A stretch of DNA of 64,000 nucleotides from Sphaerodactylus townsendi (taxonomy: Eukaryota): positions 30,690,001-30,754,000 of the forward strand of contig NC_059426.1 in assembly GCF_021028975.2 (NCBI RefSeq). The letters are read 5' to 3'. The translations under genes and the position numbers were made by a program. Below the pieces are notes generated by a model. The model had not been told where the DNA came from. It made no database searches and saw nothing but the letters and a program-made list of their open reading frames with translations. Positions 1 through 64,000 of this stretch are shown one piece after another; the stretch's first letter is position 1, and the number at the start of each line of letters is the position of its first letter.

Positions 1-224
1 CTGCCCCCGGGCAGCAGCCACCTGGAGCACAGGCACCAGGCCCGCCAGCTGAATCCTCCCTGCTCGCTGAGGTACACGCACATCAAGTCCAGCAGCCCAG
101 GCCAGCCTAGATGTGGGGGGGGGGGGCAATTTCCCCCCCACATAATGAACTCTGTGCGCGCGTGCCCACAGAGAGGGCTCTGAGTGCCACCTCTGGCACC
201 CGTGCCATAGGTTCACCACCACTG
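1..224. mobile_element. End of a non-autonomous hAT element (truncated by window edge)
   Basis: Ends ...tgccataggttcaccaccactg, a CAGTGGTG-type TIR on the reverse strand. Confidence 0.55.
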
Positions 225-727
225 TTCTAGATTGTTTGATTCAAGGTAATGTGTCTTCAGACAATTGCTATGAGCAAAAATAAAAATACAGAAACAATTG
301 AGCAAACCATTTTATAATATATTTAAATATTTGATTTATATTGTCATATTTTGCTCTTTAGAGGCTTTACACATCTCATAACCCAACCCTAAATCCGTTT
401 ACCTAAAAGTGAATACTGTGGGCTCCAGTACATAGCATTAAAATGTGTGCTTCGATGCCCCATTCACCATTCCAACTAGAAAGCAACTGTAACGTTTTGA
501 AGTTTAAATGCTGTTAGAGGGGTCTCAAAACACGCTCTAGAAACTAGGGTTTGTTTTTGTTTTTTGCAGGCACGGGAAATTCTGCTGCCAACACGCTGAA
601 TGTTTAAACAACTACAGCATATTAGTATGAAAGCATATTATTCTGTTAAATGGGTTATTTTCCTAATTATATACCTTCCTCATGTGATAACCAAATATAA
701 ACACTGCCTCCCTTGGTGGGTCTCATA

Positions 728-1257
728 GGCCCTTTCCGCACGGGCCAAAAACGATGGCCTGGGGGCGGTAAAAATGTCGCCCCCAGGCCACCGTTTGCAC
801 AGGCGGCGCTGCTGCAACGCAGCTGCGCCGACCTGACTGCGCTCCCCCTTCCTCCAGGGCGGCGTCAGGCCGCCCTAAACAACAACCCTTTAAAGGGTTG
901 TTGTTGAGGGGAAAGCGTCTTCCCGGCGGCGCGGTGCGAACACGCTGTTTCCCCTTCCCTTTCCCATGTACCTCTCGTGTCGCCGTCCTGCTGGCCTCCT
1001 AAGTCCCTCCCTCGCTGTCCTCCGACCCCTGGAGGTAGGAGGGCAGCGTGGGCGGGGCTGAGGAGGCCAGCAGGATGGCGACACGAGAGGTACATGGGAA
1101 AGGGAAGGGGGGAAGAGGCGGCTCCATGCGGAGCCGCCTGCCGTCTGCCGGCCTCTCCAGAGGCCGTCCGCATGCCTGCATGCGAACGGCCTCCGCCTCC
1201 ATGCCGGCGGAATTCCTGCCGGCGTGGAGGCGCCCTTACGGCCGTGCGGAAACGGCC
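728..1257. mobile_element. PIF/Harbinger-like MITE, CpG-rich
   Basis: TIRs ggccctttccgcacgg / ccgtgcggaaacggcc; 3-bp TSD ATA. Confidence 0.8.
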
Positions 1258-1462
1258 ATAGCTTTGAAAATGTAAGTCCCACAACAAGTACTCTAAGCAT
1301 GAAATCCACCTCTTCTCTGCGTAGGTCTTAAGAATAGCGTTACAAGCACCAAAAAGGCAACTCTGAAGGGTCAACAATATCACTGACTTGTATCTTATGG
1401 GAGCAAATATACAGCTGTTCTTTTTCTACTGGCTTGTATTGTCTGCCTTTAGATGATGGTAA

Positions 1463-1715
1463 AGAAGTAGTTGGATTTATACCCGCACCTTTCTTTCCTG
1501 TAAGGAGACTCAAGGTGACTTACAAGCTCTTTTCCCTTCCTCTCCCCATAACACCTTGTGAGGTAGGTGGGGCTGAGAGAGTTCCAAAGAACTGTGACTA
1601 GCCCAAGGTCACCCAGCAGGAATGTCAAAGCCTCTGCCACTCAGGTGGAGGAGTGGGAAATTAAACCCGGTTCTCCAGATTAGAATCCACCTGCTCTTAA
1701 ACACTACACCACACT
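1463..1715 (-). mobile_element. tRNA-derived squamate SINE (Squam3-like)
   Basis: Shared body gggtgaccttgggctagtcacag...ccccacctacctcaca; boundaries approximate. Confidence 0.75.
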
Positions 1716-3680
1716 GACTCTACCTCTTGTTTTTTTCTTTTTTCTTTTGTGTAGTTGCAAAACCTGGATCTAACTTAAATCATGTCAACCATGAATATAA
1801 TTTAAATAATTTCAACAATAACACACCGCACACACAGAACCACGACTCAAAGAAAGTGAAAAATGCATTAGTATTCTGTGCTATTAATGCATCTTGTTTT
1901 AGATTACTTATATGCAGAGGCACCGAGCTTGACCCGGAACTGTTAATATATACTTCCTAGGTAAGATTACAAGTATATTGCCAAAGACTTTGATTGATCT
2001 CTGGTAGCAAGTAGCAGGATTGGGTATCTTTGATTTAATCAGATTGTACACATGTGTGCAGGCTGGTATTAACTTCTTAATCTACCAGTGATCCTCATGC
2101 ACTTAAACACTAGAAATGTACAATCAAATAATCTAGTCAATCAAATGTATAGGATACTTGATTCACTTCCAGTACCCTCACCCTTATACTTTTTCTGAAT
2201 GTTTCTGAAGCTCATCCTTTGCTGAAATGACCCTTACATGGACAAAGAATGTCCCTAGTTCCCCATTTTCAGATTATCTCAAAAAGATCATCATACCTGA
2301 TCCCTATCTAAACTATTATCTTACATGTTCTCCCATAATAAAGTAGGCAGGAACTCGGAAATCAAAGCTTTTTCCTGAGTTTGTCATTAACACAGAGAAT
2401 GTTACTTTTGAAGTTCTTAGGAATACCAAAATATAGCTAGAAAATAACTTTTTAAAATGTCAATTTATAAATAGCACTGCTGAAACACAGCAGACACTAC
2501 CGTTGGATGACAACACAGATAAACGTTCTCCTTCCCCTCGTCCCAAACGCACACAAAAATGTTGTGGATATAAAAACAAATGATTCCACATCTACACTTG
2601 CTTTCATACAGCTGAGCATAAACCAGGAATCCTTTACAAATGTTTGAAATGTTATGTTATGGTTCTGAAACTACAATAGAAAATTAAGTCTGAAGCAGCA
2701 ATGGGCCCTTTTGCTTTCTGAAATATGGATACCAACTTTATAGCAAGAATTTACAACCAGGGTCTCCACCTTCTTAGTAACAGAAACCCTTTTTACAGGA
2801 ATGTACTGGATGAAACTTTTCCTAACACTGGCCTCAACTCCAGGAAAAGCCTCGTTGGCAAAATTTTTGCATATGAGTTCCTTTTGAAGCCCAGTAAATA
2901 AATAAACAGGAGGTAAGGGGGGGTGCTATTCTATTTCTGAAAAAAATGCTAGTGAACCTAACCCAAAATATGGTCTCTGCACATAGCAGCAGCATATATA
3001 TGAAGGAAATGTAGCTACAAAATCTTTCTTGTGCACCCAAGGATGGAGCCTACAGCTGACGATAAGGCTGTTTTCTTTTTCCTGTTTCTCTTTCCTCCAT
3101 TACCAGGCAAGCAGTTTATGGTAGCTCACTTCTGGTGCTAAGAACCTTTAGCTGCAATTCTGAGGCCCTTTACTAGGCCGGTCTTCAAATGCTGTAACGT
3201 GTGGATTACTACAATGTATGAAAATATTTAGTTGTTTGCATAGCATATTCTAAAAGTAAATATGCCTATCTGACAGATTCTTAGCAAAGGAAAAAACTCC
3301 TTATTGTTAATATTAGTTCAGCTACAGAACTGAGCTAGAGAGAACCCAGATAACCTCATCAACGTAACTCAGGTCAAAATTTGGTCAGAGTGACGAAGAC
3401 TGACACAGTAGGGAGTGAGTGTATTACCAAAGTTGCAATCTATAGTTCTGTTCCCTCTGCTGCTAAAATTAGTTCAACACAACAGTAGGAGCTGCCGCAC
3501 TAGTGGGAGAAAGCTGGGAGGGACTGACTCTGCAAATACTTCTTTCCCACCTAACGGATTACAGCCCTGAAGCTGCATTTATCTACTTGTTAGCAAAACT
3601 CAACCAAAGAAGAGGCTTGGGGAATTTAATTCATTTGACATAACGACGAACATTCGATTTTATTTCTTAAGAAGTCTCAC

Positions 3681-3730
3681 CTCATCTGAAGAATCACCTT
3701 GCCCTGAAGCGGGTGTAGCACCTGCACAAC
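3681..3730 (-). CDS. UBR3: UBR3 coding exon 5 (50 nt); gene continues left of window
   Basis: GCAGATPASGQGDSSDE resembles UBR3 GFIGATGTLGQVDSSDE; AG acceptor, GTGAGA donor, phase fits exon 4. Confidence 0.88.
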
Positions 3731-4272
3731 CTTTTGAAATTAAAAATTAAAATATCCTTTATAAATTCACACGTAACTGGACAAATGCATAACTTGAGAG
3801 TCATTAAGCATTCAAGCAAGGGCTGTACTAGATCTGACAGTAACTGAAAGGGAAAGTCTACAGGGAATGCGCTGAATTCTCGAAGGGAACACTGCCTGTG
3901 ATTTCGCAGTTACGCGCAGACCAATGCACAGAGGCATTTTGCTATAGAAGCGCCACCGAATCACAACAATAATACAGTCGTTCCAAATTTTACATGGCCT
4001 AACAAACGTGGGGGGTGGGGGTACTCCACTGAAAGAAATTCAGATTCCGTTGCACTGGAAATCAGATTAAGTTTCACCTAGTGGTCAATTTTGGAAATTG
4101 AATCAGAGTTCTGGCTTCACTTTTCATTCCTAGGGTTTGTACAATTTCAAGAACGTCCTATATTCCACCTCAGAAGAGGTTCTTTTTCTTAATCTGCCCA
4201 GTGAATTAATGCTCTGCAAAATGCTTCATTTTAAGAACACTTTTTTGTTTATTTTTTAAAAACTGCACCAAC

Positions 4273-4416
4273 CTTGAAGTGCTGATGTGCTGGCTCCAGG
4301 CGTTTGTTCCTGCACTCCGCCGACGAGTTTATCTTCCGGAAAGGTCAGTCCAGAACCTTTCAACGCTATAAGGTATTTTTCATGGCTTTTCTTGGCACAG
4401 GCATTTTCTCCACCAC
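4273..4416 (-). CDS. UBR3: UBR3 coding exon 4
   Basis: Manual translation GGENACAKKSHEKYLIALKGSGLTFPEDKLVGGVQEQTPGASTSALQ; ttttaAG acceptor, GTTGGT donor. Confidence 0.93.
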
Positions 4417-5624
4417 CTTAAAACACATTTCCAAAAGACAAAATACTAATTAAATGTATTCATTTTGCTGGCTGCCTATTTATTTAAGGTGCTACAGTCT
4501 GTTCCAGAAAAAGATGGTAGTAGGGTTGTATGTTCCTCCGCTACAGAACTCAACATGCTGGACCTTCTTTGTTGTAGAATGCTCTGCCTGGGTCCTAGTG
4601 ACTACTTAGCCCTGCTTTCCCCCCTCCCCATCTGTTTGAAAGTTCAGTTCAATAATGTCCACATTCAATAATACACAAAATAATGGTTTTAACAAAGGCA
4701 GAGCATAAACAATGAATGATAATTCTCATATTAGTTTGGGACAATATTCTAATGCGGAAGCATACAATTTTCTGGACTGCTGCACCTTAGCTGACCATAC
4801 TTTTTCTGAGACAGAGTATAGTGCTTACCTTTGAAGCCCCACATACTCAGATAATCTCTCCTGAGATTACTCTTTGCAGTAACCACGCTCCACACAACAG
4901 GATCTCCCAGAAATCCCCTCAGTCTCAAGGATACAATCTGCTACAGCCCAGGCCTTTTCTGCTACTGCTCCACTACTGTGAAACATCCTCCTGGAAGGAG
5001 TGAAGCAGGCACTGATCTTGCAATTTTTCCAGGAAAAAATTCTCTACAATTAATGAGCAGTTTGAAGGCACAGATGTAGACTCTGGCTTATCTGTTTTAA
5101 TTTAGCTGCTTAACAGTGCAATTCAAGTAAGAATTACACTCTAAACTACCCACTTAGGATTGCATTGTTAATTTTAATTATTCCAATGGAGGGTTTTTGT
5201 ATGGCAGTCCAAAAGTGGGCCTTCTTAGTTGTGGCACCAAAATCATGGAGCTCTCTCCCCATGGAGACTCATTTATCTCTCTCAATCCCTGCCTTCTGCA
5301 AGTGGGTGAAGACTTTCCCGTTTTGTCTGATGTACACCTGACTGACCCTTGCTCTTGTTTGTTTGTGCTGGTTTTGTTTGGATATATTTTTTTAAGCTGG
5401 TTTTAATTTGATGCCAGGTGATGCTTCACTGTCTTAAAGACCCAAATTGGACAAAAAGGCAGCATAAAATGTTTTAAATGAACAAACAACTAAATAAATA
5501 AGGGTTCATACTAGGGATTACGGGGCCACAAAATCTAGAGTACAACTAGGAAAGTTTATAATTGATAAGCTTTGAAAAAGTTTATATAAGCTATATAGGA
5601 AAAGGAACAAAAACACAAACTGAC

Positions 5625-5783
5625 CAGAGCTGAGATCTTTATAGAACTGCTGATTTGTCAAAACCTGAGTAAGGACTGAACGCATCGCTCCGCCCATTTT
5701 TGTCAGATCTTCCAGAAATGAAATGTGCGGTTCCAATATCTGAAGAACTTTCTGAAGGTCTTTTTCTGACGGTAGATCAAGAA
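5625..5783 (-). CDS. UBR3: UBR3 coding exon 3
   Basis: LDLPSEKDLQKVLQILEPHISFLEDLTKMGGAMRSVLTQVLTNQQFYKDLSS; AG/GT boundaries. Confidence 0.96.
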
Positions 5784-6900
5784 CTGTGGAGGAAAACAAA
5801 GGTTTGGGAGAAGATTATTCAGCTGGGTTTCAACTGTTTTATAAAATTTCTCATCAGTTGTTCTGCTGCTGAGTGACTGTGTCCTGCCATTCTGCTGTGC
5901 TGAGAGTGACAGCATCCTGTTGGTGCAAATCATGTCCCACCTCTGATGCCAGATGACACTTCGCTAGTGGGGCTCACCTTGCACCAAGAACGTATGCTTA
6001 GCTTAGTCAACTCAACCCCATTTGCCACAACCAAACCTAGAGACTGGTTATAATATTTGCTCCTTGTTGAATGTGAAAAAGAGGTTACTGTGATCCAATT
6101 TTTGTCTCAGCAGTTGACTTCTCCTTTATTCTTACCTTTTACATAGCCTTGTCGTCACATGGTTGGATCTAAAATCTTCACAAGTAAATAAAGGTGAGAA
6201 AGCAGGATTTGCCCCACCCCAGTAAAAGGGCCCCAAATTCTGCCATGGACCCCCCAAATTCTGCCTCCAGGAGGATTTTACCTCAGGGGAGCCTCAGGAG
6301 CAGTATGGGAGACAAAATGGAAAAATTGTTCACTCTACTAGTGAACAGAACTGCTGCTCTGAAGTGCGGTGGCACCAGTCGAATAGTACCTTTGGAGCCA
6401 ACCTAATATGTTTACATTTCCATGTCACAGCCCCTCCTTGCTTGATTGTCCTGCTCATTCTGCAAAATATATGGCATACCTCAAGAAAGGAAAAAGCTCT
6501 CTACAGAATCATGCTATATATCAACTTCACATGCAGCACCACTCACTATACTCACATTACATTGTTAACATAACCACTTGCTATTCACAGATGGTTTTGT
6601 CAGAGCACTGTTGTAACAGGTGTCTAATCATCAAAATCTAACTGACAGCTAACTGACAGGTATCACCTGACACAGCCTCAATCTGGGTTTAATTGGTAAA
6701 GGACTGTAATTGGCCAGTAAACCAGTGTGCGTCTGACTTCCTACTGTGTTCCAGTATATTGCGCTACTCTGCTATAGGGGTTTTACCCCATACCTTCACA
6801 GGTTTGGGAAAACCTTGAAAGCAAAAAAGACTGGTGACCCCTAATAAAACCTACTACCTCGCTTACATTCATAACAGGGATCTCTCTTTTGAGTCTCAGC

Positions 6901-7035
6901 CAGTCGTGGGATTCAGAAGGTTCGCACCATTTCGGAAGAACCAGTTGTTAAAACGGTACTTGTAAACAACCAGTTGTTAAATTATTTGAATCCCACCACC
7001 AGAACTGGTTGTTAAATTATTTGAATCCCACCACT
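6901..7035. mobile_element. hAT MITE, CAGTGGTGGGATTC family
   Basis: Same family as 22775-22910 and 63381-63481; internal duplication of the terminus. Confidence 0.7.
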
Positions 7036-7081
7036 CCACCACATGACGCCACCACCACCCCACAAGTGATATTATCCATAC

Positions 7082-7221
7082 CTGGTTCATTGTAGCCTTC
7101 CCTTAAGTACTGTATAATACAGAAAATGAACTGTGGAAGAACCAGTTCTGACATTATCAGCAGGTCTTTTGGAACAGATGGAACTTCTGAGCTTGATTTT
7201 ATTCTGTGCCTTCTGCAAAAC
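7082..7221 (-). CDS. UBR3: UBR3 coding exon 2
   Basis: FCRRHRIKSSSEVPSVPKDLLIMSELVLPQFIFCIIQYLREGYNEP; cacAG acceptor, GTATGG donor, phase consistent. Confidence 0.96.
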
Positions 7222-7585
7222 CTGTGAACCAAGTTGTACAAAATTAAACACTGAAAGACATCTCATAAATAAATTACAACAGAAAACTGCTTCCCCAACC
7301 CTCTGATGCTTCACACTACACTTCACACAAATGTAAGTTTAGAAGACTTATTTTTAGAAAAATGTGAAGGATTTTCCCATTCCAATTAGCAATTCCTTCT
7401 TACCTGCAACACACAGAAAGATACAGGGAGTGACAGAATTCCTACAATTCAAAGCTGGTTCACTTTAATACAGCTTACTGTATGATGAAAACTCTTGTAT
7501 CCTAAACATCTTACAGCAAGGATATCACAAAGAATTGTTCCTTAACATTAATGTCACTCACATACTTTGGATCTGAAGACAGTTA

Positions 7586-7870
7586 AAAGAAGAAGAGTTT
7601 GGAATTATATCCCCCCTTTCTCTCCTGTAAGGAGACTCAAAGGGGCTCACAATTTCCTTCCCCCCCCCACCCCCAACAAACACCCTGTGCGGTGGGTGAG
7701 GCTGAGAGAGCTCCGAAGAACTGGGACTAGCCCAAAGTCACCCAGGTGGCATGTGTTGGAGTGCACAAGCTAATCTGATTCCCCAGATAAGCCTCCACAG
7801 CTCAAGTGGAAGCAGGGAATCAAACCTGATTCTCCAGATTAGAGTGTGCCTGCTCTTAGCCACTACACCA
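7586..7870 (-). mobile_element. tRNA-derived SINE (Squam3-like)
   Basis: Full-length copy with (TTC)n tail. Confidence 0.8.
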
Positions 7871-8240
7871 CAACAGAATATTACACATTTGCAGAGTTGA
7901 TTTAATCCTGTTCTCTTTTCTCAGTTTGCTTGATCAACAACACAACTTCTGTTCATTATATCCACATTACCGTTAGTTGAATCTCAACAGAATTTTATTT
8001 GTCAGCAGGTTTAAATCATTTTAATTAACATTTGGTTTTAGAGAAGCAGGACAAAGGAGTGATTAGAATGCTGGACTAGGAGTAGGAAGATCTGGGTACA
8101 AATCCTACCTCTACCACAGAGCTAACTTTGAATCAGTCATTCTTACCCCAAACTATCTCATATGGTTGTTGTGAGGATATAATAGTGAAGGGAAAAAACA
8201 TGCATACCATCCTGAACAACGTGATGGAAGGAAAGGAAAA

Positions 8241-8544
8241 AGAAGAGAAGAAGAAGAATTTGGATTTATATCCCCCCTTTCTCTCCTGCAGGAGACTCAA
8301 AGGGGCTTACAATCTCCTTGCCCTTCCCCCCTCACAACAAACACCCTGTGAGGTAGGTGGGGCTGACAGAGCTCCGAGAAGCTGTGACTAGCCCAAGGTC
8401 ACCCAGCTGGCGTGTGTGGGAGTGCACAGGCTAATCTGAATTCCCCAGATAAGCCTCCACAGCTCAGGCGGCAGAGCTGGGAATCAAACCCGGTTCCTCC
8501 AGATTAGATACACGAGCTCTTAACCTCCTACGCCACTGCTGCTC
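8241..8544 (-). mobile_element. tRNA-derived SINE (Squam3-like), young copy
   Basis: A/B-box-like head, CpGs retained, (TTC)n tail. Confidence 0.85.
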
Positions 8545-9210
8545 TCATGGGACAGATGGGACAGACAACGTTTTAAATCCTTCAAGAAACTGAACCGTTA
8601 TCATGATATAGCTACAATATGCCAGTTGCGCTTTAGATATTCATACTTTCCTTGTATAATGTCACTTCTTCAATACAACTTCACCCCAGTGTCAAACATA
8701 GGTTGTTCACACATTGTGATACGCTGCCTCTCATGGTTAAGTCATAATAAAATGGACCACTACCTTGCAACACACATCTGGGTATCAGCGACTATAACAT
8801 CTATGCCACCTGGAAGCTGAAAATGATACAAGGAACTAGTGCTTCACTTGCACTTAATGGAGAACTGTTTGAACAGAACAGCTGGAAACATCCCCATTGC
8901 CCATATACTAAAAGACTAGGTGCTGGGGCTGTATTCCTGTGCTCACTTATATGGGAGAAAGTTATTTCTGATTGAAGTTGATTTTTGCAGAGCAGAAAAA
9001 GAAAAGAGGTTAGGCATGCTCATAGTCCCAGTTTCCTGTTTGAAAAGCAGGCTGGCGCAGTGGTCAACAGCATCTTCCCTAACTGCATCAGGTTCACCAA
9101 ATCTTGCTTTTCTTAGATTCTTTTCTGTCTAAATTGCATTGTTTGTGTTTCTTGCAACTGCACTGAGTCTCTAGGAAAGACTCCATCAGGCTTTCAAGGC
9201 AAGAGACTAT

Positions 9211-9357
9211 GGCCCCTTCCGCACATGCAGAATAAGGCACTTTCAATATACTTTTACAATTGTTTGCAAGTGGATTTTGCTATTCCGCACAGTCAAATCC
9301 AGCTGCAAAGTGCATTGAAAGTGGATTGAAAGTTATTCTGCATGTGCGGATGGGGCC
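9211..9357. mobile_element. Short PIF/Harbinger-like MITE (GGCCCCTTCCGCACATGCAGAATAA family)
   Basis: Palindromic element nested in a 5S-derived SINE; multiple copies in window. Confidence 0.8.
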
Positions 9358-11219
9358 TAGCAGAGCTGGTTTGCCATTGCCTGCCTCTGCCTAATGGTCC
9401 TGGAATTCCTTGGTGGTATCCTGCCCAACTACTAACCAGGGTTCAACATGCATATCTTCCAAGATCTGATGAAACCAGGCTAGTCCTGATCATTCACCGT
9501 CAGGGCTCAAAATGCATATAAGCACCTATTTCGTAAACAAACTATTGAGATAACCTGTGCCTTTTGATCTTCCGTTGCCTTGACAGCACCACATCACTAA
9601 AGGTTCACAGTCAAGAACTCCCTGGATTGCATAACAGATTTTCCCACCACCTTCTCTATTCACCCTCTACCTCCAAGCATGAGAGCAAATGCATTTTTCC
9701 CTGCTCTTGTGAACTACAGGAGTTTAGTGCTTTCTTAAAGTTAAAGGACTGCTTTTGTACTGCTGCGAATAGAGCCTGTCCATACTCTACAGCACTATTC
9801 ATTTATTAAAAGAAACCGTAATACTTATTTTTCAAAATCACTGAACAAGATTATAATGCACACAAATATAAATGAAAAGCATTAAACACTAACGTAAAGT
9901 CAGCTGTAAATTTATACTTGTAACTATAAGCCTAGATCTATTTTTTTCCAAGTACAGAACCTAATTCAATACTGTCAGGATGCCTAGTAGTTGGGGCTTT
10001 TGGGGCATGCTTGGCTTTCCTGTGTTATACTGGAGTTGGGGGTTGGGAATGTTCTGCTTTGGTTTGGCACCGCCAGGTGCTGGCCAAGGCCAAGATGTTA
10101 TCTTGTTGTCTGCATTTCTTCTCTCTTCTCATCACTGGTTGTAACGTTTGTTCCCATGATGGGGGGGAGGATGGTTCATATTACTGTTCATTGTGCAGGA
10201 AAAGACCATTCTGGCTTTTCCAAGCTGTCCTCTGGATGAATAAATCTCTGTTCTATACATGGAGTTTGTTTCAGTTCTTGGGGATCTGACAAATACATAC
10301 CTAAATAATAGTTGTGTTTACCTTAATAGCAAACATGCATTAAAAAGCTGCATGCATCCATCTACTATGAAATTTCTCCCAACGTTTGACTCTAACTGGG
10401 GTGTCAGTTAAAAGGAAGGGTTCCTTCTTTCTCTTCAGCACCAAACCAAAGATGATTGCAAGAAGCAACCACTAAAACAACTTTGAGCTTCTACTGTTTC
10501 AGTTATGCTACAGACAAAATCATCAGCATCAAGGGCTAGGGTAGGATCATCAAAACAATTCTCAACTCAAAGCTGGAAAAGGGGGTGGGGGGAATGAAAT
10601 GGCACCGGCAAAGTAAACCCTCCACAACTGAGCTCAGCAAGCAAATATGTACTAACAGCCATGAATCTGATCTTTGAAAGGTGTACTGAAAACAACCCAA
10701 TGAACTGGCAGAAGAAATAGGAGGATGTTTTAGAAGAAATTCTGGAAGCAATCAAGAGTTGATAATTGCAGGAAACAGGGTATAAATGCAGACTGCAGGG
10801 ATGCTGTCAAGAGTGATATAGCCAAGCAGAAAATTACTCTGGCTTGCCTGAGCAAAAGTTTCAAGGAGTCTTATCTTTCTCATAGCTGTCAAAAGTCTAC
10901 TAAGCTGCAGGGCGGGCGGGGGGGGGGGGGGGGGGCAGCTGTTTGCTATGACGAAAAGTTTAATATCCCAAACAGATAAAGGATTACCTTGACTAATAAA
11001 CGCTTCACTGACCATCAGTCAAACTGGGGAGGAGCAGAACATGGGGGGGGGGGGAAGATACATCAGAAAAAGGAGAAAGAGAAATGAGTGGAACAGTAAA
11101 GGTCCAGAAATATGGCGCAAAAGAAAAGTTGCAAAGGCACCAAATTGTAAACTGAAATGTTCTCAGATAATATTTGAATACGGTACCTCATTCCCCACCA
11201 TTTCCCTTCACCCCCCCCC

Positions 11220-11270
11220 AATAAATAAATAAATAAATAAATAAACAAATAAATAAATAAATAAATAAAT
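11220..11270. repeat. (TAAA)n microsatellite
   Basis: Directly visible. Confidence 0.9.
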
Positions 11271-12563
11271 CGGGAAAATAAATAGGTGCGGTTTATCTTT
11301 TTCACCAGCTCTGAACACACTATGCATAGATTGACTTGTCTGGACAGCTCGCTAGATTAAGGGGATGTTCAGAATCCACGGATAAGGAATTTTGAGATAC
11401 GGAGAGCATTAAGCCATGTGAGCCCTCATGGGCAACAGAGGAGTGGTATAATCCAGAACCAAGGTTAAGAACTCATCTGCTAGATATGATTTCCACTACC
11501 ACCACCACCCCAATCAGATGCAAATGTTGATACACAAACCCAGCAATACCAGCATAAACTTTTACCAGATTTCTTTCTACAATGTGATAAGTGCTGGTGC
11601 ACTGGACTGTATTGGACGAGTTTGGGTGGCTTAATTTTTTTCATGACCCTGCAGTCAAAATATATTACTGCTTCCAGCACAGGAGACCACACGGCAAACC
11701 TAAAAACACAATATGATGTTGCCATGGCTGCATTAAAAGAGTGGCCTTTGCTCTTCCCCTCTGTCATTGCCAATGGTCAGAGGGACAAAATAACACACAG
11801 GAGAGAGAGAAAAAATCCGACCACCACCTCTGAAAGCTCATGACAATTTTAGGAGATTAGAAAAAAGATATGGTAAGCTAGAGAAACTGAGTTACATTAT
11901 TTTCCCCATCCAATGTATTACATAGGATTTCAGTTTAATTATAGGTTTGCCCACTCAGCTATTAGACAGCATAAGTGCATGAAAATAAAAAATGACTACG
12001 TTCTACAGTTGTCTCTGCCTCTTCCCTCTGACATTCATGCTAACAATGGTCAGCAGCCATCACAGCAAACAGGCTACACTCCAGAGCTGTTTACAAACTG
12101 GCATACCTCCAGAGTTCACACATCAATCCTTACTAAAATGGGGTCAGAAGATAGGCTGACTCCTGCTAAAACATGTTTTCGCTAGAACATGACCCCCCTT
12201 CCGTAATTCAGGAGCACTTGTTCTTCTGTCCTGCCAATAAAGTACTACTGCAGAGCTGGAATTACGCTCTCAGAGGGCTACATCTGTCTGTTATGCCAGC
12301 AACAGCAGGCATCTCGCTCTCCAAAATGCTTCCAAAATCCCCTGCGCACATTATACGCCTTCCAATGGGGAACGACGTACACTGCGTCATCTCTCCTCTG
12401 TGTTCTGTTCCATTCCACATAACTCTCTGCATTTGTTTTCTCACAATCATCTGTTTAAAACAACCAAGCATGGAGGTTCTTAACCGTTATTGCCCCTCTG
12501 CCCACCAAACACAGGAGAGCATCATAAACTGTACCCCAACCGACAAGCAAAAATTTAGGACAT

Positions 12564-12792
12564 NNNNNNNNNNNNNNNNNNNNNNNNNNNNNNNNNNNNN
12601 NNNNNNNNNNNNNNNNNNNNNNNNNNNNNNNNNNNNNNNNNNNNNNNNNNNNNNNNNNNNNNNNNNNNNNNNNNNNNNNNNNNNNNNNNNNNNNNNNNNN
12701 NNNNNNNNNNNNNNNNNNNNNNNNNNNNNNNNNNNNNNNNNNNNNNNNNNNNNNNNNNNNNNNNNNNNNNNNNNNNNNNNNNNNNNNNNNNN
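12564..12792. other. Assembly gap (229 N)
   Basis: Run of N. Confidence 0.99.
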
Positions 12793-13010
12793 CCCTTCCC
12801 CCCTCACAACAAACACCTTGTGAGGTAGGTGGGGCTGAGAGAGTTCAGGTGACTAGCCCAAGGTCACCCAGCTGGCATCTGTTGGAGTGTACAAGCTAAT
12901 CTGAATTCCCCAGATAAGCCTCCACCGCTCAAGCGGCAGATCGGGGAATCAAACTCGGTTCTCCAGATTATAGTACACCTGCTCTTAACCACTACACCAC
13001 TGCTGCTCCT
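12793..13010 (-). mobile_element. tRNA-derived SINE abutting the assembly gap
   Basis: Same family. Confidence 0.8.
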
Positions 13011-13152
13011 TTATATAAATAAAGCAACTTTATATGTTTATTTACAATATGTATATAGCACTCACATCTTAGGCAAACATTAAATGAGATGACTACATAA
13101 AAGCCATCAACACTTCAACTTTCTTGTTTATTATCTGCCACTTCTTCAAGAG

Positions 13153-13329
13153 CTGTGGTTCTCAACCTTCCTAATGTCGCGACCCTTTAATTCCTCATGT
13201 TGTGGTGACACCCAACCCTAACATTTATCCATTTTACAGATGGAGAACACTGATGCAGAAAGTCTTAGGCGACCCCTTTGAGTCATTCAACCCCCCAAGG
13301 GGTCACGACCCACAGGTTGAGAACCGCTG
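13153..13329. mobile_element. SPIN (Space Invader)/URR1-type non-autonomous hAT element
   Basis: Ends ctgtggttctcaaccttcctaatg... and ...gacccacaggttgagaaccgctg; perfect 8-bp TSD ttcaagag. Confidence 0.85.
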
Positions 13330-13354
13330 TTCAAGAGCCTAGGAGAGAATCTAT

Positions 13355-13560
13355 CATGACTTGGATGGCCCAGACTAGCCCAAGCATGTCAGATCTCAGA
13401 AGCTTAAGCAGGGTTGGCCCTGGATAGTACTTGGATGGGAGACCACCAAGGAAATCGAGAGTTGCAGAGGCAAAGGCAAACCACCTCTGTCTCTTGCCTT
13501 GAAATTCCAACTGGATCACTATAAGTGATCTGCAACTTGTTGGTACTTTCCACTACTACC
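13355..13560 (+). mobile_element. 5S rRNA-derived SINE
   Basis: gatctcagaagcttaagcagggttggccctggatagtacttggatgggagacc resembles the 5S internal control region; related reverse copies at about 9190-9505, 14785-14945 and 26505-26690. Confidence 0.75.
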
Positions 13561-16500
13561 AGGGGAGAAACGTCGGCGCTGGGAAACAAATCTCACAGTG
13601 GTTTCTGACTGTCAGGGAAAAAGTAGGAGAACAGGTAATTCCTAATACCTCAAACATCTGTTTACCCCCAAAAGTTCTGAATGTCCCCCAAGTTCTGTAG
13701 AATGCCCCCGCCTTGGGTGAGAGGGGGGATTTGGCCCTGCTCCAATTATCCAGCCCAACATTTGTGGAATGTAGAAGAAGAGGTGGTTTTTATACTCCGC
13801 TTTTTCTCTACTGAAATAAGTCTCAAAGCAGTTGATATTCCCTTCCTTTCCTCACAACAGGCACCTTGTGAGGTAGGTGGGGCTGAGAGAGTTTTGAGGT
13901 TGCCCAGCAGGCTTTATGTTGGAGGACTGGGGAATCAAACCCAGTTCCCCAGATTAGAGTTCATCACTCTTAACTGCTAGTATATAATGTGTATGAGCAG
14001 GAATGTTTGCTCCTGGTCTTACCTTGGCTGGTTACAAGGGCAAAAGAGCATAAGAATGTGTCATATGACTGTATATTGGAAACCTACGTTAAATATTTCC
14101 TTTTGTTCTACATGGAGGTAATTGAAATAACTGTATGTGAGAGTTTTAGCAGTATACGTTGGTTTCTGAACCCAAGAACCTGGGTGGAAGAACAATATTT
14201 GTCATTGACTTCAAACAGTTCAAATGTGTGTTTAAGAAAAATGGAGTATTTGAAGTAGGTTTTAGAAAAGAATTGTGTTGGTTGGTTGAAAGGTCTTGGA
14301 CAAGAAATACAGGAGATTGGATTGAACAGGCATTCTCACGTCTCCTTCACAACAAGCAGGCCGCTAGGAAACTGGGAGAGCCCAAGTGACCTGAGCCTAA
14401 GATTTCCTTGACTTTAAGAACTAGGAATAAGCTCCTGAAGCAGATTCTATGTTTGCTCACAGTGTCTCTCCTTCCCACACCGCACAAGTAACATAAGAAC
14501 TCGAAAAGTACATGAGAAGGGAGGGACCATCGACAGGGATGCTACCAATTCCAGCACTGCCAGACCCTCAATTTGGGGCAACACTGATGTGGGAAGTAAC
14601 AGTATCATCGTCCTCTCACACAACCTCAAACTCTTGTATTGCTGGAGCAACACTGGGAGAAGATACAGTTAGTGGCTCTGATCCACTAAGACAAGGTAGG
14701 AATGGGCCTTTAAGATGGGATCTATCAAAACCACAGCATCCAGAAACCAGTAGGAGAACCTTTTACTCTCCCAGGCATACTCCCAGCTAACTTGTGGCAA
14801 CCTCATAGGGCTTTCAAAGCAAGAGACATTCAGAGGTGGTTGGTTGTTGCCTGAATGCAGGTCACAACCCTGGTTTTCCTTGGAGGTCTCCCAGGGCTTA
14901 GCTTCTGAGATCTGATAAGATCAGAGTGGTTTGGGGCTCTCCAGGGTGGACAGACTATTATAGACATCAAAGTCACCATTCTAAAAAAAAATTCAAGGAG
15001 AATATACTGTGTGAAAGTGCTGAATTAGATTCATCAATCAACTAAGCATTTCATCTCATCCTGGCTTAAACAGAGAAGTTGGATTTCCTTACTACCATCG
15101 CCAATGAATCTAAAGGACTCAACATGCTTTAATATGTTCTTAACGTGTTTTACTGGACTATATAACTCTTGCACCAGTACATGTTAATTTTTACTTAAAC
15201 TTATCCCTTCACTTGTCTGTTCAAACCTCTGACCTTCTTCATCATTGCTTGTCCTTGCTAATTCGGCTTCAAACACACAGAATTCACACAGAAGTTTTAT
15301 GAGGAGATTCAAACCTCATCTCTCCCCCTCCCCTCACTCCTAAATCTACACTTGAAAGATTCACGGCAGAAATCATTCTCTGCCTTAATTCCTCATCTTC
15401 AACCCACTTCTGGTAAGCTTCTTAAGTAGGATTCCCAGTACGATTTCCTTTTACATGTCTGAAGAAGTGAGCTGTAACTCTCACAAGCTCATATTGAAAT
15501 AAATCGTTAGTCTTTAAGGCGTCACTGGATGTTTGTTTTATTTTGCAACAGTAGACCAACTGGGCTACTACCCCTTTGCAATCTATCTCGCAGAGACAGG
15601 GAGATTCCTCATTCAAATGATGGCCAAAGCTCACTGTTCGCTAGTTATCTTCTGGCATACAAGGCCAGGCCACCTTCTGGGTACTCTGGGCAGAATTCCA
15701 GACAGTTTCACAGTATCTTGGGCATTAGCATCTTCCTGGGCAATTATGCACACATGCACACAGATATACACTGTCCTCCTCTCTGCCATACCTGGCATAC
15801 CCTATTGGTGTGATTATTTTACCCATACACACCGAAATAATTAAATACTGACACAAAACAAGAAAGAAAATCAAGTTTTAATTCACTCTTTTAGAAACGT
15901 TCACATTTCTACTTTAGGCCACACACAGGACAAGAATCGCTGGCCTGCAGAAGGTGAAACTTAAAGCATTCAAGAGAAAAAACAGATAAGTGCAAGAACT
16001 GATTGCAAATTCCTACAGTTTATCACTTAGTCTGTGCCTACATGACCTACAAGATCTACCAGACAAATACACACCCACACAGCAGAAGCTAGAAGAGTGG
16101 TATTATATGAGTAATGCGGTTTTGCAGGCACAAATTAATCATTTAATCATCCGCTTCTCCTAACCATGATTTCTTACATAAAGCCAGCACATTCTAACAT
16201 GGACTGAGAGCATCTGTAAACACGGTGAATTTGGATTCTGCACTGGTGTGGAATTAAAATATATCAATCCTATGTAAATTCTGCACGGCCACCCATGGTT
16301 TTCCCTCTATATTTGACACACACATATATACTTTCACACACCTAATTACCTACCTTACCCAACATTAGCACATCACTTTTTATTCTTATGCAGTTTTTCT
16401 AACCCCCTCAAGATTCTTAGAAGCATGCATACACACATGCAGCATCACAATGCATATTTCCCACTTTGTGCATGAAAGATACACCCTGAAAACTATTCAG

Positions 16501-17099
16501 ACCACCTACCCTACAACCACTCTGACACACAGCGCAATCCTATGCAGTTAACGTTTCTGTATACTGCCTTGACCCCACACGAGTGAGGAAAAGCAGCCAC
16601 TATTTTAAAAATAAAACTCAGAATAGATCTGCACTGATCTCCACCACTTAAGACATACAGGATTGGATCTTCCTCCTTCTCAGAGCACCATTCCTCTGGG
16701 TGAAGTGGAGCCTAACAGAGCAATCCTAAAGAGAGTAAATAAATAAATGGGATCGAACCAAATGGGATTAGATTGGAGTAACTCTCTTTAGGATTGCACT
16801 GTATAACTCGCATCAATGCTCTCGTTTATTTCCTTTGTCTCTGTGGGTTGTTCAGAATGAAGCCTGGTCTGCAAGAAACTGATGTTCAAAACCTACAGAA
16901 ACTGCACTCATGTTCAAAGCCTATAGATTCCATCCTAAATCTTCCTTCCACTTGGGACTCCTGGTTCTGGGCTCAGTCGACTGTAACTCCCCGTACTACA
17001 TTATTTATCTTATGTGGGCTTGGTGCGCACTGATCATCAGTGCAATCCTTACGGGGTATACACAGCGCAAATCCACGACAGGTTCAGACTGTGCATAGG

Positions 17100-17960
17100 A
17101 TCGGGTGCAGATGGAAGTGGTTATTCCAGAGCAGGCGGCCGGGGGCTTTTGGCACCTGTTCGGATTCACACACACACGGGAGCTCGGCTGTGGGGGAAAC
17201 CACCGACTCTCCCCCCAGGTATCGCCTGCTGCAGACTCACCCGGCCTCCCGCATGACATTGCCGTCCCCGCAGTCGCAGGCGCCGCCGGCCTGGCTGCGG
17301 AACATGTTGTAGTCGTGGCCGGCGTGCTCGCCTTGGTGGAAGCACTCGGCGCAGAGGCTCATGCAGGGCGAGATGCCGCAGGTCCGGCAGCGGTAGGCCA
17401 CGAAGTTGGCCGTCCACACCAGGCCGCACAGCGTGGCCGGGTCGTAGGCCCGCACCGCCTGCACGAAGCCGTCCCACGGCTCGCCGCCCGCCAGCAGGCA
17501 CCGGCACCACGCCAACGCCTCCGACGACGACGACGCCTCGCCAGGCCGCAGCACCCGCTCCAGCAGCGCCCGCAGCTCCGCGCCGGCCTCGCCCTCCTCG
17601 CCGCCGCCGCCGCTGAGGGCCGCCTTCAGGCGCGCCGCCGTGGAGCGCTTCTCCCGGGCGCCGGCCCCCGCCATGATGGGGACCTGCGGCGCTTCCTCCC
17701 CTTCCCACCTCAGCCGCCACCGGCTCGCTCGCTCGTGAGGCCGCCTCTTTCCCCTCCCTTCCCCTCTCGCGATAGCCGGGAAAGCCGGCTGTCTGCCCGC
17801 CTCAGGCCGCCTACTCCGCTCGGGCCTGCACCTTCTGCTGCTGCTGCTGCCGCCGCCTCAGAGCCCAGCTGGCTCCTGCCGCGCCTCTCCCCGCCCTGAC
17901 ATTAGGCCGCCCGCCCCTCATCCCTCCTCCTTTTCTGTGTTTACTCTCCAGCGTGGGAAC
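17100..17960. promoter_or_regulatory. CpG island / UBR3 promoter and 5' UTR
   Basis: Very GC- and CpG-rich; GC boxes (ccgccc); CTG/GCC triplet runs at about 17835-17858. Confidence 0.85.
17241..17674 (-). CDS. UBR3: UBR3 E3 ubiquitin ligase, coding exon 1 (UBR-box zinc finger)
   Basis: MAGAG...LCGLVWTANFVAYRCRTCGISPCMSLCAECFHQGEHAGHDYNMFRSQAGGACDCGDGNVMREAG matches the UBR3 UBR box; donor GG|GTGAGT at 17240; lies in a CpG island. Confidence 0.97.
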
Positions 17961-19309
17961 ACGTCTGAGTCGACAGAGGCCTGTAATGTAAACAACACAA
18001 TACAGCCCTGCAGAGAGGGCCCTGTAAACCGCACAGTCTCTATACAGCCCTGCAGAGAGGCCTGCAAACGGCCTGTTTTCACTTGGCCGTGGGAGAGGGT
18101 GGTGGCTTTGGGATGGTCACTGGCAGCTCGTGGGGTGTTCTAACTCTCAGGCACTGCCAGTGGTTCTCTTTCCCTCTCCCTTTTGTTTTTTGGTCTAACC
18201 TACCTCACAGGGTAGGTGTGAAGATAGAGGAGGACATCATGGAGCCCCTACTGGGGAGAAAAGCGAAGCATAGATGCCTAAATAAATAACTCCAGGTTCG
18301 TTGTTGTGGTCAGGTCCTCCTCAATTCCCACAGGTACAGAGAATGATTTGGACCAGGGAACATGGAGCCCCTACTGGGGAGAACAGCGAAGCTTAAATGT
18401 TTAAATAATAACTCCAGGCTCTTTGTTGTTGTGGTGTATAGGAAGTAACCCCAATGAAATGTAACTGCTTGCCAACAAAACTGGGCATATCTCACAAATC
18501 AGTACCTCTCCAGTGTAGAAAGGCTCTTGTTAAAGCATGGGTCTAACGAGGCAGGTGTATGGTTTTAAAATACTGGGCAGGCTGATGGAGGTTAGATCCA
18601 TCAGTGGTCTCTAGCTATGGTGACCGAAGGGAGCTTCCATCTACAAATGCCACAAACCTCTCCGAGACAGCAGCAGGAGAATGGCTTGCGGCCCAATCCT
18701 ATATGGAAGCTAAATCACATCATGGAGGCAACGCAGGGCTGTGCCAACGCGTTTGCCCCCTCTACCATCACAAGGGGCACACCTGTCAGCAAAGGAGCCG
18801 GCAATACAAAGGCCTGAAAGTTTATGTATTTATTTAGTAATTTTTTAATCCCTCACTGCTTCCCAGGAGCAGAGGCCATGCATGATATTCTCCTGGTCTT
18901 GTTCAGAAAACCATGTGAGGTGAGTTAGGCTGAACAGGGTTGCTGGCTCTGGACTGAAAAATTCCTGGAGATTTGGGAGGCAGAGCCTGGCAAAGGGAGA
19001 ATCTGCAGAGCTAAAAGAACTACCTGCCAACACTGCCGTTTTCTCCAGGGGAACTGATGACTGAATATCAGGTGTAGTTCCTGAAAAGCTCTAGGCACCA
19101 CCTGTAGATTGGCAACCCTAAGGCTGACCCAAAGTCACCCGTCAGTTTCATGGCACTGAAACTGAACAGGGCTTTCCCAGATCCCAGTCTTACACCCTAT
19201 CCACTGTACCGTCTTGTCTTTTGTTGTTGTTAATAGTGGTTGTGTTTTACTACAGCTTCTAAGAAGAAAACTGCAGTGAAATATAATCCTCTCTAAGGCT
19301 TTCACTGGA

Positions 19310-19406
19310 ATCACTAGGATGTTGTGGGTTTTCTGGGTTGTATGGCCATGTTCCAGTAGTATTTTCTCCTGACATTTCACCTGCATCTGTGGCTGGCATC
19401 TTCAGA
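19310..19406 (-). mobile_element. Penelope-like fragment
   Basis: Reverse strand ctgaagatgccagccacagatgcaggtgaaatgtcaggag. Confidence 0.65.
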
Positions 19407-22400
19407 TAGCTCCATCAGTGGTCACTGGCCATGGGGGCTGAAGGGAGCCCCCATCAACAGAGGCAGCAAACTTCTGAATACCAGTCCTGGGAGGCAGCAT
19501 CAAGGGAATTAATTGCAGCCCAGAACTATTGTGGGGGCAGAATCGTGTCGTGGAGGCGGCATGGGGATGCACTGACACATTTCCCCCCTCTGCTGACGCA
19601 AGGGGCACCCTGCCAGCAGAGTGGCAAAACCCAGACGTTCAAACAGCTGTGGAGCTGCAGTGGTATCCGATTGGATGGCGGGGCAGGGCTTTCATTGGTT
19701 TCCACCCCAGGTTTCCAAGCAGTTGGGCTACAGACCAAGGTTTTCTGGCAATTGGGGCAGGGTTGGGTTTTTCTGCCTCCCCATGCCGCTGGAAAGCCCT
19801 TTGGAGGTGGTGGGCTGAGGATTGATCTGTTGGTCTGTATGTCCTGTTTGAAGGCCTTCCAGGGCAACTGGTTGGCCACTGTATGAAACAGGTTGCTGGA
19901 CTAGATGAACCAACGGTCTGATCCAGCAGGGCTCTTCTTGTACACTTACTGAGTGACCACAGCAGTACCTGTTCAATTAGCAGCCCCATCAAAGAGGCTA
20001 GGCAGTTGGTGCCACGGCTCCACTGCCCCATCGCTCTGATAGAGGCTTCCTGGCAGTGTGGCTAGGCTTGAGAAGCAAAAAAGCCTCCTGACTGCCAAAA
20101 AAAACCCCATTGGTCTTAAAAGACTCATGCCACCATTTTGGTGGTGTAAGTCTAAAGCCTCAGCCACTGGCATAACAGGGCTAATAGCCGTGAGGAAGCT
20201 GACTATCATTGGCTCCTCCCCAGACTGCCCCTACTATGGCGGTAGCAGCAGAGGCACTGGTGCGGCGTTCCATTCTTTGGGAGGAAACAATGGCCACGCA
20301 CCAGCAGAATCGCCTCTCTGTTGGCACAACTGCCACAGGGAGGCCAAATCTGCCGATGTCGTGACACGCTGCTCCTACAGGTGGAGTTGCCCCCCCTTTA
20401 CATGGGGCTGATAAAAAAAAAATCAAGGCTCCTGTTTCATAGAGTGCCCCTTTTCATTAGGCTTGAACTCTGTCTTTTCTATTACACATTGTTTTTTTAT
20501 TTTGATACAAAGTTGCATCCAGAAAATTGCTTTGAAAACTTTAATACACTCCCAAGAAAAGATTATCGATATTAACATCATTAACACTAACATCCTTAAT
20601 AATTCCAGAGGGATACCATGTTAGTCAGTAAAAATAAGCAGAAGACTGATTGGAAGTCTGACAATATTTTATAACTAGATAAGCTTTTGTGGACTGGGGT
20701 TCACTTCGTCAGTTGCATGTAGTGAAATACGTGTATCTGACAAAGGCGGCTCTACTCCATTAAAGCTTACACTGGAATAAAATCTCATTAGTTTCTAAGT
20801 GCCAGTAAATCCTTGTTAATTTTAACTTTACGCTGTGTTTTATATGCATCAATCATAACACCATGTTTGGATTTTACACTCAAAAGTGAGATAATTTATT
20901 TAGATCAGAGGTGTTCAAATTAATTTCTGATTCACAAAACCCAATCATATTATGAGGTTGACTTCAACAGAAACAAGAAGTTATCTGAAATGCCTCAGGC
21001 CAAGCATTTGGGTTTGTAGACTGCATGATTTCAGAGTGGCCTGACTCAAAAGGTTATGAAATTAAGCCCTGTTCCTGTGGTCATCCAAAAGAATTTATTT
21101 TGCCATCAAGTCACAGCTGACTTATGGCAACCCTGTAGGATTTTCAAGGCAAGAGATGTTCAGAGGTGGTTTGTCATTGCCTACCTCTCTGTCATGCCCT
21201 GGTATTCTCTCAAAGTCTCCCATTCAAATACTTGCTAGGGTTGGGGCTCAGAGTGTGTGACTGGTCCAAGGTCACCAAGCAAGTTTCCATGACAGAGTGA
21301 AGATTCAAACCTGGACTTCTCAGATCCCAGTTCAACACCTTCACCAATATACCACAACAGCTCTTTAAAAGAGTTCATGGATGTTCAAAAATAAAGCAAC
21401 CTGTGGATTTAAGTACCTGCAGATCTGCCCATACTTGAGAAATAGATATATACAAGCAGGAACCCATACAGACTTGCAGGAAGCATCTCATCCTCACCTG
21501 TACACACTATTTCCTCTTTGCCTTTCATGGTTTGGACTTTGTTTCTCACTCTCTCTCACACACACACTCTCACGCACAGAGCAATAGAGAGAGAGAGCGC
21601 TTTTCTATAGGCAACATAGGAGGGATTCTGCCCACTTCCAAAAAGGGTCATTAACATAGGGCTGGTAAAGATGAAAGCCACACAGGAAGAGAAGAATGGA
21701 GCAGGATCAAACAGAAAGCCTGGTAGAGTCAACCCATTGGAAATACAACTACAAAATATGTCCTGCACATAAATGAATTCAGATAGTACCTCTTAAAATA
21801 TTTGCTGAAATCTCAGCTATTAATTCTGAGACACACAGCACACTCTCCTTGCTATAACCAAATAGGAGCTGGTTCATTTATGAAGCAAGATTCCCCTGAT
21901 TCTGATATTCTCTTTAAGAGCTGCTTTTTTTCCACTAGTAAAACTAGAATGGTACCTGGGCTGCAGAAAGGGAATATCATTGGCTGCTGCTGTAAACTGT
22001 TCTGACACAATTATTTTTAAAATAAACAACAAATGTGGTACATTGATTTGAGGAAGCATAGAAGAAGGAAGCCAAGACTGCCCCATAAAGCTTGCTCCCA
22101 GCCATCTGAACTACAGAAACAGCCTGGTATCTAGTACTGCCAACTCCGGTTTGGGAAATTTCTGGAGATTTGGCAGTGGATCCTTGGAAGCATGGTGTTG
22201 GGGAATGAAGCAAGCTCAGTGAAGACCTGATCCTATGGTCCATACCCTGAAGTTGCCTTTTTCTCAGGGGAAACTGATCTTTGTCGTCTGGAGATCAGTT
22301 ACGGTTTCCAGGAGATTTCTAACCCTCACCTAGATGCCATCCTGGGCTGCAGGGACTGCCTTGGGCCAGATGGTCACAGGAGGAGGAGGGGATAAATATA

Positions 22401-22558
22401 CCTCAACTGAGAATCAAAATTCCTTTGCCCAGTCCTGCACTTTACTATATCCCTGTAAAAATCCAGCTTGATTCTGAGCTTCTTAGTGTGCCTTTCTCTC
22501 ATAATTTTTAATCTATCTTTTCAGACTATGAAGGCCACAAATGTAAATCATCTTTAAT

Positions 22559-23030
22559 TAAACTGGTTCTTGTGGGTTTTCTGGGCTGTATGGCCGTGGT
22601 CTGGTGGATCTTGTTCCTAACATTTTGCCTGCATCTGTGGCTGGCATCTTCAGAGGTGTATCACAGAGAAAAGTCTGTTTCACATTGCGTCTAGTGAGAA
22701 GGGAAAGTTGTCCACACTAAACTTTTCCTTCTCACTAGACACAGTGTGAAACAGACTTTTCTCTGTGATATACCCAGTGGTGGGATTAAAATGATTTAAC
22801 AACCGGTTCCGGTGGTGGGATTCAAATAATTTAACAACTGGTTGTTTACAAGCACCATTCTTACAACTGATTCTGCCGAAGTGGTGCGAACCTGCTGAAT
22901 CCCACCACTAGATACACCTTTGAAGATGCAAGCCACAGATGCAGGCAAAACAAGACCCACCCAGCCACACAACCCGGAAAACCCACAAGAACCAGTTGAA
23001 TCCGGCTGTGAAAGCCTTCGACGATACATT
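22559..23030. mobile_element. Fold-back Penelope-like element with hammerhead-type motifs
   Basis: Two inverted copies of tgaagatgc.agccacagatgcaggc...aaaacccacaa around a centre near 22700. Confidence 0.7.
22775..22910. mobile_element. hAT MITE, CAGTGGTGGGATTC family, nested in a Penelope-like element
   Basis: TIRs; 8-bp TSD gatatacc/gatacacc. Confidence 0.85.
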
Positions 23031-26000
23031 AAATTAAACTGACTTTCCAAAATGTGACTGATGACCAAGATATCTTTTACTTACAAAACCTCTTTTAAAC
23101 AGTGTATTCTCTGTGCAGAAAAAAAACAAATGGTCTCAAAAACAAATTAAGACAAGATATGGATGGTGTTTGGCCAGTTACAGCTGCAACCCTATGCTAA
23201 GCGAGACATGTCTTAAAACGAGCAAACCATGGATTTTGGCGGTCCTGATACCTTCATACAATTGTTATTTTCAGGGCTGTCCTAAACATATCCGCTACTG
23301 CCAGATTTTTTTAAAGTATACTCATAAAATGCCATTGCCTTCCACTGCTAATACGGGTGTTTAGGATTGCAAGTGGAGTAATAGTGCAATCCACAATTAA
23401 TAGTGCAATTTAGGTGATCGTGCTTCCTCCGACTAATCAAATACATGGACAGCTATTGATGTCTCTGGTACTTCTACAATTTCTCTCTATTTCCAGGCGA
23501 GGGAGCCAAACTGGTCTTGCTATAGCAGGATGGGAACAAAAAACAAGGAGTCGAGTTCCCATTCTGTATGGCGGACCGTTTAACTCGCTGCACAATGCGG
23601 AAATTGGAGGATCATCCAAGGAATTTTTGCAAAGGTAGGGACAGTTGGGCAGGGGGGCGGGAGTAATTGTGGCGAGCATAGTTGTAGATATATCTTTGTG
23701 AGTAGGGGAAAAAGTTGAAATGATCTGGGGTAGTTTATATAGATATAGATAACGCTAGCTGTGTTCCCTTCCGGTAAGGCTGCAATTCCTATGTCTTCTT
23801 GCTTTCAAGTAGGTGTAATGTTAGTGCAGATTACTCTGAGCGCAGTAATCATGAGTGTGATCACGCTGCAGAGAGTTTAAAATCCAGCTGCACGATGCCA
23901 CAGAGAACAGGAAGCACTTAGAATTGCCAGGCTGCGCGTTAAATCGGAGAAATCTCTGAATTATTGTTTCTGCCGTCTCATGATTCCTAAAACTTTCGCT
24001 CTGTTGTCAGTAATTCTGGCTTTCCTTTTCTGTCCTCTTCTGAGTTTGCCATCTCCTTTTCCGGAGCTTAAAAAAAGCTAATGGAAAAGTTGCCCTGTTA
24101 TAATCGTTAAGTTATAGCAGGTGTTCTTGTTTTGCTGAGATTGTGCTTTAGATGTTTAGTGCAATGCTTAAGCAGTATACATTAAAAGTTCAAAGCATGT
24201 GTATTACATTTTGTATTTTGCATTTCAGCTTTTTTTCTGGGTAGAGTAAAAGCAACACTCTGATATCCAATTCATGAGAAAGAATTTTAATGAGCTATAC
24301 CCTGTACTCTCAATACAATTAAAACAATGTTGTAGGTCAGGGTATAATAATACTGTTGTTTTAAAAGAGGCGGAGGGGAACAGTGGGGGAACAGTTTAGT
24401 ACATCTGAGGGGGGGAGGGGAGGTGAGGGGCGCAATCTGTAAAAGAGACAGCTTGTTTGGGAACCAGAAGAGAACATCTAAAGTTTCCAGACAAAAAACT
24501 AAAATTTGGTGCCAGGTGAGACCTCTTACCTCATAACTTCTTCAGGCAGGGAAACCTCTTAATAGAATAAAAGGTTTATTTAACAAAGGAGAGATGGGAA
24601 AAGGAGATAAATAACTTGGAGGGAAGGAAGGAATTAGGCAGAAGAAATATATATATATACACAAGAGCTTTGGCACAGAAATGCAGTATTTGGTTTGCTC
24701 AGTTTCAGTTCTGAGTTAGCTTAGATGTTATTCAGATGTTTCTTAGACAGTCCCATTACTTAAGACGGTACTGGGTAATGGATAGTACAAACACAGGGTC
24801 CTACAGGCTTTGTACCTGTATGTTCATGTAGCCCTCACAGTTAAAAATTCAACATTGAAACATTTATTATTTTCTTTTGAGAAAAAACAAAACAAAAACC
24901 CATACACCAGACTAACTGCTTCCCAGGAATTCTTCCTCCTTCAGTCTGAAAGATATATTCCGCACTGGTTTATATATGTGGCCTTTCAGCTTGGCCCCTC
25001 AGTAAGCCATTACCAGTTCACAGTTTGTGTATAGAATTTGCTTAACACACAGCATACCAGTTGTCAACAGTAGTGTTAGTCAGTTTTCCACACTGTGACT
25101 AAATCACTCTCCTCAGAGGTGATTGAGCACAGCTAAGGCAGTTAGCTCTTAACTCCCAGACATTCAAATCCAAAAGCCCTTCAAATTGTTCTTTATAGGA
25201 AGATAACCTTCTCCCTGTGTGCATCATCAGGTTACTTCCCCCAGAGTGCAAGATGCCACAACCAATCAGGTGGCTTCTCTTGTTTCTAAGACCTTCTATG
25301 CCTCCCTCTGAATGTAAATAATGAAGCTTCTGACAGAGCTGCACTTTTGAATTACCTTTTCCTCTGAAGTCCATCACACCAGGCTTTTCAGTTAAACTAA
25401 GTCATAAACAGTGCAAAAATGGAATTACAAAGTAGAAGACTATGCAGTAAGAACAAGATAATACATACAATAAACAGTGGAACAATCTGACAGTCCAGTC
25501 CGGGGGAAGGAGTGTGAAACAACTTCGGGGAGTGTCACGGCCTCATGCAAATACGTTTGACCTCTCCTGTCAGCAGAGGAAGCAAAGGCACCAGTGGCCA
25601 ACTGCTCCTCAGCCTTGTGGCAGTGGAACTGGATATTGGGGCTGGCGCGAAACTGTGCTGATGTCCAATCGAATGCCAGGGGCAGGGCATTCCTGAGGGT
25701 GGAGCTGATGTTAATTGCTTCCACCCTGGCTTTGCAGGCAAGTATGCTGCAGCCCGGGACTCTGATTTACCCCACCCTTTTTGGGTGGCATAAGTCCATT
25801 TAGCCCTATGGAGGGGGGTTGTATTTTCTGCCTCCCTGTGCTGCTGGAAGACCCTCTAGAGGTGGTGGGGTGGCACAACAGCGGCACCGTCCCTGGCTGC
25901 CTCCGGCTGGAGATTGGGCTATAAAATCCTGTTCCTTTTTATTACAGTGCTCTTCTTTCTATTGTACTACAGTTTTGTTTCCTTTATGGAAATATACTCC

Positions 26001-26363
26001 TGAATAATTCTGTTTAACACTGTTGTGGAATGAAAGAAGTGGGGCGGGGGGCATTCCTGGCCTCCTCAGGCATGTCATTCCACAAAGTGAGAACCACAAC
26101 AAAGAAAACTTGTGGCTAGGCAGCTGTTGACCTTATCCATTAACAGGTGACACGTCAGAAGGCTTTGATTGGTGTGAAAATGAGAATACTGTTGCATGTC
26201 ATTGACAGTAGCAAAAGCAGAACCTTCAAAAGACAGCCAAGCCTTGTTATATAACCCCCCACCCCCAGAAATTATTATTGTGCTTTTGGATCTCAGGCAT
26301 GAATGCAAAAAGCATTCCCATACTTTATTTATATGCATATTTGATTGTATCTTCAAGTTGTAA

Positions 26364-26606
<243 letters not shown>

Positions 26607-27402
26607 TGATGTTCCACCTACTAACCAGGGCTGACTTTGCTTAGCTTCTGATATCTGACAAACTGAGTTAGTCCAGCCCAGACAGATCAGAGCACTCACA
26701 TTATTTTTGTCATGCCTTAAATTATACAAGACTTTCTTGCCGATTCTGGTAAGATCATTCTAGATTGGTGGGAGTAATTTACTGATACCAAAGCTATTCA
26801 ATAGAAAACCCTGTACATTGAAACTGGATGTTACCTTTTAGTCAAGGTATCTATTATCAAGCCTTTGGTTAGAGATCAGAAGTAATTTCCCTGGAACGGC
26901 TGTGGTAACCAAGAATTGAACTGATCTAAAACCAGAATTTGGTAAATGTATGAGGTGTACTAAGTTACAAGATCCAATGTGTCTGCCTGTTAAGGTCTGA
27001 AATAGGTTTCCCAAAAATAAGGGGTCCACAAATACAAAAAAGCTATCAAATAAAATTACTCCTTGCTTTGGAATTAAATAAATTTCCTTATGAAATCAGC
27101 TTTTTAAGCTGATTCTCACATTTGGGATCACAAAGGATTTGGATACCTTGCCTAATGCAGCCTGTACTTTTATATGCATGCTTGAGTCACCTGGATTTTT
27201 AAATTATTATTATTAGCCTTACACTCAATTCAAGCTCAATCTTCTTGGTTACTTCTTCTCAGTGTAAAATAGGTGATATGCCTTTGGACATAGGCAGTGC
27301 TTCCTTAGTTAAGGGTTTAGGCAGAGGAGAAGAAGATGAACCTTTGCATCATTCCAGACTTGTATTATTTATTATACATCCTAATCTCATTGCCTGTATT
27401 AA

Positions 27403-27537
<135 letters not shown>

Positions 27538-27789
27538 TAAGCTTCTGACACCCTCATTTTTCCTCTGGTTTTCTTAAGGATGAGAAAGATGATGTTAGTG
27601 CTGGCTCATACTTCAGTAAAATAGCAAACAGATGTAACTAAAATGTCTTGGTGAAATCCATCAGTCCTACTGAGGTAGCCCTTCTTCCTTGGAATTCAAC
27701 CTTCTTAGATGAAGGCATAGATTGGATAGAAATTGTTCTTTGTGTCATGGATGGATTGGCCACTGTGGCCCCTGGGACTTTCTCTGGTG

Positions 27790-28037
27790 CAGGGGTCGGC
27801 AACCTTTACCACCCAAAGAGCCATTTGGACCCGTTTTCCACGGCCCCGAAGATCTACCGAGCCAGCGAGTGGAGCTGCCTCCGGTTCGGCCCCTCCACTC
27901 ACCTTTCCTTCCAGCACTGCTCTGGAGGGCTGGAGGGACATGCCCACGCTACCCTCTGACCTCCAGGCCATGCGGAGCCACAGTATAAGGCTGAAAGAGC
28001 AGCATGCGGCTCCAGAGCCATGGGTTGCAGACCCCTG
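27790..28037. mobile_element. hAT (Charlie-type) MITE
   Basis: TIR caggggtc / gacccctg; TSD ctctggtg; shares subterminal sequence with 57807-58223. Confidence 0.88.
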
Positions 28038-29158
28038 CTCTGGTGGTTCATGGCCAGCCCCGTGGTGAGAAGGGTGGTTCATGGTGGGTAATGGTGAGTG
28101 GACTTGGCTGGATAGACAATATGATTCTTTTCTGCTCCTTACTTTGGGGAATTGGGGATAGGACCCTTTTCTGGGGCTGTTTTTTTGTCTCTGTTTGCCC
28201 CTAATGTGCATCTGAATGTGTGCTCAAGTGAAAATCAACTTCTCTGTTGTGCGTGGAATACAATGTGCGTTCTATGTGCGTCACCGCACACATTCTTCTG
28301 TAATTGCCCGGGTTAACTGCTTGTTTATATAAGACTAAAGCTGTTTGACGCCTGGGATCATAAGGCCTAGGGGGATAAATTACTATCACTCTAAGCTTTC
28401 ACGCACTTTGTGTAGCAACACACAGGAGAATATTAGTGAGAACATGGCAGCAATGGCCCTTCAATTATTTACTGTGCATCCGCAAACTTTTTTTTGAGTT
28501 GTTTCGCTGATACCAAGTAATTGCAGTGTTAGCATTTGCCTAAGCTCCTTTATTTTTGCTTCAGTGACAAAATGTTAGGCCTTGCTCACCATGTGTGCTG
28601 GAGAAGGAGATTGTAGAATGTCGAAGTTGTGGAATTGAATGCAGGAGATTGATTCCAACTTTGAGTATTCCTTCACATAAAAACTCCATACAAATAGAAA
28701 AGCTGGAAAGTTGGGAAACTGTACAGTTCATTCTGCCATCTTATTCCCACCTTCCTCTTGCATATAAAATTTGGGCTTTAGTTAAATTATTGAAAAGACA
28801 CATGGGAAGCTGAGGCTAGTTAACTCACTTGTTAAGAATATAAGAAAGAGCCTGCTGGATCAGACCCGAGTCCATCTAGTCCAGCTCTTCAACTCGCAGT
28901 GGCCCACCAGATGCCTTTGGGAGCTCACATGCAGGATGTGAAAGCAATGGCCTTCTGCTGCTGCTGCTCCTGAGCACCTGGTCTGCTAAATTTACATTTT
29001 AAATGTTAATTAACAGAGACATAAGGTGGCCAGCCTTGAAAAGAAAAAGCCCTTTTGATCAGTTTAACGTAACTCGTTTTTTGACAGAAAAGGTCATCAA
29101 AATGTTATCTAACCTAGTATGAAGTATCATATATCTTTTTTAGGTTTAGATCAGCTAG

Positions 29159-29497
<339 letters not shown>

Positions 29498-29828
29498 TAA
29501 TCTGAGAACTTTGTCTGCCTAAACTCATCCACCCAAATGCATATCTAATCTTGCTTCTGGACAAGGTCATGTGATTAAAGCAATGATTCTCAAGCTGAGG
29601 ATTGTGACTGTCTTACTGCTAGGTTGTGAGGCCTAGGAGGAAGACAAATAGGGTAAGCTGGGAGAGGAGTCTCTGGGAGGCTAATGGCAGGTTTCGGTTT
29701 GCTTCTGCATGTGTGAAACAGCCACAAAATATAGCTTCTTGCCCAGTGATGCTTTTTTGTATGTGTACATGCGTAAGAGGGGACTCCTTTCCTTCCATTT
29801 TCTCTACAAGGAAATCTGTCTGGCTCTG

Positions 29829-30126
29829 GAGCAGCAGTGGCACAGTGGTTAAGAGCAGGTGCACTCTGATCTAAGGGACCAGGTTTGATTCCCAGCTCTG
29901 CCGCTTGAGCTGTGGAGGCTTATCTGGGGAATTCAGATTAGCCTGTATACTCCCACACACACCAGCTGGGTGACCTTGCTAGTCACAGCTCTACGGAGCT
30001 CTCTCAGCCCCACCTACCTCACAGGGTATTTGTTGTGAGGGGAAAGGGCAAGAAGATGGTAAGCCCCTTTGAGTCTCCTACAGGAGAGAAAGGGGGGATA
30101 TAAATCCAACTTCTCCTCCTCCTCCT
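29829..30126 (+). mobile_element. tRNA-derived SINE (Squam3-like)
   Basis: Same family. Confidence 0.82.
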
Positions 30127-30132
30127 TCCCCC

Positions 30133-30290
30133 CAATGGTTCCCAACCATGCGTACCCCCAGGGGTATGCACCAGAGTATCCAGGGGTACAGGATACAAAT
30201 TACATAATGGATTTGCTAATATGGAGGTATGCTTTTAGGGAAAGAGGTTGTCAAGGGGTACATGGGTGAAAAAAGATTTGGGAGCCACTG
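30133..30290. mobile_element. hAT MITE
   Basis: caatggttcccaa / ttgggagccactg termini with ggggtac subterminal motifs. Confidence 0.6.
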
Positions 30291-30426
30291 CTCTAACCCA
30301 TGACTCCCCTCTTCCAGCCAGATTTCAAATCATGTTCTCCTCTCATGCTAATGAGACCAAAAGCAACACAATTTTTAAAAACAAATATGTGGTTATAGTT
30401 GAATAAGTCAGAAGGTTCCAACTTAA

Positions 30427-30585
<159 letters not shown>

Positions 30586-30782
30586 TAAAGATACTGCCTT
30601 CAAACACAATGCAGCTAAAACAGTCTATAAATTTTGGCAGTATTGCTTTTAGTGATACTGAGATTAACGTTGGGGGCCAAACCAGACAGAAGCTGCATAG
30701 ATTTAGGCATTGTGTCAGTATGAATTTTGCCTTTTGTCCGCTACTAAGACTACTAAATACCTCAAACTTTTTCAATTCTCAG

Positions 30783-30834
30783 CATATTCAGAAGAAAGCA
30801 GATGACTGGAAAGTGAAGATGGAAGTTTTAGCAG
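30783..30834 (+). CDS. METTL5: METTL5 coding exon 5
   Basis: HIQKKADDWKVKMEVLA; ttctcAG acceptor, GTAGAA donor. Confidence 0.95.
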
Positions 30835-32085
30835 GTAGAAACCACCTATTTCCAAACAGCCTTCAGGCATAGGATGTCATTCTGCAAACTTCTTATACAT
30901 AAACCCTCCGTAAGCCACTCTGCAGTCCTTTGGGGAAAGCAGAATATAATTTGTGTGCGTTTAAGTTAAGTAGAACACTGGTTCTATGCAGGCTACCCTG
31001 CAGACCTTGCTTCAGTTTAACACTAGGCTATCCCATAGCAAATATTTCTCTCTAGTCATCCCGGGAGTCTTTTAAAACTTGGAAGGCAAAGCTGTTTTTA
31101 AAGTCATTTTTGCAGCAGTTACATAGAAAGCTTGATTTTATATCAGCCACAAGTTTAAAATATACGCTTTGTAAAAGCTCATCTAGTTGAATTACCACTG
31201 TTCAGTTCAGTTAAGAAATGTTACAAATAAGGTGCAGATCAGGCATTTATTCCTCAACAACCCAATCTTGAGTGTATTCTTCCTTATTGCATAGGACACA
31301 GGGTGAAGCATCCCTAATTTTGGAATTCCTAAATCTAACATGAATTGGTTGTCTGAATTGCACCATCTGTATTTTTTTTTATTGCCAATATACCAGGAAT
31401 TCTAATCCTGGTGTAGATTCTGGTGTTGTCGATAAGAAGGAAAGAGAATTGGTTAAAAGGCTCAAATTTTGCATTTGAATCTAACCTAACTGTTCCTAAA
31501 CTAAGAAATCTGGCTTTGCAATGAAAGGGAAAGGAGTCAGGATATGCATGCCCCGAAGCGAGCCCAGCTTATGCCAGAACAAACAGGAGGCTGTGCATGA
31601 TGTCTGAATATTTGGGTAGGACCTGAAGTTTGTTTTCTGCTTGCAGAAGGGAGGGCAGTTGTTGCACATGGCCCCTTTCATAATAGACTTCTCCACGATA
31701 CCCATGTTGCTCCTGAGGGTCCCCTGGTGCATTCTCCTCCAACAGTCACAACCACAAAAACCTTGCATTTTGGGTGATGCAATGGGCTGTAGTGGGGAGA
31801 GGGATAACAGAATTTTGGAGACTTACCATGAGGGTTCTTTCTGCTCTGAGGTAAGGAGGGCATCTTGGAAGCTTGGTTGTTTCCCACTGACTGCTCAGGG
31901 AGGCAGCACTAAAACTTTCCACTTCCCATCCTCCAGGTAGAAACGTACAGTTCAGTTTTATTCCTGCCTCGCCCAGGAAGAGCAGCTCAGATAGTCCTCT
32001 GCAGCAGCTGAATTTTCCTTTCCTCCTTTCTCTTTCCGAACCCATTTTCTAACAGTTTGTGGAATTCACATTTGTTTTTCGTTAG

Positions 32086-32135
32086 AACTACGATACGACC
32101 TACCGGCATCATACAAATTCCATAAGAAGAAATCG
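32086..32135 (+). CDS. METTL5: METTL5 coding exon 6
   Basis: ELRYDLPASYKFHKKKS; gttAG acceptor, GTAAGT donor. Confidence 0.96.
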
Positions 32136-34404
32136 GTAAGTTGCTTTCATGCAGTATCAGGTAGACAACTGCTAAGCTAAATGTTTGTTTGCCCCATGAG
32201 AACTTCTTGATCAGGGCTTTCTACAATTGTTCAAACATTAAACTTCCTACCAAGAATGCAAAGCACCTTGGGTATATCTTCAGAAGTTCATGTATGAAGG
32301 TAGTGATCTGCCACTTAGAAAGGCTGTTCAATTTCTTGAGAATGAGGGGGCCAGATTTACCATGGCCAAGATGTTGGGGGGGGGGGGGGGGGGTTGGGTT
32401 GATGATAGCATTTCTCCCTCATGGAAGCCAGAAGTGATCCTTATCTTGCCACTCCCTTTTTATAATTTGAAATGAGAAATCCTCCTCTGCTAATATGAAA
32501 TATGAGGCAGTTTGAAAGCACTTAAAGATACTCTTAGCACTACATTTAGCCAAATTGAAGGCAACTAGTGCTGATGTGGGTGAAATGGACATGAAAGATA
32601 ATGCACTACACACTACTGTGTAGACTAATGGGACAGACTGTCCCCTGTCCAAAAAGGCTTCTACTGCCTCTGTTCCTACAGACAAATTCAAAACTGAAGA
32701 AGAGCAATCCATGTGTGTGTGTGTGGGGGGGGGGGAATTGGTGTTTGGAGCAGGCAAAGTTTGCCAGCCCGGTGGTGTAAGAGGCACTTATGTCAGTGGG
32801 GAGGGGGGCAAACTGGGAGGCAGGTGGGTGCCGTGGAGCTCAGCAGTGCCTGACTTAGAAATGCCTGCTACCTGAAGAGCCGCACTGGCCTGAAGTTGGA
32901 CCCTGGTAAGCTGTGAGCAGAGTAGGGGCATTCCCGGGGTGGAGCTGACTTTCAGCCTGGGAACTCCCCCAGCATAGCCATCGGACTTTCACTACCCAAA
33001 TGTTGAGTCCATTTTGGGCAATAGAGGGATTTCTGTTTCTCTGCATTGTCTGGCAGCCCTCTGGATGCTGTGATGTTGTCCCCAACATCTGGATTGGGCT
33101 GTAGGAAAGGTCTGGCTGTAATCTGCACTAGAGTAGTGCGTATGTAGAAAAGCTGAATTATGTACAGAAGTGGCTTGTTTTACACACCAATAAATATGAG
33201 TATGCACAACTATGCCTACCACTGAAACTTTCTGCTTAACCATGGAAATGTCTAGTTGCTTTTCCTTGACCATATGATCGTCCATTATGATGCTACCTAC
33301 CCTCTCTTACAAGTTCTCCCACACATTGAATAAAAATCTGGGGTGCTGCTGCTGGTGGAATCTATAAGTCTTATTCTCACAAGTGGATTAGTTCAAGTGA
33401 GATACATGGTTGAGGGGGGATTTAAACACAGGAATTACTGACTGGAGTCCAGCAACTATCCCAGCTGTGGTCTTCAACTGACACCAGAAGATAGAGGGAA
33501 AGGAAGAGATGACAGATGGGCATGACAGAACTTTAAAATGGGTCTTACTTTGTACATTCAAGTTAAAAGTAGGGCCCAGTTCTCGAAGTGTCAGCAGCAC
33601 AGTGGCCTCATTCTCCTAAAAGGCCTGTCCTTGTGTAGGTACATCTAGGAATTATAACAAAATTGCTAATTTGAAACCACCTGCCAGTAGTTGCTGCTGG
33701 GCTTCACCCAGATGTATCATCCCCTCCAAGGCCAAAAACAGGCCTGGAAATGATCCTGTTCCCCCCTCCCATCTTATTAATGGAAACCAAGGCTTGAAGG
33801 CTGGTAATATTGTTGAGGTTGCCTAACAACCACCCCAAAGGCCACTGCAGAAGGCATTTGCTTACTAAAGATACAGACACTTCTTGTATTACTGAGTGGG
33901 CACTAGCCCCATCATTTTTAAAAAAAAGATTTCATTTTTTTCTGGAAACCTGGGGCTTTCTCAGGTTTGAAGAAATATCTGTCTTGTCTGTTTATGGCTC
34001 CAGTCTCCAGATTTAAGTATCCACAAATGGGGCCACAGTGAGAATTGGGTGTATTGATGATGCCAAATACTTCCTGTAATTGTGGTACAAAGATGGAAGA
34101 TGAAGTGAACACCAGAAAACTATTCAAAACATTGAGAGAATGTGGTAGCATTATAGTTAGATTAGTGATAAACCCCTTAACCCAATAACTCATTGCATTC
34201 TGACACTTGAAATGCTGCAGTTTATTTGGTATATGCAAGTTATACACCTTTTGTACACAGTTTTACACAGCTGCTTAAACTTTCCCCTTCAGTTTCTGAC
34301 TGTATAACACTATAAATATAAAAACCGCCTGATAAAATATGCCTCCAGAAGGGGAGAGGGGATCTAAATTGAAGCAGCTTTTTTTTTCTCTTTCCCCTCT
34401 GCAG

Positions 34405-34470
34405 GTGGACATCGAAGTAGATTTCATTAGGTTCTCTAGTGAAAAGAAGACAAATGAAGGAATGACTTAA
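34405..34470 (+). CDS. METTL5: METTL5 terminal coding exon 7
   Basis: VDIEVDFIRFSSEKKTNEGMT*; strong polypyrimidine tract and gcAG. Confidence 0.95.
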   Translation: MDIEVDFIRFSSEKKTNEGMT

Positions 34471-34486
34471 AACGTCTGAAAAGCAG

Positions 34487-34492
34487 AATAAA
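34487..34492 (+). terminator. Probable METTL5 polyadenylation signal AATAAA
   Basis: First AATAAA, 16 nt after the stop codon. Confidence 0.6.
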
Positions 34493-34518
34493 GATTCAAT
34501 GCTTTTTTAAAAAAACTG

Positions 34519-34619
34519 TTACTTCTGATTTCCAGCATTGTTTTCTGTCTTCATCTGTTTTGGGGTAGATCCCTCTTTCTCTGCATCTTCTAACGGCCTT
34601 TTTTTGGCACTTGCTGCCC
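34519..34619 (-). CDS. SSB: SSB (La protein) terminal coding exon
   Basis: AASAKKRPLEDAEKEGSTPKQMKTENNAGNQK*, La C-terminal bipartite NLS-like segment; ttacAG acceptor. Confidence 0.92.
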
Positions 34620-35260
34620 CTGTAACATTTGAGATCCGTCAGTGGTGTGATTCACAGCAGTTCAACTTGCATTCAAAGCAATGAAAATGAAGCCAGTAAT
34701 ACTGATACACACAGAACTAGTAGTTTTGCTCTACGTTTTTGTAAACAAGCACAAATGGTTTTGCTAAAATGTGGGCAGAATGGATGTTACTTGAATTCAC
34801 AAAGGATTTTTCTATGATTTATTTAAAACCTATCTTTGCCACTGTTCCACCCAAATAAGGCCCCGCAGAGTGGAAACATGAAAACGTTTCAATATTAAAA
34901 AATTTACACACACATACGGGGGACTTTATTTGGGTAGAACAGTGGCAGAGATAATGTTTCCAGAATTTAATGTAGGGGTTTCCTAAGCAGAAAATAGTAT
35001 CCCAGTTGCACACTGAAAGGGAAGAAGCATTTAAGGATCTCATTTTGCACAACGCTTTCCTGTGCTATAAGACAAGGCAAGGAGCCTTGGATCTTAGAGG
35101 AGGACAATATGGTATAGTAATAGTTCCTTCTTCCGCAAACTGGATTGAACTGCAACATTCCTCCATCCTGCCTGATCTGGGATTCTTTGCCTTTATGTAG
35201 GAGGGAATAAGAGGGAGTTGGACAGCAGCACTACTCACTACCACGGGTGAGGTTCTACAC

Positions 35261-35406
35261 CCGTGGTGGCAAACCTTTGGCACTCCAAATGTTTTGGACT
35301 ACAATTCCCATCAGCCCCTGCCAGCAAGGCCAATTGGCCATGCTGGCAGGGGCTGATGGGAATTGTAGTCCACAACATCTGGAGTGCCAAAGGTTCGCCA
35401 CCACTG
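35261..35406. mobile_element. Palindromic hAT MITE (GACTACAATTCCCA family)
   Basis: Near-perfect fold-back; TSD ttctacac. Confidence 0.88.
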
Positions 35407-36174
35407 TTCTACACCATCTGATGAGTAGTTCTGGCTCAGCAATTCCTTCTTCCTCCAAAACACTCTTTATAAAATATTATTCAAAATTAAGGTGTAGATC
35501 ACAGGCCGGACAGCTTTGCTCATGTTGCAAACTTCTTGTTTTCCCCCTCCTGCTGCAGCTCATCCCCCACTCCTCTCAAACCAAGTCAGAGTCAGAAGTT
35601 ACAGGAAAAATTGGCAAAAATTATTCCTCTTCTTCTAAAAACAGAAGTAGGCATAGCATGAAGGAGTAAATGAGGTTAGCAGTCAAACCTAAGAGTTTTA
35701 AAACTGTCCTTTCATAGTTTGCCTATCAAGACACTTGCGGTATCAAGCTGATTTTGAACAGCTACTGCTAAGGTAGAGATTTTATTAGGACTTCTGGGCA
35801 AAATAACTCTCCATGTTTATTGTCTTTACTCAGGGAGGTATAGGGAGGTGGGTCCCTTCTGCTACCTTCTTGGTAATCCTGTGAAGGTTGGGCAAAGATA
35901 TTATGACTTGTCCAAGGTCATCCAGTAAATGGAGGAATAATTTAAATCAGGTCGTCTGGTTAAAGTCCATGACTCTAGTTCCTTCATCACACTGGCTCTT
36001 GTTACACAATCCTCCCCACTCGTACAGATTTGTTACTTATCCTTCATGTTTCTGTATCAGAAAACATTGTTCAGATTTGGAGAATTCAAACACAAGTAGG
36101 AGAAGAAACAGCAGTCATTTGGGTGCGACTGACGTTTATAAAAGCAGACGTTTATAAAACAGGAGATGGCTTAC

Positions 36175-36297
36175 CGTTGTTTTCACCCGCCTCATCATCG
36201 TCACCCGCCTCATCATCAAATTTTGTCTTCTTGCCAAGGAATTTTACTTTTCTGTTCTGTGCACCTCGGCCTCCTCTGCCATCTTTTCCTTTACAAC
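36175..36297 (-). CDS. SSB: SSB coding exon 10 (short basic motif and acidic region)
   Basis: CKGKDGRGGRGAQNRKVKFLGKKTKFDDEAGDDDEAGENN; gcAG acceptor, GTAAGC donor. Confidence 0.92.
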
Positions 36298-36825
36298 CTG
36301 CAAGGGCAGATATGCACAAGGACACATGTTTCAGCCCACGGATTACTGCAGCCTCCCTTAATTTGGGGGAGGGCCCCATGGCTACGTGCCCAGACATGTG
36401 AGTCATGATAAATCAGACACCAAAGACAGAATTTCTGTGTCCCAGCCCAAAATACTGCATCAGCTTGCACATTCATCGGGAAATAGTCAAAGTCATGAGA
36501 AACTAAAGCAGGTGTATGAACCAGCCTGAAGATCCCAGCTACCATTTCTATCCCTCTCTCACCTTCACAGCCCCAATATAATGTTAAATACAGTCAGAAT
36601 AATGCACTTTTAGTAGGCTGTCCAGCACTGACTTTTCCCTCCCTGCCCTTTCCTCATGAAGGCTACAGCTTCTGGCCATACTCAATGGATTTTGGTCCTT
36701 CTAGACTTCTTTCTACGGCCCACTGAATATTGAGCTAAGGCACTGTCTCTTAGCAGTGCTATTCAGGGGATGTAGAGATTCCCTGCAGTCGTCATGTTCA
36801 CTGATGGATCTGCTATTTACAACCA

Positions 36826-37075
36826 TAAGAATGTAAGAAAGAGCCTGCGGGATCAGACCAGAGTCCATCTAGTCCAGAACTCTGCTACTCGCAGTGGCCC
36901 ACCAGATGCCTTTGGGAGCTCACATGCAGGATGTGAAAGCAATGGCTTGCTGCTGCTGCTGCTCCCGAGCACCTGGTCTGCTAAGGCATTTGCAGTCTCA
37001 GATCAAAGAGGATCAAGATTGGTAGCCATAGATCGACTTCTCCTCCATAAATCTGTTCAAGCCCCTTTTAAAGGT
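36826..37075 (-). mobile_element. CR1-type LINE 3' end; sister copy at about 28835-28988
   Basis: taagaaagagcctg..ggatcagacc.gagtccatctagtccag, nearly identical in both places. Confidence 0.7.
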
Positions 37076-37385
37076 AAGCCCCTTTTAAAGCTACCATCTT
37101 AGCCCATCCCCACCCCCCTTAAAGATACCTATGCTCATGGCCATTATGACATCTACTAGAAGTGAATCACCTCCCTTCAATCACTTGTTGCGGTGCTTCC
37201 TTTCATCAGGCCTGAATCTACTGCCCATCCACACTGTCTGAGGGTCACGCCCTAGTAATACAAATAGGCCTGCCTGGAGCAAAACCATAGTGGTGCCCAT
37301 TCCTTGCCCCCAACACCTTGTTGACAGTGTAAGATCCAGGTTCTAAGGCAGACAAGGTCAACAGGCAAAGGAGGGAAGACGTCAC

Positions 37386-37569
37386 CTCTTTCTTTCTTGT
37401 TTAACACTTTCTGCTGTTCATGTATGATTTTCTCCAAGGCTTCTTTTGCCACCTCTCCTTCAAGCACCTCCCAAGCGACATCTCTGTCCCGCAGCTGCAG
37501 ATCCCCGCTATTGGCTTCTTGGGCTTGACTTAGGGCTTTCTGGGCACTGCTCTTGAACAGGATAATTCC
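37386..37569 (-). CDS. SSB: SSB coding exon 9 (RRM2 C-terminal part)
   Basis: [61 protein letters not shown]. Confidence 0.95.
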
Positions 37570-37756
37570 CTGAGCAAAAAGAGATAACAAGTCTGAATCC
37601 ACCAGCCAAAGATGTCCTAATTCACTTTCATCCCATTCATTCTGTAATATTCCATTTCTGATAAGGAACAAACACGCCCAAGTGTCTTCCCCAGTTCATT
37701 GTGGCTCTCCTCAGATTTGGCAGTCTGACGCCATGGCTTCAGCAGTGCTTGTTAAG

Positions 37757-37907
37757 GGCCCCTTCGGCACATGCAGAATAATGCACTTTCAATCCACTTG
37801 CACAATAGTTTGCAAGTGGATTTTGCTATCCCGCACAGTAAAATCCAGCTGCAAAAAGCACTGAAAGTGGATTGGAAGTGCATTATTTTGCACATGCAGG
37901 AGGGGCC
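37757..37907. mobile_element. Short PIF/Harbinger-like MITE
   Basis: Same family; TSD AAG. Confidence 0.8.
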
Positions 37908-39305
37908 AAGAACTGTCAAGGAGCCACACTGTATGTGGCAGTGAAGACAATGCGGGTCCAAGTGGTGGTCATTCTGGGGGCACGCCAGATGACAACCTGT
38001 GCTGTTTTGACCATCTTGTATTGGCTCTATAGCAGGAAATCTGCTTGGCATGCAGAAGGTGTAAGGTTCAAGCACTGGCATCTTCAGCTAAAAGGACTGA
38101 GAAGCAGCGGATGGAAAGATCTCCCTCTGAGACCTTGGAAAGCTTTTGCCAGTCTGACAAGACTGACTTTGATGGGTCAGCAGTCCAATTCAATGTAGGG
38201 CATCTTCATGTGTTCAAGAGAAGGGGGCGCTGCCTGAAGGAAGTGGCACCTCATTCTTTCTCCTTTAGTGCTAGTTAGAGAAGGGACTTGACTACTGTAA
38301 TCAATTATATTCTCTCAGAAAAAAAGATGTTAGTATGGTCAGTTGAGGTGCAGCGATCGAGAAAACTGTATGCTTCCATATTAGAATGTAGTTCTGGACA
38401 AATATGAGAATTATCTTTCATTTTTATGTGTTGCCTTTGTCAAAACCATTACTTTGTGCATTGTTGAACATGGTACTTTGATTCAAGAACATTTATAAAC
38501 TGAATGCCAAAATGAATTTTTGCTTGCAAACATATGAGAGGGAGGGGGGCTAGGTAGGCACAGGGACCCAGGCGAAGCATTCTACAACAAAGAAGATCCG
38601 GCATGTTAAGTTCTGTGGCAGAAGAACATACAACTCTACTAATGTATTTTTCTGAGACAGACTATAGTATGGAAGCAGCTATCCATACTTCAGATTAGAC
38701 CCCATGGACTACCTGCTGCCACCTGGGCCCTCAAGAATCCGATGTTATCTATGTTCTGTGAAACATCACCTGTGCGGGGATTTTTAAGAGTTTTAACTTT
38801 CTAGTAAATTTTACCTCACACTGGGTTTGAAACTCTAATTGAGAACAAGGCAGAGTTCAATGAACAGTTTCACACGCCTTGGTGACCCCCCAGGCTGAAC
38901 TACTGCAATGCCCCGTAGGTGGGGTTAACCTTAAGCAATTCTCTGACTACCACTGGTCCAGGAAGAGGCTGCCCCATCTGCAGGCACAAACCACTGTGAT
39001 CATATTACTTCTGACTCTGATGTAGCAGAAAAGGTTGTGGAAGGATGTTGGTGGAGTAGCTCTTTTTCTCCAGCACCCTGCTGTGGGTCCCATAAAACGT
39101 TCTCTGAAGGACAGAAAAGCCTAGCAGACAAAATATACAACAGTACAAAACGCTTGCAGCAATGAGAGAATTGGGTTAAAAAATCATTGCCATCTTTCTT
39201 TTCTGCAGGATCTAAACCACTGGTGCTTCTACTTTGTTTCTGGGTTTGAGTTAAAGTTTTCATTTTAACCACTAGAGCTTTAATAGACAATCTTATATCG
39301 TCTTA

Positions 39306-39421
39306 GGCCCCTTCCGCACATGCAGAATGCACTTTCAATCCACTTTGCAACTGTGAAGAATAGCAAAATCAATTGTGAAAGTGGATTGAAAATAGATTAT
39401 TTGGCATGTGTGGAAGTGGCC
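39306..39421. mobile_element. Short PIF/Harbinger-like MITE
   Basis: Same family, internally deleted. Confidence 0.75.
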
Positions 39422-40264
39422 TAAGCAGAGGCATACTGGAAAAAAATGGCTCCTGGGGCAACCTTATTTTTGCACCCCCACTCCTTCTTATGGGCTTCGG
39501 ACATGTGTAGGCTCCTTGACCACAGTTTGATCATGTGCGGGGGTGATTTTGCCCCCCCCCCCCATGATTAAATGGGTGGCGCATGTGACCCTACATGTCC
39601 CTCTGGCAGGTAACATCCCTGAACCTAAGTCTGCTGGAATCAATGGGATTAGAATGGAGTCCCTCTACATGGGACTGCTCTCTAAATGATATAGGACCAG
39701 GATTTACGAGAGCCTACCTGACTTGAATCTAGCCCTTCTTAGCATAAATGCATGCAGAGCAATGGAAAACAGTTGTTCAGTGTCCCAAGAAGACACACAC
39801 TTTCTTGGTGGATGTACTGAGGCATCAATATGCCCTTCCCTGAGACCCATGTAATACCCACTTCAGTAGGCAAGGAAAGGGCATCTTCTTGCAAGAGGCT
39901 TTTTAACTTGAGCAAAAGGTAGGAAACTATGTCCCTATTGGCCAACCTCAGTTGTTTATGTGTTTCTGTTCATCTCTTTTCTTCCACTGATGGCTTTAAT
40001 GGGTTTTCCCATGATGGGGCACTTCTGTGTAGAATTACTCTAGTGTGAGCTCATTAAATTCGGCAATCTTCATCTGGAATAACTGCACACATTTCCATTG
40101 CGAGTGTGCAACTGACAAGCAGGCTATGTATTTTTAAACAACAGTCCAAGGTTTTCACTGGGAGGCCACAAGGACATTTCTTTAAGCCCTGTGTATTGCA
40201 ATTGACTTGCTAAGGGAAAAAACCCCCAAACAATTTGTCTGTGAATTGCTAACACTTTTAGAGA

Positions 40265-40520
40265 CTAGGAACAGGAGTAATAAGTTCAAGGTGAAGGGAA
40301 AGCAATTCCATGTAAACATCAGGAAAAACTTCCAGACAGTAAGGGCTGTTCCAACAGTGGAATGCACTACCTCGGAGTGTGGTGGAATCTCCTTCTGTGG
40401 AGGTTTTTTAAGAGAGGCTGGATGGCCATCTGACAGGAGTGTTTGATTGGGTGTTCCTGCATTGAAGGGTTGGACTTGTTGGCCCTTGGGGTCTCTTCCA
40501 ACTCTATGATTTTATGATAG
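40265..40520 (+). mobile_element. CR1 LINE 3' fragment
   Basis: End of ORF2 (aggaaaaacttc..acagtaaggg...tggaa) and 3' end cttccaactctatgattttatgat. Confidence 0.75.
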
Positions 40521-40634
40521 CAGTTAAGCACCAATTTAGAAAGTTTAAGACATATGTATACATATCAAAGCAGTCTGCTGCCAAAGCAGAAATACAGCAC
40601 CATTTTCAGTTATAGCAAGTAACCCATCTCTAAC

Positions 40635-40775
40635 CTCTTTTGCACCTCTGACAAAGTCTATCCATTTAATTTCACCATGGCCAAAGAAAACTTCATGGAG
40701 ATCTTCTCGGGATGTCTGATCTTCAAGGTCTCCAGAGAATTTCAGCAAGCATCCCTGCATTTCTTCCAGGGATTT
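40635..40775 (-). CDS. SSB: SSB coding exon 8 (RRM2)
   Basis: [47 protein letters not shown]. Confidence 0.95.
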
Positions 40776-40927
40776 CTTTTTTTGTAATTATTTAAAAAGC
40801 AAGAGAAGAAAAGAAGATAACTCTTGTTAGATGAGACAAGATGTTTATATCCTTGAAGATTACTGTGTTGAAATCCAGTTTTACACTCTTTTGGCAAACA
40901 GCGAGAGTATAGCTAGTTAAAGACTAT

Positions 40928-41067
40928 GGCCCCTTCCGCACATGCAGAATAATGCACTTTCAATCCTCTTTCACAATTGTTTGCAAGTGAATTCTGCTAT
41001 TCTGCACAGTAAAATCCAGCTGCAAAGTGGATTGAATGTGCATTATTCTGCATGTGCAGAAGGGGCC
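40928..41067. mobile_element. Short PIF/Harbinger-like MITE
   Basis: Same family; TSD TAT. Confidence 0.82.
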
Positions 41068-41825
41068 TATCTGAAACAAAGTACAAAGTTAATATAGGGA
41101 TCTGCCTGATGGATGAAGATTTTGAGACTCGTGTTCAAATTCCCTTCTCCCATGGCGCTCACTGGGTAAACTGGAGTCACACTGTTTCTAAACCTAACCT
41201 GCCTTACAGGGTTATTGTGAGATAAAAGGGAGAGGAGAAATGTAGACCAAAGGTCTTCTTGGATAACAGGATGAAATAAAAATGTTACAGCTGGACAATG
41301 TAATGACAGATGAGACCCTTTCATCAGTTCATTAGTTCCTGTTCACTAGATATAACAATACTGCAGTATTAACTGCTTAAATAGTATAAGATTAGACCAT
41401 GTACTTCTGACCAGTGTGGCTTAAAGGGGTTCAGTTTTTTATAAGTGCTCCACTAATGCCATAAGGCAGAGTGAATCTAACACAGAAACCAGTTGGCTTT
41501 GGAATTCCATAAGAGCACACGAATGTTTAGTTTAAACTTAAAATTTAGTATAGCCTTCCAAATCCAAGACTGACAATTTCTCCAGCTGCACAGGATATAA
41601 GTTGCTGATAGCATTCATCACCACACCACAGGATAATAGGACCACCCTGTGTAACAAGCAGACTGTCTTTTAAATCAAACACTTGGAGGGAGGGGGGCTC
41701 GAACCTGATCTGTCATACTTGCCTTAATATTTAATTACTGAGAATTCACTCTTGGTTCTGTTATTTGCTCTGTATGGTGATTTGCTAAAACAGCCTTTTA
41801 AGTAATATGAACTAACAGAACCAGA

Positions 41826-42113
41826 CAGCCAGAGGGATGTAGTGGTTAAGAGCAGGTAGACTCTAATCTGGAGAAACAGGTTTGATTCCCACCCCCCTAC
41901 ACATAAGCAGCAGAGTCTTATCTAGTGAACCAGATTTGTTTCCCCACACCTACACATTCCTGATGGGTGACCCTGGGCTAGTCACAGTTCTTTGGAACAC
42001 TTTCAACCCCACCTACCTCACAAGGTGTGTGTTGTGGGGAGAGGAAGGGAAAGGAGCTCGTAAGCCACCTTGAGAGAAAAGTGGGGTATAAATCTAAACC
42101 CTTCTTTCTCTTC
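41826..42113 (+). mobile_element. tRNA-derived SINE (related subfamily)
   Basis: Head gtagtggttaagagc...ggtttgattccc and shared body. Confidence 0.75.
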
Positions 42114-43068
42114 TAAAATCAGAACCACTTTTTACAAAACTCCTTCAAGTACTACATAATGTCCTAATAAACTTCAGATAAAAAGCTCTAATACATTAGA
42201 TATCAAATGATTAATTTATTTTAAATGGGGGGCGGCCACAGGCAGAGGTTTCAGCTTGCCTGGAAATGACAGTTTCATTGGGAAGCCCCCCCCCCCCATG
42301 CTGCAATTCCTGATTGCAAGGAAATGCTTCATCACAGAACTCTTATCGGATGAGGAGCACTTTGATCTATATATTCTAGGATTCAGCCATGACACAGATG
42401 TCTGTAGATAGCACCGGATCCCAACGACCTACTTAACTCTTTGAGCATATTTATTCCTGAATATCTTCAAATTACTAGCAGTGGCAATAGGTCCAAATTC
42501 CTTAGTTCAAGAGTTCTAGTGAAAATAGAACATGCCAGTCTGAGCAGCAAGTCCATAAGGATCAACTGGTGTTCACTTGGGTGCAGTCGACCTATCCCCC
42601 ATCAGCCCAAAATGCTCCAGGGGACCCCCAGAAACAGTATAGAGACAAAGCTGGAGGCCTGCAGTTAAGAGGGGGGAATTGTTGACAATCGCCTACCTCC
42701 ACTGACAGGATTTTTCTACAAGAGGCAAACAAAAATGTGCCCTTCCAAAGGAAAAAAAATTACACAGCTTGAACATGCAAATTTTTTGCATTTGTACATC
42801 TGAGCATTTCTTCTGCTCTATGCAGACTTTTAATTATAATGGAACAGAACTCTAAGCAACTCTAAAGCACGTGCGCACACACAAGAAAATGCCTGAGGTA
42901 CATTGCAGTAACATGTGCTACACATGTGAATTCCAATTGCACGCTAGTATGCCATTACAAGTGTTCCTTGTGTAAAAGCCCTGCTAAACGCCTAGGCAAA
43001 AACAAAAACAAACACCCACAGAAATACTGTGGTAACAGCTTCAGTTTATCAAGTCAAGGGCTAGGTAC

Positions 43069-43111
43069 CATTTCAGCAGCTTCAGCTTGCTTCTTTTGTT
43101 CTTCCTTATCC
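43069..43111 (-). CDS. SSB: SSB coding exon 7
   Basis: DKEEQKKQAEAAEM; taacAG acceptor, GTACCT donor; 43 nt keeps phase. Confidence 0.88.
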
Positions 43112-43211
43112 CTGTTACAAAGAGATTGCAAAAGTCAGTTAAGCAACCTTCCGGCAGATTCACAGCCAAACAGACAGAGATGTTCTTTCAGCATCCAAAG
43201 TGATGGCTTAC

Positions 43212-43283
43212 TGTTTGGCCTTTGCTTTTTTCTCCAGCCTGTTCCGTTTTCTCTCCTCTTGCTTCTTTGTAAAGTAATCATCC
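43212..43283 (-). CDS. SSB: SSB coding exon 6
   Basis: DDYFTKKQEERKRNRLEKKAKAK; gcAG acceptor, GTAAGC donor. Confidence 0.93.
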
Positions 43284-43557
43284 CTGCACAAAATATGTTC
43301 TGATTAGAAACCAGTTTGGAAGCTGTTATTATATATGCAGGAGAAGGGAAAGAGAAAGAACAATCTTAGACGTTTGTCTGTTTTCAAGTAGCTGAACCAC
43401 AAACCAAATCCTCAAATTTACTACTGCTAATCAATGCGACTAGCTGGTGTTGACAGCCAGTCCTTATTAAAAATGCCACCTGGATATCCTAATGCATAAC
43501 TGTGCTCTACTTCCCATGCACAGAACCTTAATTTCTCAGGCAGCAATTACGCTAAAG

Positions 43558-43693
43558 CAGGGGTGTCCAACTCTGGCGCTTCAGGTGTTCATTCCAATCA
43601 GCCCCTGCAGGCATGGCCAATTGATCATGCCAGCAGGGGCTGATGGGAATTGTAGTCCATGAACATCTGAAGTGCCAGAGTTAGACACCCCTG
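43558..43693. mobile_element. Palindromic hAT MITE (GACTACAATTCCCA family)
   Basis: TIR caggggtgtc; TSD cgctaaag/ctctaaag. Confidence 0.82.
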
Positions 43694-44210
43694 CTCTAAA
43701 GGATTGACTGAGAGACCAAGTTGAAGAAGACAGGAAGCAGAAAGAATATTAAATTTGTTTCCATGGGACTGAAAAGAGTCCAATGGCACCGTTCCTATAA
43801 TGGACACAGCAAGTCTATTACAGTTTGACAGCAGGTTTCCTTTGTCAGAGTTCAAGAAGCTTTCTTGGGTATGGGAGGAGATACAAAGATGACAGCAATG
43901 AAGTAGGCAGAACTTTTGAGCCACATTCACAATCTCCACTCTGTAATAAACCTAACTGAACAAATTTGGACCATCCTCTCTGCCTTTCAGCCTGGTTTTG
44001 GTTGTAAAGGAATAAATCTATACATTCTGGACTCAAGCAAGAACACCAGAGTTATCACATCGCCCAGAAATGTATAGCAAATTCAAAGAATTTAAACCTA
44101 GTAGAGTCCATCTAAACACCCCCATAGAGGTTGCCTTCTTCAGTCAGGAGTTTCAAGACAACGCAAGTCCATGCTAGAGCACTAAGCGCATTGTTTTAAG
44201 TTGTGCTTAC

Positions 44211-44311
44211 CTGAAGAGCACAATTAGTTCTGTGTCGTTGTACTTCTGACCTGGAATCTCCACAAACTGCTTTGCAGATTCAACAGTATCAAAGACTGCA
44301 AATATCGAACC
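44211..44311 (-). CDS. SSB: SSB coding exon 5 (RRM1)
   Basis: [33 protein letters not shown]. Confidence 0.96.
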
Positions 44312-44393
44312 CTGAATGAATCGAAGAGAATTAAATTAGAGCAGCGGGATATTCTCACTCAAAGCTGGCATAATTCTGTGTAAAATAAATTAC

Positions 44394-44501
44394 CTTAAAG
44401 GATTTCTGAAATGTTTTCCTCATCTGAATGCTTTCTACTTTGCCTTTATTTTCTAGCCATTCCTTGATATCATCAAGAGTTGCATCCAATGGAAAACCTT
44501 T
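44394..44501 (-). CDS. SSB: SSB coding exon 4 (RRM1)
   Basis: [36 protein letters not shown]. Confidence 0.96.
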
Positions 44502-44702
44502 CTGCAAAATGAGGTTTGGGAAAGTTACAGAGTTTTCAAACACACATGCACTCACCCCCCCCCCCAACACAATACATACCAAAAAGCTTTAAAGAAGGCT
44601 ACTGTCTAATTGAAGGTAATTTTATACCTAGTTTAGTCCTACCGCAGCCAACAATAGAACTGCCTTGTTAATGGAATACGTGTTTTTCTGTATGTCAAAA
44701 GA

Positions 44703-44985
44703 ATAATAATTTGGATTTATATCTCCCCTTTCTCTCCTGTAAGGAGGAAGGGGCTTACAATCTCCTTCCCCCCCCCCCCCACAGCAAACACCCTGTGAGG
44801 TGGGTGGGGCTGAGAGAGGTCCAAAGAACTGTGACTAGTCCAAGGTCACCAAGATGGCATGTGCTGGAATGCACAAGCTAATCTGGTTCACCAGATAAGC
44901 CTCCACAGCTCAAGTGGCAGAGCAGGGAATCAAACCTGGTTCTCCAGATTAGCGTGCACTGGCTCTTAACCAATACACCACGCTG
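44703..44985 (-). mobile_element. tRNA-derived SINE (Squam3-like)
   Basis: Same family. Confidence 0.8.
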
Positions 44986-45327
44986 GCCATGCTTCACGGG
45001 GACAGAATTTATCTGTTGCAATGTGACATGCTCAAAATCTCTGATCTCAAGTCTGTGGACACTAGAAGCACCAGGGCAAGAGGACAGGACAGTTCCATAT
45101 GTCTCCATGTGACCAACAGAAGGAGTGTAAAAATATGACAAGTTGGCAAAAAACAAGTAAATCATATTTTCAAGCTGCATAACAAAGTATAAAAGCTCAA
45201 TTTTAAAGACTTCTTGGACATTAAAGTATGCGATAAATGTGAACCTATTACCTTCACAATGTGTTTCTGGGGTTTTCTTGGGAATTTAACATACCTCTTT
45301 TCTGAATTACAGTCAGCATGGTGTAGT

Positions 45328-45522
45328 CAGTGGTTCCCAAACTTATTTGGCCTACCGCCCCCTTTCCAGAAAAAATATTACTTAGCGCCCCATGGAAATT
45401 AATTTTTTAAAATTTTTAATAGCAATTAAACAGAAAGATATATGCACCTGTGGCCATCACCGCCCCCCTGGATCGCTGCAGCACCCACCAGGGGGCAGTG
45501 GCGCCCACTTTGGGAATCACTG
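45328..45522 (+). mobile_element. hAT MITE inserted into the head of a SINE
   Basis: TIR cagtggttcccaaa / tttgggaatcactg; TSD ggtgtagt/gctgtagt. Confidence 0.87.
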
Positions 45523-45912
45523 GCTGTAGTGGTTAAGAGTGGTGGATTCTGATCAGTAGAATTGAGTTTTATTCCCCATTCCTCCACATGATTGGCGGAC
45601 TCTTATCTGGAGAACTAGATTTGTTTCACTGCTCCTACATATGAAGCCTGCTGGATGACCTTGAGCTAATCACAGTTCTCTCAGAACTCTCAGTCCCTCC
45701 TACCCCACAAGACGTCCATTGTGGGGAGAGAAAGGGAAGGAATTTGTAAGCCACCTTGAGACTCCTCACAGGAGAAAGGTTGGGGTATAAATCCAAAACC
45801 ATCTTCTTCTTCACTGGACCTCTCCTACAATGCACTGGGCAATATTCTGTGGGAATTCTGGTTATCCTCCAGTCCAAGAATACAGACCAATGAGTATGAC
45901 TTCACTCTAACT

Positions 45913-46119
45913 CAGTGATTCCCAAAGTGGGCGCCACCGCCCCCTGGTGGGTGCTGCAGCGATCCAGGGGGCCGGCGATGGCCACAAATAGAAACATTAA
46001 TACATATATCTTTCTGTTTAATTGCTATTAAAATTTTAAAAAATTAATTTCCAGGGGGCGCTTAAGTAATATTTTTTCTGGAAAGGGGGCGATAGGCCAA
46101 ATAAGTTTGGGAACCACTG
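45913..46119 (-). mobile_element. hAT MITE, same family as 45328-45522 in inverted orientation
   Basis: TIRs; TSD ctctaact/gtctaact. Confidence 0.87.
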
Positions 46120-46247
46120 GTCTAACTGATTGCATGACCTAAAACACTCCCTACAATCCTTTGCAAAGTACAGGGTTCCTCAGCACAAAAAAGATCCCTG
46201 AATATCACGCCTGAACCACAGTGAAGAAGAGTATCATTTGCACTTAC

Positions 46248-46422
46248 AATATACACAGATCTGCTGTTAACTGCACTTTTATATTTTTCAGTGATTTCCG
46301 GTACAGGCTTAGTTGGCGATCTTCGGATTTTAGTGTTGTCTTCACTCACTTCCATAAGACCTGCCTTTGATTTTCTTAATGCTCCCACTATTGCATCAAA
46401 GTCTTTTGTCAGGCGATTTAAC
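46248..46422 (-). CDS. SSB: SSB coding exon 3 (transcript exon 4; La motif C-terminal part)
   Basis: [58 protein letters not shown]. Confidence 0.96.
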
Positions 46423-46561
46423 CTGAGATTGCAAAACAAAGTAGTCAAGGTTTCATTTTTTGAAAAAAATTAACATTAAATCATTCTCCAAATACAATAT
46501 GAATAAACATTACAGACAACACACATTCCTGTTGGAGGAACAGCATAACATTTGTCTAGAT

Positions 46562-46888
46562 CAGCCATTCTCAACCAGGGTACCGTGGTACCCTGGGGTG
46601 CCGTGAGCATGTCCCAGGGGTACCGCGGCAACACTACTGCCCCACCCCCCTCATTTTTGTGGTGTCTCCCACCGGCGCCAGCAAGGACATGGAGCTGGCC
46701 CATGGGGCAGGGCCTGCCACAAGGTCAGCAGCCACCACCACCCCCAGTGCTACCCTTCACCCTGGGAGGTGGGGTGTGTGGCAAGCAGGACCATGGGAGG
46801 GGAAGGTGGAGAGTGGCGGCAGGGGTACCGTGAGATATGAAGAGTGAGGTCAAGGGTACCCTGACTTCGAAAAGGTTGGGAAACACTG
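46562..46888. mobile_element. hAT MITE
   Basis: cagccattctcaacc / ggttgggaaacactg termini; perfect TSD gtctagat. Confidence 0.85.
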
Positions 46889-47330
46889 GTCTAGATAAAT
46901 CAATTTCAAAAGAGTTTAAGCAATTAAGGAATAAATTAGATATGACTGAAATGGCGGAAAGAAACTGAGATTCATACAACAGACATTTTGAACAGGCAAC
47001 TAAATCTGGAAGACATTTGGCAATTTATCTAAGAACAAAAACTGAAAAAAGAACAATCACGGGGTGAAGGGAAATAATATCATACATGTAAAAAATACAG
47101 GAACTTGTTCTTTTTCTTGGATTTATTTAGAAAAAGTTGTTGAGCAGAAGACACAATGAAAGAGGGATAGAACCTGGGATCAGATGCACCAAATCAGAGG
47201 CTCTTCCACTCAGCCACAAGCCCTCCCCTAGAATCTAGCACAGGTTCATGTAAAAGACCATCAATCCATGCCACTGCCACACTGGCAAAGGTAGATAGAA
47301 CTACAGGGGATTTTTATGGCCTCATGCACT

Positions 47331-47630
47331 GGCAGCAGTGGGGTAGTGGTTAAGAGCAGGTGCATTCTAATCCGGAGGAACCGGGTTTGATTCCCTGCTC
47401 TGCCGCTTCAGCTGTGCAGGCTTATCTGGGGAATTCAGATTAGCCTGTACACTCCCACACACGCCAGCTGGGTGACCTTGGGCGAGTCACAGCTTTTCAG
47501 AGCTCTCTCAGCCCCACCCACCTCACAGGGTGTTTGTTGTGAGGGGGGGAAGGGAAAGGAGATTGTAAGCCCCGTTCAGTCTCCTACAGGAGAGAAAGGG
47601 GGGATATAAATCCAAACTCCTCCTCTTCCT
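47331..47630 (+). mobile_element. tRNA-derived SINE (Squam3-like)
   Basis: Same family. Confidence 0.82.
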
Positions 47631-47873
47631 CATTTTTTATGATCCAATTGGTTCCCAAGGACACTGTCTACCAACTGAGCTAATAATTTTTTCTGGCCTT
47701 AGTTGTCAGAATAGGAGTCCTTTTAAGGAAATGCCTGATAAGACAGTACACCCTGGAGAAGCCTATTCTGCTTTGATCAGCCGTCCACGTGCTCGGGCAC
47801 TGGGCAGCCCAGAATGGGATGAGCTGGCTGTTTAAACGGCCTGGCTTTGAGGATTTCCCTTTTGCATATCATA

Positions 47874-48013
47874 GGCCTCGTCCACACATGCAGAATAATG
47901 CACTTTCAATCCACATTCACAATTGTTTGCAAGTGGATTTTGCTATTCTGCACAGAAAAATCCAGCTGCAGAGTGCTCTAAAAGTGTATTATTCTGCATC
48001 TGCGGAAGGGGCC
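47874..48013. mobile_element. Short PIF/Harbinger-like MITE
   Basis: Same family. Confidence 0.75.
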
Positions 48014-48616
48014 GTTACCTTACGTATCTAGAAAAGCACTAGTCAATGAACGGTTACAATATGCTGCATCAAGTAAAGCTGCCCAGGATCAAACCTGGGA
48101 GTTTCTGCATACAAAGCAAGCATTCCCCCACTGAGCCACATTCCCTCTCCTTCCGAACTGCTAATGTAGTTGAGGAAGAAGTGCTTGTTAAGCGTAGCAA
48201 TTAGCTTCTTAAACCATCTGGTAAAATGCTCAGCTTGAACAGACGAAGGGACTTCTTGCCAGACTCTTTCCTTCCTCTCCTGACCATTCACTCTCCTCCT
48301 TCTCAGAGGTTGCAGGCGCAGCAATGACAGATGCCCTGCATCCCCTGCATCGAGGGCAGCCTTGCTGAGACATTGGGAGGAAGGGCTCTTAGCGGAAACA
48401 AAACTCCTGCATGGAGAAACGTTCGTCCTCCTTCGAATCTGTCCATAAGGGGCTGAATTGTTTTGGTGCGTTTTGTAGTGGATGATGGAAAAACCGCAGG
48501 CTCATTCTCTGAGCCTGTGACATCTTGTGCCCATTGAAGGGAGGGTGGTTCTTTCCTGTGTGATTGGGACTTGGGTGAGAGTCCAGGCTGTCAGGGATTC
48601 ATATTGGGGAAAAAAA

Positions 48617-48663
48617 CACACACACACACACGCACGCACACACGCACACACACACACACACAC
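48617..48663. repeat. (CA)n microsatellite, imperfect
   Basis: Directly visible. Confidence 0.9.
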
Positions 48664-48852
48664 CGGTCTGCGATCTATATTCAGTCTTGCAACATTTGGG
48701 ATGGAGCTGCCCCTGAGGGAAGAGACCACTCCCCATGACCATGACAGCCATCCATACTCCACACTTGGGCAGGACTCCCCAGAAATGAAGTCCTTAGTAA
48801 TACTTTTCAAATATCTGCCACAATGCCATGGTCACCCATGTGTAAAATTTAC

Positions 48853-48956
48853 CTGTTAAATTTGATTATTATTTCTAGAGGCACCCAGCCTTCATCTAGC
48901 TTTATCTTCTCTTGCAGAAATTTGTCTCGTGGTAAGTTGTAATCACCAAAATAGTA
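48853..48956 (-). CDS. SSB: SSB coding exon 2 (La motif)
   Basis: [34 protein letters not shown]. Confidence 0.97.
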
Positions 48957-49134
48957 CTGCAAAATCAGTCAAAACAGTACACATGTTAACATTGAGCAAA
49001 GAGACTGCTGCCTCAGTTATCAAATAGTTTGTTCTTTGTCAAGCAGCTAAAAAAATATTCTTGCATTTTTATCTGTACTTGTTTGCACAAAAGAATATCC
49101 AGCATTAAGAATTCTGCATGGTGAGTATCTCTTA

Positions 49135-49275
49135 GGCTCAATCCGCACATGCAGAATAATGCACTTTCAAACTGCTTTCAGTGCTCTTTGAAGCTGTGCA
49201 AAATGGCAAAATCCACTTGCAAACAGTTGTGAAAGTGGTTTGAAAACGCATTATTTTGTGTGTGTGAAAGGGGCC
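49135..49275. mobile_element. Short PIF/Harbinger-like MITE
   Basis: Same family; TSD TTA. Confidence 0.8.
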
Positions 49276-49717
49276 TTAATTATAATGAAAACTGAGACTT
49301 GGCAGGTATGTAGGTAAAATGTATGGATTCCAACTCCAAGAGTTGAAAGTCCAGCAGAAAAAAATCTAGTAGATAAAATGACAGTTCTCTTCCCACTGAA
49401 TAGGTTTCAATTCTATTGCTACAAGAAATGTTAATGTGTACCCCAAGTACATGTTGTATTTAACTACTCAAAAGGGACCTGTATCAACTGTGTAAAGTAG
49501 GTAACATCTGAACCCTTCATTGAACAGATCCTTCTCAATCTCCTCCTTCCTGCTGGTTTTTGGGGGACGGGATTTGCCGAGGAAATGTGGAGCAATACAG
49601 CCCCCGCCCCCCGTGCTCAGAAATGCCTCCCCCCACTCCCAGGAGAAGCAATTGGATCCTACCCTAGGTATTCTATAATGGTGAAACATTAAACACTTGT
49701 GAATGAAGAAGCTATAC

Positions 49718-49783
49718 CTCAATTTGCTGGCAGACCTTGTTTTCCAAATCAGACATATTTTCGTGGTCCTCGTTTTCAGCCAT
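49718..49783 (-). CDS. SSB: SSB first coding exon
   Basis: MAENEDHENMSDLENKVCQQIE; an acceptor tatAG 9 nt upstream of the ATG implies an upstream non-coding exon. Confidence 0.95.
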
Positions 49784-50429
49784 TTCCCCCACCTATAATC
49801 AGAACAGTATTTGCCATTATTGACGATTTAAATTGTTCAACTATACTCTGTTCTCTTTGCTAAAACAAGTCCAAGAGCCGATCATGATTCAGACCTTGAA
49901 CGGTTAATATCAACAATTAATGTAACACTGAAGAAAAAAAAAACAACGTTCGTGAAGAGTTTAAAGAACGTTTAAAGAAGAGTTTAAAGAAGAGCTCTTC
50001 GAATTTTAGTGTTGTCTTCCATAAGACCTGCTAATTTGACTTTCAGTATTACTAAATTGAGATCAATGTGAACCAGAAGAACTTTGGATAGGAATTAGAC
50101 ATAGTATCAAGGAAAAATACACATTTCTGTACCCAAGAGCCTTGCTGGATGACTGAAGAAAGTCTTAAAATCGCTACACAAAAGAATCAAAAGTCTGAAG
50201 TTGAACATTTCCCCCCAAATCTGCACTGTTCTCTTTCACTCATTCATTTCTACCCAGTCGGAAAAAAAGGGCAGGCTATGATATCTGGCCTTAACACGTT
50301 TTCCCTATGCTCCACCCCGGATATGCTAGATGCATGCCCCTGTAACACGTGGGAGCAAATAGGGAGAGGTTAAGCTTCCTCTGTGGTGGAAAGACCATGC
50401 CCACCTCCTTGACTTAACTCCACCAGCTA

Positions 50430-51210
50430 GTAGTATTTTGCCGACCTGCTCGGCCCCTAGAAGGCCCCTTGCAGGCCAACCCCGGCGTTTTTTTCAAAAG
50501 CAACCGTCCTGCGGATGCAGGCCGCTGTCTGCGCCATTCCGCCTCCCGGGCCCAACCCCGAGCAGTGCCAACCCCGACCAGCATCCGTGCAACCCTGCTG
50601 GATGCAAGCCTGCTCGTCTGGAGCACAAGTCCCACCGCCTCCATTTCCTCGGGAACCTACACGTGGGGCAGGCAACCTGCAAAGAGGAGGAAGGGTTGCC
50701 AGAGGCGCGTTCCCACGACCGCCCTCCCGCGTGTTGGAAAGCCCTCATGCGCTAACGCGCCCACCCACCTTACACTCGTCCTGGAGAAAAAGTCCCCGGC
50801 GGGCTGGTGCGGTTCTTGAAAGGCCGATACGGAGCAGCCCAGCAGCCTGTGCGGTGAATGCCGCGCCCCTTTGCCGCCTGCCCGATGAGAGGCTGGCCTT
50901 TGCATGTCTCCGCCTCCAGGTCCTTCTCCGCCTTGGTTTCGTTTCCCTTCCTGCTCTGCAAATCTTTTCAACGGCGGGAAAGGGAGTTCTTGTATGCACT
51001 CATTTGCACAGCTGCCTTCTGAAGTGCTGGAAGAAGCAGGAGCCACAGGTTTTGGGTAAGCTAATGCTCGATAATATGGGTTGTTGTTTGTGCTTTCTAA
51101 AAACCTGTAGCATCGGTTAATCCAGTGCACTTGTAAGGACGCGTCCAGAAAAGAACGAATGTTTGCAGTATTTGGAGTCAGTTCCTGAACACGTGAAACG
51201 TGCACGTGAA
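50430..51210. promoter_or_regulatory. CpG island: SSB promoter and non-coding exon 1; possibly bidirectional
   Basis: CpG-rich; candidate minus-strand donor TAAG|GTGGGT at 50768; plus-strand donor-like GG|GTAAGC at 51056; several CACGTG E-boxes. Confidence 0.75.
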
Positions 51211-52236
51211 AATGCATCTCACTGATGGTCTGGCAGCCTTAGGTTGGAGCACGCACAGGAAAGGTGAAATTGGTTACAGGCTTCTGCCCCAGCCCTTATT
51301 TCACCTTAACCTCTATCTACTGGAACCGATGGGGGGAGGGAGGGGGCTGGGAATTTATTTGAAATGTAGCCTCACTTTCAGCCACCCTGGCTACTCCCTT
51401 CTGTCCAGTGACAACTTTCAGACTAAGAGCTAGTGTGGTGTAGTGGTTAGAGTGTCCAGCTAGGTCTGAGTCTCCATTCTTCTGGGTGACCTTGGGTCAG
51501 TCATGGAATCATGGGAGAGACCACAAGGACCATCAAGTCCAACCCCCTGCCTCTTTTTAAAAACCGCCCGAGAAGGAGACTCCACCTAAAAGTATCTGCC
51601 TGGTGACATGGGGTACCCCATGTCCCTAGGGCGCATGCCATCTGGTCACATGGGGGGCACATGACCAGGAAGACAGCTCTGCTTCCTGCCTCCATGTGAC
51701 CAGGAAGACAGCAAGGCAGCAGAACTTCCTGCTGCCTCATCGCCTTCTGACGCCCTTGGCCCCACCCATGTCATTATTGCCTCTCCACCCGACGGAGCTT
51801 CTGGCGCACTCACCGGGGGGGGGGGGGCAGCCAGGAATCTGGAGCCAGCCCAGCAGGGAAGCCCTTGCCTTGCCGCCCAATGGCTTCCCAGTTGGCACTG
51901 CCCCTGCAAGCATGCCCGATGGAGCCTCTGGTGTGTTTGCAGGGGCAGTGCCAGCTGGGAAGCCGAGCTGGCTCAGCTGGAGGCCAAGCTGAGCCGGGCC
52001 AGCTGAAGGAGAGCGGGGTAAGGCCTGGAGGAGGGAGAATGGTGTGAAGGACAGGCAGAAGCCACGGGATAAAAGGAAGGGGAGAAACAGTCACGAAGCT
52101 GCAATGAGGATACCCGGGCTAGCATTTAAAATACAATCAAGGAAGAGAGGGAAGCGGGCAAGGGGTATCCAGGGAAAAGGTCCCCTTTGCCAGACTAGCT
52201 CAAGCACTTAGTGTTTGCCACCCACTCCCCGCCCTG

Positions 52237-52466
52237 CTGCCTGAGCTGTGGAGGCTTATCTGGGGAATTCAGATTAGCCTGTACACTCCAACACACACCA
52301 GCTGGGTGAACTTGGGCTAGTCACAGTTCTTCTGAGTTCTCTCAGCCCCACCTACCTCACAGGGTGTTAGTTGTGAGGGCGGAAGGGAAAGAAGTTTGTA
52401 AGCCCTTTTGAGTCTCCTTGCAGGAGACAAAGTGTGGATATAAATCCAACTCTTTTTCTTATTCTT
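52237..52466 (+). mobile_element. 5'-truncated SINE whose pyrimidine tail precedes the transposase locus
   Basis: Same family; tail tctttttcttattcttccccAG. Confidence 0.8.
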
Positions 52467-53112
52467 CCCCAGAGACTGGAGGTGAGGCCAGGGAAGTCAA
52501 GTTTCAAAATGAAGCGTGATGTGCAAAAATCAGTTTTAAATCTTTTTAACAAAAAGCCCAAATGTGAAGTTGACCATGACAGCAGCAACACAAGCACGAC
52601 TGTTTCCAGTCCAGAAAGTTTGGCTTCTCCTTCAACTTCTGTCTGTTCGCAATCGATGCCACAGGATTTTCAACCGCCAGCAAGTAAGTTTATATAGTAC
52701 CTATACCTTTAGCTTGATTTTTATTCTGAAAACTTTAGACCTAAGATTGATGTATAGAAAGCAGTGCGCACTTAGCACTACTGTATCCTCTAGATTTCAT
52801 TTTCAAAGAGCTGGCTTGCAAATAGCATAAATAACCTTCATTTTTTTTCCCCAGTTCACCCGGAAGCTTCTATACTCTATGACTGTGATGTTGGCAGATA
52901 TTTAAAACACAAAATAGAAAACAGTGTGCCAAGCACAATGCAATAGAACCGAACAACTCAAAAATTCAAAATTGGCACACTGACCTGGATTTGTATGTAG
53001 ACATCATTTACAAAAAATTCAAAGCAACATTTACTCAAAGTTATTTTTCATTGTTATTGCACACATGTAAATCCACTTACACTAATGTTAACCTTATTCT
53101 AATATACTATAA

Positions 53113-53347
53113 TAAGAAAATTAAAGTGCATAATATATATATAAAGTGCCAGTGTCAATAAATCATATCAAAATACAATTTCATCATTTCATACAAATTA
53201 TAATGACAAGATCCATATGTGACTCATTAGTTTAGAGTCACATATGGACCTTGTCATTATAATTTGTATGAAATGATGAAATTGTATTTTGATATGATTT
53301 ATTGACACTGGCAGTTTATATATATATTATGCACTTTAATTTTCTTA
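53113..53347. repeat. Long inverted repeat: 113-bp arms, 9-nt loop, 2 mismatches
   Basis: 53113-53225 is the reverse complement of 53235-53347 (checked base by base). Confidence 0.95.
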
Positions 53348-53348
53348 G

Positions 53349-55143
53349 GTATTTAAAACAACCACCTCAAAATGACGAAGAGAAGTTTAAAGCTCTCAGC
53401 GAACCTTGGATCCCTCCATGTACGTACCAATTTCCTATAAGTACAGATGGACACTTGTCATTTCAACGCCATTGGATGGCGCAATACAATTGGCTAGTTT
53501 ACACAGATTATTTACAAGGTGCACTTTGCAAAGTTTGTGTCCTGTTTGGTGGAAGTGGCTTTGGTGGTCCTGGTCAACAACAACTTGGGGCTCTTGTCAA
53601 GAAACCGTTCACAGATTGGAAGCACGCAACAGAAACATTTGAAAAACACGAAAAAGCTGAATACCATCAATTTGCTGTTGAAAAAGCTGAAGGGTTTTTT
53701 TCTGTGATGTCAGGAAAAAACCAAAATGTAATTGAAGCAATCAGCACAGAAGATCAAAATATTGCTCCAGAAAATCGTAAAAAACTCACTGCCTTAGTAG
53801 AAACAGTTATTCTGTGCGGTCATCAAGAAATTGCCTTGAGAGGTGACTGCGAAGGTGGACCTCTGGGACTCACCGAGCCTCTTCACAATGATGGCAATTT
53901 CAGAGCTCTTCTTCAGTATCGAGCCCGCTTTGGAGATGAAGCCCTTAAAAGCCATTTGCAAACTCAGACTTCAGATAGTAGGTTCATGTACACATCTCCT
54001 TCTATTGAAAACGAAATTGTTGAATTATGTGGTAACTCAGTGCAAGAAAGTGTAATCAGGAGAATAAAAAATAAAGGACCAGGTTATTTCTCAGTTTTGG
54101 CGGATGAAACCCAAGACAGCTCAAGACAGCAACAGTTGTCTTTGTGTGTACATTATTTAGACAGCTCTTGCAAAAAATCCATTGTTCGTGAGGACTTCAT
54201 TGAGTTCATTCTTGTAGAAGACTTGTCAGCGTCGGCATTAGCAACCACCATAATGGAACGCTTGACTTCTCATGGCTTGGATCTTGAGATGATGGTTGGT
54301 CAGGGCTACGATGGTGCTGCAGTAATGAGTGGCCACCTTAAAGGTGTGCGTGCTCTGATAAGCGAGCAGTACCCTAAGGCGCACTTCATACATTGTGCTG
54401 CACATGGTCTCAATTTCGTTCTTGCCCATTCGTCAGAAGTAGCTATGATAAGGAACTGTATAGGAATGGTTAAAAATATTATTAATTTTTTTAGACAATC
54501 TTCCTTAGGGAACACTGTGCTGAAGAGAACTGTCGGAGAAAATGTGCATTCTCAATTGGTATCTCTTTGTGAGACGGGACCGACTGAGAAACACAAGGCT
54601 GTAAGCAGATTCGTAGAAATATTTAATGCCATTGTAGAAGCACTGTATACTCTGGGAAATGATGGTAGAGACTCGCAAGCCTTTCAGTTTATACACAGCC
54701 TAGAGAACTGTCAATTTGTTATTTCTTTACTGATTTTGAACAAGGTGTTTAGTTACACATCAAGTTTTAATGTGGCCCTGCAGACGGTTAGCATAAATCT
54801 CAATGAAGTATACACACACGCTAAAACAATCATAGAAGCCCTGGAGGCTATCAGGAGTGATGCTAGCGATGCTGTGTTTTACAGTATTATCGAGAAAGCG
54901 AAGAACTTACTTGGCACTACAGAAATTAAGGCTCCTCTTCTGGTTTCAAAACAAACTTGTGAAAGCAATGTTCCAGCCAGTACCCCAGAACAGTACTACA
55001 AAATAAATATTTTTTATCCATTTCTGGATCATGTTATAGAGGAATTGAAAGCTAGATTTGCCTCTCATGCAAACATTGTAGGAAATTTGCAAATTTTAGT
55101 TCCAGGTTTCTTTATAGATGACGGAGCCTGTCACTTACAATGA
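53349..55143 (+). CDS. Main open segment of the hAT transposase-like ORF
   Basis: About 600 uninterrupted codons with TTF zinc finger, DUF4371, two catalytic Asp and CxxH; preceded by an acceptor-like tttcttAG. Confidence 0.65.
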
Positions 55144-57124
55144 ATACAACATTTGTACTTGAACGATGTAACATCCGAAACCTTGAAAGCAGAGTATGAT
55201 TTGTGGAAAAGGAAGTGGGCAACAACTGGATCTGCTATGGGTGTTTTGGAGGCTTATGACCAATGCAATGAGCTTCTTTTCCCTAATATTAAGACATTAC
55301 TTGGAATTTTTGCGGTGATCCCAGTAACAACTGCAACGCCTGAACGGACTTTCTCATCATTAAAACGACTGAGGACATACCTAAGGAACAGAACCGGCCA
55401 GCAAAGACTGATGGGCCTAGCTCTGATGGCAGTTCATAGGGACATCATCATTTCTTCAATGGAAATAGTTGATAAACTCGCTTCTCGGGTGATTTTATAG
55501 TTTTTTAAAATAAATGTATTTTTACATTTTCCTTTCGATTTTCTTTTCAAACCACATCCTATCACTACATAGCTGTGCATTATGTATGTTAGAAAAGCAT
55601 TTCAATTTTATTTTACCTATACCAGGGTGAGGGGGATACCTGAACAGGTATCTTGAAACTGATGTACCTTGATCTTATACTACTGGTTGCTGACTGTAAA
55701 TAAACGACTTTGGTCTTTGATACATGAACAAACCAGTTGCTCAATCACTGAACCCACCCCATAACAAATCTACACCTATGTCCCTGCTGGAAGATGCAAG
55801 TGAAAACTAAACTGGGTTGGCTTTAATTTGTGCAGGGATAAGAAACTGTCCTATGTAAGCTGCTTGGGTTCTGTGAGTAAAGACAGGCAAGGGTCTGGAG
55901 CTTCTAATTTTTAAAATGATAAATCATAGGGATTAAATGACTAGCAGGATTTTTATTCGGCCCCTTTTGTCTCTTGCCTAGTAGCATAGCTCAGTTGTTT
56001 CTTTACATCCTCAAACAAACCGCTATTGACTGCTTCTAAATATCTGTAGCAATTCATTGATTTTCATAATGGCCTTTGGCAAGACCTTCCCTTTGAGTCA
56101 TTCTGAATAATCCACTTTCAGAACTCTTTCAATACATTTTGTTGATTGTTTACAAGTGGATTTTGCCATTTTACACGGTAAAATCCAACTTAAAAGTGCA
56201 TTGAAAGTGCATTAATTAGCGAAGTTAAGCTGCGTTGGCCTTATTTAGAACTCGAATGGGAGATCATCGTGGAAATTCAGGGCTGCTACGAAGAGGCAGG
56301 CATTGATGAACCACCTCTATTTGATTCTTGCCTTGAAAATCCAATGATACCAGATTTCTGATACCAGATAGGAGGCACATTCTATGGTGACAGCATCAGT
56401 TCTGAAAGTCTTTCTTTAAGATTTTTGGAAGCTTTAGAATGTTTGGCAGTACATTGTATCACCATTTTTATTTCGTAAGGTTCGGGAAAATGTTGTAACT
56501 TGAAACATTTGAAATGATAAGTTTTTAACATTTTCATTCGCATGAAATTATGGCAATTTAAAATATAAATTAATGAGAAATTGCATTTTTCTACTGCCCA
56601 GCCCTAGTTATAAGCAAATAAATTGCTTTTTTGCTATAAACTGTTAAATAAATGATTTTTTTTTTTAAAAAAAAGCTATATTGTGAATATCCATTGTGAA
56701 AACTGGTCACATTGGCCTGCAAGTACAATGAATTATGATGAATCTTACAAATGGAACAGCCAGGGCATCAAGGTTGGACTGTGCTTATGGTATCAGTCCC
56801 ACTTAATCTGCCCCTGATCCCAGTAGGGTTAGAACAATTCTGAAACTAGATGCTGGAGTGCATTCGTGGGCTGTGAGAGAACAGCTAATTACCAGAAGAA
56901 ACAAATTCATTAAAAAGTTCTTAAGAGCCCCAAACCCCCACCCATTGAGAAGAGTGGCTAATGTAGCTCAACAGAAGTCACGAATATTGAGGCCTCCTTC
57001 GTTCCAGTTGGGCAGCTGCCCAGAAAAGTGACTCACAAACATGGGGGAGGAGGTGAGCTCCTCTACTGGTGGATGATTCTTTCACATTCTAAAAAGTGAG
57101 TGTCATGATATAAGTAATGTGTGA

Positions 57125-57652
57125 TGTAGGGGTGAGCCCGCGAACCCAGCAGAACCGTAGAAGGAGCGCCAGGCATGGCAGTGGTGTCTTACGGCTCACG
57201 ACCTTCTGGGTGCACCACGCTCTCCCCAACCCCTCGCTCCCCCATGAGTCACCCCGGGTCGCCCATGAACTGCCTGGACTTCCAAGCGGTCACCTGCAGG
57301 TGTCCCCATACAAAAGGGACAAAAGGGCAATTCCTGCCCCTCGCAGGTGAAGATTAGACTCCAGAACCACAGGATGCTTCCCTCCCATGCACGTAGCAGC
57401 CCGATGAGATCATGCATCACATGATGATCTTCCGCTCTCCCGCTCTCCCGATCTCCCGACCTCCCGTTCTCCCGCCTGCCCGACCCCTTTGCAGCCCGTT
57501 GGAGAACCCTGGCTAATAAAGGTTAGTGAGGGGTGGTTTTGCGGCAGAGTTGCCAGGATCACGGGATCCCGCGCTTCCTGCCTCTGGCTCTCTCCACCAG
57601 ATGAAATCTCCGCGTCTCGTCTCTTCATTGGGGCCTCGTGGGTACGACTACA
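57125..57652 (+). mobile_element. Candidate solo LTR
   Basis: TGTAG...CTACA ends, CpG-rich, AATAAA near 57515; no TSD found. Confidence 0.4.
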
Positions 57653-57806
57653 AGCGTACCTCAGCAGAAGAAAATCTACTTCAGCTTTTAGAAGTTTAGG
57701 AAACGCTGCCTTACAGACATTTTTTAATGTCGTTAGGGTTGCAAACCTATGAACCTGAGACTGAGATCACCCCATAGAAGTCAGGGGCACTTTTCTTCCT
57801 ATATAT

Positions 57807-58223
57807 CAGGGGTAGGGAACCTGCGGCTCAAGAGCCGCATGCGGCTCTTCTATCCTTGCACTGCGGCTCCACGAGCCCAGCTGCCGGCTTCATCCTTGCC
57901 TGCCCTCAGGCAGCAGGGCGGGCGCACCAACTGCCCGCGGATGGCTGGGCTGCTCCGCGAGCTTCCCCTCTCACCCACCCCATTGGGACGGGGCGGGCGC
58001 TTTCCCGGCGGACGGCGAGGCTGAGCCGCCGGCTTCATCCTTGCCCGCCCTGCAGGCAGCATGTGCTTCTCAGAATGAGTGGAGTAAAAGGTTAAAAAAA
58101 CCAATATATACAGTGTTATCTTTATTTTAAATGTCAAAAATTATTTGCGGCTCCAAGTGTTTCCTTTTCCCGTGGAAAACGGGTCCAAATGGCTCTTTGA
58201 GTATTAAAGGTTCCCTACCCCTG
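57807..58223. mobile_element. hAT (Charlie-type) MITE
   Basis: Perfect TIR caggggtagggaacct; TSD ctatatat. Confidence 0.9.
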
Positions 58224-59161
58224 CTATATATGCATAGCATTGGGTATAATCTGTTTATTTTGTCATTATGTGCAACAATAAGATTTAAAGCATTTAATAA
58301 GCACTCTTTTTCAGCTAGGGCTTAACAATGCCTTGTCAGTCAGATATGATCGATTTTTTTATTGCAGAAACAGTGGTATGCTGGGGGGGCGGAGTCTAGG
58401 AACCTTTAGTGTAACAATATTATTTGTTTCATCCTAAACCATATTTACTTGAAGACAATTTCCATTATTTCCTGTGGGCAAGACATCATTGTTTAAGTCA
58501 AATTATACTGGAAGAGAAATTTCATGCGGCAGATTTCTTCTTTAAGAGTCAGAAAATACTCTACATTTGCTGGTGGAAAAATCAGAAGTGATGCAAACAT
58601 TGCTCATTGTGTGGCACATTTATTATAAATTAAAGTTAAATAACAACAAATCATCCCAACCACAGCAATATAAAAATGTGAAAACTGTACATAACATTCC
58701 CAAGTTTAGAGGTAAGACATTTTTAAAATGTAGTTTTAAGACGGAACTCAAAGGGAGTCATGATTGTAACAGTGGCATGCCAATTGTAAAGGTTTACATA
58801 AATGTTCTATTTCACTGATCAGTAATATTGATATCTCTTCCTAGGAATCCTCATGCTGATGCAGCATGTTTGGCAATAGGAAACAATCTAGATATCACTG
58901 TTCTGTTCATCCTCTATACCCAGAGGAATTTTGCTACAATGTCAGCATTTGTTGAATTCATAGTAATTGGTGTTTAGTTACCTCCTATGAGGTATTTATT
59001 GTTATTATACATTTAAATTTTTAAAATGCATTTACCCTGCCCTTCAACTGTTAAATCTTTCCAAGCGTTTTGCAGATCCTTTTAATCTCAGTGTTTTACT
59101 TCCATATCCTGTACTGCATTTACAGTGAAATCCCATACAAAACTATTAAAATCAGTCAGCT

Positions 59162-59286
59162 TAGGGGTCTGCAACCTGCGGCTCTCCAGATGTTCGTGGA
59201 CTACAAACCCCAATTCGCCATGCTGGCAGGGGCTGATGGGATTTGTAGTCCACAAACATATGGAGAGCTGCAGGTTGCAGACTCTG
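59162..59286. mobile_element. Palindromic hAT MITE (related family)
   Basis: Core ggactacaa...catgctggcaggggctgatggg..ttgtagtcc. Confidence 0.7.
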
Positions 59287-61067
59287 CATGGGACTGCGCC
59301 TTCGAAAGCAATCCTAACCGTCTACTCAGAAGCCTACCATTCAATGAGGTTTATTCCCAGGAAAGTGTTCTTATAATTGTACACTTTCCATCGCTAGGGC
59401 CCCAAGGCACACTGTTGTTTGCTTTTAAATTATTAATGATTTAGGTTGGTCATATTTGGGCTTAACTTGTGAAATATGCACAGGCGTCACGTGATGATCC
59501 TTGCCTAGCGCTCTAATCACACCAGACCACAAAGAAATCAACCCTCCCTGATGCCCATTCCCCACACCCCACAAAATCCCCAGAGTTCCCTCAGTTGCCT
59601 GTTCTGTATGCCACAGAGCCACTTCAAGTAGGTAAATAAATAAACTTAGAAATAGATAAACTCCTTCATTCAAAATAGGCAAACTAAAAGAACACAATAT
59701 TTTACTTTTAAGGCCTCTGTCATAATTTACTTTGTTGATTAAAAACTAAAATAAGTCATTTCTCAATGTGAAATTATCAGCAAAATGGCTCACAAATAGC
59801 CTATTAAGCCCAGTCTGAAATTTGTTTGGAAAATGCCGAACTATGCAACTATGTTTATGTTTATCTTGGTTTATCTTCCATGTTTCATCTGCAGTAGGCC
59901 ATTTATTCAGACTACGAACAGAAATTTCTACCCTATTAAGACCAAGGTCATGTAATTGCCTCACTTCCTACTGTAAAGTGACCTATACACTGCTACGATG
60001 CACTTACAGACAATGGTATCCTGATAGCTGCATTTAAAATTCATATGTAGAGAACAGCATGTAAAGCGCATATCTACTGGCCTTACTTAAGTGGAGCAAT
60101 ACAACCCACATTGTATTAGACAACAATCACTGGCAACCATAAGAGTCCATTAGAAAACTACATGGGACAGTCATTGTCACTGTTACTACCTGTTCTTCAT
60201 TTATTGCTGAATTGCTGTTTTATTCACGTTTTCCATATATTGCAATGAAATAGTACAAAAAATCCAAGCAGCATAATACTTTTGCTAGATCATTTACTGG
60301 CCAATCCAGAGAAGGTGCCGAATCGCCATTGGGAGGTGGTACAGCCCTATGCCAGCAGAAATGCACTCCCCAGAGCACTTACCCCAGGGGTGGTGCAAAT
60401 TCAACAGTTGGTGATCCTGAGACACCCATCATGCCATTGTCAATCCCACTGGCACAGTAGGGGTTTCAGAGGCATGGGCAGGGGTAGAAGAGACCTTAGT
60501 TGGGTTCCACCCCAGCTTTGCCTCCAGATACGCAATGGCCTGGTGCATGGGCTGATTTATGCTGCCCTTTTGGATGGTGTAAACTCGTTGAGCCCAATGA
60601 AGGGCTTTCTGGTGGGGGGGAGGGGTTTTTTTGTATTTTGCCTCCCTGTGTCACCAAAATATTCCTTGGCCACCGGCTGTGGATTGGGCTGTGAAAGTAA
60701 CATGCAAACGTTTAATTTCACCAAAGCTCATATATAGTGTGTGTGAGAGTGAGAGAGAGAACAAACACTTATTACTCAGCATGGTGAAATGCCCAAGTCT
60801 TCAGTTTATACTTCCATGGGAGCGGTGTGTGCAGGCCTGATAGGTTAGTTTGTACTTAGTGCAAAAAGATGGCAGATTGATCACAGAATATTAGAGATTC
60901 AAGGGCTGCTTTCCTTTTGAAACTGTAAACACCAGCAGAAATCGAAGTGGATGGTGTAACATAATGAATAGGCAAAATCCCACCATTAGAGGGTCATCTT
61001 CTTCCAATTCTATAATTTCCATGACATTTAGGAGTTTTTTTGTCAGAAAAGTGGTCTGCCCTTCCTG

Positions 61068-61378
61068 TTACACGTTGTACACACATACGCAACCATGTGA
61101 ACGCATTGCACTGGGAAGGCTGCCCACAATTTCCCATTTATCACATTCAGGATCATATTTCTCAATATTTTGCAAATACGATCCTTTAGAAGATGAGTAT
61201 CCTCCTGTTATGTAGATGAAGCCATTCATGACTACGGATCCACATTCCATCCTTCTTTCTATCATATCAGCCTTCTGTTTCCATTTCTTTTGTTCTGGAT
61301 CATAACAATCTGTGATTGTGGTTTGTCCACCCACAAGATAGAGCTTGTTTTCCAGGGCAATGGAACACAATCCATATT
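61068..61378 (-). CDS. KLHL23: KLHL23 terminal coding exon (kelch repeats)
   Basis: EYGLCSIALENKLYLVGGQTTITDCYDPEQ...MERRMECG...GGYSSSKGSYLQNIEKYDP...LPSAMRSHGCVCVYNV*; ccctgcAG acceptor; syntenic with SSB. Confidence 0.95.
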
Positions 61379-62070
61379 CTGCAGGGAGAAAAGAAAAAAT
61401 ATTGGAATATTGCCTAATCATCTGAAGGTTCAAAATACAGCAGAAGGCTAGGAATCATGTTTCAAAGCTACTGAAATGTGTGTCTGCATTGATTTGGGGA
61501 TGGGAATCGTACACGAGGGTTGCAAGGAAGATCCAGATTTCCGCTATACGAAAGAATGAGAAATCACTAAATATTATTAAGTGATACATGTAAGAAGGGA
61601 ATCCTGAACTATTTCACTGAACATACAGCTAAGCATTGCGGCCATCTTAGTTATTGCAATGTAGTGTTTACCATCAATAGAATTATTTTTATTCATTAAA
61701 ATGCTTGTATCCATTGTGGATAAAAATCAATGCTTTTTAAAAAAAATTAAAAGTAGGATTTTACCATTTTAAATCAGATTGAATCAGATTTTAAATCAGA
61801 TTTTTAAAATAAAAGACTTTGAGGAAAAAAGTCTGCCTAAAATAGTTTAAATAGTTTTCTATTTATTTTTTATTTAATACCCCGCCCTTCCCAGCCTAAG
61901 CCAGACTCTGGACAGCTCACAGTGCAGTTTCCCAGACATCAATTATAAAAGCAAATTACAAAAATGACATTTGATTTCCTCCTAGGCAAATTTACAAGTA
62001 TTGCTATCCCCCACCCCCGCCAAAAACGGCATGAGGGTGGCATTTTTCAGAGGGAAAACAATCAGCATAG

Positions 62071-62241
62071 TCAAAGACTTTCACGGCCAGATTCAACTGG
62101 TTGTTGTGGGTTTTCCGGGCTGAGTGGCCATGGTCTGGTAGATCTTGTTCCTAACGTTTCGCCTGCATCTGTGGCTGACATCTTCAAAGGTGTATCACAG
62201 AGAGAAGTGTGTTCGGCTGTGAAAGCCTTCGACAATACATT
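62071..62241 (-). mobile_element. Penelope-like fragment, same family
   Basis: High similarity to 22559-23030. Confidence 0.7.
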
Positions 62242-63380
62242 AATAGCTCTCCACATTAGAGCCAGCATAGTATGATGTTTTAAGGTGTGGGACTAAGACC
62301 TGGGAAACCCAGGTTCAAATCCCCACTCTGCCATGGAAACCTACTGGGTGACCTTGGGCCAGCCATATACTCTCTGCCTTGACCCTGGCAGCAATTTGGA
62401 TAAATCTCCAAGGATTACCTGAAGCATGATGTGGAGGCAGGCAATGGCAAACCAACTCTGAATGTCTCTTGCCTTGACAATCCCACCAGGGCCCCCCATA
62501 AGACAGCTGTGGCTTGACAGCAAAAAATAAATATCCTCCACATTAGTCTCAACATTGAAACCACATATTCAGCTTTATTAAGATTCAGAATTATTGCTGT
62601 CCATGTTCCTCAAGCAGTACTGCTTAAGGCAGTAGCTGCCAACGAGATCACGACACACCTGTTTACCAGGTTCACCACCTCACAGTACATCAGCCATTTT
62701 CTGCCAGATGGCGCCACAGACCACAGCCTGTTAACTTGCTTGGAATATTAAGAGAATCCTCCTTGAAGCCTTACTTTATAATTGATGTCTAAGGTTCACT
62801 AGCAAACCAAACCAGACCAGTATTACTAGCAGCAGACCATGGGCTTTTGAATGAAACCCTGTGGGCACAAATTATATTAAGCAAGGGTGGTGGTGGTTTC
62901 TTTTGGAAATAGGCCAATGGCATTTCCTGTCTTGGTTCCCAACTGCAATTCTGCATGCTTTTCAGATATCAGAGAGTGATATATTAGTGGGAGAATCAGG
63001 AGCTAAGGTGTTGTCCCTCTGGATTACCACGAGGGTAATAACAATCAGGATGAGAGGTTTCGTTGTCTTCAGCAGTCCTTCCTTCTCTCTCTGTAGGTGT
63101 TCTAAAGTGGAGACTTAGCTATCTCTCCTCCTTGGGCACAGCAGGCAACTGTGAACATGTTTACTACACTCATGCTTGTGCCCAAACAATCAGCTCTTGG
63201 GATAATTTGTAGAAAGTTTAGATGGGAGTAAATCCAGTGGATATAGAACACTTCTCAATAAAGTCCCGCCCCCCACTTTGCCTGGATGCTGACTCTATTC
63301 GTTTCCTTTTAAGCATGTTGTTGTGAGTCTACCATGCTTTATTGCTGTGCCAATTATTTCTGCTATATAAGGGCTGAGAG

Positions 63381-63481
63381 CAGTGGTGGGATTCAAATAA
63401 TTTAACAACTGGTTGTTTACAAGCACCATTTTAACAACCAGTTCTCCCAAAGTGGTGCGAACCTGCTGAATCCCACCGCTG
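63381..63481. mobile_element. hAT MITE, CAGTGGTGGGATTC family
   Basis: TIRs; perfect 8-bp TSD gctgagag. Confidence 0.88.
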
Positions 63482-63774
63482 GCTGAGAGCCAATGTGGTT
63501 TAGTGGTTATGAGCAGCAGACTCTAACCTGGAGAACTGAGTCCAATTCCCCACTCTTCCACATGAAGCCTCCTGGGTGACCTTGGGCCAGTCACAGTTCT
63601 CTCAGCCCACATGGAGGCAGGTAATGGCAAACTACCTCAAAATATCTCTTTCCTTGAAAACTCTAAGAGGTTGCCATAAGTCAACTGTGACTTGTTGGCA
63701 CTTTCCACCATAGAGGGTATAGCAGGTTACGTAAATTCCACATTTTCCTCATGCCAATCAGGAGTAAAATTTAC

Positions 63775-63927
63775 CTGGATTTGGGGCAGTGGTTACTATG
63801 CTCCATTCATTAATGTCCGAACAATACCTCTGGACTTTGTCATAAGTGCAGCTTCCCCGGTAACCATAGTGACCTCCGATTACATAGATTACTTCATTCA
63901 GGACACAAGCAGTGGCATTTCCAACCC
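63775..63927 (-). CDS. KLHL23: KLHL23 penultimate coding exon
   Basis: Manual translation VGNATACVLNEVIYVIGGHYGYRGSCTYDKVQRYCSDINEWSIVTTAPNP; aacAG acceptor, GTAAAT donor, phase fits next exon. Confidence 0.94.
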
Positions 63928-64000
63928 CTGTTTGAATTTGTAAAAGGCCTTTAAATCATGTTTGATGCTATTCAGTATTATTTTCATAAATAAATGCTAG

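Follow-up and report, generated by a model that had tools for sequence, protein, structure and literature searches.

A broken hAT transposase copy head-to-head with SSB that may once have been held under host selection

A low-copy hAT transposon copy lies head-to-head with SSB in the 64,000-nucleotide stretch of DNA analysed here (the window), and its transposase gene is a pseudogene in this genome, broken by a premature stop at codon 671 and by an insertion. It is likely that weak selection at the host level kept the reading frame open until this lineage and a related species had separated, a reading to which we assign a probability of about 0.5; the odds that the locus underwent a transient domestication are about even. 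The locus derives from a transposable element, with dispersed copies elsewhere; its 5′ terminal inverted repeat (TIR) is gone, it carries the two lesions, and indels are depleted in its coding part. A deficit of frameshifts, a sense codon 671 in the related organism B and immobility since before the split of organisms A and B point to the possibility of a formerly retained gene.

SSB occupies the minus strand, where an exon with the La domain was found at 48852..48962 (PF05383 above cut-off), the first coding exon was placed by translation at 49718..49783 (ATG at 49783, lower end approximate), and RRM exons were also found. The promoter region at 50300..51050 (strand unassigned), delimited by GC content, CpG o/e and a donor scan, contains a CpG island (GC 0.63 and CpG o/e 0.77 at 50500-51000) and a candidate minus-strand exon-1 donor at 50773. 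The head-to-head arrangement of this island, near 50.5-51.0 kb, with the hAT locus, which had been proposed in an initial annotation, was confirmed, as was the position of the hAT open reading frame between SSB and a Kelch gene. Two Kelch-repeat exons of the latter lie on the minus strand at 61071-61454 and 63761-63955 (feature span 61071..63955), and synteny suggests that the gene is KLHL23. To our knowledge, human has no such gene between SSB and KLHL23. A sequence scan of the host DNA also recovered the candidate splice donor GTAAGC (51056..51061, plus strand), the letters GG/GTAAGC being present as annotated; GGTAAG occurs in the window at 0.22 per kb per strand, and this donor is weak evidence of splicing. 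Four read runs over the locus had even depth over introns and spacers and were therefore read as DNA; the 15 joints listed of their 249 included no GT-AG.

The hAT copy extends over 51786..55786 on the plus strand. Its 3′ TIR (55768..55786, plus strand) is present, the homology of two further copies, C10 and C8:2.65M, stopping at the same point, while the 5′ end has lost about 180 bp, its TIR among them. A matching 5′ TIR was found in copies C8:103.18M and C6. A search of 40000-53000 in the window at word size 7 found none, and a hidden upstream 5′ TIR was rejected on this ground; nor was a copy bearing both ends found among the copies compared. The truncated end adjoins an older high-copy repeat (51592..51780, strand unassigned), whose copies are 71-89% identical and for which 2293 candidate copies were seen at first look. 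The 8-mer after the 3′ TIR, CTGGAAGA, recurs at 51027 (chance ~5%), where no TIR adjoins it, and was taken as a probable chance match rather than a target-site duplication.

Most features of the putative transcript are borne by the element itself. A 5′-truncated SINE (52226..52464, plus strand) lies in its 5′ UTR with a pyrimidine tail preceding the element's own CCCCAG, and is followed on the same strand by transposase exon 1 with its ATG (52509..52683), a 171-bp intron common to the paralogues (52684..52854) and an AATAAA (55509..55514). The initial annotation had placed the acceptor AG (52471-52472), the ATG at 52509 and the AATAAA at 55509 correctly, and its intron is indeed GT-AG and in correct phase. 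Its proposal that the SINE supplied the acceptor held for the pyrimidine tail but not for the AG, which also occurs in a copy without the SINE: the SINE is shared with the C8:103.18M copy and its tail also with the C13 copy, and the C6 copy lacks it. With the ATG, intron, SINE tail and AATAAA all present in dispersed copies, the signals for splicing and polyadenylation did not arise at the SSB locus. A short fragment of a high-copy repeat (55647..55718, strand unassigned; matches 89-97% identical) was inserted in the 3′ subterminal region.

The main open frame (53350..55140, plus strand) encodes a zinc-finger region, DUF4371 and the motifs DETQD, GYDGA and HCAAH, and is closed by a TGA at codon 671 (55141..55143, plus strand), where three paralogues and organism B have CTA and one paralogue has GTA. 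Behind this stop, in the untranslated remainder (55144..55500, plus strand), lie both the catalytic glutamate of ERTFS (55342) and the PF05699 dimerisation domain (E 7e-13). All four hAT hallmark motifs are thus present in the DNA, and together with the TIR-defined dispersed copies they bear out the hAT origin first proposed for this open reading frame. The conserved RW at the Hermes R318/W319 position reads GP (54577..54582, plus strand; GR in organism B). At codon 671 no other letter was seen in the covering contigs of organism A samples X1 and X3, and an assembly error was rejected because these contigs carry the window letters. The three-part join proposed for a full-length product does amount to 2370 nt, or 790 codons, but includes this TGA, and its second junction is no intron.

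The interval of that junction, 52898-53348, starts with AT and ends with AG; it is therefore no intron but a repeat insertion, and the proposal that it is spliced out had to be given up, as it has no GT donor and carries a target-site duplication and fold-back arms. The inserted sequence (52908..53349, minus strand), located in exon 2 after codon 73 of the transposase frame, appears from its likeness to be a young 3′ fragment of a Penelope-like (GIY-YIG family) element, with the target-site duplication TATTTAAAA, 113-bp arms (53113-53225 and 53235-53347) and copies elsewhere up to 99% identical. The family has a GIY-YIG frame at its end (PF01541, E 7e-7), which, with the inverted end and the target-site duplication, is the likeness to Penelope-like retroelements; unlike them, the window insertion holds the non-coding 3′ part only. 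Reading through it leads to an in-frame stop at codon 89, which leaves the present-day frame with stops at codons 89 and 671. The insertion also brings an additional acceptor, which is out of frame, along with two AATAAA-like signals; skipping exon 2 and splicing to this new AG does not restore the frame. No strong in-frame donor for rescue splicing across the insertion was found, the candidates before its stop being weak GC sites, and such splicing was rejected for this reason. Because of the two disabling lesions, an intact present-day 790-aa gene is unsupported.

The family has at least six dispersed copies, the window locus among them, with five paralogues whose coding sequence is 85-91% identical, plus end fragments; the copy-number check (copies 85-90% identical) thus spoke against a single-copy locus. 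No coding copy closer than ~91% was found among the 40 scored of 386 candidates, and no 3′-subterminal match closer than 92% among the 40 scored of 424. The nearest named relatives are arthropod hAT transposases annotated as "ZMYM1-like" or "52 kDa repressor (THAP12)-like", for example in Acanthoscelides, Diabrotica, aphids and Schistocerca, with 46-56% identity, the same domains (DUF4371 and PF05699) and the same motifs, and they form with the window protein a clade of SH-aLRT 99 in a quick tree of 25 chosen rows. In contrast to them, the window copy resides in a vertebrate, is broken twice and has lost the RW motif and the 5′ TIR. The nearest sequences overall were Logan contigs (73-74%), and Anolis, at 40%, was the only named reptile among the 120 matches listed; no annotated close vertebrate orthologue was found in the database matches, and no published account of the locus in a literature search at listing level. 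We infer from these sequence relationships a probable horizontal transfer of the hAT family. The close homologue P0002 can be aligned to Hermes transposase (PDB 4d1q, 2bw3, 6dww, 8edg) over the CxxH, TRW and ERTFS regions, whereas in the window copy GP stands in place of R318/W319 and a stop precedes the glutamate.

DNA transposons are reported to evolve neutrally within vertebrate genomes (PMC7070016); evidence for past selection in the window copy comes in part from indels. Its 2370 nt contain no small frameshift, whereas four decayed copies have 20 in a total of 5573 nt. With all events counted, 8.5 would be expected here (P=0.0002); dropping homopolymer-adjacent ones by hand leaves 11 events and an expectation of 4.7 (P=0.009). 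These P-values are optimistic, since the copy was noticed for its long frame and frameshift counts vary widely among copies. Within the locus, the coding part had two small indels, both multiples of 3, versus ~3-5 in ~750 nt of non-coding parts of the same copy (P 0.09-0.01), which weakens a regional low indel rate as the cause of the open frame. Premature stops (1 seen, 3.0 expected, P=0.20) were not significant alone.

The substitutions gave a less distinct picture. Branch values came from site-majority counts and from pairwise distances fitted by least squares. The window-branch dN/dS was 0.54 (CI 0.34-0.82) uncorrected and 0.73 (0.46-1.09) at kappa 3, the transition-corrected interval including 1; the measured kappa was ~4. 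The N:S ratio did not differ from that of decayed copies (P=0.083), and the dead copy C8:2.65M was also low (0.45-0.59). The stem estimate was 45N:30S (dN/dS ~0.6, P ~0.03-0.05), tip A 18N:6S (~1) and tip B 10N:6S (n.s.). Conserved columns, the Hermes W319 position among them, had changed at 5 of 107 in the window copy versus 12 of 240 in dead copies (P=1), whereas for the zinc-finger and dimer regions organism B's version had 0 of 64 conserved columns changed and the decayed copies 11 of 185 (P=0.07, post hoc). CpG retention was uninformative as an age marker, the value of this copy (0.53) falling inside the paralogue range (0.37-0.69).

In organism B, contigs at single-copy depth were ~97% identical across the coding part, and contigs across 51712-52255 and 55759-56203 (the latter only 28 nt inside the element) place the orthologue at the same site. 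The former spans the 5′ truncation of the element; as this is common to A and B, the copy was immobile before their split. No coding frameshift was listed in B, and loose ends, which could derive from paralogues, read as an uninterrupted exon 2; the reading frame may still be whole in the related species. The two organisms differed at 54 of ~2150 positions in the coding part and, in the non-coding contigs, at 71 of 1782 (P=0.01); the 40 of the 54 coding differences that were listed gave 28N:12S (P 0.25-0.73). An orthologue, with a sense codon 671, was found in a relative, where the initial annotation had proposed to look for one, but its dN/dS (0.65-0.91, n.s.) is not clearly below 1.

In our preferred scenario, the element inserted ~0.7 kb away from the CpG island of SSB, whose divergent activity would have transcribed it, the host donor at 51056 being spliced to the acceptor at 52472, which belongs to the element and is strengthened by the SINE. 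Since the product would have lost the conserved hairpin Arg-Trp and kept the zinc-finger and dimerisation regions, it would most likely have bound DNA and formed dimers, damping its own family rather than acting as a transposase, and in this lineage the constraint would have ended after the family died out. Hermes W319 is reported to be required for efficient hairpin formation, while in Kat1 the corresponding Trp is dispensable (PMC4763223).

There is also a substantial chance, though short of even, that the locus is an ordinary dead copy never under host selection, its frame owed to a late-active or re-transferred sublineage, chance and ascertainment, and its promoter position to hAT insertion bias. 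Tol2, a hAT, has been described as preferring TSSs and CpG islands (PMC10954464), and promoter adjacency can therefore be insertion bias. The dispersed copies with TIR-defined ends and the branch shared with C8:103.18M, whose dN/dS of ~0.1-0.15 (wide interval) resembles that of an active element, fit this explanation, but a late-active lineage should have retained RW483-484, and the lack of closer copies among the scored candidates also counts against it. Likewise, the window-branch dN (0.043-0.046) equal to that of dead copies, the neutral rate at conserved columns, the A-B dN/dS and the tolerance of two lesions agree with it, while an indel deficit limited to the coding part does not. It is very unlikely that a functional truncated 555-aa protein is still made from Met 53476, with splicing to the acceptor that the insertion brings (53348) and with leaky scanning or re-initiation. 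In its favour, a model of the locus is present in NCBI, UniRef and nr, and the last letters of the insertion, TTTTCTTAG/G, make a good acceptor, but the protein would be without the dimerisation domain and catalytic Glu, tip A evolves neutrally, and upstream ATGs and the two AATAAA-like signals of the insertion precede this Met. The intact, spliced 790-aa domesticated gene of the initial annotation has next to no probability in this genome, and for the assembled allele it is already refuted, since its exon 1, first intron and frame are as described but codon 671 is TGA with the same letters in X1 and X3, and the second junction offers, for want of a GT donor, weak in-frame GC sites.

The sister copy C8:103.18M is also frame-preserved and stands head-to-head with an NCBP2AS2-like CpG-island gene, with a dN/dS of 0.35-0.47 and, for private changes at conserved columns, a count of 0 of 99. 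A rather doubtful extension of our preferred reading, host selection on the frame, is that a hAT family gained by horizontal transfer was tamed in two parallel events. The two sister copies, each at a housekeeping CpG-island promoter (SSB; NCBP2AS2-like) and both without the hairpin tryptophan, would have been expressed and retained as repressors before this lineage lost them, with the SSB-linked gene still whole and expressed in the related species; domestication and loss would then be caught within ~4% neutral divergence. If host selection held the frame, the species pair would offer a transposase domestication of short duration in which one allele is alive and the other dead, and it would become testable why genes of this kind are retained and at what point they are lost. 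If the frame was never selected, the locus would be a decayed transposon mimicking a gene, with a public 555-aa protein model. Domesticated vertebrate hAT genes include THAP12, ZMYM1 and the ZBED and Buster genes. The window locus differs from these in being multi-copy, broken, at dN/dS 0.5-0.9 and of putative expression, and shares with them a transposase-derived frame, TIR loss and a host-promoter position.

The coordinates of the gene model proposed in the initial annotation were confirmed on the window sequence, as was its orientation away from the SSB CpG island, with the La/SSB gene and a Kelch-repeat gene both flanking it on the minus strand. The join of 52509-52683, 52855-52897 and 53349-55500, described there as 790 codons in one frame, contains a TGA at codon 671 (55141-3), and the dimerisation domain falls 3' of this stop (Pfam). 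The second segment taken out as an intron, 52898-53348, begins with AT and is a repeat insertion. It has inverted arms of 113 bp, TATTTAAAA duplicated at its ends and copies elsewhere in the genome that are up to 99% identical, and since longer family members have a GIY-YIG frame, it was classed as Penelope-like. Translation running into the insertion stops at codon 89, and a splice that skips to the AG at its end loses the frame. We consider the hAT gene at SSB a pseudogene in this genome (probability about 0.9). Given both stops, an intact 790-aa gene is barely credible; a functional 555-aa product, matching a predicted protein model in public databases (Met 53476 to the premature stop), is very unlikely. 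The Penelope-like 3' fragment with its 113-bp fold-back lies at 52908-53349, and the same fold-back in an older copy (85%; G000:C4:2098625-2099068) suggests a template switch recurring at one hairpin.

The locus is not single-copy. Searching this genome at the DNA and protein level recovered five coding paralogues of 85-91% (C8:103.18M, C10:21.06M, C8:2.65M, C13:32.32M and C6:71.74M, by Mb position) and further end fragments, numbers that are lower bounds since the best candidates alone were scored. The 3' TIR ends at 55786, where homology to two paralogues retaining that end stops; a matching 5' TIR is kept in two other copies, and the window copy lacks it together with ~180 bp, its truncation adjoining an older repeat. 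The ATG, the intron and the poly(A) signal belong to the element, not to this locus. A SINE does precede the acceptor, as had been noted, and is common to the C8:103.18M copy (its tail also to the C13 copy), but the AG attributed to it also occurs in the C6 copy, which has no SINE. Of the model's splice features only the 51056 donor lies in host DNA, and similar hexamers occur at 0.22 per kb per strand. Of three more ATGs (50885, 50904 and 50994) within the proposed first exon, 50885-51055, the one sharing the transposase frame closes after 45 codons.

The closest named proteins are arthropod hAT transposases (46-56%), the best match overall (73-74%) is to unnamed contigs, and the sole named reptile among the 120 matches listed reaches 40%. 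In a quick tree built on 25 selected rows the window protein nested among arthropod sequences, so horizontal transfer seems likely. The initial annotation and the type of SINE point to a squamate genome. Near two paralogues, at L043:2495 and L046:5574, lie related TIR-like ends (CAGTGACGTAGG...), which probably mark short elements of a sister hAT family.

Of six sequencing runs, none recorded as RNA, five were compared, all behaving as DNA; two runs, from one study, represent organism B, a related species. The stop at codon 671 showed no alternative letter in two samples of organism A, the lineage of this genome. Contigs of the coding part in B have single-copy depth, are about 97% identical and carry one coding indel, of 3 nt. 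Because codon 671 reads CTA in B, like that of three paralogues, and B's loose ends at 53350 read as exon 2 without interruption (a paralogue origin being possible), both lesions are probably confined to lineage A. The 5' truncation is spanned by a B contig; the window copy was therefore immobile before the A/B split.

How the copy reached this state was weighed between two histories. At about even odds, it was retained transiently: the element would have inserted near the SSB CpG island, divergent transcription from the island would have been spliced into the element's own acceptor, and the frame of a catalytically impaired protein would have been preserved, its role being to bind DNA, dimerise and dampen its own family, before the gene was lost in lineage A. 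We infer expression and the repressor role, the latter by analogy with transposase-derived repressors. The window copy carries no small frameshift over 2370 nt, versus 20 over 5573 nt for four decayed copies (P=0.0002, or P=0.009 with homopolymer-adjacent events removed by hand); it has about 3-5 small indels in about 750 non-coding nt versus 2 coding ones, both in frame (P 0.09-0.01). A-B divergence is 2.5% in coding versus 4.0% in non-coding sequence (P=0.01), with a 93% likeness cut-off on the non-coding contigs and possible paralogues among the coding rows. Conserved zinc-finger and dimer columns are altered in 0/64 cases in the patched B version versus 11/185 in decayed copies (P=0.07, a post hoc test with 40/54 A-B differences seen). 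On the stem before the split dN/dS is about 0.6 (P 0.03-0.05), and tip A gives about 1. According to PMC7070016, the evolution of DNA transposons inside vertebrate genomes is neutral, so branch constraint would need transfer history or host selection.

Decay without any selection is a serious, somewhat less probable history. Window-branch dN/dS is 0.54 uncorrected and 0.73 (CI 0.46-1.09) at kappa 3, measured kappa being about 4; its dN equals that of dead copies, and its N:S does not differ significantly from theirs (P=0.083). A-B substitutions, counted on 40 of the 54 differences, are 28N:12S and so not below neutrality. Conserved columns, defined as the same in >=90% of 39 homologues with 13 family-level columns set aside, changed in 5/107 cases versus 12/240 in dead copies. 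The dead copy C8:2.65M has low dN/dS too, the counts show overdispersion, and it was its long frame that brought the window copy to notice. Where Hermes TRW aligns with an RW pair, the window copy has GP and B has GR, the W-to-R change being common to B and the C8:103.18M sister; in Hermes efficient hairpin formation requires W319, though Kat1 can do without the matching Trp (PMC4763223). As Tol2 favours TSSs and CpG islands (PMC10954464), the promoter positions of both the window copy and the sister could follow from such a preference.

The sister (G000:C8:103184558-103190300; L041, L073), which was not among the initial annotation's picks, keeps the 5' TIR, lacks the 3' TIR and starts ~1.4 kb from a CpG island with an NCBP2AS2-like frame on the opposite strand, to which it stands head-to-head. 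Its constraint signal exceeds that of the window copy, with dN/dS of 0.35-0.47, none of 99 private changes falling at conserved columns and indels that mostly keep the frame; this copy too is no longer intact, being interrupted by a SINE and by a short hAT-type insertion and carrying a 4-nt deletion plus a TGA. A second hAT-derived family on C1, C3, C4 and C9 of G000 (L029, L031, L032, L035, L037, L038, L039 and L040), with a cluster at C3:12.9-13.1M, makes a stronger case as a candidate family of domesticated hAT genes. All 8 loci examined, which were chosen for open frames, have frames of 682-1042 codons without a stop despite pairwise dS of 0.10-0.38 and dN/dS of 0.37-0.88, and DUF4371 and PF05699 are present in 4/4 scanned loci.

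Elsewhere in the window, a second GC-rich island (GC 0.68) lies at 17001-18000, and high-copy repeats occupy 57121-58223, a segment that is partly lineage-specific because in a B contig a shorter stretch joins 57120 and 58224.
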